Of a stretch of DNA of 64,000 nt, positions 1 to 64,000 are shown in pieces. Made by a program: the position numbers and the translations under genes. Each line of letters starts with the position of its first letter. Within the stretch, counting starts at the first letter, position 1. This DNA comes from Oopsacas minuta (lineage: Eukaryota > Animalia > Porifera). Below the pieces are notes generated by a model, which saw only the letters and a list, made by a program, of their open reading frames with translations, was not told the origin of the DNA and ran no database searches. The stretch spans positions 1 through 64,000 of the forward strand of contig JAKMXF010000019.1 in the NCBI GenBank assembly GCA_024704765.1. Reading direction: 5' to 3'.

Positions 1-1288
1 CATAATTATTATTACTGTTAATGTGATTGAGTATAATTAACGTATATTTGTATCTGATAGGCCAGTGTAGTTTATCATCATAACCTCCTTTCATAATATG
101 AATGGAAACACCTACCGTATTCAAACAATTCCATCGAATACAGCCCTGACACTTGTATAAACCTACATAGAATGGATCACTGTAAGTATCCTCTTTGTTT
201 TGTATCTTCTGTTTAACACCTTTAATCTTCCATTCCAATTGTCCTGTAGATAGAGGCAGAGGTGTATAAGAATAGAGTACTCCTATAATTGATTTCAGTT
301 CTGAATCCTTCTCAGTAATTTGATTCTCTAAATTCTCGATTTTGGTACTTGCTGTAGCCAGCTCTTTGGTTTTGCTTTCACTTTCATTTTCCAAGATTGA
401 AATCTTCTCAGTTGCTCTATTCAATTCTTGAGATGTTTGAATTTGTTTCAGTTTCATATCAGTCATTGATAATCTGAAGTGAATATGCATGAATTCTCTT
501 TCATGAAGATCCATCTCTCTCCTCTCCATCTCCTCTTTACATCCATGGACCCAATAAGGACACTCTACTTTCTGTAGAGGACACACGTCCGCTAGATGGG
601 CAGGAACATCTCTCCTCTTCATTTGTATGGTCCCTTCCTCTCCTTCTATTACACATGAATTAGGACAAAGATCTGGGAAGTGCTCACAGACCTCCAAATG
701 AGGATTCATCTCACAGGCCTTCACATTATTCACACAGAATTCACACACCAGTTCTCTTAAGGGACATGAGTCTCTCTGGTGTTCTGGAATCCGTCTCTTC
801 TCTAGTCTTATAACTTTCCCTTTCCTCTCTCCTTCTAAACAGACACAACCCAGAGGACACAGTACAGGAAAGAACTCACATTCTTCCAGGTGGTCCATTG
901 CTGTAGTCACTGTGTCACTCCATTCACACCCTCTCTTCTTTAGGGGACAACTAATCTACAAATAAATAACTCATCTATAAACACAAAAAACACTTGTAAA
1001 TAACAATAAATAGACTACCATTTTATCGGAGACAATTTCACGGTTCATCTTTACTGGTTGCCATGCTACACCCTCAGGAATGCAGACACCACACCTCAAT
1101 TCTTCCTGATAGAAACAAGCATCTCTTAACAATCCATTACAAAAGGCACATAACAATAATTTCTCTTCCAGTTTGCTTGATAAGTTGTCTACCAACAAAT
1201 CAACCCTCCATCCTCTGTAGCTACCATCCTCTGTCTTTATGTAGACCAAGTCCTCTCTCCCTTCTGAGTCTGTTAACTTCTCTGCCAT
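1..1288 (-). CDS. TRAF-like protein, copy 0 (degenerate RING, TRAF zinc fingers, coiled coil, MATH); 3' end runs off window
   Basis: Exon 1 1288-1019 (MAEKLTDSEGREDL...SDKM), GT-AG intron 1018-956, exon 2 955-1 reading ISCP...HLEEC...GQLEWKIKGVKQK...SDPFYVGLYKCQG...MKGGYDDKLHWP. Near-identical to the copies at 34.6-45.2 kb. Confidence 0.9.
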
Positions 1289-1692
1289 TATACAATATAC
1301 AAATGCTATAATCAATATAGAATTGCTATTATACTTCAGATATATTCTATAATTGTGCCTACAAATATTACAAATACTAATATTATATTACTCATTATAC
1401 CACAGTTCAAACCAAATAGCTTAGGGTCTGGAATTTATAGGTAACCTGTACAATACGGGTCTATACCCTTCATATCTGCCCTGCTATGATAATCTCCTTA
1501 TAACTCTACTTTCCCTTTAAAATATTTCATAAAGTATTTGGATATTTTCTAAGAATTCTGTGAATTTACAGAATTTGTATACTTTCGTCACAATAATTGT
1601 AACACAGATTGTATTTTATGGGTTTGTTATAATATGGAACTAATTAGTGAAATGTAATATATTCTTGTGAAATAATTAACTCAAAAAAATAT

Positions 1693-2820
1693 TTATACTT
1701 CCACTTCAGAACTTGAACAAGAACTATGAGATTTATCGCAGCCACATGTTACATCATTCTTTTCAACTCCCCTCCCTCTTAGTGTCCGTATGTAATGGTG
1801 TTGCTCCATATCTGTTATGATAACGTCCTGACATTCCTCCCTTTTCTCTTCTGATGCAAACTGTTTCCTTAAACGTATATCTGAGCTTTTTATGAAAAGT
1901 GTCGAACTCTGCGCTCGATCCTCTCTCTCTAGTATAGAGGATATCTTAGCAACCTTTTCTTCAGAAGGAATGTTAGTATCTTCTTCTAAAGACATGAGAA
2001 ACGCTTCATCTTCACTTTCAGTGTATTCGGGTAATACAACATCGGTTTTTTCGATTTCCCGCAGAGCCTGACTGAACCTTGAATTTGATCTGTTGCGAAT
2101 GGCGGACAGCTGGGATCTATTCTTGTCAATTTTGCGAACTAAATTCGACAAATACTGTTTTGTATTCGTAGAAATTGGTTCAGGAAGTGAAGGAGCACTT
2201 TGAGTCCTCCGAAAATTGGCTATTTTCTTTTCCATCTTTTCTTTGAACTCTTTAATATTTGTCTGTTTGAATTCAACCTCAGGTTTGTAGTCATCCTCAT
2301 CTTCCAACTGTTGAAACGCGTCCTGTCTGACAACACGGCCCTCTCTATTCACATGTGGAATGTATACATGTGTTTTCCTTGATTTATTTTTCCTTGACTC
2401 AGTCACTTCGCCCCTTGAATAATTTCTCAAAAGAGAATTGGTATTCTTCTCTTCTTCATCATAGAATTTCGTCACCTCTGTAAACGATATATTTCCATTC
2501 TTATTTAGTTCCCGAGGGGGTTTTATGGATGCGATTATAGATTTATTTCGTGTAGGATTTTCATCGTGCCAAGCATAGAAAGACGTTGCTCTAGACATCT
2601 CTACATCCGGCGGGATTTCCTCATAACCCTCGAGTTTGATTGACTCGTTAGGGACAGGAGAGGAGGATGGCAAACTCGACAGTTTCATTTTTCGTATTTT
2701 CGCTATTTTGGAAGCATGCCAGCGTAACGCTTCCTCTTTCTGTTTGTCGATAGATTTTATTTTCTTAGCAAACTTGGTGTTTATGTTGAAATGTACTTTC
2801 AATACCGAATCTTTGTACAT
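1693..2820 (-). CDS. Uncharacterised 375-aa charged/Ser-rich single-exon protein
   Basis: Long uninterrupted ORF in AT-rich DNA; K/E/S-rich, with a C-terminal Cys/Ser patch; no domain recognised. Confidence 0.65.
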   Translation of the reverse strand: MYKDSVLKVHFNINTKFAKKIKSIDKQKEEALRWHASKIAKIRKMKLSSLPSSSPVPNESIKLEGYEEIPPDVEMSRATSFYAWHDENPTRNKSIIASIKPPRELNKNGNISFTEVTKFYDEEEKNTNSLLRNYSRGEVTESRKNKSRKTHVYIPHVNREGRVVRQDAFQQLEDEDDYKPEVEFKQTNIKEFKEKMEKKIANFRRTQSAPSLPEPISTNTKQYLSNLVRKIDKNRSQLSAIRNRSNSRFSQALREIEKTDVVLPEYTESEDEAFLMSLEEDTNIPSEEKVAKISSILEREDRAQSSTLFIKSSDIRLRKQFASEEKREECQDVIITDMEQHHYIRTLRGRGVEKNDVTCGCDKSHSSCSSSEVEV

Positions 2821-3100
2821 TTCTTATTCTCGTATTCGGTCTCATTTCCCCCATTTTATTGTTCCTTATTATTATTAGTTGTCACTTACTTTCTATAGAA
2901 TGTTATTGTTTACTATTAACACTCAATTGTGTATAATAAAGAGGCGATTAGTGTAATTTGTAAATTATTCCATTTCTTTGTTATTCTATTCATTCAATGA
3001 GTCATATGACTTATTTTAAATACAAGTTTTTGATCTCTCTTCTTCCCCCGGTTGGAGAGGTAGCGGGCAGTGTTGGCAGGAATGGGAACAAAGTTATAAC

Positions 3101-3432
3101 TTAGCCATTTTCATGGAATTTGACTTGTGGCATGAACAGATGGCAATAACCATGAACTGGCATGAAATGTCCTAGAACTTTGTAAGAATATTGTGTGGCA
3201 TGAACTGGTCACATCAAATAACAACACTGCCCTTGGGTGACTAGAATATGTTAGTTTATCACCTACCCCACTCTAAATGCTGCCACTTGCCTAATCATGT
3301 GGCCAGTTCATGTCACAACAATGTTCTTGCCAAGTTCTAGCCAAATACATGTCCTATTAATGTCACAAAGCTCACAAGTTCATGGTTCTTGCAATATTCA
3401 TGCCACTAGCTAACGTACATGAAAATGGCTAA
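3101..3432. mobile_element. Foldback/MITE-like imperfect palindrome
   Basis: ttagccattttcatg (3101) pairs with catgaaaatggctaa (ends 3432); inner arms gtggcatgaactggtcacat / atgtggccagttcatgtcac also pair. Confidence 0.55.
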
Positions 3433-3740
3433 TTCTATGAATTTGTTAGTGCACGGCTACTCTAGGTCGCATCACTGTTTATCGATGCTGGTCCACCAGA
3501 AATTGGCTGATTACTTAGGGGTGTTTGTGAGGTTTTAAATCAGATTGTGGAAATAATTCAGATACTTCCTAGAAGTTGCAAACTTAGAAATTCCATTCAA
3601 ACAATCTGGATTTTGTTCCTAAAATAATTAATTATTGAAAGGAATCCTATTCAGTTACTAACACGTCCATTTGGAATGTCCGTTAGGCTGACAAATAGTA
3701 TAAATTTACATAAGGGATAATGTTTATTTCACAGAACTAA

Positions 3741-5970
3741 ATGAGCACAGACACTGGAGTTACAAAATCTAATTCTCTTCCCCCTCTCCTCTATCACTCG
3801 TCCCTTATAAAATCGGGATGGTGTTTGAAGGAGAGCGGATCGACCTTCATGGGATCCAAGAATTGGAGACGCCGTTTTTTTCGATTGACAGAGTTCCATG
3901 GTTACATTTCCTTGTCCTACTTCAAGTCGTGTAGTGACGAACTGCCAGCTGGGATAATCCCTCTGGATAGGACATACACTACTAGAATCATAGAGCTAGC
4001 TGCTAAAGGAAAGCTACACTGTTTCGCTGTAGGTCCGCTTATAGATGACGGGTCGTCTCGTACATATTATGTGTGTTGTTTGAGTGATCTGGAAAAGAAG
4101 GAATGGATGGCTGCTATTGAGGCAGCTATTGAGGGTAAGGATGAAGTTTATTGACGAACTGGTATTTGTTATAAAAATTGAAATTTGGTATGTGTGTGGA
4201 GTGTGATAAAGGGTCAAATCGATCTCTCTCAAACCCTCTGACAATAGGTGACGAATGTGTCCACCTTTCAGATATGAGGGTTTACCAGTAGGCTGATATT
4301 GTATTTGTTGTGATAAATATATTTCATAGGTGTTCCTCAGGATGCAATGAGACGTGTTAAGACCCTCAGGTCTCGGAATATGTCCCGGAGAGCAGCTAGA
4401 CCTACCCCTGGTGGAGAGGAAGATCCCCTGACTATTGTTACAGATAATGAACCTTCTGATCCTAATGGAGTGGTAAGTAGTATTACTTTAAAATACGTAC
4501 ATCAGGTGTTCGTACATTTTGACTATTGTTTCGTTGCTAGGATACAGAGGAATTCGATAGACAAATGAGTGAAATGCTTGGAGTAAAGAGTTCAGAACTG
4601 AGCCTTCCCTCTCCTACCTTGAATAAGAAGTTTTCCCTCCCCCCTCTATCTAGTCTTGATATCGATCCAATCCTCCTTGACACCCCTGATAGCAATCCTC
4701 AATCATCTACTGATGATGAGGATGATCTGGATTTTGAGACTTGTACAGGCTCTGTATATGATTGTATTAATAAGCCGTTATCAATTGGTAGGTTCTAACC
4801 AATCAATTTACAGTAAAGATAGGCTTAACTACTTTATTCATACAAATAAATGTCTTACAAACACTCAAATCTGATAGGGTGTTATATTTTGTCACCTGTC
4901 TCAGAGAGGTGTGAATATTTTCCTAAGGTATTTGGAACATTTCCTGGATTTATGAGTTACACACACATACCGACTTTCAAGTTTATAGCTCTGAAAATTT
5001 CCCAAAAATCGATATTCAATTATCGACACTTTTAACAAATAAATCTGTTTAGATCTCACATCCCTAGAGGATTACCGTAGCAGTAGATGGCGTATAGACC
5101 AGTGGTTATCAATGAAACATAAAGTAGAGTCTACAAGCTGGAAGAAAGTAGATACTAGTCATGAGATAACTCTAGCTAGAACTAAATTCAGTTCAGAATA
5201 TCCTGTCTTAATTAAGGTATTGTATGACTCCTATATTTAACCATGGATGGTGGGTTTAGTTTATTTCCTTGGATGGTGTTCTATGTCATTTTGAGACAAT
5301 CATCGCTTGGTTGGAAGAAGGGGATCTGTGTGTAAGATAAAATACACGAATTACACCATCCATGGTTAATTATATAATAAGTGGTGACCATTTTCATCGA
5401 ATCTTAAATAACAAAAATATGAATTTGATTATTCATATTTTCTAGTTAGAAGGGAAGTTAGAAGCAGATCCTCAGATAGCTCTAGAATACTTTAAAAATG
5501 CAATTAAAGTAGGAGGAAATTTTGACCATCCCTTTCGTAACGAAATTATCCTAGAATATATTCCAGAAGAACCTGAGGCTGTTGTCATACAGAACTACTA
5601 CCATGTGCCTATTCCTCATATGGATAAACGAGAACTAACAGCTCTTCGTTATTGGGTACCATCCTACATGGATACGGACAATTGCTCTGGAATGGTAGTT
5701 ACTAGAATGAATCATCCTCAGGCAGTTAAAATTAGTGACGTAGAAAAAATACTTCTGTCACCAAGTGGTTTGATCCTGAGACCACATTTTGAGCCCAGTG
5801 GTGAACTACACACTTATTGTACCGTATTTGTACAGATTAATGTCAGAGGGTCTCTCCAGAGGATGTTCAAGACAGCTTATAATTCAGGGCTTCTAAAACT
5901 TGGTTTGAGATCTGTTTTTGGACAGATTAAGCAACATGTAGAAATGTTTGTACGTGCTATGTCTTTGTAA
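3741..5970 (+). CDS. PH domain + START domain lipid-transfer protein (CERT-like architecture), about 5 exons
   Basis: N-terminal PH (KSGWCLKE..KNWRRRFFRL..EKKEWMAAIEAAI); acidic Ser/Thr-rich linker; C-terminal START-like region (SWKKVD..LEGKLEADPQ..HVPIPHMDKRELT..SGLILRP..TVFVQINVRGSL); canonical splice sites link the exons. Confidence 0.75.
5241..5365. mobile_element. piggyBac-type MITE in PH-START intron
   Basis: 12-bp TIRs ccatggatggtg / caccatccatgg flanked on both sides by TTAA (5237-5240 and 5366-5369). Confidence 0.7.
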
Positions 5971-6303
5971 ATATTTATGTTATTCGTATGTAATATGCTC
6001 TGTAGTTTGTTGTTATTATGATTTTGATTTTATTATTGTTTATTGTTGTTATTTACGAATAAATATTTATTACTTATACGGATATGCTTTAATACATATA
6101 TTACTTCTAACAAGAAGTGTTACTCTCTCAGTATTATAGGGAAATAGAAGAAGACCGGTCGTAGAATATGCCGGTTATAAGAACAATCTTAGTGTAGTAA
6201 TAAAATTGGTTCTTATTACCGGTATGTTGTCAGAATCAGGATCTATAATATGGTTCATACATCCAAATGTGTTTTCATAACCGGCATTCACTGTTACCAC
6301 ATA

Positions 6304-6524
6304 CCGTAAACTGGGGCTACTTTGGCCCACTGGGTTTGCTTTAGCCCAAATCTCAAAGCTCCAAAGAAACTAGATTGGATTCAGTATTGACTTGAAAATG
6401 ACTTGCCAAAGTTTTAACGAATTTTAGAAGTTGGAAAACAAATACACTATCTATTCGATACGTAAGAAATTTCAATATTTGGGCTAAAGCAAACCCAGTG
6501 GGCCAAAGTAGCCCCCGTTTACGG
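6304..6524. mobile_element. Tc1/mariner-type MITE with long TIRs, inserted among other MITE fragments
   Basis: About 47-bp TIRs ccgtaaactggggctactttggcccactgggtttgctttagcccaaat / atttgggctaaagcaaacccagtgggccaaagtagcccccgtttacgg with TA on both flanks; lies between ccggttataagaac...ttcttataaccgg-family hairpins (6172-6226, 6527-6587). Confidence 0.8.
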
Positions 6525-7100
6525 TACCCGTTATAAGAACATTAGTACCAGTTACTGATGATGCTCTTATAACTGGTATTCAGTGTATAATTCAGGGAAA
6601 TTGTTACAAAGGAATGTTAAGTATTCAGAGGTCTTAAACTATACGTATGTATGGCATGTCTAATTGTATTTGGAATGACATTAATCCAGGTGTTAGAATT
6701 ATAGAGGTAAACACGACAACAATCTCTATGTACTATATATCCTGTTTTGTCACTACAGGTCTACAGGACCTTTGCCCTTGCTTCCTCTATCAATCTTAGA
6801 TAAATCTGTACTTTGGATTCTCTGCCCTTGGCAAACATCCTTTTAATAATGCCAATCATAATTCACTTCCCATATCAAATGACCCTATAATTGACCTCTA
6901 TACGTAGAGGGTTATAAATACTCAGAGGAGATTATAATTTGTATTTTCATTCCTCTGTTGTCAGCATTTATTCTACAAATTTTATTTTGATTACAATAAG
7001 TGGTTTTAGTGAATAGCTAAAGAAGGGAGAATTAAGATATTTTAGGAAAGAGACAATATGAAAAGCTGATTGTAATATGATTCCTTATATGAATAATCAA

Positions 7101-7331
7101 TATTTTAGTTTCTGATTGGCTTAATTAGTTCCTGATTGGATTAATTAGTTCCTGATGGGATTAATTAGTTCCTGATGGATTAATTAGTTCCTGATGGGAT
7201 TAATTAGTTCCTGATGGGATTAATTAGTTCCTGATTGGATTAATTAGTTCCTGATGGGATTAATTAGTTCCTGATGGGATTAATTAGTTCCTGATGGGAT
7301 TAATTAGTTCCTGATTGGATTAATTAGTTCC
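7101..7331. repeat. 20-bp minisatellite (ttaattagttcctgat[t/g]gga), about 11 copies
   Basis: Directly visible tandem array about 250 bp upstream of the PDE start codon. Confidence 0.95.
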
Positions 7332-7583
7332 TAATCTAAGTTGTCCTGGTAACCTCCCCCCCGGTTAAAATTTACTTTCTGGAATTATAAGGATAAATTA
7401 GTTGACATCAATTGTACTAATTGTATAGGAAAATATTCGAATAAGACATAGCACTTCGGTTAGTACCTACTATTGTAAGTTTCCCGCGGGGCTACGTCTT
7501 ATCAGAGCTCTACTGTAGTTATTTCAGGCGGGTATTCGATATTTCAGGCGCTACATACTGTTATCTAATTTTTGTGTGTTAGT

Positions 7584-10500
7584 ATGAGTTTAAATTATCC
7601 TAGACGACCTAACAGTATAACTAATCCAGCTCATCACATACAGCATGTTACGATAAATAACAAACCTACTGTCAGATCACCAGGGGAACAACCTGTAGGT
7701 ATTTTAAAGTTCCCTAACTCACTATCCTCACTCTCTCCTGAGGAGGTAGAGCAATATCTCCAGACACATCCAGACTTCGCTAGACACTATTACATGTACT
7801 ATTACGCGCCAAGTGAAGTGGATCAGCTGTCCTCCTCCAGGCCATCTCGCACCAGGAGACTATTCAGCCGTAAGAAGGGTACAAGCATAAATAAGAGCAG
7901 ATGGTCTACAACACACCAACCGACCATCATCCAAAGTACAGGAGGTAAAACAGCTAATTGGTATAGAACATCTATGATTACGTATTAATAATATACTATC
8001 TCATTTAGGTTCCGGATACTCAGACCCCGGAGACAGTGGTTCCCCTACCTCAGAGAGCTCTAACACTTCCTATCTGAGATCCTTAGGGTCTCTCCCAGAC
8101 CATGACCTCCTTATAGAGCTCGTTAAAGACATAGCATCAGATTTAGATCTAGTGATGTTATGCACTAAAATCATGCGTAATGTATCTCCATTAATGAATG
8201 CGGATAGATCTTCTCTATTCCTTGTAGAGGGTACTGATACCTCCAGACGACTAGTCTCTAAAGTGTTTGACATCTCAGAGGTTAGTTCTGGTTTATATAT
8301 CTGTAATAAATTCATTGGGGGAAATAATCCCGTGTATAGTCTCCATGTAGTAAGCATTCCAAACGCATATTCCATATTTACAAGGTGTTACTTGATACCA
8401 TAGGGTTCGTCAGATCTCTCCTCTGACGGCTACCATTCTGACTCATCCTTCCCTGAGGTGACAATAGGCTGGGGTACAGGTATAGTAGGTCATGTAGCTA
8501 AGACAGGAGAGACAGTATCAATACCTGATGCATACCAGGATGACAGATTCAACAAAGAAGTAGATGAGAAGACCGGATATTTGACTAAATCTGTGCTATG
8601 TATGCCTGTTAAGATAGAGAGTAGTAATAAGAAAGATAGCTTCATTATTGGTGTTGCTATGGCTATTAACAAATCAGGACCCAGTAAGTCTATTGTGCCT
8701 TTCTCTACTGAAGATGAAAAGGTTTGTTGTTGTTGTTGGTGTTGTTGTCGTTAAACTCCTTTCTGGAGGTGTCATAATGTTATGTACACGGGCCACTTGT
8801 GTCCTGTGGTATGCTCTGAAGATGATACACTTGTTGTAGTTAAGTTCGACCTCACTACCTAATTATATTGTTGTTTATTACATCATATTTGTTGTTATCA
8901 ATACTCTCGTGTAGATATTCGCCAAGTTCTTGACCTTCTGTGGAATAGGCATAAGAAACGCTCAGAGGTTTGAGAGAGTACAAGAAGAAGAAATATTCAA
9001 ACACAATCTCCTTAACATGGCAGAACTATTATACAATGATTTCTCTTCAATGGAGACTTTTGCTAAAAGAATAATGGAAGTTAGCTATGAGATGCTAGAC
9101 TGTGAGAGATGTACCGTCTATGTTCTGAAGGAGAGAACAGGTTTAGATGATGATACCACTTTCAGTGAAGTTTACACATATGAGCCTGATAGCGACAAAG
9201 AATTCGCCCCTGAGAAAGTATTACCAAGAAGTAAATCTAAATTCAGTATCAGGAGATTGAGTGCTACTTGTTTGTCAGTTAGAAGTGGTCTTGTTTATGA
9301 CGTAGCAAGAACAGGTCAGTAAAATTTCTTAAATATAATATTTTTGAAAAGAGTGGCACAAGGTTAACTGCCACATGGCAGTAAATTAAGTGGCTGTTAA
9401 CTATTAGACACTATTTTCAATGACTTTTTGTTTAGGAAATTGTAAGAATTTGAACTTGAGAGACATGAGTCCGTTATCAGAATCCTGTCTTGAGATGGAT
9501 AACATCTATGAAGGAGATACGAATGTATTAATGATGCCAATATGCTGTAGAGGCAAAGAGATTGTGGGAGTAGCACAGTTCGTGAACCGATCTGATAAAA
9601 ATCCTTTTAACGAGGTGGATGAATCCAATTTTGCAACTTTTGCCATATTCTGCGGATTGGGTATAAAACATATAAACGATTTTGAGCGGGCTAGGACACT
9701 ATTAGCTCAGCAAAAAGTCACAATCGAGCAACTAACATATCATATCGTAGCCTCCGAAGAGGATGTTAAGAAATTATCCAAACAGATGATACCTAGTGCT
9801 GGAGAAATTGGGTTAATTGATTTTGACTATTATCTAGATAATGCGGATGATGAGAATAGTATACTGTATGCTGTATCAATGTTTCAGAGCCTGGGATTAG
9901 TTAGGAAATTCAGTATTGATCAGACTAGCTTAATCAAATTCCTTCTGACACTTCGTAAGAACTACAGACCCGTGTTGTATCATAATTGGTGTCATGCTTT
10001 TCATGTTGCAAATTCCATATTCGTTATTTTAGAGACAGGGGGTATGTCTACTAGATTCACAGATTTGGAGAAGTTAGCTCTCATGATTGCTTCATTTGCT
10101 CATGATGTAGATCACAGAGGAACCAATAATAAATACCAGCAGGAATTTGATACTCCTCTGTATAATCTTTATAATACAAGTACGATGGAACATCATCACT
10201 ACAAGTAAGCTGTAATTGAATTATCTGTTATATTGTAATACACGCTTGGATAGAAATTGTATAAATATACCCCGAACTTTCAAAGTAACATAAATATATC
10301 GGTCATACCGAATTCCACATGGATGGGAGTATTTATTGTTCCTTTGAGGATTAACTGTATTTCTTAAAATATACTGAAGGGGCTGGTAATTGGTCCTTAC
10401 CCTTATGAACTATTAACACCTATATTGTATTCTCCAGACACTGTGCTCTGATCCTACAGTGTGAAGATCACCAGATCCTCTCCGGTCTATCCAAGGAGCA

Positions 10501-11008
10501 GTACTCCACTATACTCAGTCTTCTACAGAAAGCTATACTAGCTACGGACTTAGCTGTATATTTTGAAAAGAGAGTAGAATTATTTCAATTAATAAAAGAT
10601 AACAAATTTGATGATCTTAATTCACATCATAAACAGCTGTTACTGTCTATGCTAATGACAGCTGCTGATCTTTCATCTATAACTAAACCATTTGATGTAC
10701 AATATAGAGTGGCGCATCATGTAGCAGAGGAGTTCTGGCAACAGGGTGATATTGAGAGGGAGAAACTTGGACAAGCACCTCACCCGATCATGGATAGACA
10801 GAAAAAATCAGAACTCCCTAAACTACAAGTAGGATTTATAGATGGCATATGTCTCCCACTTTATCAACACCTAGCTCAGCTCAACAAACGTCTCTATCCT
10901 CTACTTGATGGATGTAATATAAACAGGGCTAAATGGGTACAACTAGACGATGAGCACTGCAGGAATTCTCTAGCACAGAAAATACATGAGGATAGTCGTC
11001 ACTGGTGA
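7584..11008 (+). CDS. GAF-GAF class I cyclic nucleotide phosphodiesterase (PDE5/PDE11-like)
   Basis: Two GAF domains (GIVGHVAKTGETVSIPDAYQDDRFNKEVD; IVGVAQFVNR) and catalytic motifs YHNWCHAF, HDVDHRGTNN, EHHHY, LATDL, TAADLS, EEFWQQGD, QVGFID across spliced exons. Confidence 0.93.
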
Positions 11009-11279
11009 CTTTATAATACGAACTGTTCATTGCTTTTATATATTTTTGTTATTCTTTTGTATTTTTATTGATTATTTTGTTTACTAATATACTTACTATA
11101 CACCCCCGAGACTTGTTAAGAGGGCAAACCCATGAGAAGAGGATACATGAACACCTTGATGGTCCAAGGAGGACAGGAGGGGACCATATAATGTATTAAA
11201 ATTGGTATAGGGGGTCGAAACTGGTCCGTTGGGAACCTATGTGCTTGACAAAAATGAACAGTTAACCCTTGTGTGTAGG

Positions 11280-12642
11280 ATGACTTGGTATACAGGTCTG
11301 TCTATAGAAGTATCGGAAGCCAAATCCTTAGAACCAGGAATACTCTTACAAGCTTGCTCTCTTAATCCTTACTGTGGTGTTACAGTCGATAACACTAAGA
11401 TATGTCGTACAGCCACTAAATTCCACACATCTACACCTCTATGGACAGAGGAGTTCTACTTCCATTGTCCTCAGAAAGGGTTCCATTATGTCACATTCAC
11501 AGTTACCCATGATGATACCATAAAGTCTCGTAAACTGGGCAGACTCATGTTAAGCTGGGAACAAATAGGGAGCGGACCGATTAATGGATGGTTTCCTTTA
11601 TATGAAGTTTGTCTGTTTGTTATCTCTACAGGTGTTAAAATATGAATATATGCAATTTATAGGTTAAGAAGAGTGATGAGGTACAAGGAGAGATATATTT
11701 AGCAGTAGCTAAATTTGGTAGTAAGCTTAGAGTGCTAGTCAGTGAAGCAAAAGACTTAGCAGCTAAAGATGTTGGTGGGTCAGCTGATCCTTATTGTCAA
11801 CTCACATTTAATGGTACATACCAACTGGTCCCCTATTGTCCTATATTGTCTTATCCTCCCCCATATGGTAGGTGTTACTTATAAAACCAAGAAATTGGAC
11901 AGAACAAGGTTTCCTGCGTGGATGGAATCTTTTGACTTTCCTTTAGCCTCTAATCAATTGAATGACAGCTCTTCTCTCGTAATTACTGTATTAGATAAGG
12001 ATATTATAGATGATGATTTTATGGGAGAAGTTATCATACCATTTTCTGAGATTTCTAACATGGATACAGCTGTGGGTCAATGGTATTCACTTCTACCTCG
12101 TACTAGAGATAGAGCTGTACAGGTTAGTAACTGTTATGGACTAAGGAATGTGTAATAATCTCAATTATATGGACTGTTGTATAGGAGTCCCTTGGGTCTC
12201 TACGAATTAAGGTATCATTGGTTAGAGAATACCTACTGAGGGGAGAGGTGTACTCACCCCTGAGAGAGGTTATGACAGCTGCTGTTAATGATAACTTCAG
12301 TCAGCTGTTTGATTTGTTCTCTAAGAACTCTGTCATTCCATTGGGCAACACAGCTCGGAACCTTATGACATTCTATCTATCAGCTGGTGAGTTTTTAGTT
12401 GTATATTCAATAGGCTACATATTTACTGCACCGTTCCCAATAGATCTTGTATTACCATATCTGTACTGTGTATGTAACGCAGAGCTAAATATTTGTGAAA
12501 GATCCTAACACTTTATTCAGGGCTAATTCTCTAACTTCGAAGAGTTATGATCATCTACTCAAACTGACTTCTATTCCCTATCTTAAGAATACTTTGCAAT
12601 ATACCATTCAAAGGGTGAGTACATTTCGTTACATTATTGTCA

Positions 12643-12675
<33 letters not shown>

Positions 12676-14244
12676 TGATTTATTATATAGTTACTCCAGG
12701 AGGATAAGAACTGTGAAATAGATCCGAATAAATTGTCCTCTACGCCCGATAATAAACGGATATCTCTTGCAGTACTATTTGACAGCCCTACTACATCAGC
12801 TGGTGAACAGCTCACTACATACCTTATGACTACTATGGGTGCTATACTGAGCTCAGAATCCAGATGTCCAATACTAATACGTAGAGCTCTGAAACAGCTG
12901 TTTATTATGTCAGCTGATCGCTTCCCGGATCATGAAAATCTTCCTTATCTTGCTGTATCAGGTATAACAGGAGCTATAGGAAACAGTGAATTGTTTGTTG
13001 TTATTTGTTTTATTGTTTATTTAGGATTTCTATTTCTTCGTTTCTTCGCAGCTGCTATTTTATCACCTAAACTATTCTGTCTATATGATAACTTCCCCAA
13101 TGAGAGAGCCTCACGGTCTCTCACCCTCCTGGCCAAGCTTGTACAATCTGTTGCTAACTTGACAACAGCTAAGGAGGAGTATATGAGAACATTTGATGAC
13201 GTCATAATAGAAATGCATGGAAAACTTAAGGGATTCATTAAGAGACTCATTGATGTACCTGACCAACCTGTAACAGATTATAAAACAAAGTAAATACACA
13301 TATTATACCCAAAAAAGTTTGTTTATTTGTTTGTTTGTCTGTAGACTCCAAAAACAGATGAGTTATGACGGGTATATTCTGATATCTGGAATTTTACAGA
13401 AGTGCAAACTCTCAAACATCAAATTTCTTGGCTCTATTCAAACAGGAATTAACATTAAGAGAAGATATTTTGAACTTACTAGTAATTTGCTAAGCTATTA
13501 CACAGATTCAGTCTCTGGCAATCTTAAAGGGAGTATACTAGTTAGTGACATTACACACGTGGAACAGATGGACCCAGAAGCTTTAGGCTTTAAATATACT
13601 CTACAGGTTTGTTGTACATGTGTTCCGACCTAATTTATATTCTTTTTAACCCTACGCTCTCCCTAAGCTCCGTATACAGTCACCTGAAGAAAAGGAACCT
13701 AAATACTTCTTCATGATAGCCACCTCTCTTAATGATATGAGGGCCTGGCTGTCTACCCTGACTAAATGCTGTCTGTACAATAAGAACCAAACAGCTATAT
13801 TCCATCCTGGATTCTTTAAGAGGTCTAGTTGGTCATGTTGTAGGAACAAGTAAGTAATTATGTGTATGTTGAGAAATGGTAGGAGCTTTACACAAGCATT
13901 TATATCGGTTAATTAGAGAGAAGACCTTTGTGGGATGTAAGGCAACCAGACAAGGAGTAATACTCGGGGACTGGCAGGATCCCCTAGAGCAGAATTTTGA
14001 ATTACAGACTATTTATTCTCGACTCAATCTGATTCATGACCAACTCCCCAAACTACTCCAGAATGAGTATAACATTCCATCGACCATACCGCCTGAAGGA
14101 GAGACCACATCTATTACTACAGATCCTCAGGACCCCTCAACGATCCCCTCACCCCCTCTCCCTCTCAATGAGCCATGTTTGAACCTATTAAAAGCCTTAG
14201 AATCAATTTCTACAGCTAGAAACCAATGCAGGAAATTTTGTTAA
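11280..14244 (+). CDS. GAP1-family RasGAP (C2-C2-RasGAP-PH-Btk; RASA2/3/4/RASAL1-like)
   Basis: Two C2 domains (NPYCGV..LWTEEF; SADPYC..AWMESFDF), RasGAP signatures TLFRANS and FLFLRFFAAAILSPKLF, PH (KRRYFELT), Btk motif HPGFFKRSSWSCC. The 5' end is uncertain. Confidence 0.92.
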
Positions 14245-14389
14245 AGAATATTTGTATATTAATTGTATTTTGATGAAAATATGTTTACTTTGTATTTTCG
14301 AGTAATTCTAGTTCCAGTGGATATTGGCTGGTATTGTTCTCATGGTTTTTGACAGTTATCTTTGTATATTTTAACAGTTCCAAATAGCT

Positions 14390-16686
14390 ATGACCAGTGA
14401 GGATAAGTTACCAGACACCCTATCCTCCTTACACCCCCTTCTACAGAGAGAGGACATGAGGAGAGCTAACAGGAGAAGAAGGAAAGTTGATTGTTTAGAT
14501 TCTACGCTAGAAACCAGCTGGTTTGTAACTTTTGTATTTATCAGTAATGTATTTGTGTAATTTTTATCTTATCTTCCATAGCGGAGATATTACAGACTCT
14601 ATTAAGGAATTTGATACAGATAACTTTACGCCACAAAAACTAGTACAATTACAGAACTCTATTGACACATTAAAGTGCAGTGAACAGTCCCTGAAGAGGG
14701 AGAATAGTATTCTTATAGAGAAGCTAGCTGTTGGTAATATCAGTACTGTAGATGATACAGGAGAGGAGCTGAGAGCTAGTCTAGTAGAGATAGAGAAGAT
14801 AAGGGGAGAGGGAAGGAAAGTTAAAGAGGAACTAAAACTTTGTCAAAAGAGGAATGCTTATCTTGAATCAGAAATGGAAACATTTAAACTTAAAGTCTGG
14901 AAATTCCTATTCATAAATAAACCTGTACTCCTTATATGTATTTATTTGTTAGTTAAGCCTGAGTGAGACAAGGTGTAGAGAGACAGATAACGATCTAAAG
15001 GATTGTCAGAAGAAGCTAGATCAGACTCAGAATGATTTATCGGCCCTTAAGTCAAGAGAATCTGAAGTTAGTAGACTTATCTCTGAAGCAGAGTCAGATA
15101 GACGTAGTTTACAGAGAATCAAAGATGTACAATCTACTCTCTCACATAACTCACGTACAATTGGTAAGACTACATTCCTTTGGCGTTTTTGGGAGGATTG
15201 GTGCTTGATAAGAGACCAAGGCAATTATGCATATGATATAATAGATGATTTGAGAGAAGCTATGATGGAGAGTTCTCATAAGGTAGAGGTGTTTGAAGAA
15301 GAGAACAGATTACTGAGGATACAACTAGAATCAGCTGAGAGAGAGAAGAAAGAGAGTGATAATATCGGGAGAGATGTGGTTACTAAAATAAAACAGCTGG
15401 AGTGTAATGTTGTAGAATTAGAAGCTGAATTAGTTAAGGCTAAAGCTGAATCTCTAACTCACGAGAAGAGATTTACAGGTACAGTGGAATCTTCACAAAC
15501 AGGGAGACAGGACCTGAAAAATACTGGCCCGTTTCCCTTGAGCCTGATCATGGAGGTTATACTGGAATTCTAATAAGCACTTCTATATTATTAATATGCT
15601 AGGGAAATAGACGTAGTCATGTTATGTGGATATTACAAATATAGGAATAGAGAAAGCTAAAGAAGCAGAACTAAACTACTTGAAGGATCAGATTAACACC
15701 AAGGATCAGCTGATTGCTTGTAAATCTATGACACTAGATGGTCTGAAGAAGGAGACAAACACTTGTAGACAGGAAGTTAGAGGGATGGAAGTAGCTTTAG
15801 AGATCAAAGAGTTTGAATTGGAACAGCTGAGACAGTTCAAGTTACTCATCAAGGATGAGAGAGGTCTGAAAATATTGTCTTATAGCTGATATATTTACTT
15901 ATTTCTATTTGTAGAAGAGATGAAGCAGGTTTCTTCTATGAAGGAGACTTTATCTGATATACAAAACAAGTATGAAGAGTTGAAGATACAAACTGAAACA
16001 CAGAACTCTGAGAATGAAGCTAAACAGGTAAATATATTGGATACCTGTTATATAAGGACCATCCTCTGGAAATCGTTCCATATATTCCTGTATATTATAC
16101 CGGTTATAAGAGTATCTCATTGAGTATATTTCTGCAGTCTTTTGGCAATTATGTGGATTCAATAGTTAGCACAAATCAAAGTTGGAACTTTTCTGCTATT
16201 ATTTTATTTGAATATTATTGTTAGGAATCTCTTCAATCTCAGATAGCAGAATTAAGGAAGAGTCGTAGGAGTCTTATTAAACAGCTGAAACAATTAGAAC
16301 AACTCTACACAGCTAAAGAGAATACTCACTGTAGTATGGAGAGTGAGTTCTCTAAACTGAGTCAGTTATTTTACGCTCTGAGAGAGAACAAGATAATCCC
16401 AGATTCTAAACAAGTACAACATGTTCTAGAGAGTATATACCAACCTTCTGATAGCAAACTACCAGAGCTATCATCTATAATTATGGATTCAGATTCTCAA
16501 TACGTTAAACCAGGTCTTAAACGATCTCTGAGTGCTGGTAGCGAGCTGAAGAGTATTCTTAAGAAATCTAACTCTCCGAAATGTTCTACTCCTAATACTT
16601 CTCAACAACATTCTCCCAATATACCTTATTCCTGTACCAAGAATACTGCTTGGTTATCTACTAAAGAGATATCTGGTGTGCTATAG
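14390..16686 (+). CDS. Multi-exon coiled-coil protein, unknown family
   Basis: Series of E/K/L-rich heptad exons separated by short GT-AG introns, ending in a Ser/Pro-rich tail. Confidence 0.7.
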
Positions 16687-17051
16687 AGAGTAATGGTAAC
16701 CTGATCAATTGATTACTTGTAACAATGTAATATGTACTGTGTTAATGATACAAGAACTTTACAATAATGAGATATTCATAAGAGTTGTATAAGTAATAGT
16801 ATAGTCAACTTCGTTATATCGAAGCTCAAGGGTTCGCGACTGATGAAGTATATGTAACTTTGACGGTTTGGGAACATATTTGTACAATCGTATTCACATT
16901 TGATTCAGATTCATGAGTTATACAAGGCAGGGGGGTTATATTAGAAGCATATTATCACCCATCGGACTATTCTTATATTAGATAAGATTCGCAGTCATAA
17001 CTAGATATTTCTATGTGTAAATAACCTGTTACATATCTTAGATGTTGATTA

Positions 17052-20000
17052 ATGGGTAGCCGTATTAGTCTAAACATTCAATCAGGTAGTAGTAGGTTTC
17101 GTATTCCAGATCTCCCTTCCAGCACTACAGTATTAGCTGTTAAGAAGGAAATATTCCAATACACAGGAATATTCATCAATAACCAGACGCTCAAATTCAA
17201 AGGAGTTGTATTGCAAGATAGAAATACGTTAGGGGAATGTGGAATTAAGACAGAGAATACTATTGAAGTAGAAGAGAGAGGTTCAGACTCTCAGAAGATA
17301 TTTATTGAATCTATACACGGAAATAATCTGATTACTCTAGATTACAACCCTGATGACACCATTCTGAGTATTAAAAGATATTTTCTCAGAGATTTGAGTA
17401 AGTTGAATTAGATAGTGGTGTCAACTAACATTTCATTATTTGTAATATCACAGATATTGAGATTGAACGTCAGAAGCTATTCTTCACAACAATCCTACTC
17501 CAGGACAATGAGAAACTGTCTAAGTACAAGATCCAGGAGGGTACTAAGCTGAGGTTAGAGATTACTCAACTGGATCCAAACTGTATCATGATTGAGATGC
17601 CGACAGGTCCGGTGTTAGACCTTGAATACAATGAAGACTTAACTATTGATAATCTGAAACAAACAATTTCGAGCACTGCTATGATTCATACAGACGAAAT
17701 ACGATTGTTTTTTAAAGAGGAGCAATTAGAAGCTAGGAAAAGCCTCTCGAAATATCACATCAAAGTAGGTGACACTCTTAAGCTTAAGCTACGACCTAAA
17801 GGAGAAATTATAATATATATTGACGCCCCTACAACCAAACAAACAGTTACAAATTTGACACTTGAGAATACCATCAGTGATATTAAAGTTAAGATTACTA
17901 ACGAAGCGAATATTCCTTTAGAGAAACAATCTCTCTATTTGGAAGGGGTGGTGTTGGAAAACGAGAGAACTTTACTGCATTCAGGAATAGAAGATGGATC
18001 AGTTATCAAGCTAGTACTAGAAGGACCAACTATTATGAGTATTTTTGTAAGATATAATTCAGAAAAGATCCCAATTGATGTAGACTCAAAATCTACAGTA
18101 TTGAATCTTAAAACTATTCTCGTAAGAGAGACTAAAGTGCCGGTAGAAGCTCAGAAGTTGGTGTTTGCTGGTAAATTGCTTGAAGACGATAAGGAGTTAT
18201 CTTCATACAGAATTCAGAAAGAAGTTACTGTTCATTTAATTCAGCAATTCAAGAAAGAGGAAATACAGATTGTAGTTAAAACTCATAATGATAATGATTT
18301 CCCTATTTCAGTGCTTCCTCAAACAAAGATTTATGCAATAAAAGAGACAATTGCTCACAAAGAATCCGGCGCAGCTGATCAGTACCTACTGACATTTTCA
18401 GGACGTATATTAGAAGATAATTCTAGAGTATCTAGCTATGAAATAGTGAATGAATCCTGTCTGCATATGGAACTTAAGCGAGAGGATAATGACCCACAAC
18501 CCCCAGTCCGTATGCGTTCCAGAGATGTTACGGTGAGTGAGTGTACGTGTGTTGTAATCTATTGAATAGATTTAATAATATAAACATTTATACGTGTATC
18601 TAGGGTGACCCATTCAGAAATCCAACATCCTCTATTCAAGATTTACCTCAACCAATCCTAAACCAACAACATGACGATCTCCCAGCCTTATTTGAACCGC
18701 CACGCCATTATCAGAACTTTGATTCTCCGCAAGTTTCATATGCTCGTGAAAACATTGGCCCTCGTTACTCTAATGAGAGAATTCCACTCCCACAGTCCAA
18801 CAAATATTTAGCAACTGAAATGCCTGACCTGCCTCCTCCAAACTACCGTTCTTTTAGTCCTAGTGGGTCCACCTCGGGCTCCTCAGCTATCCCAGAGAGA
18901 TTACCATATAATCCATTCCCTTACAGGTCCAATATACAACCAATGATGGGAAGTGGATATGGCCGACAAAATGTAACCGTGGGTGAGTATCCCTCACGCC
19001 AATATGTCTTGCGTAACCCTAGTGGCTACATTCTTCCTGATCAGGTGGATCTTAATAATTTTCCTTTACCACCACCCTTTCGTCCTGATCATGTTCTCAT
19101 GCAAGAAAGCTATAAGATTGAGAACACTAGAGATCCTTTACCTGAGCACAAGATCTCCATTAGAGTATCATTTCTGTGTAGCGAGGCAGTTAACATTGAG
19201 ATTAAAGATAACGCTACAATACTTGAAGTTAAGAGAGCTATAAAAATTGAGAAAGGGTTTATTGAAGAACATCAAAAGATCTATTTTAATGATTCAATTT
19301 GTGGAGATACACAGATATTGACAGATCTAGAAATTGTGGATAACAGTGGAATACAAGTTGATATACTATACAGCTGGAATGTGTGTTTCTTACATCACCA
19401 AATGATCATCAAATGTTATGCCAGTTCTAATATCGCTGATATTAAGAATTCTATTTTTGAAAAAGAGAAAATACCAGTGGAGAATCAACGGTTATTCTTG
19501 GAGGATAGAGAGCTATCTAACGAGCAATCTCTCAGTCACTATCAACCAGGACAAAATTTAAAATTTACCCTAGAAATAACTAAAAATATTTTGATTCTGT
19601 TCTCGTCTGGAAAGACTTTCATACTCCATAGCTGTCACGTTAAGATATCAGGGAAATTTATCAAGGAGCAGATCTACCAAAACTTCAAGATACCTGTAGA
19701 AAACCAAACACTGACTTATCTTGGTAAAGAAATAAAAGATGACCTAACTCTTGAGGATATTAAATATAGAGAAGAAAATAAAATAATTATTAACATTGAT
19801 TTCCATAATTCTAGATGGATAACTGTTTTGTTAAAGTTATCGAATGGGGATCAACAGCTCATAAAGATTCGTAGTCTGGATACAGTAGGGAAGCTTAAAA
19901 GTCTTGTGAATACTAATAGCTCTCTCCTAGTTGATGATCATGACTTTACTTATAATCATTGCAATCTATCCGATGAGAATATCATTGATTTCTACCAAAT

Positions 20001-21138
20001 TCGTAACTATGAAGAAATATCAATGTTTTCTAGTGAATTTAAAGTTGTTAATATGACACTGTTGAGTGGATGTGTTGAGCCTTTCTGTCTTAAACACTTT
20101 CAAAACCTCGAAAATATCAAAAGACGAATGCAGAATCAGTTCAGACTACCTCCAAATTACAATAAATTGTTTTTTGGGAAGATCAGGAATGTAGCTAATA
20201 TTAACCCACAGCATATCTCAAATGGTGAAAGCGTGTTCATAGGTCCTAACAATTCAATCTTAGTCTCTATTCTCTCTTCAAACAGTAGAATAATAGAAAT
20301 TCTGATAATTAAAGAAGAGCGAGTTTTCTCATTAAAACAGAAAATTGAAATGAAGGAGCATATTCCTATTCATGTTCAGCAATTGAGTTTTGAAGGAATT
20401 TCTATGGACAATGATACTTGTATTGGTAACTTCAATATTTCACCTAACAGCACTATCTTCCTTAACATATCAGAAGAGCCTATTAGCATTTACCTAAGAG
20501 ATGATGCTAATAATACTATACATTTCCCTCAGATAGATAGATACTTGTCTGTACGATTCTTAATGAAAAATCTAATTCAAATGGGCTACACTATTCGAAA
20601 AGATGATTTATTCGTGTTTGAAGGAACTGTTTTACATTCCAATGCTCCACTATGTTACTATGGTATACAGAATGGATGTAATTTGAGGTTTATCAGTAAA
20701 ACAGCGTCTAACTGTTTGTCTTCATCTCATCGAGGTTGTACGAGTGATAACAGAATTCCTTTTCAAGCTCCTAACCAGTTCAGTACTCCTATACAACACC
20801 AAGATGAGAGTGTACCCAGCATTGCTTGTACTTCCTGCATGCAGATCCAGTGTATTTGTGTAGTCCGTCTTCATTCACACACCGAGTCAAATATCGGGAT
20901 CAGGCCCCGACGGGATTTTACTCCATATTTTAATCGCCCTAAATCCGGTCCAATACACCCAGACATACAACAACCACATCATAATCATGCTAAAATATCT
21001 GAACCATATCCGTCGACCAACTTGCCCCAATCTCCACCATTCTATAACACTCCCACTAATCAGGATAGAAGTCATCGAGCTGAATATCAACCTCCATCTA
21101 ATCAGCACCATGGAAACTATCATACTAATTATGACTGA
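17052..21138 (+). CDS. Poly-ubiquitin-like protein A (about 1,319 aa, about 13 divergent UBL domains)
   Basis: Exons 17052-17397, 17454-18532, 18604-21138 join in frame (3,960 nt). Repeated UBL motifs such as IPLEKQSLYLEGVVLENERTL and VPVEAQKLVFAGKLLEDDKELSSY; Pro-rich linker between UBL6 and UBL7. Confidence 0.85.
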
Positions 21139-21313
21139 TTTCAAATGGCTGAAAGGTTGTTCTACCGAATTACTGATTATCTTTTTGATTCAGGTATTTT
21201 TATATTTTATACTATACTGCTGTGTGTTTTATTATATCAATTGCGTATTTTGAGAGTTCTCTACTTATCATATTCGATCCTTCCACCTCTTTTACTTAGA
21301 ATTTATAGTCTAA

Positions 21314-24019
21314 ATGCAGATCAAGATCCTGACTGACCGCAATGAGATAATAATAGAAGTAACCTTTACTGACAGAATTGATGCAGTTAAGGAGAAAATC
21401 GCTGAGAAGCTAGGATGCGAAATTCACAGACAGCGTCTATCATTTCAAGGAGTTATCTTAGAAGATCACAAGCAGATATCACAATACCCTATTTCACAAG
21501 AATCCAGTCTAAACCTTGAAATACGAATGAGACTGTATGTAAAGATGGCTAGCATGACGCTAGATTTGGATTGCTATCCTTCCTGGAGCATCAGTGAAGT
21601 GAAGCATGAGATTGGCCAGAAGGTACAGGTACCAGCCAACAATCAGATGTTATCATACAAAGACGAAGAGCTTAAGAATAATAAAACTGTTAGAGATTAT
21701 GATTTCAGAGATCAAACTTGTATTGCTATGTCTGGAGTTATTATGGTCACTGTTAATTTCCCTTCTGGTAAGTGTATGCGATATCCTTTCGACCAACAAG
21801 CCACTGTATTTGCCATAAAACAAGAAGTTTGGGAGAACGAGCGCATTCCTACTGATCGGCAAACTCTCAACTATAAAGGAAGAGAGCTGAGAGGTGATCA
21901 GACATTCTCTTCTATCCGCTACAGAGATGGAGACAATATTTATCTAGCTATTCAACATTCACCTGCAGACATAATACAAGTATTTGTTAAGACACCTATC
22001 GGCCAGAAGCGCTTTATCAGTATAAGCAAATATGAAGCTGTTGGAAGGATTGAGGATAAAGTTGGGTTTCAGCTAGAAGATCTATTTTCACATATCTGCT
22101 ATTACAAAGGTAAAGTGTTAGATGACGTTAATGTAGTAGAGGTCTATAATATACAACAATTGGCTGAGTTAGAGCTGAGGTCTTGTGAAGACAGAATTCC
22201 TGTGTTTGTTATCTTAGCTAGTGGAACTGTTTCTTCTTTCTACGTAAAACCGAGTGAACTTGTATCTGACGTGACTGCACGAATTAGATCGAAGCTGCAT
22301 GTTCCTAATGAACACAGGAAACTCTATCATAATCACAGGCTGTTACCGAACGATCAAATAATAAGAAATTGTGACATGATTCCAGGGGATAATCTCTTAT
22401 TCGGTACTGATGACTCGTTTAGCATAACTGTGTATCCATCAGGGATACCAGTTGATATTCTAGTACGAAATACTGACAGGATTAAGGATTTGAAGTATCA
22501 AGTCGAACGGAGGGAGAAAATTCCTTTTCATTTGCAAGAGTTTACATTTCAAGGTTCCATTCTAGATAACGAACAGCTTGTGTCTAGCACTCAGTTGAGA
22601 TGTGGAACAATGATTATACTCACTATTATCTCAAATCCTAGCAACATGATCGATGTAAAGTTATTTGATCTCTCGAAAAATAAAATGAACATTGCAGGTA
22701 ATTCCGAGTTTTCAACAGTAGGAAATTTACAAAATAGGATAGCATTTAGTGAGCAAGATGTCTCCTTCGTATTTAAAGACATCGTCATGAAGCAATCCAA
22801 GCTATTAAGCAACTACGGGATAAGGCATGAATCGGAGATCTTGGTAGTTAGTGCTAATTATAATATATTAGCTGTTCCGCCTTCTAATACCAATAGATCC
22901 CATTATACTGGAACAACTCCTGCTGAAAATGTTAACTATGACAGTAGAAACCAATTTCCTGTGTTTAATGCTAATTATCAGGATGGCGCTTCTTCACACC
23001 TGAACTACCCTTATCAACAACATCAACAGCCTGATCAACCACCATATCAATCACAACAGCAACAAACACATATTCATCAACAACAACCACAATATCATCA
23101 ACAACCTCGACAACATACGAATTTTTCTCCTCAACACTCAAATATCCATCAACAACATACAAATTTTCCTCCTCAACAACCACAATATCATCAACAACCT
23201 CGACAACATACGAATTTTCCTCCTCAACAAACAAATATCCATCAACAACAAACAAACTTTCCTCCTCAACAAACAAATATTCATCAACAACATACGAATT
23301 TTCCTCCTCAACAAACAAATATCCATCAACAACAAACAAACTTTCCTCCTCAACAAACAAATATCCATCAACAACAAACAAACTTTCCTCCTCAACAAAC
23401 ACAATTTCCTCAACAACAACCACAAAATCAAAACACTTATCCTCAACAACAATCCCAGCATGACACACCTTCTGAACTAGTCCTCTTATCCTCTTTACCA
23501 ATACCACATACTGAAAATTTTGAACAGTCGCACGATCGATTAGACTTCCTGACCAAATCAACTATCGCATCTAAAGAAATCTGCATGCATTTATCGCATC
23601 ATGTAACTGGTACTTTTCAGGTTCAGTGTACTACTCATGAATCAATAGCTACTCTCAAAGAACGTATATTCCACCACACACGCATTCCATCTAGCAAGAT
23701 CCATCTCCTGCATGATGACCAACTCCTTTCTAATGATAAAAGGACCCTAGAGGAGTATAAAATAATGTATGACAGAGTAATTAAGCTGAATGATCTACTT
23801 CGAATTTCTGTGACTTATGAGTCAAATGATATCATAAGATGGGTGAATGGGATTGATTTTGTTAGCACTTTAGGTGCAGATATCGCCGAGGAGTTGAAAA
23901 TGGATAAAGATAACCTCATTCTTACATATAAAGATGCGATATTGGATTTTGATAAGAGACTCAATCAATATCAAATTGACTTTGATTCTAAAATTATTGC
24001 GGAAAAAATACGTAAGTAA
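21314..24019 (+). CDS. Poly-ubiquitin-like protein B (901 aa, about 9 UBL domains, Q/P/N-rich repeat insert)
   Basis: Single long ORF; UBL motifs (HRQRLSFQGVILED, IPTDRQTLNYKGREL, IPSSKIHLLHDDQLL). A possible extra 3' exon to 24137 is described in findings. Confidence 0.88.
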   Translation: MQIKILTDRNEIIIEVTFTDRIDAVKEKIAEKLGCEIHRQRLSFQGVILEDHKQISQYPISQESSLNLEIRMRLYVKMASMTLDLDCYPSWSISEVKHEIGQKVQVPANNQMLSYKDEELKNNKTVRDYDFRDQTCIAMSGVIMVTVNFPSGKCMRYPFDQQATVFAIKQEVWENERIPTDRQTLNYKGRELRGDQTFSSIRYRDGDNIYLAIQHSPADIIQVFVKTPIGQKRFISISKYEAVGRIEDKVGFQLEDLFSHICYYKGKVLDDVNVVEVYNIQQLAELELRSCEDRIPVFVILASGTVSSFYVKPSELVSDVTARIRSKLHVPNEHRKLYHNHRLLPNDQIIRNCDMIPGDNLLFGTDDSFSITVYPSGIPVDILVRNTDRIKDLKYQVERREKIPFHLQEFTFQGSILDNEQLVSSTQLRCGTMIILTIISNPSNMIDVKLFDLSKNKMNIAGNSEFSTVGNLQNRIAFSEQDVSFVFKDIVMKQSKLLSNYGIRHESEILVVSANYNILAVPPSNTNRSHYTGTTPAENVNYDSRNQFPVFNANYQDGASSHLNYPYQQHQQPDQPPYQSQQQQTHIHQQQPQYHQQPRQHTNFSPQHSNIHQQHTNFPPQQPQYHQQPRQHTNFPPQQTNIHQQQTNFPPQQTNIHQQHTNFPPQQTNIHQQQTNFPPQQTNIHQQQTNFPPQQTQFPQQQPQNQNTYPQQQSQHDTPSELVLLSSLPIPHTENFEQSHDRLDFLTKSTIASKEICMHLSHHVTGTFQVQCTTHESIATLKERIFHHTRIPSSKIHLLHDDQLLSNDKRTLEEYKIMYDRVIKLNDLLRISVTYESNDIIRWVNGIDFVSTLGADIAEELKMDKDNLILTYKDAILDFDKRLNQYQIDFDSKIIAEKIRK
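23040..23460 (+). repeat. Coding tandem repeat, mainly 42-bp unit encoding TNFPPQQTNIHQQ(Q/H)
   Basis: Repeat visible in both the DNA and the 901-aa translation. Confidence 0.9.
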
Positions 24020-24356
24020 TTGTCTGTTTATTAATAATAATGCTCTCAATTGTGTAAATATATTTATTTTGTTAGAACAAACTGTTTCAACACAATTATT
24101 GTTTACTTTTGTATTCACATACGTATTTTTAGTGTGATAATTACAAATATTCCTCTTACAAACCTTATGATTATAACATAATATAATATAATATGAGAAT
24201 ATAGCTAAATTTAGAATCTGATTAGCTAGCAATGGTGATTCATAATAATCTATAATTAGAATAGACATTTGTACTATAAATAGGCTAAATTATATTAAGA
24301 TTCAAATAATCAAAACTACATAACATATTATACTTCGAATATCAGCTGGGGAGTCC

Positions 24357-24519
24357 ATTTTAACACCCTTGGACGGGGGACATAACGTATAATCACATAC
24401 TGCAGATACCATTAATAATAGCATTCCACATATGAATATATATTCACCAGCTCCCCTAACGTGCTTTTGTGACTTCTTATGTCCCAGTTTCCATGGTTAC
24501 TTCGTTGGTATTTAGCTAC
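24357..24519 (+). repeat. Dispersed repeat, copy 1 (copy 2 at 45936-46060)
   Basis: Shared blocks cacccttggac, tattcacca-ctcccctaa-gtgctt, cccagtttccatggttac-tcgttggtatttagctac, in the same orientation. Confidence 0.8.
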
Positions 24520-24651
24520 ACCCCAGCGAGGGAGGCTACTAATGAATTGAATTTCTTATAACTGGCATCTAATCTGATATGAATATATTTATACATTTAT
24601 TGCCATACAGTTTATATATATTATTTATCTATCACGAATAAATCGATTCTG

Positions 24652-27600
24652 ATGGCGAGCAAGCAGGCTATACCAGCTGGACTAAGAGAAGAACTAGAGA
24701 CCGTGAAGAGTATAATTGAGCAGGAAATAAACCTAAACACCTCTCCAGATGGTACCATATTTGTAACTATAGAACTATTAAAGAGAATAGAAGAGGACAG
24801 TACTACTCATAAGGTCACATTTATTCTATCAAGTAAGTTTTCAATATTTATGATTTGTATAGTCAGGGCCTGTGTATAATAATTACATAATTACCTGCTT
24901 GACTGTTATCATATTACAAATATTACAGATTTTACGAAAGCGAATTATGTCCGCTATTTATACTATTTGTTTATCTGCATACTCAGCTGTAACCAATCAG
25001 TTTATAGGTTACATACATAATAGAATTAGAGTATAATCTGATTGGTTACAATATATTGTTTTATTTACTGTTATTCATTAGATGATTATCCAATGTCTTC
25101 ACCTACAATCCTATTGGATGAGTGTCACCCTCCTAGTGACCTGGACGATCACCTACAAGTCCTTTCCTCTACCCTACAGGGGTCACCTGCTATATACTCA
25201 CTGTATGAAGCAGTTAATGAATGGCTACAGAGTAATGACAGTAAGGATAAAATGCTCGAAAAATCACAAATCGAAGAAACTGAAGATATTAAACAATTTC
25301 AGGTTAGTACACAGTAAGTGGCCCAGTGTGAGGTTCCACTTCTCTTTAATGAATCATTTACAACGCTAGGTTATTTCCGGTGAGGCTAATGGAACTGGTA
25401 ACGTGACAGAACCGCTATACGAAGGCATGATTAAATCAATGGAGAGTGAAACAAAACTTAAAAAGGAAATCCAAGATAATGCGCCTGTTGAGAGAGGCAA
25501 GGGAAGGAATAGGAAGAAAGAAAAGAATACTGATCAAATAATTGTAAGATTTTGTGGTTTATTTTAAACATTGTACATATAAATTCCCGTCAATTAGAAC
25601 TTTTTAATTTTACCTACACTCCCTGGCCAAAAGTTTTGGAACACTCGGCCACAATTGACACTTGGCACAAATATGCATTTGCTTTAGTTGTATAGGCTGA
25701 AGATAGTTTCAAACATTTGTGAACTTAATTCTATCATTCATTTTATCATTACAATCGCCTTTTCTGATATATCCACAGACTATTCAATGCATATATTCTC
25801 ACAAAGTTCCATATGCCACATGTGTCATTAGTGGTATGGTGTTCCAATACTTTTGGCCAGGGAGTGTACAGACTATCATAATTTTAGCTAGCAACTTCTT
25901 TCATTTCTACTGCCCTTAATAACCTAACTTTTGAATAGTTTTAGTTGTCAATTCGATAGTATAGAATAATATAATATTTCATTATGGGTGACTACAGAAA
26001 TCTTGCTATATTATAATACAACCATAACATTTTATTTCACAGCAGATATAAGTAAGGAGGTTTTCAAATTATATTTGCTTTACATAAACTTTTACAAACT
26101 TCATAAACAAATAAACAGGTAAGTTGGCTTTTATGCCTTGGTATCTTCCGATACCTTATTTTATAAAAAGAGATTTTCATGTTCTTTTGGTTCTTTGATC
26201 TTCTGTCATGTATCATTCCTTCCCATTTTTCATCATTGATTGTTTCGTAGTCCTGCCATTATAGTTGTATATTAGAATGTGGACTAAATTTGTTCAAGTT
26301 GAGTCCTTTTTTGATTTTTCTAATATCGAATTCTCTATTGCATTATTCAAGATGTAATCCCAAACTTTCGAGCTGTCCTCCTCCTACTATCTATGATTTA
26401 GTAAACTTGATTGTTTACGCCAGTAAAATACAGTGTCTCATCTGAATTTCTTCCCCAAAATGGAGTGAGGGGTTCATATACAAATATTTTGACTCCTTCG
26501 ATTATATCTAATCACATTCTCTCTGTCAAAATTCCCGTATTATCAAGGAAAATACGATTTGCTATATTTGTCTGTTTCCAATAGTAATAAGTGGATTGGG
26601 AAATCTGACCAAATAATTGTTCATAAATTTGGAAAAAATACGAATTTTACGGGACGAGAATTTCAAATTATTTGCTGTGCTTCGTAACTAATTGATACTG
26701 ATACATGAATACAATTTGCCGACGGTTTCGTCACCAATGATATCTACAGTATGGGTTGTTATTAATAAATATTGCACTCTCTTGTATCAATAAGGGAGCA
26801 AGCTCCCAGGTCGTCTTCATGTAAACAATCAGACAACCACAGGTATCAGTTTTGTTTTTTGCGTTTTTGGGTTTTTAGGCCAATTCTAATTTCTAAATCT
26901 TCTTATTTAATTTTATTCTGAAAGGATACATTATGGTTCATCATTAATTTGCTTTAAGTCAGCTTATCCCATTAAACTCAATGTTAATTATGCAAGAATG
27001 TTCGTCTGTTCAAGGATTCTTAGTCCCTATTTCGGAAGTGACGCTATTAATATTCAGCCAAGTTGTATTATCACACTACCAACTATATAGGAGGCAGAGC
27101 AAGGGATTTTCTCACTCGTAGACCACCTCAGGTTGGGAAACGCTGAGGTAGAGGAACTAAAATTCCTCTTCTGTAAATACAGGAGCACAGAGCTCTCATG
27201 CCACTTGTCCAACCAATGTCTTTAGGGCAACAGAAACAAAATAAAGGATGTCAATTGGTCTACACCAGAGACCTCATCTCTAAGTGACTCATTGATCGTC
27301 GTGTGGGGCTCGATCACAACCGATCCCATTTATAATATTCCTCAGTTTAGTTATGTCTTCTAATGCTAGAAAATGGTTCATTATTAATTTACAATATATC
27401 ATGTTACTGGTCGGGTTTATTTTACACTTTTCAGCAATTATCACTCCCTAAATTGGACTCCCTCCCTCCCTTACGCTTTTTGTAAAACTAAAGGACGGTG
27501 CTGTTAATTTCCCATAGCACGCACTTCCCCTTGTAGCATTACGTCACGTTTGAACGTCCAGGGAATTCTCCAGTTTGATATTTGTAACTTACTCTATTTT

Positions 27601-30600
27601 AGAATGTCTCTCATAACAAGCAGAAAGAGACAGGAGAAGGCCTCACGAAGAAGGAACCCATGAAACAAGCAACAGACGTAATACACAGAATAATCTGGGA
27701 CCCTGAGCTACCCTCCGAATGCTTTATTATCGGATATCTCGATAGATTCGTGGGAATAATAGAAAGACCTTTCTCAGAGTTTAGCTGGGAAGATATAGCT
27801 ACAGTAGACTTAGACGTGCTTGCTATTCCTAAACATAGAATACAATACTTTAAGTATAAGAATGTAGTAGTCTGGGATAAGAACTTACAGTTGGATAAAG
27901 TGTATGGCTCTCGGGGTACTAATATTACTATACAGGAGGTTATACAGGAATATGAAGCTAATAATCCCAAGAGTAAATCCAATGGTGAGAGCTTGTTATT
28001 GTTGTGATGATTTGTTTGTTTGTTTGTTGTTTACCAATTAAAACACTTGTTTATTATCTGAGCTATTAAATATTGTTCCCGAATTTCCCATTACTGAAGT
28101 TAGGGCTTTGACACCTTTCAATAACCTCACCACTCCAGTTATAACGAAGCTCAATGGGTCGCTATAATTCCTTTGATATAAGCGGGCATTTCGAGATAAT
28201 AGGAGTTTAATGCATAAAATCTACATATTTCATTACAGAACCCATTGCTACGGAGACAGTAACAGCTGATACAGAGGATATCTCCCCAGCTGAGGCAAAG
28301 ATAGAGCTAATGATTGAGGATTCAGATGATGAGAGTACTATTGATGACGTCAGTAGTGTTGCTAGTAACTTTAATGCTACAAGACTAGCTAACAGGAAAA
28401 GTCAGAATAAGGACAGACCCAATTATTTTCTGTGTTTTAAAGTAAGAATCCATGGTTCTTTTTCATAGATTTATTGGGACGAATTATTGTACTTTCTGTT
28501 GGCTAGTTGCAAATTATTTTCAATATCTCTACAAATATTTATCTTTGTTATACACTTAGGTAACAGACACTGGTATACAGAAACAAGCAAGGAATGTCCA
28601 GAAGGGAGTACTAGCTAACTGTCCGATGCTAGAAGAGGCATGTCTTAACGTCAATAGACTACACGTAACGCTAGTTATGATACGAATAGATTCAGAAGAT
28701 GAGATGTATAGAGCTATTGAAGTTATTGGAAATTTTCAAAATGAGTTATGTAGGATTTTACCTCAGTTTAATAAGATAGAAATCAATGGTGTAGATTGCT
28801 TTAGAGATCAAGTAAGTTGTTTATTTGTTTGTTTGTTTCTTACTTGACGGGATCCCTTGATTGTCGCCGGTTTTAACTTCATATCCAGAGGGAAATGAAA
28901 ACTGGATATTTTACTATTTTTGCAATATTTTGAATATTTTCGGGTGTAATAAAGGAATAAATTGAAAATCTCTGCGTGTTAAATGATATATGTAGTTTAT
29001 TTGTTTGTTTATTTGTTTGTTTGTTTGTTTGTTTGTTTGTTTGTTTGTTGTTTATTTGTTTGTTTGTTTGTTTGTTGTTTATTTGTTTGTTTATTTGTTT
29101 GTTTTTGTTGTTTGTTTGTTGGTTTGTTTGTTGTTTGTTTGTTGTTTGTTTGTTGTTTGTTTGTTGTTTATTTGTTGTTTATTTGTTTGTTTATTTGTTT
29201 GTTTTTGTTGTTTGTTTGTTGGTTTGTTTGTTGTTTGTTTGTTGTTTGTTTGTTGTTTATTTGTTGTTTATTTGTTGTTTATTTGTTGGGTAGATGAGTT
29301 GTAGTTTAATTGGCGTGTTAAAATATAATAATTCTATAATCTATAATTACAATCTCCATGATTTGATTGGTAAAATTGCTAATCAGCTGATTACTGGTTG
29401 CTAGGATGATATCATGGAATGTTAGAACTATTGGAATTGTTTGAGGAACAATCTTGTCCAGTCACGGGGTCTATCTTGGTACTTGTCCGATCCTGCATAT
29501 TTATCAAGTTTTCTTTCGATGTATTTGTTAGAGTTTCAGCAATTTTCAGAGGGTTTATATTCATATTTTCACACCTTTTAACTTCCCTCCTTTTCACTCT
29601 ATTCGTCCTCACGAAAAGCAAAACACTTACGTATATTGTCAATACAAATATAATTACATTAATACAAATAATACAAATAAGAATACACAATTGTATCAAT
29701 TCATTTTCTCCAAATTCTAGAATACATTTCAAAATTCCCATTTTTGCCTAAAAATTTTCTCTTAAATTATTTTATAGTTTCAGTTCTGAACCCATACTGT
29801 ACCTATAAGTTCTCTGTTGGGGATTCTATATGGACTTTATGTTCCGTATTCTATAGCAACACATCTGTGTAATAGATATTCTGTTATCTTGTGTTTCAAT
29901 ACGGGAAATATATGTCACAGTTTGAAAAGCAACATTATCGGGTCACTTAGGGGTCTAGATTGCCCCCCTGTCCTCTGATTAATTAAGTTACTTAGCGAAA
30001 TCACCCCTCGGGGTATAGTTTATGCCAATGAGTCAACAATTCGTCAGCTACTCAAGCCAATACTTAAGGCTTCTTCTATTTCTGTATTTCATAACTCTGA
30101 TTAATACATTAACTATTTACACGAAGTTAATATGACTGTTTTGAATCATGGATGGGACTTTTATGGGACTTTTCCCCAGGATAGAGATTCGTATGCCTTA
30201 CTAATGGAGTTGACGTCTTAACACGTCACAAGGGGATGTGATAATTCTACACGCTGTAGACTGCGCTTAATAAACCAACACCTTGATTCCGCTTATATGG
30301 GTCAAATGGTCTGATCCTGATGTGGTCCTATTAAGCGTAGTCTTCTGTATTTTCATCCTATAGGTAATATTCGCGTGTTTGAAAGCCAACTCTGCTCTAA
30401 CGCGTGTTGCCAGTGCTCTGAAGATCAGATTTGAAGAGGCTGGTATCGGTACCCCTGGTAACCATGTCCCCTTCAAGCCTCACATGACGTTAATCAAATT
30501 ATCCAGACCCTTGGCTAAGAAAATGAACATTACTCGTCTGAACCATTCTATATATTTTGATTTTAAAACTACTCATTTTGGGTTTCAATCGGTTGAGACA

Positions 30601-33600
30601 CTAATCTTAGGAAGTATGTTTGAGTTGAATGAAGAAGATGGATTCTATGTACACAAGTTTGTTATATCTAATCACATTTCTAGTTTGAGGGAGGGCTTAT
30701 CTGAAGTCCTCCTGGCTCAAATTCTCAAAAATATTTGTGTCTCTAATCGGTGAGTTTTTGCTATACACTCAACTCCTGTTATGTCTAACACGGATATATA
30801 AACACATACGGGAGTTGACTGTATTTATAATTATCTCACTTTGTAGTTCTCTACCAGTCGTACAGATGATTGAAGATGTCATGAAACAAGATTTTGAGGA
30901 CTCACATATGCTCGATCGTCTCCTCTCTCTTATAATGCACTATGAGACCCCTGTACACGAGGGATATGACGTGATAATACTCCGTGGACTCCCTGGCAGC
31001 GGAAAATCCACACTAATAGAAAACTCAACCGAATGCAAAAACGGGAAATTATCAATTTGCAGTGCAGATAGTTTCTTCACAGATAATCTAACTGGAGAAT
31101 ACAGATTTGATATTAACAAGCTGAGTACTGCACATTCTTCTTGTATGAACTTGTATCTAGAGAATCTAATCGGGAACAAATCACTGATTATTATTGATAA
31201 CACAAACTCTCAATATTGGGAATATTCTCTCTATAAATGTTTGGCGAAGTGTTTTGGGTACAGCTGCTCGGTTTTGGAGTTAATCTGTCCAGATGAAGAT
31301 GTTCTCAAAGTATACCATAAACGGAACAAACACAATGTTGGTTATGAAGTGTTGGTTGCTATGAGGAACCGTTGGGAATGTGATAATACAAGTGTTGTTA
31401 TTAACCCCAAAAAGGTAAACAACAATTCTCTACTGAGCTTAGTTAGAGGCACAAAAAGTAAACACAAACAGGACACAATTCCTAATCTTACAACCATCTT
31501 ATTCGCAGCTGTTTTTCTAACTCAATATTCATATAACACCCTCATACAACAATTCCCAGCTGTTTTTACAGACATCAAAGCTAGTCACATAACTCTACAA
31601 TATAGACCCACGAGTACAGACATAAACGAGTATAAACTAGGAAGTAATGTTGAGTTTACTGTCTTAGGGTGTGTTCAGGACGATAAGGTGCAGACAGTAC
31701 CAGTTAAACTGCCCTCTGATATCAAATCAGAGAATTCACACCCTCATGTGACCATAAGTGTGTCCTCTATTGGAGCTGCTAAAGACTCAAACAATCTCCT
31801 AAACAAGATAGCTCGTACCAAAAATATAAACGATCTTCCTAACAAACCTGACAATTTGGTACTGCGTGGTACAATAGGCTTACAAGTAGAGACAGCTGAC
31901 GGACATATAAGGCGGGTATTTAATAGAACTGAATTGAACAGAGAAACATCCAATACTCCTAAACCCAAACCTACCCTCCCCTCTATAGATATATACACAG
32001 GACCATCTGACTACATTACCCAGTTATACATCTTTGATCTTGATGGGACACTCATTAACACCCCTGGTCCTCTAGAGGGTCCCGGACAGTATGAGGTGTT
32101 AACTGGGACTGTCTGGCCCTATAACAAGTTTGTTATATACCCTGAGAGCTTGATATACCCCATGAGTACTCATTGTACCCCGGGACCAGGCCTCTTCCAA
32201 TTCTTCTCTCACAAATCGAGGGCCCAGAGTCTGACAGTAGTAATGACAGGGAGACTTCAGTCTATTAGCAATTCTGTCAGAGAGATTTTATCTAATTATA
32301 GTATCATTCCAGACGTGTTGCTATGTAAAGAGGACAATTCTCCCCTCCATACTCCGGAGTACAAGGCTTTGGAGCTTAGGAAACTTCTAGAACAATTCCC
32401 TCATGTAAAATACATTAAAATATGGGAGGATTTGGCTGAGAACCTAGCAGCATTTGCAAATATTACCCCAGATTATTTAGATAAGGAATTCGAGTTTATT
32501 GATGTGATTAGTTTCCAACAACAGTCTCATAAAAAAAAAAGTACTTCTGTGACACAAAAGAAATCTAAAGCTTATCAAACTGTTCGTGTTTATGGGAAAA
32601 TACAGAGAAGTTCGTATCATGATGCTGTAGAGAATACCATTAGCCTGATCTCGTCGCTATGGGCGAGTTGTATCAAGTATCAAGGGAAACCAGAGGATCT
32701 AGCTCACCCATTTGGATCTTACCCTCTGAAACGAATGAGTGACATTGACTTATGTCTTTATGCACCTAGCAAAATGACAGTCATCGAGTGTATCACCCGT
32801 ATGGAACAGCTGTTGGTCCAATGTGGTATCAATTGTATTCACACTTCTCAGCACTCAAGGGTACCCAGAATCCGGTTCCTCTGTCGCTATATGGGAACAA
32901 CAGAGATCAGTTATGATATCATTTTTATGAGAATGAATGAAATGAATGAAATTCCTAGTAAATTGAAGGAATTGAGAAAACTGATTCCTCCAGAAGATAT
33001 CCCTTCTGTTACTGCTCTTGAAGGATTGGAATTTGTTAATAGAGTTAAACAAACACTAATAAAAGGTAAGCAATAATATTATTTGTTTATTTCAGAGGTT
33101 CACAACCTTTTTCACTACGTATACCAATGTTAACACCTTCTATGGACACCCTGCTGTCCTCTGTGGACCACCAAGGATTCCATGTATCCCAGATTGGGAA
33201 CCACGTGCCAGCCAAAGAACATACGGGGCCAGACATTTATATTTAGGGAAATATTATTTTTCTGGGAAGTAACATATTTGTATTTGCCTGGCAACCAAAA
33301 ACGCTGGAGAATTCCACATTTTGCCACGTTCTGGTTGGAACATAACACTCAGAATGTGTCATAATAGTGGCACAATGGCAGATTATGTCACATTTTAAAT
33401 ACATTATGTGTAGGTATCTCTGAAGAAGACTTTGCAGCTGTTATAGAGCTAATAGTATTAATTCTACGTAGCAAACATCAAAAGGGAAATGCATTCCATT
33501 GCATCAGAACATTCCATTTACTCAAAATACTGCTTGACCTCATTGAAAATAAGAAAATATCCAGATCATGTCTAGGATCAGCTGATCAGCTAGCTAGAGC

Positions 33601-34381
33601 TCTCTTGGACCAACTGGCCCAGCTGACTACTGAGGAATGGTGTCAGTACTTAGGAGAGTTTGTACCAGTACAATATATTCCTATCTTACAGGTAATGGGG
33701 TGCTAAGTACAGTGGAACACTGTCTGATAGAGACGTTTATTTATTTTGCAATTTTCAACTCATTTATATATTAAAATTTTTTTACAGAAAATATTCACAG
33801 AATGCTCCGTCATATCAAACTCGCCAACATTTCCATCAGTAGCTGTTTACCACAAGATGTTATCCCCTATAGCATTCCCGTTACCCAATCACGTTGCTAT
33901 GGAAATAGAAATAGAATGTCCTAACCTCCCTCTACAGTTCAAGTACGAGACTATTGTGGAATCAAAATTGGGATCAACTATTAGAAAGATGCTAGAGAGC
34001 GGAATTAACCTAATCCCTGGTCCATGTAGTGCAAACAGGATTTGTTTCAATATTCCAAATATCGAGGAGGAGATAGAGAAGTGTCACGCTACCCTCAAAC
34101 CGTTCCTATTCGAGTTTGACACATTAAGACACGAGGTGACAATCAGCTTAATAAGCCAATCAAATATTGTTCTTGCAGCTGAACAACAAATAGTGGATTT
34201 GGAACCGATATACGCAGAAATTCTCGCGTTTAGATCGAGTGAAGAGAAATCGTTTCCACTCCCATCGACACTTAGCAGCCACCAGAGACTCTTGGTATAC
34301 CAATTCTTAGAGAAACAGGGCTTAAAGCATGTAACAAACACAGAAGGAAATGTGAAAAAGATTATTATTAAGAAAATTTGA
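24652..34381 (+). CDS. Multidomain RNA end-healing protein (RWD-MJ1316-AKAP7-type 2H-PNK-2H-HAD-NTase-R3H; LENG9-related N-terminal half), about 1,629 aa
   Basis: Ten exons: 24652-24832, 25082-25302, 25370-25543, 27603-27984, 28239-28441, 28560-28811, 30364-30749, 30847-33065, 33414-33691, 33788-34381. They sum to 4,890 nt with matching phases. Motifs: DYPMSSP; DVIHRIIWD..IGYLDRF..IPKHRI; HVT/HMT; GLPGSGKST..DNTN; HIT/HVT; FDLDGT..MTGR..WED; FGS..SDIDL; QRLLVY. Confidence 0.88.
25617..25866. mobile_element. 250-bp Tc1/mariner-type MITE (family A), copy 1
   Basis: TIRs cactccctggccaaaagt..ggaacac / gtgttccaatacttttggccagggagtg, TA duplication on both sides; near-identical inverted copy at 43183-43432. 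Confidence 0.92.
28985..29290. repeat. (GTTT/GTT/ATTT)n simple repeat in intron
   Basis: Pure low-complexity G/T tract. Confidence 0.95.
29412..29741 (-). CDS. Possible small single-pass membrane protein nested antisense in an intron
   Basis: 109-aa ATG ORF: short N-terminus, hydrophobic LCILICIICINVIIFVLTIYVSVLLFV, basic RTNRVKRREVKR, polar tail. Could be a chance ORF. Confidence 0.35.
   Translation of the reverse strand: MGILKCILEFGENELIQLCILICIICINVIIFVLTIYVSVLLFVRTNRVKRREVKRCENMNINPLKIAETLTNTSKENLINMQDRTSTKIDPVTGQDCSSNNSNSSNIP
33093..33207. mobile_element. hAT (Charlie-like) MITE in intron
   Basis: Ends cagaggttcacaacc / gattgggaaccacgtg resemble hAT TIRs; related ends at about 27100-27147 and 45833-45889. 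Confidence 0.55.
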
Positions 34382-34639
34382 ACTCTTTTTGTTAGGTAAA
34401 AGTATTTGTTTATGTAAATATTAGAAATATAATATATTGTTGACTCTTTTAAGTTATCACATAAGCTCGATGTCCGTATACTCAGCATCCAGTGTATTAG
34501 TATTAGTATATCAGCTGTTAATTAGTAATTAGCAGAACAAGATTCTTGTTTGTAACTGATAGCTATAGTATGTACATGTTCTATATATTAAGAATTAAGC
34601 TAATCATTCCTACTCAGTATTTGATTTGTATATTGTATA

Positions 34640-36055
34640 ATGGCAGAGAAGTTAACAGACTCAGAAGGGAGAGAGGACTTGGTCTACATAAAGACAGAGG
34701 ATGGTAGCTACAGAGGCTGGAGGGTTGATTTGTTGATAGACAAGTTATCAAGCAAAATGGAAGAGAAAATATTGTTATGTAGCAGTTGTAAAGGAATGTT
34801 AAGAGATGCTTGTCTCTATGAAGGAGATTTGAGGTGTGGTGTGTGCATTCCTGAGGGTGTAGCATGGCAACCAGTAATAATGAACCGTGAAATTGTCTCT
34901 GATAAAATGGTAGTTTATTTGTTGTTATTTACAAGTGTTTGTTTGTGTTTACAGATGAGTTATTTATTTGTAGATTAGTTGTCCCCTGAAGAAGAGAGGG
35001 TGTGAATGGAGTGACACAGTGAGTACAGTAATACACCACCTGGAAGAATGTGAGTTCTTTCCTGTACTGTGTCCTCTGGGGTGTGTCTGTCTGGAAGGAG
35101 AGAGGAAGGGGAAAGTTTTGAAGCTGGAGAAGAGACGGATTGCAGAACACCAGAGAGCCTCGTGTCCCTTAAGAGAACTGGAGTGTGAATTCTGTATGAA
35201 TAAAGTGAAGGCCTGTGAGATGAATCCTCATTTGGAGGTCTGTGAGCACTTTCCAGTTCCTTGTCCTAATAGATGTGTGATAGAAGGGGGGGAAGGGACC
35301 AGACAAGTGAAGAGGAGAGATGTTGCTGTCCATCTATCTGATGAGTGTCCTCTACAGAAAGTAGAGTGTCCTTATTGGGTCTATGGATGTAGAGAGGAGA
35401 TAGAGAGGAAAGAGATGGATCTTCATGAAAGAGAATTCGTACACATTCACTTCAGATTATCAATGACTGATATGAAACTGAAACTAATTAAATCCTCTCA
35501 AGAACAGGTCATAGCAAATACCAAAATCGAGAATTTAGAGAAACAAATTACTGAGAAGGATTCAGAACTGAAATCAATTAAAGAAGTACTCTATTCTCAT
35601 ACATCTCTATCTACAGGACAATTGGAATGGAAGATTGAAGGTGTTAAACAGAAGATAGAAAACAAAGAGTATACTTACAGTGATCCATTCTATGTAGGAT
35701 TATACAAGTGTCAGGGGATATTCAATGGAATTGGTTGAATACAGATGAAGTAGGTGTTTTCATTTATATTATGAAAGGAGGTTATGATGATAAACTACAC
35801 TGGCCTATCAGATACAAATATACGTTTATTCTACTCAATCACATTAACAGTAATAATAATTATGAATTCACTAATCAAATAACTAAGGAAGATTTGGAGA
35901 AATATCCTGAATGCTTCAAGAGACCTACTGAGATGAGAAATAATGGTTTTGGAAATTATTTCTTCATTTCAAACACTGAAATATTAGAAGCTAAATATTG
36001 TAAAGAAGACAGCATAACTCTTCTAATTAAAATAGAATTGTTACCATTTTTCTGA
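34640..36055 (+). pseudogene. TRAF-like copy 1, frameshifted in MATH domain
   Basis: Exons 34640-34909 and 34974-36055. Reads caggggatattcaa versus caggggaatattcaa in copy 3, a 1-nt loss near 35718 giving a stop at 35738. Confidence 0.8.
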
Positions 36056-36818
36056 CTTTATTTATATTTTTGTTTACTTATTATTCTTATTTATCCTTCA
36101 CTCAATGTTTATCAGAACAAGAGTTTATTTGTATTTTATAGATTGTATTGTTATGAAAACTATTTACTAACAACTATTAGATTTGTATGATAATAGACTA
36201 GGAGATGGAGCTGTTATAATGTGATATATCCTCTGTTGATGTTCCATTTCCAAACCAAATCAATTTCCAGTTTCAAATAGGTGTTAGAATATGCATGAAC
36301 CACTACATAACTTGTAATTACTAAGCAATGTTCTTGCCAGAGCGAGCGACTGTATGAGTTGGCTCACCTCCAAGATCTTTGTCTCCCAGAAAATCATTTT
36401 ACTAATGAGCTATATCTTGACATAGTTACTCTCATTATTCATAAATATATACAAACCTCAGTTTTGTTATTTTCTCTTAGTTCTAAGTTTAAAGGCATTG
36501 CTTATACAATTCTGGGGAATATGAGCAATATATTCCATGTTATTGCATTTAAGGATAGGTGTTAACAATTGGAACTTATTTACATCTATCTTAGAATAAA
36601 TACAAATATTCTTTGTGAGTAGCAATTCATTTCAATAGATAATGTTTGTCATTTCTTTATGAAAATAAACTACGAAAGGTGTTGGTATATCTTTGATGGG
36701 ATAAAAAACCAAAAAGCTTAAATACAAGTAAAGATATGTGATAATGCTAAGCCACATTAACCGTATCTTCTATGCATTGAAAGAGATCACAAGTTTAGAC
36801 TGATCATCATTCCATATA

Positions 36819-37222
36819 CAGTGAAACCTCTGGAATCAGGGCATGCGGGATACTAGGAAAATTTCTGACGCCCCGATTCTGGATTTCAGTGTGGTATTGT
36901 GTCAAAATCACCATTTTCCGTATTTATGTAGTTCATATTACGTCATACTATTGTTTCGTATTGCTAGTCACACTGTAGCGTTAAAATATCTCATTCTGCT
37001 ACATAATTACCCTCAGAGGCGGATTGAGTTGATTTCTTGTTCACTTACGTAGCATTTATATTGTGTTTTATTCGATAGTTATTGCGAAAATAAAAATTTA
37101 TTGTGTTGATTTCAGTATTGATGCCCCGATTGCGTAGGGGATTTTAGTATTAGTTCTATGCAAGCTGAAAGAATTAGATTGTCAGGGTTTGCCCCGATTC
37201 CCCGATTTCAGAGGTTTCACTG
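36819..37222. mobile_element. Tc1/mariner (pogo/Tigger-like) MITE
   Basis: TA-cagtgaaacctctggaatc ... gatttcagaggtttcactg-TA. Confidence 0.8.
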
Positions 37223-37766
37223 TATTCTATATCATATAACTATTCCCTTGCCCGGTCTACAGACACCTTCATTGTAGCATTCAGCGAATATTAGTCACAA
37301 TAATTAATATACTTTGCTTGTCTAATAAAATGTATGTCTTACTTGCTTAAAGTGTTTTGGTATGTATTTAGTCGGTAAGATTAACAAATTAGTAATAATT
37401 CAATTAATTTGTTACTGAATTCAGTATTTATCAAACCTCTTACTCTTAAACTGTTACAATATATTCACTAATCTGGCTCATTCGTATTTTGGATCATTCC
37501 AGCTCCTACAGCCCAATCTTAAATATGGAATATCCAATTTCTTAACGACATAATTCGATTTGTCTGTTATACGAACATTCTATGGAATGTCTGACGATGT
37601 CCGTATACTCAGCATCCAGTGTATTAGTATTAGTATATCAGCTGTTAATTAGTAATTAGCAGAACAAGATTCTTGTGTGTAACTGATAGCTATAGTATGT
37701 ACATGTTCTATATATTAAGAATTAAGCTAATCATTCCTACTCAGTATTTGATTTGTATATTGTATA

Positions 37767-39426
37767 ATGGCAGAGAAGTTAACAGACTCAGAAGGGAGAG
37801 AGGACTTGGTCTACATAAAGACAGAGGATGGTAGCTACAGAGGCTGGAGGGTTGATTTGTTGATTAACAGGTTATCAAGCAAAATGGAAGAGAAATTATT
37901 GTTATGTAGCAGTTGTAAAGGAATGTTAAGAGATGCTTGTCTCTATGAGGGAAATTTGAGGTGTGGTGTGTGCATTCCTGAGGGTATAGCATGGCAACCA
38001 GTGAAGATGAATCGTGAAATAGTCTCCGATAAAATGGTAGTTTATTTGTTGTTATTTACAAATGTTTGTTTGTGTTTACAGATGAATTATTTATTTGTAG
38101 ATTAGTTGTCCCCTAAAGAAGAGAGGGTGTGAATGGAGTGACACAGTGAGTACAGCAATACACCACCTGGAAGAATGTGAGTTCTTTCCTGTACTGTGTC
38201 CTCTGGGGTGTGTCTGTCTGGAAGGAGAGATGAAGGGGAAAGTTATGAAGCTGGAGAAGAGACGGATTCCAGAACATCAGAGAGACTCATGTCCCTTAAG
38301 AGAACTGGTGTGTGAATTCTGTCTGAATAAAGTGAAGGCCTGTGAGATGAATCCTCATTTGGAGGACTGTGAGCACTTTCCAGTTCCTTGTCCTAATAGG
38401 TGTGTGATAGAAGGAGAGGAAGGGACCAGACAAGTTAAGAGAAGAGATGTTCCTGCCCATCTATCTAATGATTGTCCTCTACAAAAAGAAGAGTGTCCTT
38501 ATTGGGTCTATGGGTGTAGAGAGGAAATAGAGAGGAAAGAGATGGATCTTCATGAAAGAGAATTCATGCACATTCACTACAGATTATCTATGACTGATAT
38601 GAAACAGAAACAAGATGAAACATCTGAACTATTGCAAGACAAACTTGATACAGCAACCGAGAGAATAGCATTCATAGAAAATGAAAATGAAAGTAAGAGC
38701 AAAGAGCTATTAACATTGAAACAGAATCAAATAGAAACGAATGATCAACTGGATAGAGCAACTAAGAAGATTGCTTTCCTACAAAATGAAAATGAAAGTA
38801 AGAGCAAAGAGCTATTGACATTGAAACAGAATCAAATTGAAACATCTGAAGATAATAGACTACTGGCAGAGAAACTGGAAAAAGCAAATACCAAAATCGA
38901 GAATTTAGAGAAACAGATTACTGAGAAGGATTCAGAACTGAAATCAATTAAAGAAGTACTCTATTCTCATACATCTCTACCTACAGGACAATTGGAATGG
39001 AAGATTAAAGGTGTAAAACAGAAGATACAAAATAAAGAGTCTACTTACAGTGATCCATTCTATGTAGGATTATACAAGTGTCAGGGCTGTATTATATGGA
39101 ATTGTTTGAATAAAGGTAAAGTAGGTGTTTACATTTATATTATGAAAGGAGGTTATGATGATAAACTACACTGGCCTATCAGATACAAATATACGTTAAT
39201 TATACTCAATCACATTAACAGTAATAATAATTATGAAATCACTAATCAAGTAACTAAGGAATATTTGGAGAAATATCCTGATTGCTTCAAGAGACCTACT
39301 CAGATGAGAAATATAAGTTTTGGAACTCATTCATTCATTTCAAACACTGAAATATTAGAAGCTAAATATTGTAAAGAAGACAGCATAACTCTTCTAATTA
39401 AAATAGAATTGTTACCAGCATTATAA
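37767..39426 (+). CDS. TRAF-like protein, copy 2 (531 aa)
   Basis: Exons 37767-38036 and 38101-39426; TRAF zinc fingers (HLEECEFFPVLCPLGC, CPLRELVCEFC, CPYWVYGC), coiled coil, complete MATH domain. Confidence 0.93.
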
Positions 39427-39810
39427 CTTTATTTGTATTTTTGTTTACTTATTATTCTTATTTATCTTCAATGTTTATCAGAACAAGAGTTTATTTGTAT
39501 TTTATAGATTGTATTGTTATGAATAATTATTTACTAACAACTTTTAGCTTTTGTATGATAATAGACTAGGAGATGGAGCTGTTATAATGTGATATATCCT
39601 CTGTTGATGTTCCCTTGCCAATCCAAATCAGTTTCCAGTTTCCAATAGGTGTTAGAATACGCATGAATCACTACATAACTTATACATCCAATTAACCAAT
39701 ACTTGGAATATATCAGTCAGAGCTGAGATTAGTTAACCGAATTATTTGGGTGTTTAAATCTTTCTAAAATATCAGTTAACAGCTGTAATTATTCCTAAAT
39801 ATTATCAATT

Positions 39811-40057
39811 GTCAAGTAGAGATCCCAGGGTTTTTGAACCGTGACGAATGGCCCCTTCAAGTCCTGACTCAAATCCTTGTGATTATTATTTATAGGGAAG
39901 GCTAGAGACACTAGTAAACAATAGATTCCACAACAACAGTATTCCAGCAGTAAAACGATCGTTAAAGTGAATTAGATCAGGATGAGGTCGCTCGGGCATG
40001 CAAATGTTTTCTCTCCAGACTTATAGATTGTCTGAAGGCCGGAAGGAATAGATTTGA
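39811..40057 (+). mobile_element. Degraded IS630-Tc1-mariner transposase 3' fragment
   Basis: Paralog of 42478-42747 with indels and a stop codon. Confidence 0.75.
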
Positions 40058-40632
40058 AAACAAGTAGAGCCAATATATTTTCGTATATGATAGTTAGACA
40101 TAATAGCATTTTCTTAACAAAATATGAGTCTAGAATTACATTGAAATTTTGTTGCAGAACTTTTGAGGCATCCTGTACTTTGCTTGTCTAGTAAAATGTA
40201 TGTCTTACTTGCTTATAATTGTTTGGTATGTATTTAGTCGGTAAGATTAACAAATTTGTAATAATTCAATTGATTTGTTACTGAATTCAGTATTCATCAC
40301 ACCTCTTACTCTTAAACTGTTACAATATATTCACTAATCTGGCTCATTCGTATTTTGGATCATTCCAGCTCCTACAGCCCAATCTTAAATATGGAATATC
40401 CAATTTCTTAACGACACAATTCGATGTGTCTGTTATACGAACATTCTATGTACTGTCTGACGATGTCCGTATACTCAGCATCCAGTGTATTAGTATTAGT
40501 ATATCAGCTGTTAATTAGTAATTAGCAGAACAAGATTCTTGTTTGTAACTGATAGCTATAGTATGTACATGTTATATATATTAAGAATTAAGCTAATCAT
40601 TCCTACTCAGTATTTGATTTGTATATTGTATA

Positions 40633-42163
40633 ATGGCAGAGAAGATAACAGACTCAGAAGGGAGAGAGGACTTGGTCTACATAAAGACAGAGGATGGTAG
40701 CTACAGAGGATGGAGGGTTGATTTGTTGATAGACCCCTTATCAAGCAAAATGGAAGAGAAATTCTTGTTATGTAGCAGTTGTAAAGGAATGTTGAGAGAT
40801 GCTTGTTTCTATGAAGAAGGATTGAGGTGTGGTGTGTGCATTCCTGAGGGTGTAGCATGGCAACCAGTGAAGATGAATCGTGAAATAGTCTCCGATAAAA
40901 TGGTAGTTTATTTGTTGTTATTTACAAGTGTTTGTTTGTGTTTACAGATGAATTATTTATTTGTAGATTAGTTGTCCCCTAAGGAAGAGAGGATGTGAAT
41001 GGAGTGACACAGTGAGTACAGCAATACACCACCTGGAAGAATGTGAGTTCTTTCCTGTACTGTGTCCTCTGGGGTGTGTCTGTCTGGAAGGAGAGATGAA
41101 GGGGAAAGTTATGAAGCTGGAGAAGAGACGGATTCCAGAACATCAGAGAGACTCATGTCCCTTAAGAGAACTGGTGTGTGAATTCTGTCTGAATAAAGTG
41201 AAGGCCTGTGAGATGAATCCTCATTTGGAAGTCTGTGAGCACTTTCCAGTTCCTTGTCCTAATAGATGTGTGATAGAAGGAGAGGAAGGGACCAGACAAG
41301 TTAAGAGAAGAGATGTTCCTGCCCATCTATCTAATGAATGTCCTCTACAAAAAGAAGAGTGTCCTTATTGGGTCTATGGGTGTAGAGAGGAAATAGAGAG
41401 GAAAGAGATGGATCTTCATGAAAGAGAATTCATGCATATTCACTACAGATTATCAATGACTGATATCAAACTGAAACAAATTGAATCATCCAAAGATCAT
41501 AAACTTCTCGAAGACAAACTTGATACAGCAACCGAGAGAATAGCATTCGTAGAAAATGAAAATTTAATTTTGACCAAAAAGCTATCAAAAGTTAAACACA
41601 TAGAAGAGAACCTGGATACAGCAAATACCAAAATCGTGAATTTAGAGAAACAAATTTCTGGGAAGGATTCAGAACTGAAATCAATGAAAGAAGTCCTCTA
41701 TTCTTATACACTTTTACCTACAGGACAATTGGAATGGAAGATTGAAGGTGTTAAACAGAAGATAGAAAACAAAGAGTATACTTACAGTGATCCATTCTAT
41801 GTAGGATTATACAAGTGTCAGGGGAATATTCAATGGAATTATGTTAATACAGGTAAAGTAGGTGTTTTCATTTATATTATGAAAGGAGGTTATGATGATA
41901 AACTACACTGGCCTATCAGATACAAATATACGTTTATTCTACTCAATCACATTAACAGTAATAATAATTATGAATACACTAATCAAGTAACTAAGGAAGA
42001 TTTGGAGAAATATCCTGAATGCTTCAAGAGACCTACTCAGATGGGCAATAGAAGTTTTGGAATTGCTTCATTCATTTCAAACACTGAAATATTAGAAGCT
42101 AAATATTGTAAAGAAGACAGCATAACTCTTCTAATTAAAATAGAATTGTTACCATTTTTCTGA
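40633..42163 (+). CDS. TRAF-like protein, copy 3 (488 aa)
   Basis: Exons 40633-40902 and 40967-42163; same architecture with a shorter coiled coil. Confidence 0.93.
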
Positions 42164-42477
42164 CTTTATTTGTATTTTATAGATTGTATTGTTATGAATA
42201 ATTATTTACTAACAACTTTTAGCTTTTGTATGATAATAGACTAGGAGATGGAGCTGTTATAATGTGATATATCCTCTGTTGATGTTTCATTGCCAAACGA
42301 AATCAGTTTCCAATAGGTGTTAGAATACGCATGAATCACTACATAACTTGTACATCCAATTAATCAATACTTGGAATATATCAGTCAGGACTGAGATTAA
42401 TTAACCGAATTATTTGGGTGTTTAACACCTTTCTAAAATATCAGTTAACAGCTGTGATTATTCCTAAATATGATCAA

Positions 42478-42747
42478 TTGTCAAGTAAAGATCCCAGGGT
42501 TTTCAACCGTGACGAATGGCCCCCTTCAAGTCCTGACTCAAACCCTTGTGATTATTATTTGTGGGGAAGGCTAGAGACACTAGTAAACAATAGATTCCAC
42601 ATCAACAGTATTCCAGCAATAAAACGAGCGTTAAAGAAGGCTTGGTGTGAATTAGATCAGGATGAGGTCGCTAGGGCCTGCAAATGTTTTCTCTGCAGAC
42701 TTATAGATTGTCTGAAGGCCGGAGGGAATAGATATGAAAACAAGTAG
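42478..42747 (+). mobile_element. IS630-Tc1-mariner transposase C-terminal fragment (SPDxNPxD type)
   Basis: Translation EWPPSSPDSNPCDYYLWGRLE...KKAWCEL...RLIDCLKAGG..YE matches the C-terminal part of the DDD catalytic domain; the rest of the transposase is absent. Confidence 0.85.
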
Positions 42748-43182
42748 AGCCAAAATCTTTTCGTATATGATAGTTAGACATAATAGCATTTTCTTAACAA
42801 AATATTAGTCTAGAGTTACATAAGAATTTTGTTGCATTACTTTTGAGGCATCCTGTACTTTGCTTGTCTAGTAAAATGTATGTCTGAGTTGCTTATAATT
42901 GTTTTGGTATGTATTTAGTCGGTAAGATTCACAAGTTTGTAATAATTCAATTGATTTGTTACTGAATTCAGTATTTATCAAACCTCTTACTCTTAAACTG
43001 TTACAATATATTCACTAATCTGGCTCATTCGTATTTTGGATCATTCCAGCTCCTACAGCCCAATCTTAAATATGGAATATCCAATTTCTTAACGACACAA
43101 TTCGATTTGTCTGTTATACGAACATTCTATGGAATGTCTGATGATGTCCGTATACTCAGCATCCAGTGTATTAGTATTAGTG

Positions 43183-43432
43183 CACTCCCTGGCCAAAAGT
43201 ATTGGAACACCATACCACTAATGACACATGTGGCATATGGAACTTTGTGAAAATATATGCATTGAATAGTCTGTGGATATATCAGAAAAGGCGATTGTAA
43301 TGATAAAATGAATGATAGAATTAAGTTCACAAATGTTTGAAACTATCTTCAGCCTATACAACTAAAGCAAATGCATATTTGTGCCAAGTGTCAATTGTGG
43401 CCGAGTGTTCCAATACTTTTGGCCAGGGAGTG
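43183..43432. mobile_element. 250-bp MITE family A, copy 2, upstream of TRAF copy 4
   Basis: Reverse complement of 25617-25866; the equivalent sites upstream of copies 1-3 are empty (attagTAtatcag). Confidence 0.92.
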
Positions 43433-43565
43433 TATATCAGCTGTTACTTAGTAATTAGCAGAACAAGATTCTTGTTTGTAACTGATAGCTATAGTATGTA
43501 CATGTTCTATATATTAAGAATTAAGCTAATCATTCCTACTCAGTATTTGATTTGTATATTGTATA

Positions 43566-45225
43566 ATGGCAGAGAAGATAACAGACTCAGAAGGGAGAGA
43601 GGACTTGGTCTACATAAAGACAGAGGATGGTAGCTACAGGGGATGGAGGGTTGATTTGTTGATAGACAAGTTATCAAGCAAAATGGAAGAGAAATTCTTG
43701 TTATGTAGCAGTTGTAAAGGAATGTTAAGAGATGCTTGTCTCTATGAAGGAAATTTGAGGTGTGGTGTGTGCATTCCTGAGGGTGTAGCATGGCAACCAG
43801 TGAAGATGAATCGTGAAATAGTCTCCGATAAAATGGTAGTTTATTTGTTGTTATTTACAAGTGTTTGTTTGTGTTTACAGATGAATTATTTATTTGTAGA
43901 TTAGTTGTCCCCTAAGGAAGAGAGGGTGTGTATGGAGTGACACAGTGAGTAAAGCAATACACCACCTGGAAGAATGTGAGTTCTTTCCTGTACTGTGTCC
44001 TCTGGGGTGTGTCTGTCTGGAAGGAGAGATGAAGGGGAAAGTTATGAAGCTGGAGAAGAGACGGATTGCAGAACATCAGAGAGACTCATGTCCCTTAAGA
44101 GAACTGGTGTGTGACTTCTGTCTGAATAAAGTGAAGGCCTGTGAGATGAATCCTCATTTGGAGGACTGTGAGCACTTTCCAGTTCCTTGTCCTAATGAAT
44201 GTGTGATAGAAGGAGAGGAAGGTACCAGACAAGTTAAGAGAAGAGATGTTCCTGCCCATCTATCTAATGAATGTCCTCTACAAAAAGAAGAGTGTCCTTA
44301 TTGGGTCTATGGGTGTAGAGAGGAAATAGAGAGGAAAGAGATGGATCTTCATGAAAGAGAATTCATGCACATTCACTACAGATTATCTATGACTGATATG
44401 AAACAGAAACAAGATGAAACATCTGAACTATTGCAAGGCAAACTTGATACAGCAACCGAGAGAATAGCATTCATAGAAAATGAAAATGAAAGTAAGAGCA
44501 AAGAGCTATTAACATTGAAACAGAATCAAATTGAAACGAATGATCAACTGGATAGAGCAACTAAGAAGATTGCTTTCCTACAAAATGAAAATGAAAGTAA
44601 GAGCAAAGAGCTATTGACATTGAAACAGAATCAAATTGAAACATCTGAAGATAATAGACTACTGGCAGAGAAACTGGAAAAAGCAAATACCAAAATCGTG
44701 AATTTAGAGAAACAAATTTCTGGGAAGGATTCAGAACTGAAATCAATGAAAGAAGTCCTCTATTCTCATACATCTCTACCTACAGGACAATTGGAATGGA
44801 AGATTGAAGGTGTTAAACAGAAGATAGAGAACGAAGAGGATACTTACAGTGATCTATTCTATGTAGGATTATACAAGTGTCAAGGGTATATTCAATGGAA
44901 TTGTTTGGATACAGATGAAGTAGGTATTTTCATTTATATTATGAAAGGAGATTATGATGATAAACTACACTGGCCTATCAGATACAAATATACGTTAATT
45001 CTACTCAATCACATTAACAGTAATAATAATTATGAAATCACTGGTCATGTAACTAAGGAAGGTTTGGAGAAATATCCCGATATCTTCAAGAGACCTACTC
45101 AGCTGAGAAATAGAGGTTTTGGAATTCATTCATCCATTTCAAACACTAAAATATTAAAAGCTAAATATTGTAAAGAAGACAGCATAACTCTTCTAATTAA
45201 AATAGAATTGTTACCATTTTTCTGA
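43566..45225 (+). CDS. TRAF-like protein, copy 4 (531 aa)
   Basis: Exons 43566-43835 and 43900-45225; open through the MATH domain. Confidence 0.93.
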
Positions 45226-45935
45226 TCTTATTTGTATTTTTGTTTACTTATTATTCTTATTTATCTTTCACTCAATGTTTATCAGAACAAGAGTTTATTT
45301 GTATTTTATAGATTGTATTGTTATGAATAACTATTTACTAACAACTTTTAGCTTTTGTATGATAATAGACTAGGAGATGGAGCTGTTATAATGTGACAGT
45401 CTCAGCTTACACATATTGGGTAAGCCCTCAAATCTGAAGTCGACACATTAGGAAGAGGTGGTCCGATTATCTAGCACACTCAGGGGGGGGTGCAAATGCC
45501 CCCTTGGCTTTGTCACCTCCTTCCCTCCTAGACCACCACTTGCTGCGAGATGCTTTATTAAAACCACAGATATAATAGACTCAAATATGTAATATGAAAG
45601 ATCAGTAATTTAATTATCCGTAGATAGCACAACAAGCTACATACAGGAGTATATATAGAAATCTTACAAAGTTAATATTAGCTAATGACTACAGAGTGTC
45701 TAATAACGTGTGTGTAAAAGCGCGTGTTACTATAAATGGATAAGATACAGGGATAAATGGGGCATTGCATCTTTATGACGTCACTGGTTTATTGCTTCTT
45801 GAATTCTATAAGAAAGAGAGTTTGGTTAACACAGGGGGCCTAGATAAACCTTTGAAGGGGTCCACGGATGAAAAGGTTGGAAACCGCTGTGTTAATGCAT
45901 AGCTATGCAGTCGAATAGTAGCCGGGGTGATTATT

Positions 45936-46060
45936 CATATTTTAGCACCCTTGGACTGGGAACATAATATATACATGAATATATTCACCAACTCCCCTAA
46001 TGTGCTTCTGTAAGGTGTTATATCCCAGTTTCCATGGTTACCTCGTTGGTATTTAGCTAC
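45936..46060 (+). repeat. Dispersed repeat, copy 2 (copy 1 at 24357-24519)
   Basis: Aligned by eye; this copy lacks an internal block of about 40 bp. Confidence 0.8.
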
Positions 46061-46144
46061 TATTCGAGAGGCTTTATACGTATGATTAAACATATTTTGA
46101 CACATTTTTAGGTGTCAAAATACAGATTTATGATACTAACCTTG

Positions 46145-57425
<11,281 letters not shown>

Positions 57426-57736
57426 CGAAGCTTTGTGGAGAAGTTATCAAATATGAAACCAAAATATAATAGTTCAGAGAGGGGTACTCGGTAAATTGGT
57501 TAGCTAATACCCATATTTCGGGTCCCTGGGAGAACATTCCCCTCTTGACAGCCCGTAAACATTCACTAAAGGAGTGTATCACGTCCCGGATTAAAGTAAT
57601 CGACGAATATCACAATTCCCCTTCAATGGAGGCATTTTACTATCAGGATAAGACATCCTTGGAAGAATAACGTCGAAAATGTGTGTACAGAATCCCCGTG
57701 TTCTTATATCCTGCATCTCCTGTAGTTTATACATTA

Positions 57737-57794
57737 GATGTCGGTTATAAGAACACTAAGTCCAGTTGCCGACGGTGTTCTTATAACCGACATC
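57737..57794. mobile_element. Perfect 20-bp inverted repeat of the ggttataagaac MITE family
   Basis: gatgtcggttataagaacac / gtgttcttataaccgacatc with an 18-nt loop; relatives at about 6172, 6527, 16040-16110 and 50470-50500. Confidence 0.7.
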
Positions 57795-59344
57795 CACTGA
57801 ATTCTAACTATAAGCTCTTTAGCGTAAAATTGCTATTTTGTATAGAAAACCATTTGTAATTATGGAATGTAATAGGCTGGTTATAAACACCTCAAGGTTT
57901 AGAGAGAAAGGCATAGCACAATCTTTCTCATAATTGAGCGGGAAAGTGTCGCGAGGCCGGTATCTATCCATTAGGAAATATAATTAGATCTAGCATATTC
58001 GTGTTGAGTTCACAGCGGGACAATTACTCACAAACTTCCAGAAGAAGCATGACTATATGGGAAATGTTAGGCTTTTGTTCTCTTAAATAAATGAGGGAAA
58101 CAATTGTATAATTAGCATAGGAATGAAGGGAAACAGTTACAATATCTGAGATTCAATAGTCTAGTGCTTTATAAGGCTGTAAGAAGAAGCATACAATAAC
58201 AACATATAACGAGCTAGACTAGATATACCACAAGGAAACATGGCGACAATGAGAGTGTCTTTTGTTTATAAACCATGGATATCACAAGTTATTGAGATGT
58301 TGAATTTGAGGCTTTATGAGTAAATAAGATCCTCAACGAAGCTTAGAGGTTTTTATGCGGAGAATAAAATGAAAATTTGTAGTAGCGTAGTTGCATACAT
58401 GCAAAACTCTAGAGATCAGTAATTCACAACGCATAGGGAGTTATGCATTAAGTTATAATTCAACAAATAGCTTATACAAAGCTCAGCTAATACTGTAGTA
58501 CAGTTTTTGTGTATTAGCTTTTCTATCTTCTAGGAAAGGTCATTTTCGGAATAATGAAAAGTCACCTTTCCAAATGAGGGTATGGTGTTTTTGTATTGCA
58601 AAAAAACTGTACTATACTAGAGCTTAGCTAAGCTATAAGGAATCTCATAATTCAAAGCTCAAGGGGCAACGTAAGAAATGTATGTTTTGACTTTGAGTCA
58701 AGAAATTTGACTATAAGTACATGTACGTACTATTGGAGGGGGTTTTGGTATAAAGTGAGACCTGAGCCTGCGTTGTGCAATCTTTTACCTTATATGATAT
58801 CATTAGCTGAAGTCTCCTCCGGAGGACACGAATATACGCTGGAACAACATCCAAGGCAAATTCACACAAGAACTAAAATAGTGTGTTAAGACAAGTGACT
58901 GATATACGTTGGAAGTAGCTAACCATCAATTACTGCAAATATTGTGTCTCAATAACATTGGATTTTATTTATTCAAATGAGATTCCTTTCGTTTCGATTT
59001 GAACAAAGAAAACATGAATAATTGCTTACAATACTAATTCTACTGATAATGTATTTATGTCTACAAGTTATTATCTCATAATTACGATAAATAAACAAAT
59101 CATTAGCAGTTTAAATAAACAAATATATTTCTATATTTATGATTAATACAATCAATAAACACAGCAGAATCTGTTTAATGACAGATTAGACATTTCCCTG
59201 AGAGTTTAATTATTTTGTTATATTATTAATAATACAAATAACAGCTAAGTAATATTTACAGAATTCTTATAATCATAGCAATGCTATGAATGAGCAAATA
59301 AGTATACAAACACTAAATATCTTTTCAAGTTATATACTATACTT

Positions 59345-62300
59345 TTACAACTGTCCACCCCTCTCGATCTCATCCTTGTACGTCTGAACGAATGACACCA
59401 CAGCTTTGTTGGGCCTGAGGTCCTTCTCATCTAGCTCCTTATAGGAGTATGGGTCATAATTCTTACCGGTCCTCAGGTGCTCTAGAATGGCCTCCTTCTC
59501 GTATGTCTCCCCATCTGGGGTAATTACTGGGTCAACGAATAGATCAAGGGTCAAGGGACACACTAGGTGCTTAGGGTAATTAACTTGTACCTCTTGGTCA
59601 CTCCCTAGTAAGTCAATACGTACATCTCTCTTGGTCCTAACACGTGCATTAATATCTGCATGGTCAAATGCCTTTTGAAGGTACATGTCTCTATGACACC
59701 TCAGCTCTGTAGCTTTCACACTATCTAGCGGATCATCAGGCTCCGCATCTATCAGTAATCCGTACACGTGGTTGAAGATATCTCCTATCCTGACACCTGG
59801 TGCATAGAACCTATCAAGAATAGTATGACATATTCTACCAGCACTGTTTATATTACAGTGATATATAGGAGTAATGAATCTTATGTTTGGAGGCTTGGAT
59901 GGGTAATCATCTTTGAATTCTACAAACAGCTCAAAGGTTGCTTCCTTATAAGGAGTGCCATCCGGACCGGACATGATGATCCTCCAGAAGTCTACGCTCT
60001 CCTCACAGGGGAACACTTCAAATGCTGGATGTGGATGAAGATTGATAGTAGGAGAGCTCTTGGAGAATTCTTTTCGTAAAATCTGTGTTTATATTGCAAG
60101 CTAGGTGTTTATTGATGAGTGCACGTGCTAAACATTTCTGAGCTGTTTGTACGGGTAAGTTTAATTTATCAGGGAGTATGTGATCCAATTGGGTATCAAT
60201 AGGTTCTGCTGCCTGAGCTTCAAGGTTGATATCCTCTCCTGTCACATAAGCAGGTATACAATTAAGACGACTGTTCATTGATAGCATAGGTTCTTCTTCA
60301 AATATGTTAAGGAGTTCTTTCGTGTCTGTTGGTTTGAAGGAGTATCCTCCTGTAGCTTTCGCTATAGCATGGGTATCTACTACTTCTTCACATAGAAGGA
60401 CACAGTCCATCGTCACTTGGCTATCAATTAGCAGCTGAGCAGCCTCATCAGCTGTTACAGTGGAGTTGTTATCATAACCATCTGTTAGACACAAGATCCT
60501 CTTTGAAACGTCATGTAACTCAGGGTGTCGTGACACGAATTTATTCATTCTTTGTACTGCGAAACGTATCGCGTTATAGACAGATGTACTGTTACCAGGC
60601 GGGAATGAAGTGAATTCGCTGTTGAAGGCTCTAAAATTTTCTGATATGGGATATTGTAGTTTAGAATCTGTAGCGAATAAAGTTAATCCAATCACGTGTT
60701 TCAGATCGTAAGCAGTAGTCCTATTGCAAAATGCTTCAAAAGCCTCCACAACAGAATGGAACTTAGCTTTCCCGTCGAGATAAGGGAAGGTCATTGAACC
60801 GCTGACATCTAGCACCACCATAATGATCTCCACGGGATCTCGGGTGATACCCTCCATCCCATGACTCATAACATTTGTCAAGGTTTTCAACTTCCTGAAA
60901 CAGACTGGAGGATTTTCTTTGATCTGTCTATCCATGTCATCAGCGTCGAATAAGATAGATACCCCTGTTGTCACCTGGAAGTATACATGTGGTTTGTTTG
61001 GGTCTTTAGATGTGTCGATGTAAACACCGATATGACCATCATCTGTTGTTATCATTGTTGATTTCCTGCATTGTGGCGCCTTCACATTTAGGGGTGCTTG
61101 TACACATAATACGGAGTACTTGTCGGTTTTCCTTTCAAGGTTTTTCCATTCTCCGGTGAGGTCTATCCCACAGGTAGGAGCAGCTGTACATCTCCAGACA
61201 ACAGCCTCGTCAGTAATAAATGATTTTACCATACGTTTATAGTTGTAGAGATATTGTATCATTGTTAGCTCTGTTGATTCATTAAGTATAGATTTCTCTA
61301 CGTAATGATCCATCCCGTTATTATCACGGACCTTTACTGGATCTGTCATACGCTGATGGGTCTCTGAGCAGGTTAGAGGGTATTTGTCGTACTTTTCTGT
61401 GTTCTGGTGGCCTGGTTTCGCGTGGTCTATGAAGTATACCCAAAAATAGTTTGAATATTCCGTTACCTGACTCGTTTCTATGGTTACCGTTCCAGGCATA
61501 TGCAATTTAGGGGTTTTAGGTTTGATAACTTTGAAAATTTGTACTAAACATTCCTGTATAGCAACACGATGAGGAAGAGATAGGGCCTCCCTCGTGAAGA
61601 GGAGATGGAGGGAATGAATCAATGGGGGACACCCTGTGATACCCCTGAGGTGTCCTAAGGTGTTAAAAGGTATACCATTCCTGACCTGTTCTTGTTCCAC
61701 CATCCAATCAGATAGCGCGTAAAGACAACTGAAGAAGAAAGAGGCCCCGTATGAACTCTGTTCCTTGTACCATGTTGGTTTGCATTCAGAAATATTAAAA
61801 TTCTTATCTTTTCCCAAACTCCAAAAGTGTTTATTTGGTCTTATCTCTAGCGCCACTTGGTTACCAATATTTAAGTCACTCAGAACCACATCATTAGAAG
61901 AATACACTAGCGTATCGTCTCGATACAATTGTATCAAATGTCCCGGTATGCCAGTCATGTCCTGTATCCGTTTAATCAGCTGATAATACGTTGCTATGCT
62001 ACAGTCCGTTTGTATACCTCTTGGTTCTAATCCACATTCCTTATTCCTAATTAGAATAGTATCATTCCCTCTACACAATGTATCTGCCTGTGTGTACCTT
62101 GCTATCTTATCACTATAGCATATTAACCTAGGGATAGCATAGACCATTGGAATGTCTGGGTATTCCTCCAAGCACCAATCAGATAGCTTGCTGATATAAG
62201 ATATAGGCCTTGTTGCTAATGGATACCCCTCACATGTGTATAGTTCTACGGTCAAATCGTCCCCTAACTCATTATGCTCCTGCATGCAGATACGGTTAAC

Positions 62301-62985
62301 TAGATCACAGTACAGAGTTTGGTTCGTGTTAAGAGGGCCTATAGTTCTCTTATCCGGGGTCTGGGTGGTTAGCAGCATATACTGGATGTCTAATTTCTCC
62401 CTACGAGTTTGCATTCTGTAAGCTTTATCGTTCATTTCACTCAGATCAGGCTCGATCTGGCTTAGACTTGGCGCGAAATTATTTACCTAAAATGGGTTAA
62501 TTCATAACGTCATAGGAACAGATTCTAGTATTTTCCTGCAGCATTGTATACCGTGCAAGTTGCCTTGTTGTATACAATAAAATTACATCACGTATGGAGG
62601 ACTTAATAGATTGAATCTTGTCATTTGAGATCCGCTATCAACAGACTATGATTTCCCCTGACTGTTCAGATGTTAACTATCTATTTCAAATATGGATTTG
62701 AGACCGCCACTACGTATGCGTATAATTTGCAAATATGTTCTTAATAAATATGATACTTAGTTACGCACTCACCTTTCCTCCAAACATTTCAGTGAGCTTT
62801 CTAAGGAATCTCTTCGCCTCCAGCTTTGTCATACAGATATCCTCTGTTAACATATTTAAGTCAAAGTCCACCAGATCGTCCATATTCCTAGTACCGACGA
62901 GTTTAAATGTATCCTCGTATTTTTCTAGCCCCTGAGCCTCAAGGAATTCCTTTAGGCCAACACCTCCTTTAGTATTAGTTGCCAT
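59345..62985 (-). CDS. SAM - UBL-like - vWA - UBC(E2) - U-box fusion protein, with a 1-nt frameshift at the start of the E2 domain
   Basis: Exon 1 62985-62773 (SAM: FLEAQGLEKYEDTF..LEAKRFLRKL), in-frame exon 2 starting VNNFAPS; vWA MIDAS LDVSGSM..T..LTDG; E2 RILQEL/HPAFEVFP..GPDGTPY..YPSKPP..YHCNINSAGRIC; U-box VCPLTLDLFVDPV..GETYEK. Confidence 0.85.
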
Positions 62986-63162
62986 AGAATTGATAGAATA
63001 ATTACAAATCGATGTAAATCACATTTAAATAGGATGGCCTAATACCTGGAACTTGATATGACGCTATATTTAGTGTATATGTCCTGTGGGAATACTCACA
63101 TTACTCATCTCATATCTTTCTGAATAGTTAATACATTGAAATTAAATGTTATTCCTGCATTC

Positions 63163-64000
63163 ATGGATAAAATCGATTTATTTTTGGAGAAGGTACGTCT
63201 CACTGAGTATAGAGAGAGGTTTATACCTCAGGTCAGTGATGTGTTTGAGTTTAGAAAGTATTTAAAGGATCCAGAGTCTCTGAGACAGCTCGTAGGGCTG
63301 TCTAAGCTTGAGGTTAAGAGGTTTGTGAGACTATGTGAACCAACTCTTCAGGTTAGTGACATACAATAAGCTATCTTAACACATGTATGAACCATCTGGT
63401 ATTTGTGTCTACTGCATATGACGAATAGTAGTTTGTTAGAATGTTAACAAATTCATTCAATTAATATTAGTACTGTTGTTTGTAGGAAATGAATGTACAA
63501 ACTATTTCAACTGATCCTCCTCCCCCTATCACACCTGATACTCATGTTACTACAAACACCTCAGAGGTGTTATATCTAAACATTAAACTCTTGGATCTAG
63601 AAGGTGTCATCCTTGATAAGAGGTTCCCTATACAGGTTAACAAATCAATTCTCTATTATCAGCTGGTTGATAGTATTCATAAGGTGTTAAAGAATGAAAC
63701 TAATAAAATTAGCTTTAGAAGTATTGAAATATATTCTAAGACAGGTTACCCTCTTGCTAACAGTCCAATGGTGTTTGTGAGACCAATTTCTGAGTGGTTC
63801 CTGCAACAAAATGAATTATTGTATGTTTACCAAAAGGTGTTAAGTCATAAATATGAGTTTGTGAGTGATGTAGATGCTAAGGGGACTGTAGTGACCATCC
63901 AGCTAAGAAATAGTACTTCTAAATTCTCATTCAAATTCTATCAGGAATTCGTATTTGTTTGTGATTTGAAGACAGCTCTGTCGCTTGAATTACACATTCC
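63163..64000 (+). CDS. Paralog of the SAM...vWA-E2-U-box gene, 5' part only
   Basis: SAM exon 63163-63350 (FLEKVRLTEYRERF..LEVKRFVRLC), phase-0 intron, open exon from 63486 to the window end. YYQLV..IEIYSKTGYPLANSPMVFVRPISEWFL..LHIP aligns with YCDLV..VELYTCEGYPLATRPISYISKLSDWCL..TGIP. Confidence 0.8.

Follow-up and report, generated by a model that had tools for sequence, protein, structure and literature searches.

Two tandem genes of the sponge Oopsacas minuta encode 22 diverged ubiquitin-like domains without Gly-Gly

Two neighbouring genes with 13 and 9 ubiquitin-like domains

The region 17052–24019 on the + strand of a contig from the glass sponge Oopsacas minuta (JAKMXF010000019.1; the window analysed covers its positions 1 to 64,000, i.e., 64,000 nucleotides) contains two genes, A followed by B, with exact coordinates from the ATG of gene A at 17052 to the stop codon of gene B at 24017–24019. 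Gene A consists of three exons (17052–17397, 17454–18532, and 18604–21138) separated by two GT-AG introns of 56 nt (17398–17453, phase 1) and 71 nt (18533–18603, phase 0). The exons were used singly as search queries, and the exon 3 query returned the NCBI/UniRef entry P0007, “Polyubiquitin [Oopsacas minuta]”, a protein of 1319 aa to which our model is identical and in which the three exon translations are contiguous with the predicted junction codon. The name itself was assigned automatically at NCBI. Gene B is a single ORF of 901 aa (21314–24019) that begins 175 nt downstream of the gene A stop codon. Word-index searches for a transcript of either gene returned only genomic ORF pieces and the NCBI model. 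A single spliced gene comprising A and B is ruled out by an in-frame TAA directly 5′ of the gene B ATG and by a Met start at this position in all orthologues. Likewise, A and B are not recent duplicates, as cross-matches between their units are scattered and non-collinear (A6–B1, A9–B3, A8–B6).

All four coding pieces match the ubiquitin family PF00240 of Pfam (E = 1e-16 to 2e-71). In a six-frame search of the 61.5-Mb, 365-contig genome, 15 ubiquitin-like domain (UBL) units individually exceed the curated Pfam cut-off, and a profile iterated on the locus recovers 21 units at E ≤ 1e-5 and the 22nd, A11, at E = 0.67. We count A11 as a UBL because of its position, its 48–51% identity to its orthologues, and a stretch “LPPxxxKLFFGK” that resembles “IPPDQQRLIFAGK” of ubiquitin. 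Thus, gene A encodes 13 units and gene B nine, 22 in total. The unit period amounts to 68–79 aa, mostly 72–77 aa (76 aa in ubiquitin). Pairwise identity between units in a multiple alignment is 17.7% on average and 36% at most, while identity to the sponge's own ubiquitin ranges from 13 to 43%, the highest value belonging to B1, which starts with MQI.

Exon 1 of gene A carries the start codon, an MGSRIS N-terminus, A1 (17058–17285), and the first half of A2. This unit is split by intron 1 and continues in exon 2 up to 17578, followed by A3 (17579–17806), A4 (17807–18031), A5 (18032–18262), A6 (18263–18493), and the start of a Pro-rich linker. The first part of exon 3 (18604–19146) encodes a Pro/Ser-rich, low-complexity linker of 181 aa without a Pfam match. 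The second part (19147–20709) contains A7 (19147–19371), A8 (19372–19596), A9 (19597–19818), A10 (19819–20049), A11 (20050–20253; the weakest unit), A12 (20254–20484), and A13 (20485–20709). A low-complexity tail of 142 aa, rich in P, S, N, H, and Q, completes gene A including the stop codon (20710–21138). About 40 residues after A13, this tail holds a CxxCx4CxC motif (20827–20859), which is conserved in five of six assemblies.

Gene B is organized as seven units, a linker, and two further units. The N-terminal array (21314–22864) comprises B1 (21314–21529; start MQIKI, compared with MQIFV in ubiquitin), B2 (21530–21742), B3 (21743–21967), the weak unit B4 (21968–22192), B5 (22193–22414), B6 (22415–22636), and B7 (22637–22864). 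It is followed by a Gln/Pro-rich, low-complexity linker of 237 aa (22865–23575), within which a 42-nt tandem repeat (23110–23418, about seven copies) encodes QQTNIHQQQTNFPP-type units. The C-terminal part (23576–24019) consists of B8 (23576–23800), B9 (23801–24016), and the stop codon.

Outside the UBLs, the linkers and tails display no Pfam domain, and no enzymatic domain was found in A or B. A transmembrane segment was not detected in either protein; the highest Kyte–Doolittle 19-residue mean is 1.66 and lies inside a UBL. The linker of gene A contains one PPNY motif, out of alignment with the motifs of its orthologues. PPxY/LPxY motifs occur in most orthologues, at non-aligned positions and in a Pro-rich context, and were set aside as a weak lead. 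Five assemblies have MG[SG]RIS at the N-terminus of protein A; the most distant one (L018) has MGDGIS, with G2 and S6 kept. As a motif, the start of protein A matches the N-myristoylation consensus M-G-x-x-x-[S/T]; MG[SG]RIS also passes the PROSITE-type pattern, which MGDGIS fails at position 3. We regard this N-terminus as a candidate N-myristoylation site.

Both proteins are devoid of GG dipeptides (0 in 2220 residues). At a Gly content of 3.5%, 2.7 would be expected; the difference is not significant, and GG depletion was dropped as a signal. Since Gly is this rare, the absence of GG carries little weight by itself, and two other observations weigh more: the occasional GG at junctions of orthologues is not conserved between them, and protein B terminates roughly where its last UBL, B9, ends, without a ubiquitin-like LRGG tail. 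The C-termini read …GNYHTNYD in protein A and …AEKIRK in protein B, and the orthologues likewise end without GG.

An earlier sequence-only reading had described this locus as tandem genes with about 22 UBLs, highly diverged from each other, without LRGG junctions, terminal GG, or a recognizable enzymatic domain, and each of these points is borne out, the UBLs being the sole Pfam domains of both proteins. It had further called the units non-conjugatable and considered that they could be DUB-resistant. The first part of this holds in that no GG is available for conjugation or as a protease site; that the chains also remain unprocessed is what we infer from it.

Unit-for-unit conservation in other sponges

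Four relatives of gene B were retrieved at 39–51% identity by word-index search. The A–B pair is syntenic in at least five other assemblies, at L001–L004 and L018, with L005 representing a duplicate; L004 and L005 probably derive from metagenomes of the glass sponge Vazella pourtalesii, judging from a BioProject number that occurs in the Vazella paper, although a search for the sample number found no match. L001–L004 display the layout of the window, with three A pieces followed by B. An RNA-end-healing gene follows B in L001–L003, as it does in the window; the contig of L004 ends short of that gene. The pair at L018 is more distant (37–42% identity) and was found by searching 1.84 billion representatives with a profile. 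Another search yielded further assemblies with exon 2 orthologues.

The order of the units is conserved along with the genes. In L001–L004, the best match of every O. minuta unit is its positional orthologue, mostly with about two to three times the score of the next-best match; in the case of A2, which intron 1 splits, both scores are nearly level. At L018, the positional orthologue is the best match for 17 of the 22 units, with narrower margins. From this one-to-one orthology it follows that the 22-unit architecture is older than the split of the sampled species. Moreover, the three-exon layout of gene A is common to at least six assemblies, and donor and acceptor of intron 1 apparently share their position with those of the orthologues, as read from unspliced ORF translations (…DLS / D-IPIERQ).

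Nei–Gojobori analysis of the two closer pairs (dS 0.5–1.6) reveals purifying selection on the UBL blocks, with dN/dS between 0.11 and 0.27 in most of them. The ratio is lowest in A1–A6 (0.11–0.16), followed by A7–A13 (0.17–0.21), B1–B7 (0.21–0.27), and B8–B9 (0.33–0.42), and reaches 0.41–0.90 in linkers and tails. Exon 2 forms the most conserved block (55–65% identity, dN/dS 0.11–0.16), and A1–A2 in exon 1 are 63–68% identical. The gene B linker varies between species in both sequence and length. By this evolutionary record, A and B are functioning genes in which the domains are constrained and the spacers relaxed.

Predicted fold, unit surfaces, and possible function

AlphaFold2 models were built on five-sequence orthologue alignments. 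Confident β-grasp models were obtained for A12, A13, B5, B6, and B7 (pLDDT 72–94). Within gene A, A12 and A13 reach a pLDDT of 74–88, A10 is intermediate at about 55–60, and A11 stays below 45. The B4–B7 model has a pTM of 0.65, with pLDDT values of 72–94 for B5–B7 and a poor B4. The low confidence of A11 and B4 is that of models from five-sequence alignments. For the well-modelled units, membership in the PF00240 β-grasp family is thus supported by sequence matches above the curated cut-off as well as by the predicted fold. The best PDB matches identified by Foldseek are linear di-, tri-, and tetra-ubiquitin, ISG15, and the UBL array of USP7; the alignment to tetra-ubiquitin spans 311 alignment columns and thereby approximately the whole 299-residue model. 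At several junctions in the models, one unit passes into the next from β-strand to β-strand without a break.

To compare the surfaces, each unit was mapped onto ubiquitin positions, with the Ile44 patch defined as L8/I44/H68/V70. At least three hydrophobic or His residues occupy these positions in approximately four of the 22 units (A5, A11, B5, and B7), and positions 68 and 70 are often charged, with Glu, Lys, or Asp in many units. Averaged over units, conservation among orthologues reaches 0.67 at core positions, compared with 0.52 for the Ile44 face and 0.48 for the remaining surfaces, so that these unit averages reveal no shared conserved binding face. Within single units, many patch positions are invariant, for instance P-F/Y-K-K in A3 and P-Y-K-V in A4. 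As far as residue patterns can tell, the patch data would suit either surfaces specific to each unit or a role that is mainly structural.

We propose that A and B are polyubiquitin-derived scaffolds that act as full-length “beads on a string” of β-grasp UBLs, neither processed nor conjugated; the evidence places this proposal, in our estimate, about halfway between doubt and acceptance. A polyubiquitin-type gene would have lost its Gly-Gly cleavage sites, after which the units diverged, each keeping its own identity since before the split of the sampled sponge species. The 13 and nine distinct modules, held on flexible Pro/Gln-rich linkers, would constitute a multivalent scaffold that binds partners non-covalently rather than tagging them, and myristoylation of its N-terminus might anchor protein A to a membrane.

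The data cited for a scaffold would be explained equally well if A and B were purely structural proteins or spacers. Tandem β-grasp domains and disordered Pro/Gln-rich segments could form an extensible linker or a condensate matrix without unit-specific partners, for instance in syncytial tissue along the membrane or cytoskeleton, an explanation that we consider rather unlikely as a whole. It would account for conservation that peaks in the core and is uniform over the surfaces (0.48–0.52), for the length and species variability of the Q/P-rich low-complexity linkers, and for the recurrence of giant, non-collinear arrays of 10–25 units in unrelated lineages. However, within one and the same unit many patch positions do not vary despite saturated dS, which goes beyond what maintenance of the fold needs, and there is no sign of secretion or filament formation.

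A further explanation, offered by the sequence-only reading, sees in A and B pre-assembled, DUB-resistant mimics of a linear ubiquitin chain, i.e., decoys that sequester or activate ubiquitin-binding domains, proteasome receptors, or pathogen DUBs. Linear tetra-ubiquitin is indeed the best match for the head-to-tail layout and the fold, cleavable GG junctions are absent, and an Ile44-like hydrophobic patch is present in a few units (L-V-L/Q-V in B7, V/I-H/Y-I/V in A5). Yet, to pass for ubiquitin with general ubiquitin-binding proteins or DUBs, the arrays would need its recognition surface, and the patch is gone from approximately 18 of the 22 units, in which charged residues often take its place. 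This loss argues against generic recognition by ubiquitin readers, as does the 13–43% identity of the units to ubiquitin. Linear-chain readers (UBAN/NZF complexes) in turn use the LRLRGG tail and the proximal Phe4 surface, both of which are absent from the units. The same reading had found the position near a TRAF array and E2/U-box genes suggestive. This link is one of proximity, and the called neighbours differ at L018, where VWA-Vint and P450 lie upstream and none of the Pfam families of the RNA-end-healing gene is on record downstream. We consider the mimic or decoy role unlikely, and the sequence-only reading is, overall, partly supported.

That A and B are precursor polyproteins from which a GG-independent protease releases free UBLs appears very improbable. 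Descent from polyubiquitin, which is itself cleaved to release its products, and short, accessible junctions of 3–8 residues would suit such a precursor; no junction motif is conserved across species, though, the released products would lack the GG needed for activation, and several junctions are continuous from strand to strand in the models. The position of intron 1 within A2 has no bearing on this question. Finally, decaying polyubiquitin copies or annotation artefacts without function, which the automatic “Polyubiquitin” name and the word-index searches without a transcript might suggest, are scarcely credible in view of intact frames of 1319 and 901 aa, dN/dS values of 0.11–0.27, unit-for-unit conservation, and a three-exon layout shared by at least six assemblies, with an apparently conserved position of intron 1.

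Origin of the arrays and comparison with known ubiquitin systems

An exhaustive profile search returned 4324 matches at E ≤ 1e-3 of which 223 reach E ≤ 1e-30. The true orthologues among them have at least 400 bits, followed by other multi-UBL proteins at 323 bits and lower, and within the present sampling, orthologues of A and B are confined to the sponge set. A local scan of the other matches showed that many, among them P0018 (2495 aa, 25 units), P0020 (1911 aa, 22 units), and P0019 (1739 aa, 21 units), contain 10–25 UBLs that are 30–50% identical to ubiquitin and have few GG or none. Canonical polyubiquitins, with 95–100% identity to ubiquitin, stand apart as a group of their own. The diverged multi-UBL proteins with a named species all belong to diatoms (Cylindrotheca closterium CAJ1957214.1, Nitzschia inconspicua KAG7338706.1, Pseudo-nitzschia multistriata VEU37537.1, and the record Psemu1), and further ones lie on large eukaryotic contigs of metagenome assemblies. 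The sponge pair is thus not the unique case that the first description had implied. The units of these giant proteins (P0020, P0018, P0019, and the diatom proteins) display no collinearity with A or B (Spearman ρ about 0). On this basis, P0020 was rejected as a fused A + B orthologue despite its 22 units. The protein atlas contains generic ubiquitin clusters only, among them plant clusters with four to five UBLs, and a full-text literature search for natural proteins with many diverged UBLs found nothing.

Forms intermediate between polyubiquitin and such arrays exist. The O. minuta genome itself contains polyubiquitin-like ORFs with KNG, KNA, or RGT junctions, and P0006 and P0016 are mosaics in which RGG-joined, near-canonical repeats stand between diverged units without GG; mosaics of 17 units were seen. 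These intermediates support descent from polyubiquitin through loss of the cleavage sites, as do the unit period close to the 76 aa of ubiquitin and the MQI start and 43% identity to ubiquitin of B1; polyubiquitin is the likely ancestor of A and B. On a broader scale, non-cleavable poly-UBL arrays might represent an unrecognized class that arose repeatedly from polyubiquitin in glass sponges, diatoms, and other eukaryotes, with its units serving as docking modules and protein A anchored by a myristoyl group. Such arrays would form a hard-wired, unit-coded counterpart of the ubiquitin chain. We put this forward tentatively, as a possibility that the evidence does not yet make probable.

Few eukaryotic proteins are as conserved as ubiquitin, and the tandem genes encoding it serve as a textbook case of identical repeats. 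Genes A and B form a tandem array without cleavage sites in which the repeats have diverged, yet the whole array has long been under purifying selection. Similar-looking arrays in other eukaryotes bear the automatic names “polyubiquitin” or “ubiquitin family protein”. If A and B are indeed scaffolds, they would exemplify a third use of ubiquitin-like domains, in addition to their roles as modifiers and as single adaptors, and a common annotation error would be corrected. New here are the syntenic A–B pair, the orthology of its units, the selection acting on them, the N-terminal and Cys motifs, and the fold matches; at present, A and B provide a defined and conserved test case of 22 units with known orthologues.

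With polyubiquitin (UBB/UBC), A and B share head-to-tail PF00240 units with a period of ~76 aa and the MQI start of B1. In contrast to its identical repeats, RGG-M junctions open to DUB cleavage, and terminal GG with a cap residue, the units of A and B are ~18% identical, have none of these junctions or termini, and are interrupted by long P/Q-rich linkers. Therefore, A and B cannot yield free ubiquitin. ISG15 and FAT10 likewise carry tandem diverged UBLs in one chain, and ISG15 is among the best structural matches. Both consist of two units and are conjugated through a C-terminal (LR)GG, whereas A and B have 13 and nine units and no GG; the exposed C-terminal Gly-Gly or Gly by which conjugatable modifiers such as ISG15, FAT10, NEDD8, and SUMO are activated by E1 is missing. 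The GG-less giant multi-UBL proteins of plants, diatoms, and metagenomes resemble A and B in their 10–25 diverged UBLs with few or no GG and without any other domain, but are not paired in the manner of A and B and have neither the MGxxIS start nor the Cys motif; judged by their unit sequences, they would represent separate expansions or a relation too old to trace.

Like integral UBLs (type-2 UBL/UDP), the units of A and B are GG-less domains within a larger polypeptide, which we infer to be non-processed, although the partner domain typical of that group (UBA, enzyme, or similar) is absent from the chain. The HUBL region of USP7 consists of five tandem, divergent, non-conjugatable UBLs that act as integral modules for non-covalent interaction and regulation, and it is a structural match to A and B. 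It is the appendage of an enzyme, whereas A and B contain no other recognizable domain. By analogy, the USP7 HUBL array may be the best guide to how A and B could work.

Polyubiquitin-like genes with altered junctions and mosaic structure

Two polyubiquitin-like ORFs of four and three units lie on contig C66 of the Oopsacas minuta genome (C66:371500-376500; positions 560-1560 and 3600-4350 of locus L010). Their sequence is near that of ubiquitin, and the unit junctions read KNG, KNA, or RGT in place of RGG. Because of these junctions, the pair may encode non-cleavable polyubiquitin, as judged from sequence, and apparently represents an intermediate stage. A mosaic organization is seen in the 17-unit ‘polyubiquitin’ P0006, encoded at another locus (L006:10001-13855), and in the further case P0016: RGG links the near-canonical repeats in the center, and diverged, GG-less units lie on either side of them. 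At L006, a protein kinase gene adjoins the P0006 gene.

Further UBL genes on contig C110

On C110, three single-UBL ORFs stand in a row (C110:174500-184499; L008:921-1967, 3089-4198, and 7359-8129), two of which also display weak, sub-threshold matches to the PARP catalytic domain. UBL matches extend beyond this row, up to about C110:188468. Further along the contig (C110:570500-573500; L009:892-2313), a 473-aa ORF comprises four UBLs and, C-terminal to them, a Cys-rich region for which a Pfam search gave no match.

Non-UBL segments of genes A and B

In the otherwise non-conserved tail of gene A, a CxxCx4CxC motif (window 20827-20859) is followed by R-x-H in four assemblies and is missing in L003. 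The motif, which had no match in Pfam, could form a zinc knuckle or serve as a lipidation cluster. The Gln-rich linker of gene B contains a tandem repeat of 42 nt (14 codons) in about seven copies with 85% match (window 23060-23419); at this site, the orthologues carry other Q/P-rich sequences of differing lengths.

Large multi-UBL proteins elsewhere

Pennate diatom proteins (P0165, P0041, P0106/P0179, and P0181) of 1100-2100 aa comprise 11-19 diverged UBLs with few or no GG motifs, and are named in databases only as ‘ubiquitin family’ or ‘ubiquitin-like domain-containing’ protein. The hypothetical protein P0158 from a JGI/IMG metagenome (5416 aa) harbors at least 22 UBL units, which account for only a quarter of its length.

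What the first reader, a model, noticed from the sequence alone, without database searches (positions are those of the whole stretch)
59345..62985. Self-contained E2-E3 enzyme: SAM, UBL-like, vWA, UBC and U-box in one gene
Seen: SAM exon; two beta-grasp-like segments (..ELYTCEGYPL..; ..TGIPGHLIQLY..LSDLNI); an internal degenerate U-box-like stretch (LTCSETHQRMTDPVKV); vWA with complete MIDAS; E2 with catalytic Cys (HCNINSAGRIC); C-terminal U-box. Known: E2 and U-box E3 are normally separate proteins, SAM domains polymerise and vWA domains bind ligands through MIDAS. Inference: a sensor-ligase that oligomerises, captures a target by vWA and ubiquitylates it needing only E1; it could also be the partner of the poly-UBL proteins.
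Basis: partly seen in the sequence, partly recalled or inferred. Interest (0 to 1): 0.7.

Follow-up and report, generated by a model that had tools for sequence, protein, structure and literature searches.

The report
Single-chain E2 plus U-box ligase gene
A glass-sponge gene encodes, in one protein chain, a ubiquitin-conjugating enzyme joined to its own U-box ligase domain, a metal-dependent binding domain and two ubiquitin-like domains; it belongs to a widespread but unstudied eukaryotic family, and the public annotation splits it in two because of a one-base assembly error.

Summary
On the minus strand of this Oopsacas minuta window lies one gene. Exon 1 (62985-62773) encodes a SAM domain, a GT..AG intron spans 62772-62487, and exon 2 runs from 62486 to 59345.

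Exon 2 encodes two ubiquitin-like domains, a roughly 310-aa domain of unknown function ("MID") with a U-box-shaped insert, a vWA domain with a complete MIDAS, a UBC E2 with its catalytic Cys (codon 59830-59828) and a C-terminal U-box.

It is one extra T. Contigs from four public runs of one sample all lack it, and every homologue reads straight through ("YYQSHPHPAFEVFPC"). I therefore read it as an assembly error. It makes the public annotation split the gene into an 893-aa and a 209-aa protein.

The architecture is not a sponge invention. MID-vWA-E2(-U-box) proteins occur in other sponges, a choanoflagellate, lamprey, teleosts, a fungus, an alveolate and a giant-virus contig. All share an invariant H-C-N...G-R-I-C-H active-site signature and a near-invariant MIDAS. 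Some fish copies are auto-named after mimivirus R795 ("bifunctional E2/E3 enzyme"). I found no paper on the family.

Function as a self-contained ligase is inferred, not shown. This scan noted the same family before on other DNA of this genome (s1-293471, s1-284886).

The parts
62773..62985 (-). Exon 1: start codon at 62985-62983 and a SAM domain (71 aa)
   Evidence: Pfam SAM_1 6.2e-5 and SAM_2 1.7e-4. It ends in phase 0 before the donor AAG|GTGAGT.
62487..62772 (-). Intron, 286 nt, GT..AG
   Evidence: Sequence. One contig of run X2 joins 62486 to 62774, with one differing letter at 62773 (tables 5 and 5c). X2 depth is about 260-300 over the intron and 1000-7000 over the exons (table 2).
59345..62486 (-). 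Exon 2, including the stop TAA at 59347-59345. It is continuous once the extra base at 60038/60039 is discounted.
   Evidence: Homologues align in one frame to 60054 and in the next from 60037. The reads lack one base.
62124..62393 (-). UBL1, a beta-grasp domain (exon-2 aa 32-121). It is the most conserved domain among the glass-sponge copies (mean pairwise identity 0.68).
   Evidence: AF2 model; di-ubiquitin Foldseek match; conservation.
61818..62069 (-). UBL2, a ubiquitin fold (exon-2 aa 140-223). It has no C-terminal Gly-Gly and is the most variable domain (0.36).
   Evidence: Z 10.8, rmsd 2.4; profile match to ubiquitin; variability.
60882..61817 (-). MID, a conserved domain with no Pfam family: a helical part, a U-box-shaped insert and a small beta-barrel (exon-2 aa 224-535)
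   Evidence: AF2 pLDDT 86. There is no PDB sequence match. It is found in 132 representative clusters, nearly always with vWA+E2.
61212..61379 (-). Internal U-box/RING-shaped insert within MID (exon-2 aa 370-425)
   Evidence: Z 5-6.1, rmsd about 2.5 to solved U-boxes and RINGs. The family U-box HMM hits this insert in distant homologues. Sequence similarity within this protein is not significant.
60297..60842 (-). vWA domain with a complete MIDAS (D560 at 60809-60807, S562, S564, T634, D669)
   Evidence: Pfam VWA_2 6.6e-10 and VWA 1.2e-8. The MIDAS is 96-100% conserved.
60038..60039 (-). One surplus T (tcT Tcat) that shifts the frame and creates a false stop at 60020-60018. I read it as an assembly indel.
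   Evidence: One letter is left out at 60038 or 60039 at full depth in the contigs of all four runs (table 4). Homologues read YYQSHPHPAFEVFPC.
59603..60077 (-). UBC/E2 domain. Helix 1 (TKRILQEL) lies upstream of the indel. H-C-N is at 59860-59852 and the catalytic Cys codon at 59830-59828.
   Evidence: UQ_con 3.4e-31; Ubc13 E 1.2e-24 with GRIC aligned; invariant H60, N62, G67, C70 and H71.
59363..59575 (-). C-terminal U-box
   Evidence: Pfam U-box 1.4e-14; LubX U-box 1 at 2.6e-15, PUB and CHIP at 1e-8 to 1e-7.
63136..64000 (+). Start of the divergent head-to-head paralogue (SAM-like exon and UBL1). It runs off the window.
   Evidence: tblastn of family members; family HMM hit; full gene seen in L003.

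Best explanation
This is one intact, expressed gene of Oopsacas minuta. It encodes a protein of about 1117 aa with the order SAM - UBL - UBL - MID (with a U-box-shaped insert) - vWA (MIDAS) - UBC E2 - U-box.

It belongs to an ancient eukaryotic family whose core is vWA + a special E2 (signature Y-H-C-N-I-N-x3-G-R/K-I/V-C-H) + U-box.

The most likely mechanism is as follows. E1 charges the E2 cysteine. The chain's own U-box then activates discharge of the E2~ubiquitin. It could do so in cis, through the 20-25-residue linker, or in trans on the E2 of a neighbouring chain in a SAM- or U-box-mediated oligomer. Ubiquitin goes onto proteins held by the metal-dependent vWA site and/or the variable UBL2/MID surface.

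The tandem UBLs cannot be conjugated and form a rigid unit with MID, so they are probably a scaffold or an intramolecular regulatory or binding module.

Shown here: the gene structure, the domain identities, conservation of the catalytic and binding residues, and the phyletic spread. Inferred: catalytic activity, cis or trans use of the U-box, the role of the vWA, and the biological process. An immune or conflict role is suggested only by lineage-specific expansion and clustering.
For: Gene structure:
- The splice joint and the missing base are both seen in read contigs.
- Homologues are continuous ORFs across the junction.
- Vazella transcripts are full length.

Domains: Pfam; AF2 models with pLDDT 86-87.5; ubiquitin fold.

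Catalytic competence:
- The Cys aligns with the Ubc13 and UbcH5 catalytic Cys.
- H, N and C are invariant, and the Phe matching UbcH5 F62 is mostly kept.
- The PDDPLDS loop is kept.
- The U-box is close to the E2-binding U-boxes of LubX, PUB and CHIP.
- The MIDAS is 96-100% conserved in more than 100 members.

Family:
- 46 close and about 60 wider homologues carry vWA+UQ_con+U-box.
- 132 clusters carry MID, nearly always with vWA+E2.
- Taxa run from a choanoflagellate, a fungus and an alveolate to lamprey and teleosts.
- A giant-virus contig encodes U-box-vWA-E2 with the same signature.

Expansion: at least five copies lie on one 443-kb contig, and the head-to-head pair is conserved in a second assembly.
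Against: - There is no biochemical evidence for any member, and I found no paper on the family.
- The HPN motif reads H-C-N and the residue after the catalytic Cys is His, so the chemistry may differ from standard lysine ubiquitylation.
Cis activation is only a steric estimate.
- The four runs come from one sample and are kept as contigs. They show the base is absent there but cannot exclude a rare frameshifted allele. Only X1, X3 and X4 contigs bridge the site with more than 31 letters on both sides.
- The SAM hit is barely above threshold.
Confidence: 0.6

Rival explanations
1. The gene is a frameshifted pseudogene. Alternatively, two separate genes are really present: a SAM-UBL-vWA protein and a small E2-U-box protein, as in the public annotation.
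For: The window sequence has a TGA at 60020-60018 and a frame change. NCBI annotates an 893-aa and a 209-aa protein. An earlier scan note describes 'apparently frameshifted' copies elsewhere in this genome.
Against: All four runs' contigs lack one base exactly at 60038/60039 at full depth. Removing it restores YYQSHPHPAFEVFPC, identical to the homologues. The 209-aa model would lack E2 helix 1. There is no decay elsewhere in 3.1 kb of ORF.
Confidence: 0.05
2. The E2 domain does not carry ubiquitin to lysines in the usual way. It might handle another ubiquitin-like protein, or transfer to non-lysine acceptors. Alternatively it is regulated through the extra Cys/His beside the active site, with the U-box and vWA serving that reaction.
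For: The family-invariant H-C-N and C-H replace H-P-N and C-L. Ubiquitin-like genes and domains are abundant in the locus.
Against: The closest solved relatives are ordinary ubiquitin E2s (Ubc13, UBE2D, RAD6, UBE2E) at E 1e-24 to 1e-20. The acidic loop used for lysine activation is kept. No UBL in the window ends in a free Gly-Gly that I tested.
Confidence: 0.15
3. The protein is mainly a ubiquitin-binding or scaffolding adaptor. MID would be a dead papain/USP-like fold that holds ubiquitin or the UBLs. The E2-U-box pair would be auto-inhibited or serve only for self-modification and turnover.
For: Papain-like deubiquitinases and peptidases recur at the top of three structure searches. They include ZUFSP Mug105 (Z 5.7), TssM (Z 5.5), UfSP, OTU and PLpro. 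USP14/15/18 rank first in Foldseek at E 0.2, and a Peptidase_C39 cluster is the best Atlas row. The UBLs and MID form one rigid body (pTM 0.88). The position where a papain Cys would sit is S/A/R.
Against: All these matches lie in the range the tool calls common for unrelated folds (Z below 8, E above 0.1). Strong conservation of the E2 catalytic residues and the MIDAS argues for a working enzyme.
Confidence: 0.15

Closest known systems
Mimivirus R795, 'Probable bifunctional E2/E3 enzyme' (Swiss-Prot name, recalled from my own knowledge; two source names seen here copy it)
   Same: A UBC E2 and a U-box lie in one polypeptide. A Labeo rohita family member carries this name, and so does an eel transcript listed in a published table. 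A giant-virus metagenome contig encodes U-box-vWA-E2 with the same NINxxG[RK][IV]CH signature.
   Different: R795 itself was not on hand, so homology to it is untested. The viral ORF found here lacks SAM, the UBLs and MID and has its U-box at the N-terminus. As far as I could find, R795 is annotated by similarity, not by experiment.
E2/E3 hybrid enzymes UBE2O and BIRC6 (own knowledge)
   Same: A large multidomain protein contains a UBC domain and ubiquitylates substrates without a separate E3.
   Different: They have no RING or U-box and recognise substrate through other regions. They have no vWA, SAM or UBLs and a canonical HPN. There is no evidence of common descent beyond the UBC fold.
Separate U-box E3 + E2 pairs: CHIP-UbcH5/Ubc13, LubX, plant PUBs
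   Same: The C-terminal U-box is closest to LubX U-box 1, PUB and CHIP. The E2 is closest to Ubc13, UBE2D, RAD6 and UBE2E. The E3-binding Phe and the U-box hydrophobic contact positions are kept.
   Different: Here both partners are fused with a 20-25-residue linker, and the E2 carries H-C-N...C-H.
vWA-containing RING/U-box ligases: plant RGLG and WAV3 (own knowledge) and Monosiga Mb_UBOXa (PMC3087547)
   Same: A cytoplasmic vWA domain is combined with a RING-type or U-box ligase domain. Marin 2010 notes a Monosiga U-box protein with a vWA domain, and the choanoflagellate S. infusionum has a vWA-E2-U-box member.
   Different: RGLG and WAV3 have no E2 domain. Whether Mb_UBOXa belongs to this family was not tested.
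WDSUB1 and SAM-U-box proteins (PMC3087547)
   Same: SAM and U-box occur in one protein, including in sponges.
   Different: WDSUB1 has WD40 repeats and no E2, vWA or UBL. The relationship between the U-boxes was not tested.

Membership tests
UBC / E2 ubiquitin-conjugating enzymes (PF00179) | Sequence match to the UBC core over its full length | tested here: met
   UQ_con E 3.4e-31, profile positions 4-136 of 140. Ubc13 E 1.2e-24. Helix 1 lies upstream of the indel.
UBC / E2 ubiquitin-conjugating enzymes (PF00179) | Catalytic Cys at the conserved position | tested here: met
   GRIC aligns with GRIC of Ubc13 and GSIC of UBE2D3. The Cys is invariant in 14 diverse and 45 close members.
UBC / E2 ubiquitin-conjugating enzymes (PF00179) | HPN motif upstream of the Cys | tested here: inconclusive
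   His and Asn are invariant, but Pro is replaced by Cys (H-C-N) in at least 90% of the family. The partner gene B keeps HPN.
UBC / E2 ubiquitin-conjugating enzymes (PF00179) | E1-dependent thioester with ubiquitin | not testable with these tools
   Needs biochemistry.
U-box E3 ligases (PF04564) | U-box sequence and fold without zinc ligands, with E2-contacting hydrophobic residues | tested here: met
   Pfam 1.4e-14; LubX 2.6e-15 and CHIP about 6e-8. The C-P-L...D-P-V...G-x-T-Y-E core is conserved. Fold of the C-terminal U-box was not modelled here.
vWA domains with MIDAS | DxSxS...T...D metal-ion-dependent adhesion site | tested here: met
   D560, S562, S564, T634 and D669 are present. Each is 96-100% conserved in 105-126 members.
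SAM domain | Match to the SAM profile above the curated cut-off | tested here: met
   SAM_1 23.7 bits against 23, and SAM_2 22.1 against 20.5, both marginal. Paralogue P0066 matches clearly. Ability to polymerise was not tested.
Ubiquitin-like modifiers | Beta-grasp fold | tested here: met
Ubiquitin-like modifiers | Free or processable C-terminal Gly-Gly for conjugation | tested here: not met
   UBL2 ends ...VALEIRPNKHFW and runs straight into MID. These are built-in UBL domains, not modifiers.
Papain-like / USP-like deubiquitinases (considered for MID) | Fold match well above background | tested here: inconclusive
   Best Z is 5.5-5.7 over about 155 residues, Foldseek E is 0.2 or worse, and Atlas TM is 0.29/0.48.
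Papain-like / USP-like deubiquitinases (considered for MID) | Conserved catalytic Cys and His | tested here: not met
   The position six residues after the invariant Gln is S/A/R. The only His near the expected strand is not conserved.
R795-type bifunctional E2/E3 proteins | E2 and U-box in one chain, homologous to mimivirus R795 | not tested
   One-chain E2+U-box is met. The link rests on source names of a fish protein and an eel transcript and on a giant-virus contig.

The most novel reading that the evidence does not exclude
The family is a self-sufficient, ligand-gated ubiquitylation machine. Binding of a target or danger signal to the invariant MIDAS site, or to the variable UBL2/MID surface, together with SAM-driven assembly, would switch on an E2 with unusual chemistry. 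That chemistry would depend on the invariant Cys and His flanking the active site. In this reading the glass-sponge A/B gene pairs form hetero-oligomers: A with an intact MIDAS and H-C-N, B with a degenerate MIDAS and HPN. The whole would be an ancient immune sensor-effector, also borrowed by giant viruses.
Probability: 0.15. Interest if true: 0.8.

Novelty: new variant of a known kind. Interest (0 to 1): 0.55.

Why it matters
E2 and RING/U-box E3 are almost always separate proteins. A naturally fused, widely conserved E2-U-box with its own binding domains would be a minimal system. It could be used to study how an E3 activates an E2~ubiquitin, and how substrate capture is coupled to transfer.

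The invariant H-C-N...C-H signature marks an E2 subfamily that no paper I could find has examined. Its spread is patchy but deep: protists, a fungus, sponges, lamprey, teleosts and giant viruses. It is also expanded in glass sponges. Together these make it a candidate conflict or immunity module.

There is a practical point too. The public Oopsacas annotation splits this gene because of a one-base assembly indel. Other 'frameshifted' copies in this genome should be rechecked against reads before being called pseudogenes.

Tried and rejected
- A 70-nt GT..AG intron (60152-60083) would also fix the frame, and Pfam extended the UQ_con match into that frame. I rejected it because all homologues align in the first frame down to 60054 and the reads show a 1-nt difference instead.
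- Sequence homology of the internal U-box-like stretch to the C-terminal U-box: hhalign probability 6% over 22 columns, so not supported by sequence.
- The MID profile against PDB sequences gave nothing. The vWA against PDB by phmmer gave nothing at E <= 0.01.
- MID as an active cysteine peptidase: rejected, because no Cys/His is conserved.
- The language-model atlas search of MID returned only unnamed clusters with low recognition.
- A link to the poly-UBL genes in the window: only generic ubiquitin-like similarity.
- Named mimivirus relatives: a search with the giant-virus ORF returned only unnamed metagenome proteins.
- Literature: eight searches found no description of the family. Burroughs et al. 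2008 on the E2 fold could not be opened.
Full report
WHAT IS THERE

The window is eukaryotic. The 822-aa product of the long minus-strand ORF is 100% identical to Oopsacas minuta LOD99_10138, a glass-sponge protein.

The minus strand carries a start codon at 62985 and a 71-codon SAM exon that ends before a consensus donor (AAG|GTGAGT). A 286-nt GT..AG intron follows (62772-62487). After it comes a long open frame from 62486.

Pfam finds the following:
- SAM_1 on exon 1 (6.2e-5, just above the cut-off).
- VWA_2/VWA on exon-2 residues 555-730 (6.6e-10 and 1.2e-8).
- UQ_con (3.4e-31) and U-box (1.4e-14) on the last 230 residues.

THE FRAME CHANGE

In the window the vWA part ends at a TGA (60020-60018), and the E2-U-box part lies in the next frame.

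I first considered a 70-nt intron (60152-60083). Close homologues ruled it out. They align in the first frame down to 60054 and in the second frame from 60037, leaving 16 nt for 5 residues. All of them read ...TKRILQELSYYQSHPHPAFEVFPC.... The window reads caa tct T cat, which is one surplus T at 60038/60039.

I laid the contigs of four public runs (one sample, one study) on 59200-63100. In all four, one letter is left out at exactly 60038 or 60039, at the full depth of the covering contig. One of these is a 2932-nt contig that spans 59705-62637 with that single gap (tables 4 and 8). I therefore read the frameshift as an indel error of the deposited assembly, not a feature of the gene.

The public annotation follows the error. 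It has an 893-aa 'VWFA domain-containing protein' and, 44 bp downstream, a separate 209-aa UQ_con+U-box gene.

Run X2 behaves like cDNA. Its depth is 1000-7000 over both exons and about 260-350 over the intron and flanks. One of its contigs joins 62486 to 62774, which is the predicted splice, with one differing letter at the last exon base (tables 2, 5 and 5c). Depth does not drop at the vWA/E2 junction.

The glass sponge Vazella pourtalesii has Trinity transcripts with complete ORFs of 1112-1154 aa and the same architecture.

The evidence available does not support that. The runs are contigs from one sample, so it remains formally open.

DOMAINS UPSTREAM OF THE vWA

An AlphaFold2 model of exon-2 residues 1-548, built with 44 homologues, is confident and compact (pLDDT 87.5, pTM 0.88).

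Residues 32-121 and 140-223 are two beta-grasp domains.
- Foldseek matches both together to linear di-ubiquitin and ISG15 (E 4e-6 to 1e-4, about 190 columns).
- UBL2 alone superposes on ubiquitin-like structures at Z 10.8-9 and rmsd 1.8-2.5.
- The family profile finds ubiquitin among PDB sequences.
- Pfam 'ubiquitin' hits 12 of 45 members.
- UBL2 runs into the next domain without a Gly-Gly. These are built-in UBL domains, not modifiers.

Residues 224-535 ('MID') have no Pfam family and no sequence match in the PDB. A separate model is confident (pLDDT 86). It has three parts:
- A helical part.
- An insert (residues 370-425) that superposes on U-box and RING domains: Ufd2, E4B, CHIP, LubX U-box 2 and TRAF6, at Z 5-6.1, rmsd about 2.5, about 52 of 56 residues.
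- A small Tudor/SH3-like barrel.

Its sequence similarity to the C-terminal U-box is not significant here. In Amphimedon and several other distant members, however, a family U-box HMM does hit the same insert. In an O. minuta paralogue, zf-Nse gives a weak hit there.

As a whole, MID draws weak matches to papain-like deubiquitinases and peptidases in three different searches. These include ZUFSP, UfSP, OTU, PLpro, TssM, USP14/15/18 and Peptidase_C39. All lie in the range the tools describe as common for unrelated folds. The position where a papain Cys would sit is S/A/R across the family. I leave MID as a conserved domain of unknown function, possibly a dead papain-like fold.

THE CATALYTIC END

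The E2 is closest to Ubc13, UBE2D3, RAD6 and UBE2E (E 1e-24 to 1e-20). Its GRIC aligns on the catalytic Cys.

Across sponges, a choanoflagellate, lamprey, fishes and unnamed metagenome members, H60, N62, G67, C70 and H71 are invariant and C61 is at least 90% conserved. This gives the signature Y-H-C-N-I-N-x3-G-R/K-I/V-C-H in place of HPN...C-L.

The Phe matching UbcH5 F62 and the PDDPLDS loop are kept.

The U-box is closest to Legionella LubX U-box 1 (2.6e-15), plant PUBs and CHIP.

About 20-25 residues separate the last E2 helix from the U-box. They are partly conserved (KTKxDVRIxILG).

Whether the U-box acts on its own E2 or on a neighbour's therefore remains inference.

The MIDAS residues (D560, S562, S564, T634, D669) are all present. 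Each is 96-100% conserved in more than 100 members. That argues for a conserved metal-dependent ligand.

THE FAMILY

A word-based search with exon 2 found 46 proteins. Nearly all are 950-1150 aa with vWA+UQ_con+U-box. They include O. minuta paralogues and five copies on one 443-kb contig.

A search restricted to the E2-U-box region of a full-length homologue added further taxa:
- Amphimedon queenslandica
- Oscarella pearsei
- Salpingoeca infusionum
- Lampetra planeri
- Menidia menidia

A profile of MID against 1.84 billion representatives found 132 clusters. My own HMMs for the five modules show that MID almost always travels with vWA and E2, and usually with a U-box. The U-box is either C-terminal or sits between MID and vWA.

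Named members include two more teleosts, Coilia grayii and Labeo rohita. The Labeo protein is named 'putative bifunctional E2/E3 enzyme R795'. Others are a basidiomycete (Tephrocybe rancida) and the alveolate Vitrella brassicaformis.

A giant-virus metagenome contig encodes a 661-aa U-box-vWA-E2 protein with the same active-site signature.

The N-terminal SAM recurs in Amphimedon and Menidia.

The architecture is therefore old and widespread, with patchy retention and a glass-sponge expansion. Among 38 glass-sponge-type copies, mean pairwise identity differs by domain:
- UBL1: 0.68
- E2: 0.62
- UBL2: 0.36
- U-box-like insert: 0.38

LITERATURE

Eight full-text searches found no paper describing the family.
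- Marin 2010 (PMC3087547) mentions a Monosiga U-box protein with a vWA domain, and SAM-U-box proteins in sponges.
- An eel transcriptome paper (PMC5560681) lists an 'R795' look-alike in its immune-defence table of genes changed by nematode infection. This is a hint only.
- The mimivirus R795 name is a similarity-based annotation as far as I know, and I could not test R795 itself.

NEIGHBOURHOOD

About 150 bp upstream, on the plus strand, a divergent paralogue starts and runs off the window. In the public record it is a 1013-aa UQ_con+U-box gene.
- Its vWA no longer matches the family HMM.
- In the orthologous partner of the second assembly the MIDAS positions read D-I-S-C-D and T-N-G.
- In both partners the E2 has a canonical HPN.

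The same head-to-head A/B pair, with 55-60% identity between the B genes, occurs next to the closest homologue in a second assembly. A conserved, divergently transcribed pair suggests co-regulation and perhaps joint action. I did not test this.

STEPS NOT TAKEN

All searches and folds used the pieces by reference or used full-length natural homologues.

VERDICT

The gene is a glass-sponge member of a broad, unstudied family of fused E2-U-box ligases. Two earlier follow-ups of this scan, on other DNA of the same genome, reached the same family-level conclusion. One of them called its copies frameshifted. The result here suggests checking those against reads.

Noticed in passing
L003 6001-9641 (window 59345-62985): The public annotation (GCA_024704765.1, contig JAKMXF010000019.1) splits this gene into LOD99_10138 (893 aa, VWA) and a separate 209-aa UQ_con+U-box gene. 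The cause is the one-base indel at window 60038/60039.
   Followed up: yes
window 63136-64000 (+); L003 2487-5823; L001 4166-7219: The head-to-head partner gene B is a divergent paralogue. It gives no family vWA HMM hit, its E2 keeps a canonical HPN, and in the L001 orthologue the MIDAS positions read D-I-S-C-D and T-N-G. The A/B pair is conserved in a second assembly (ERZ25072730). In O. minuta, B also changes frame near L003 3080-3107, while its L001 orthologue is one ORF. This may be another assembly indel.
   Followed up: partly
window 59759 to 62512: Contigs of runs X1, X2 and X4 join 59759 to 62512, skipping 2752 nt with unknown letters between, at roughly half the depth of the full-length contig in X1. 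This could be a deletion or replacement allele, a paralogue with similar flanks, or a contig-graph artefact at a short repeat (TCATAACGTCAT).
   Followed up: no
window 62851-62969 (exon 1) and 62706-62766 (intron): A dense run of single-letter differences between the window and the contigs of most of the four runs. It suggests a divergent haplotype or individual at the 5' end of the gene, while exon 2 is nearly identical.
   Followed up: no
protein P0131 (2109 aa, ENA contig of 21 kb): It holds at least 13 tandem copies of a roughly 90-aa unit that matches MID profile positions 129-217, the U-box-shaped insert. It has no vWA or E2.
   Followed up: no
L002 55-2040 (IMG/VR GVMAG-M-3300014493-9): A giant-virus metagenome contig encodes a 661-aa U-box-vWA-E2 protein with the family's NINxxG[RK][IV]CH signature. 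Its relatives are all unnamed metagenome proteins.
   Followed up: partly
PMC5560681, immune-defence table: A European eel transcript named after mimivirus R795 ('probable bifunctional E2/E3 enzyme') is listed, with a ratio of 0.18, among the immune-defence genes changed by Anguillicola infection.
   Followed up: no
window 17049-24016 (+): The poly-UBL genes give only weak, generic matches to the UBL2 part of the family HMM (E 3e-7 to 2e-3). This is no sign of a specific relationship to this gene.
   Followed up: partly
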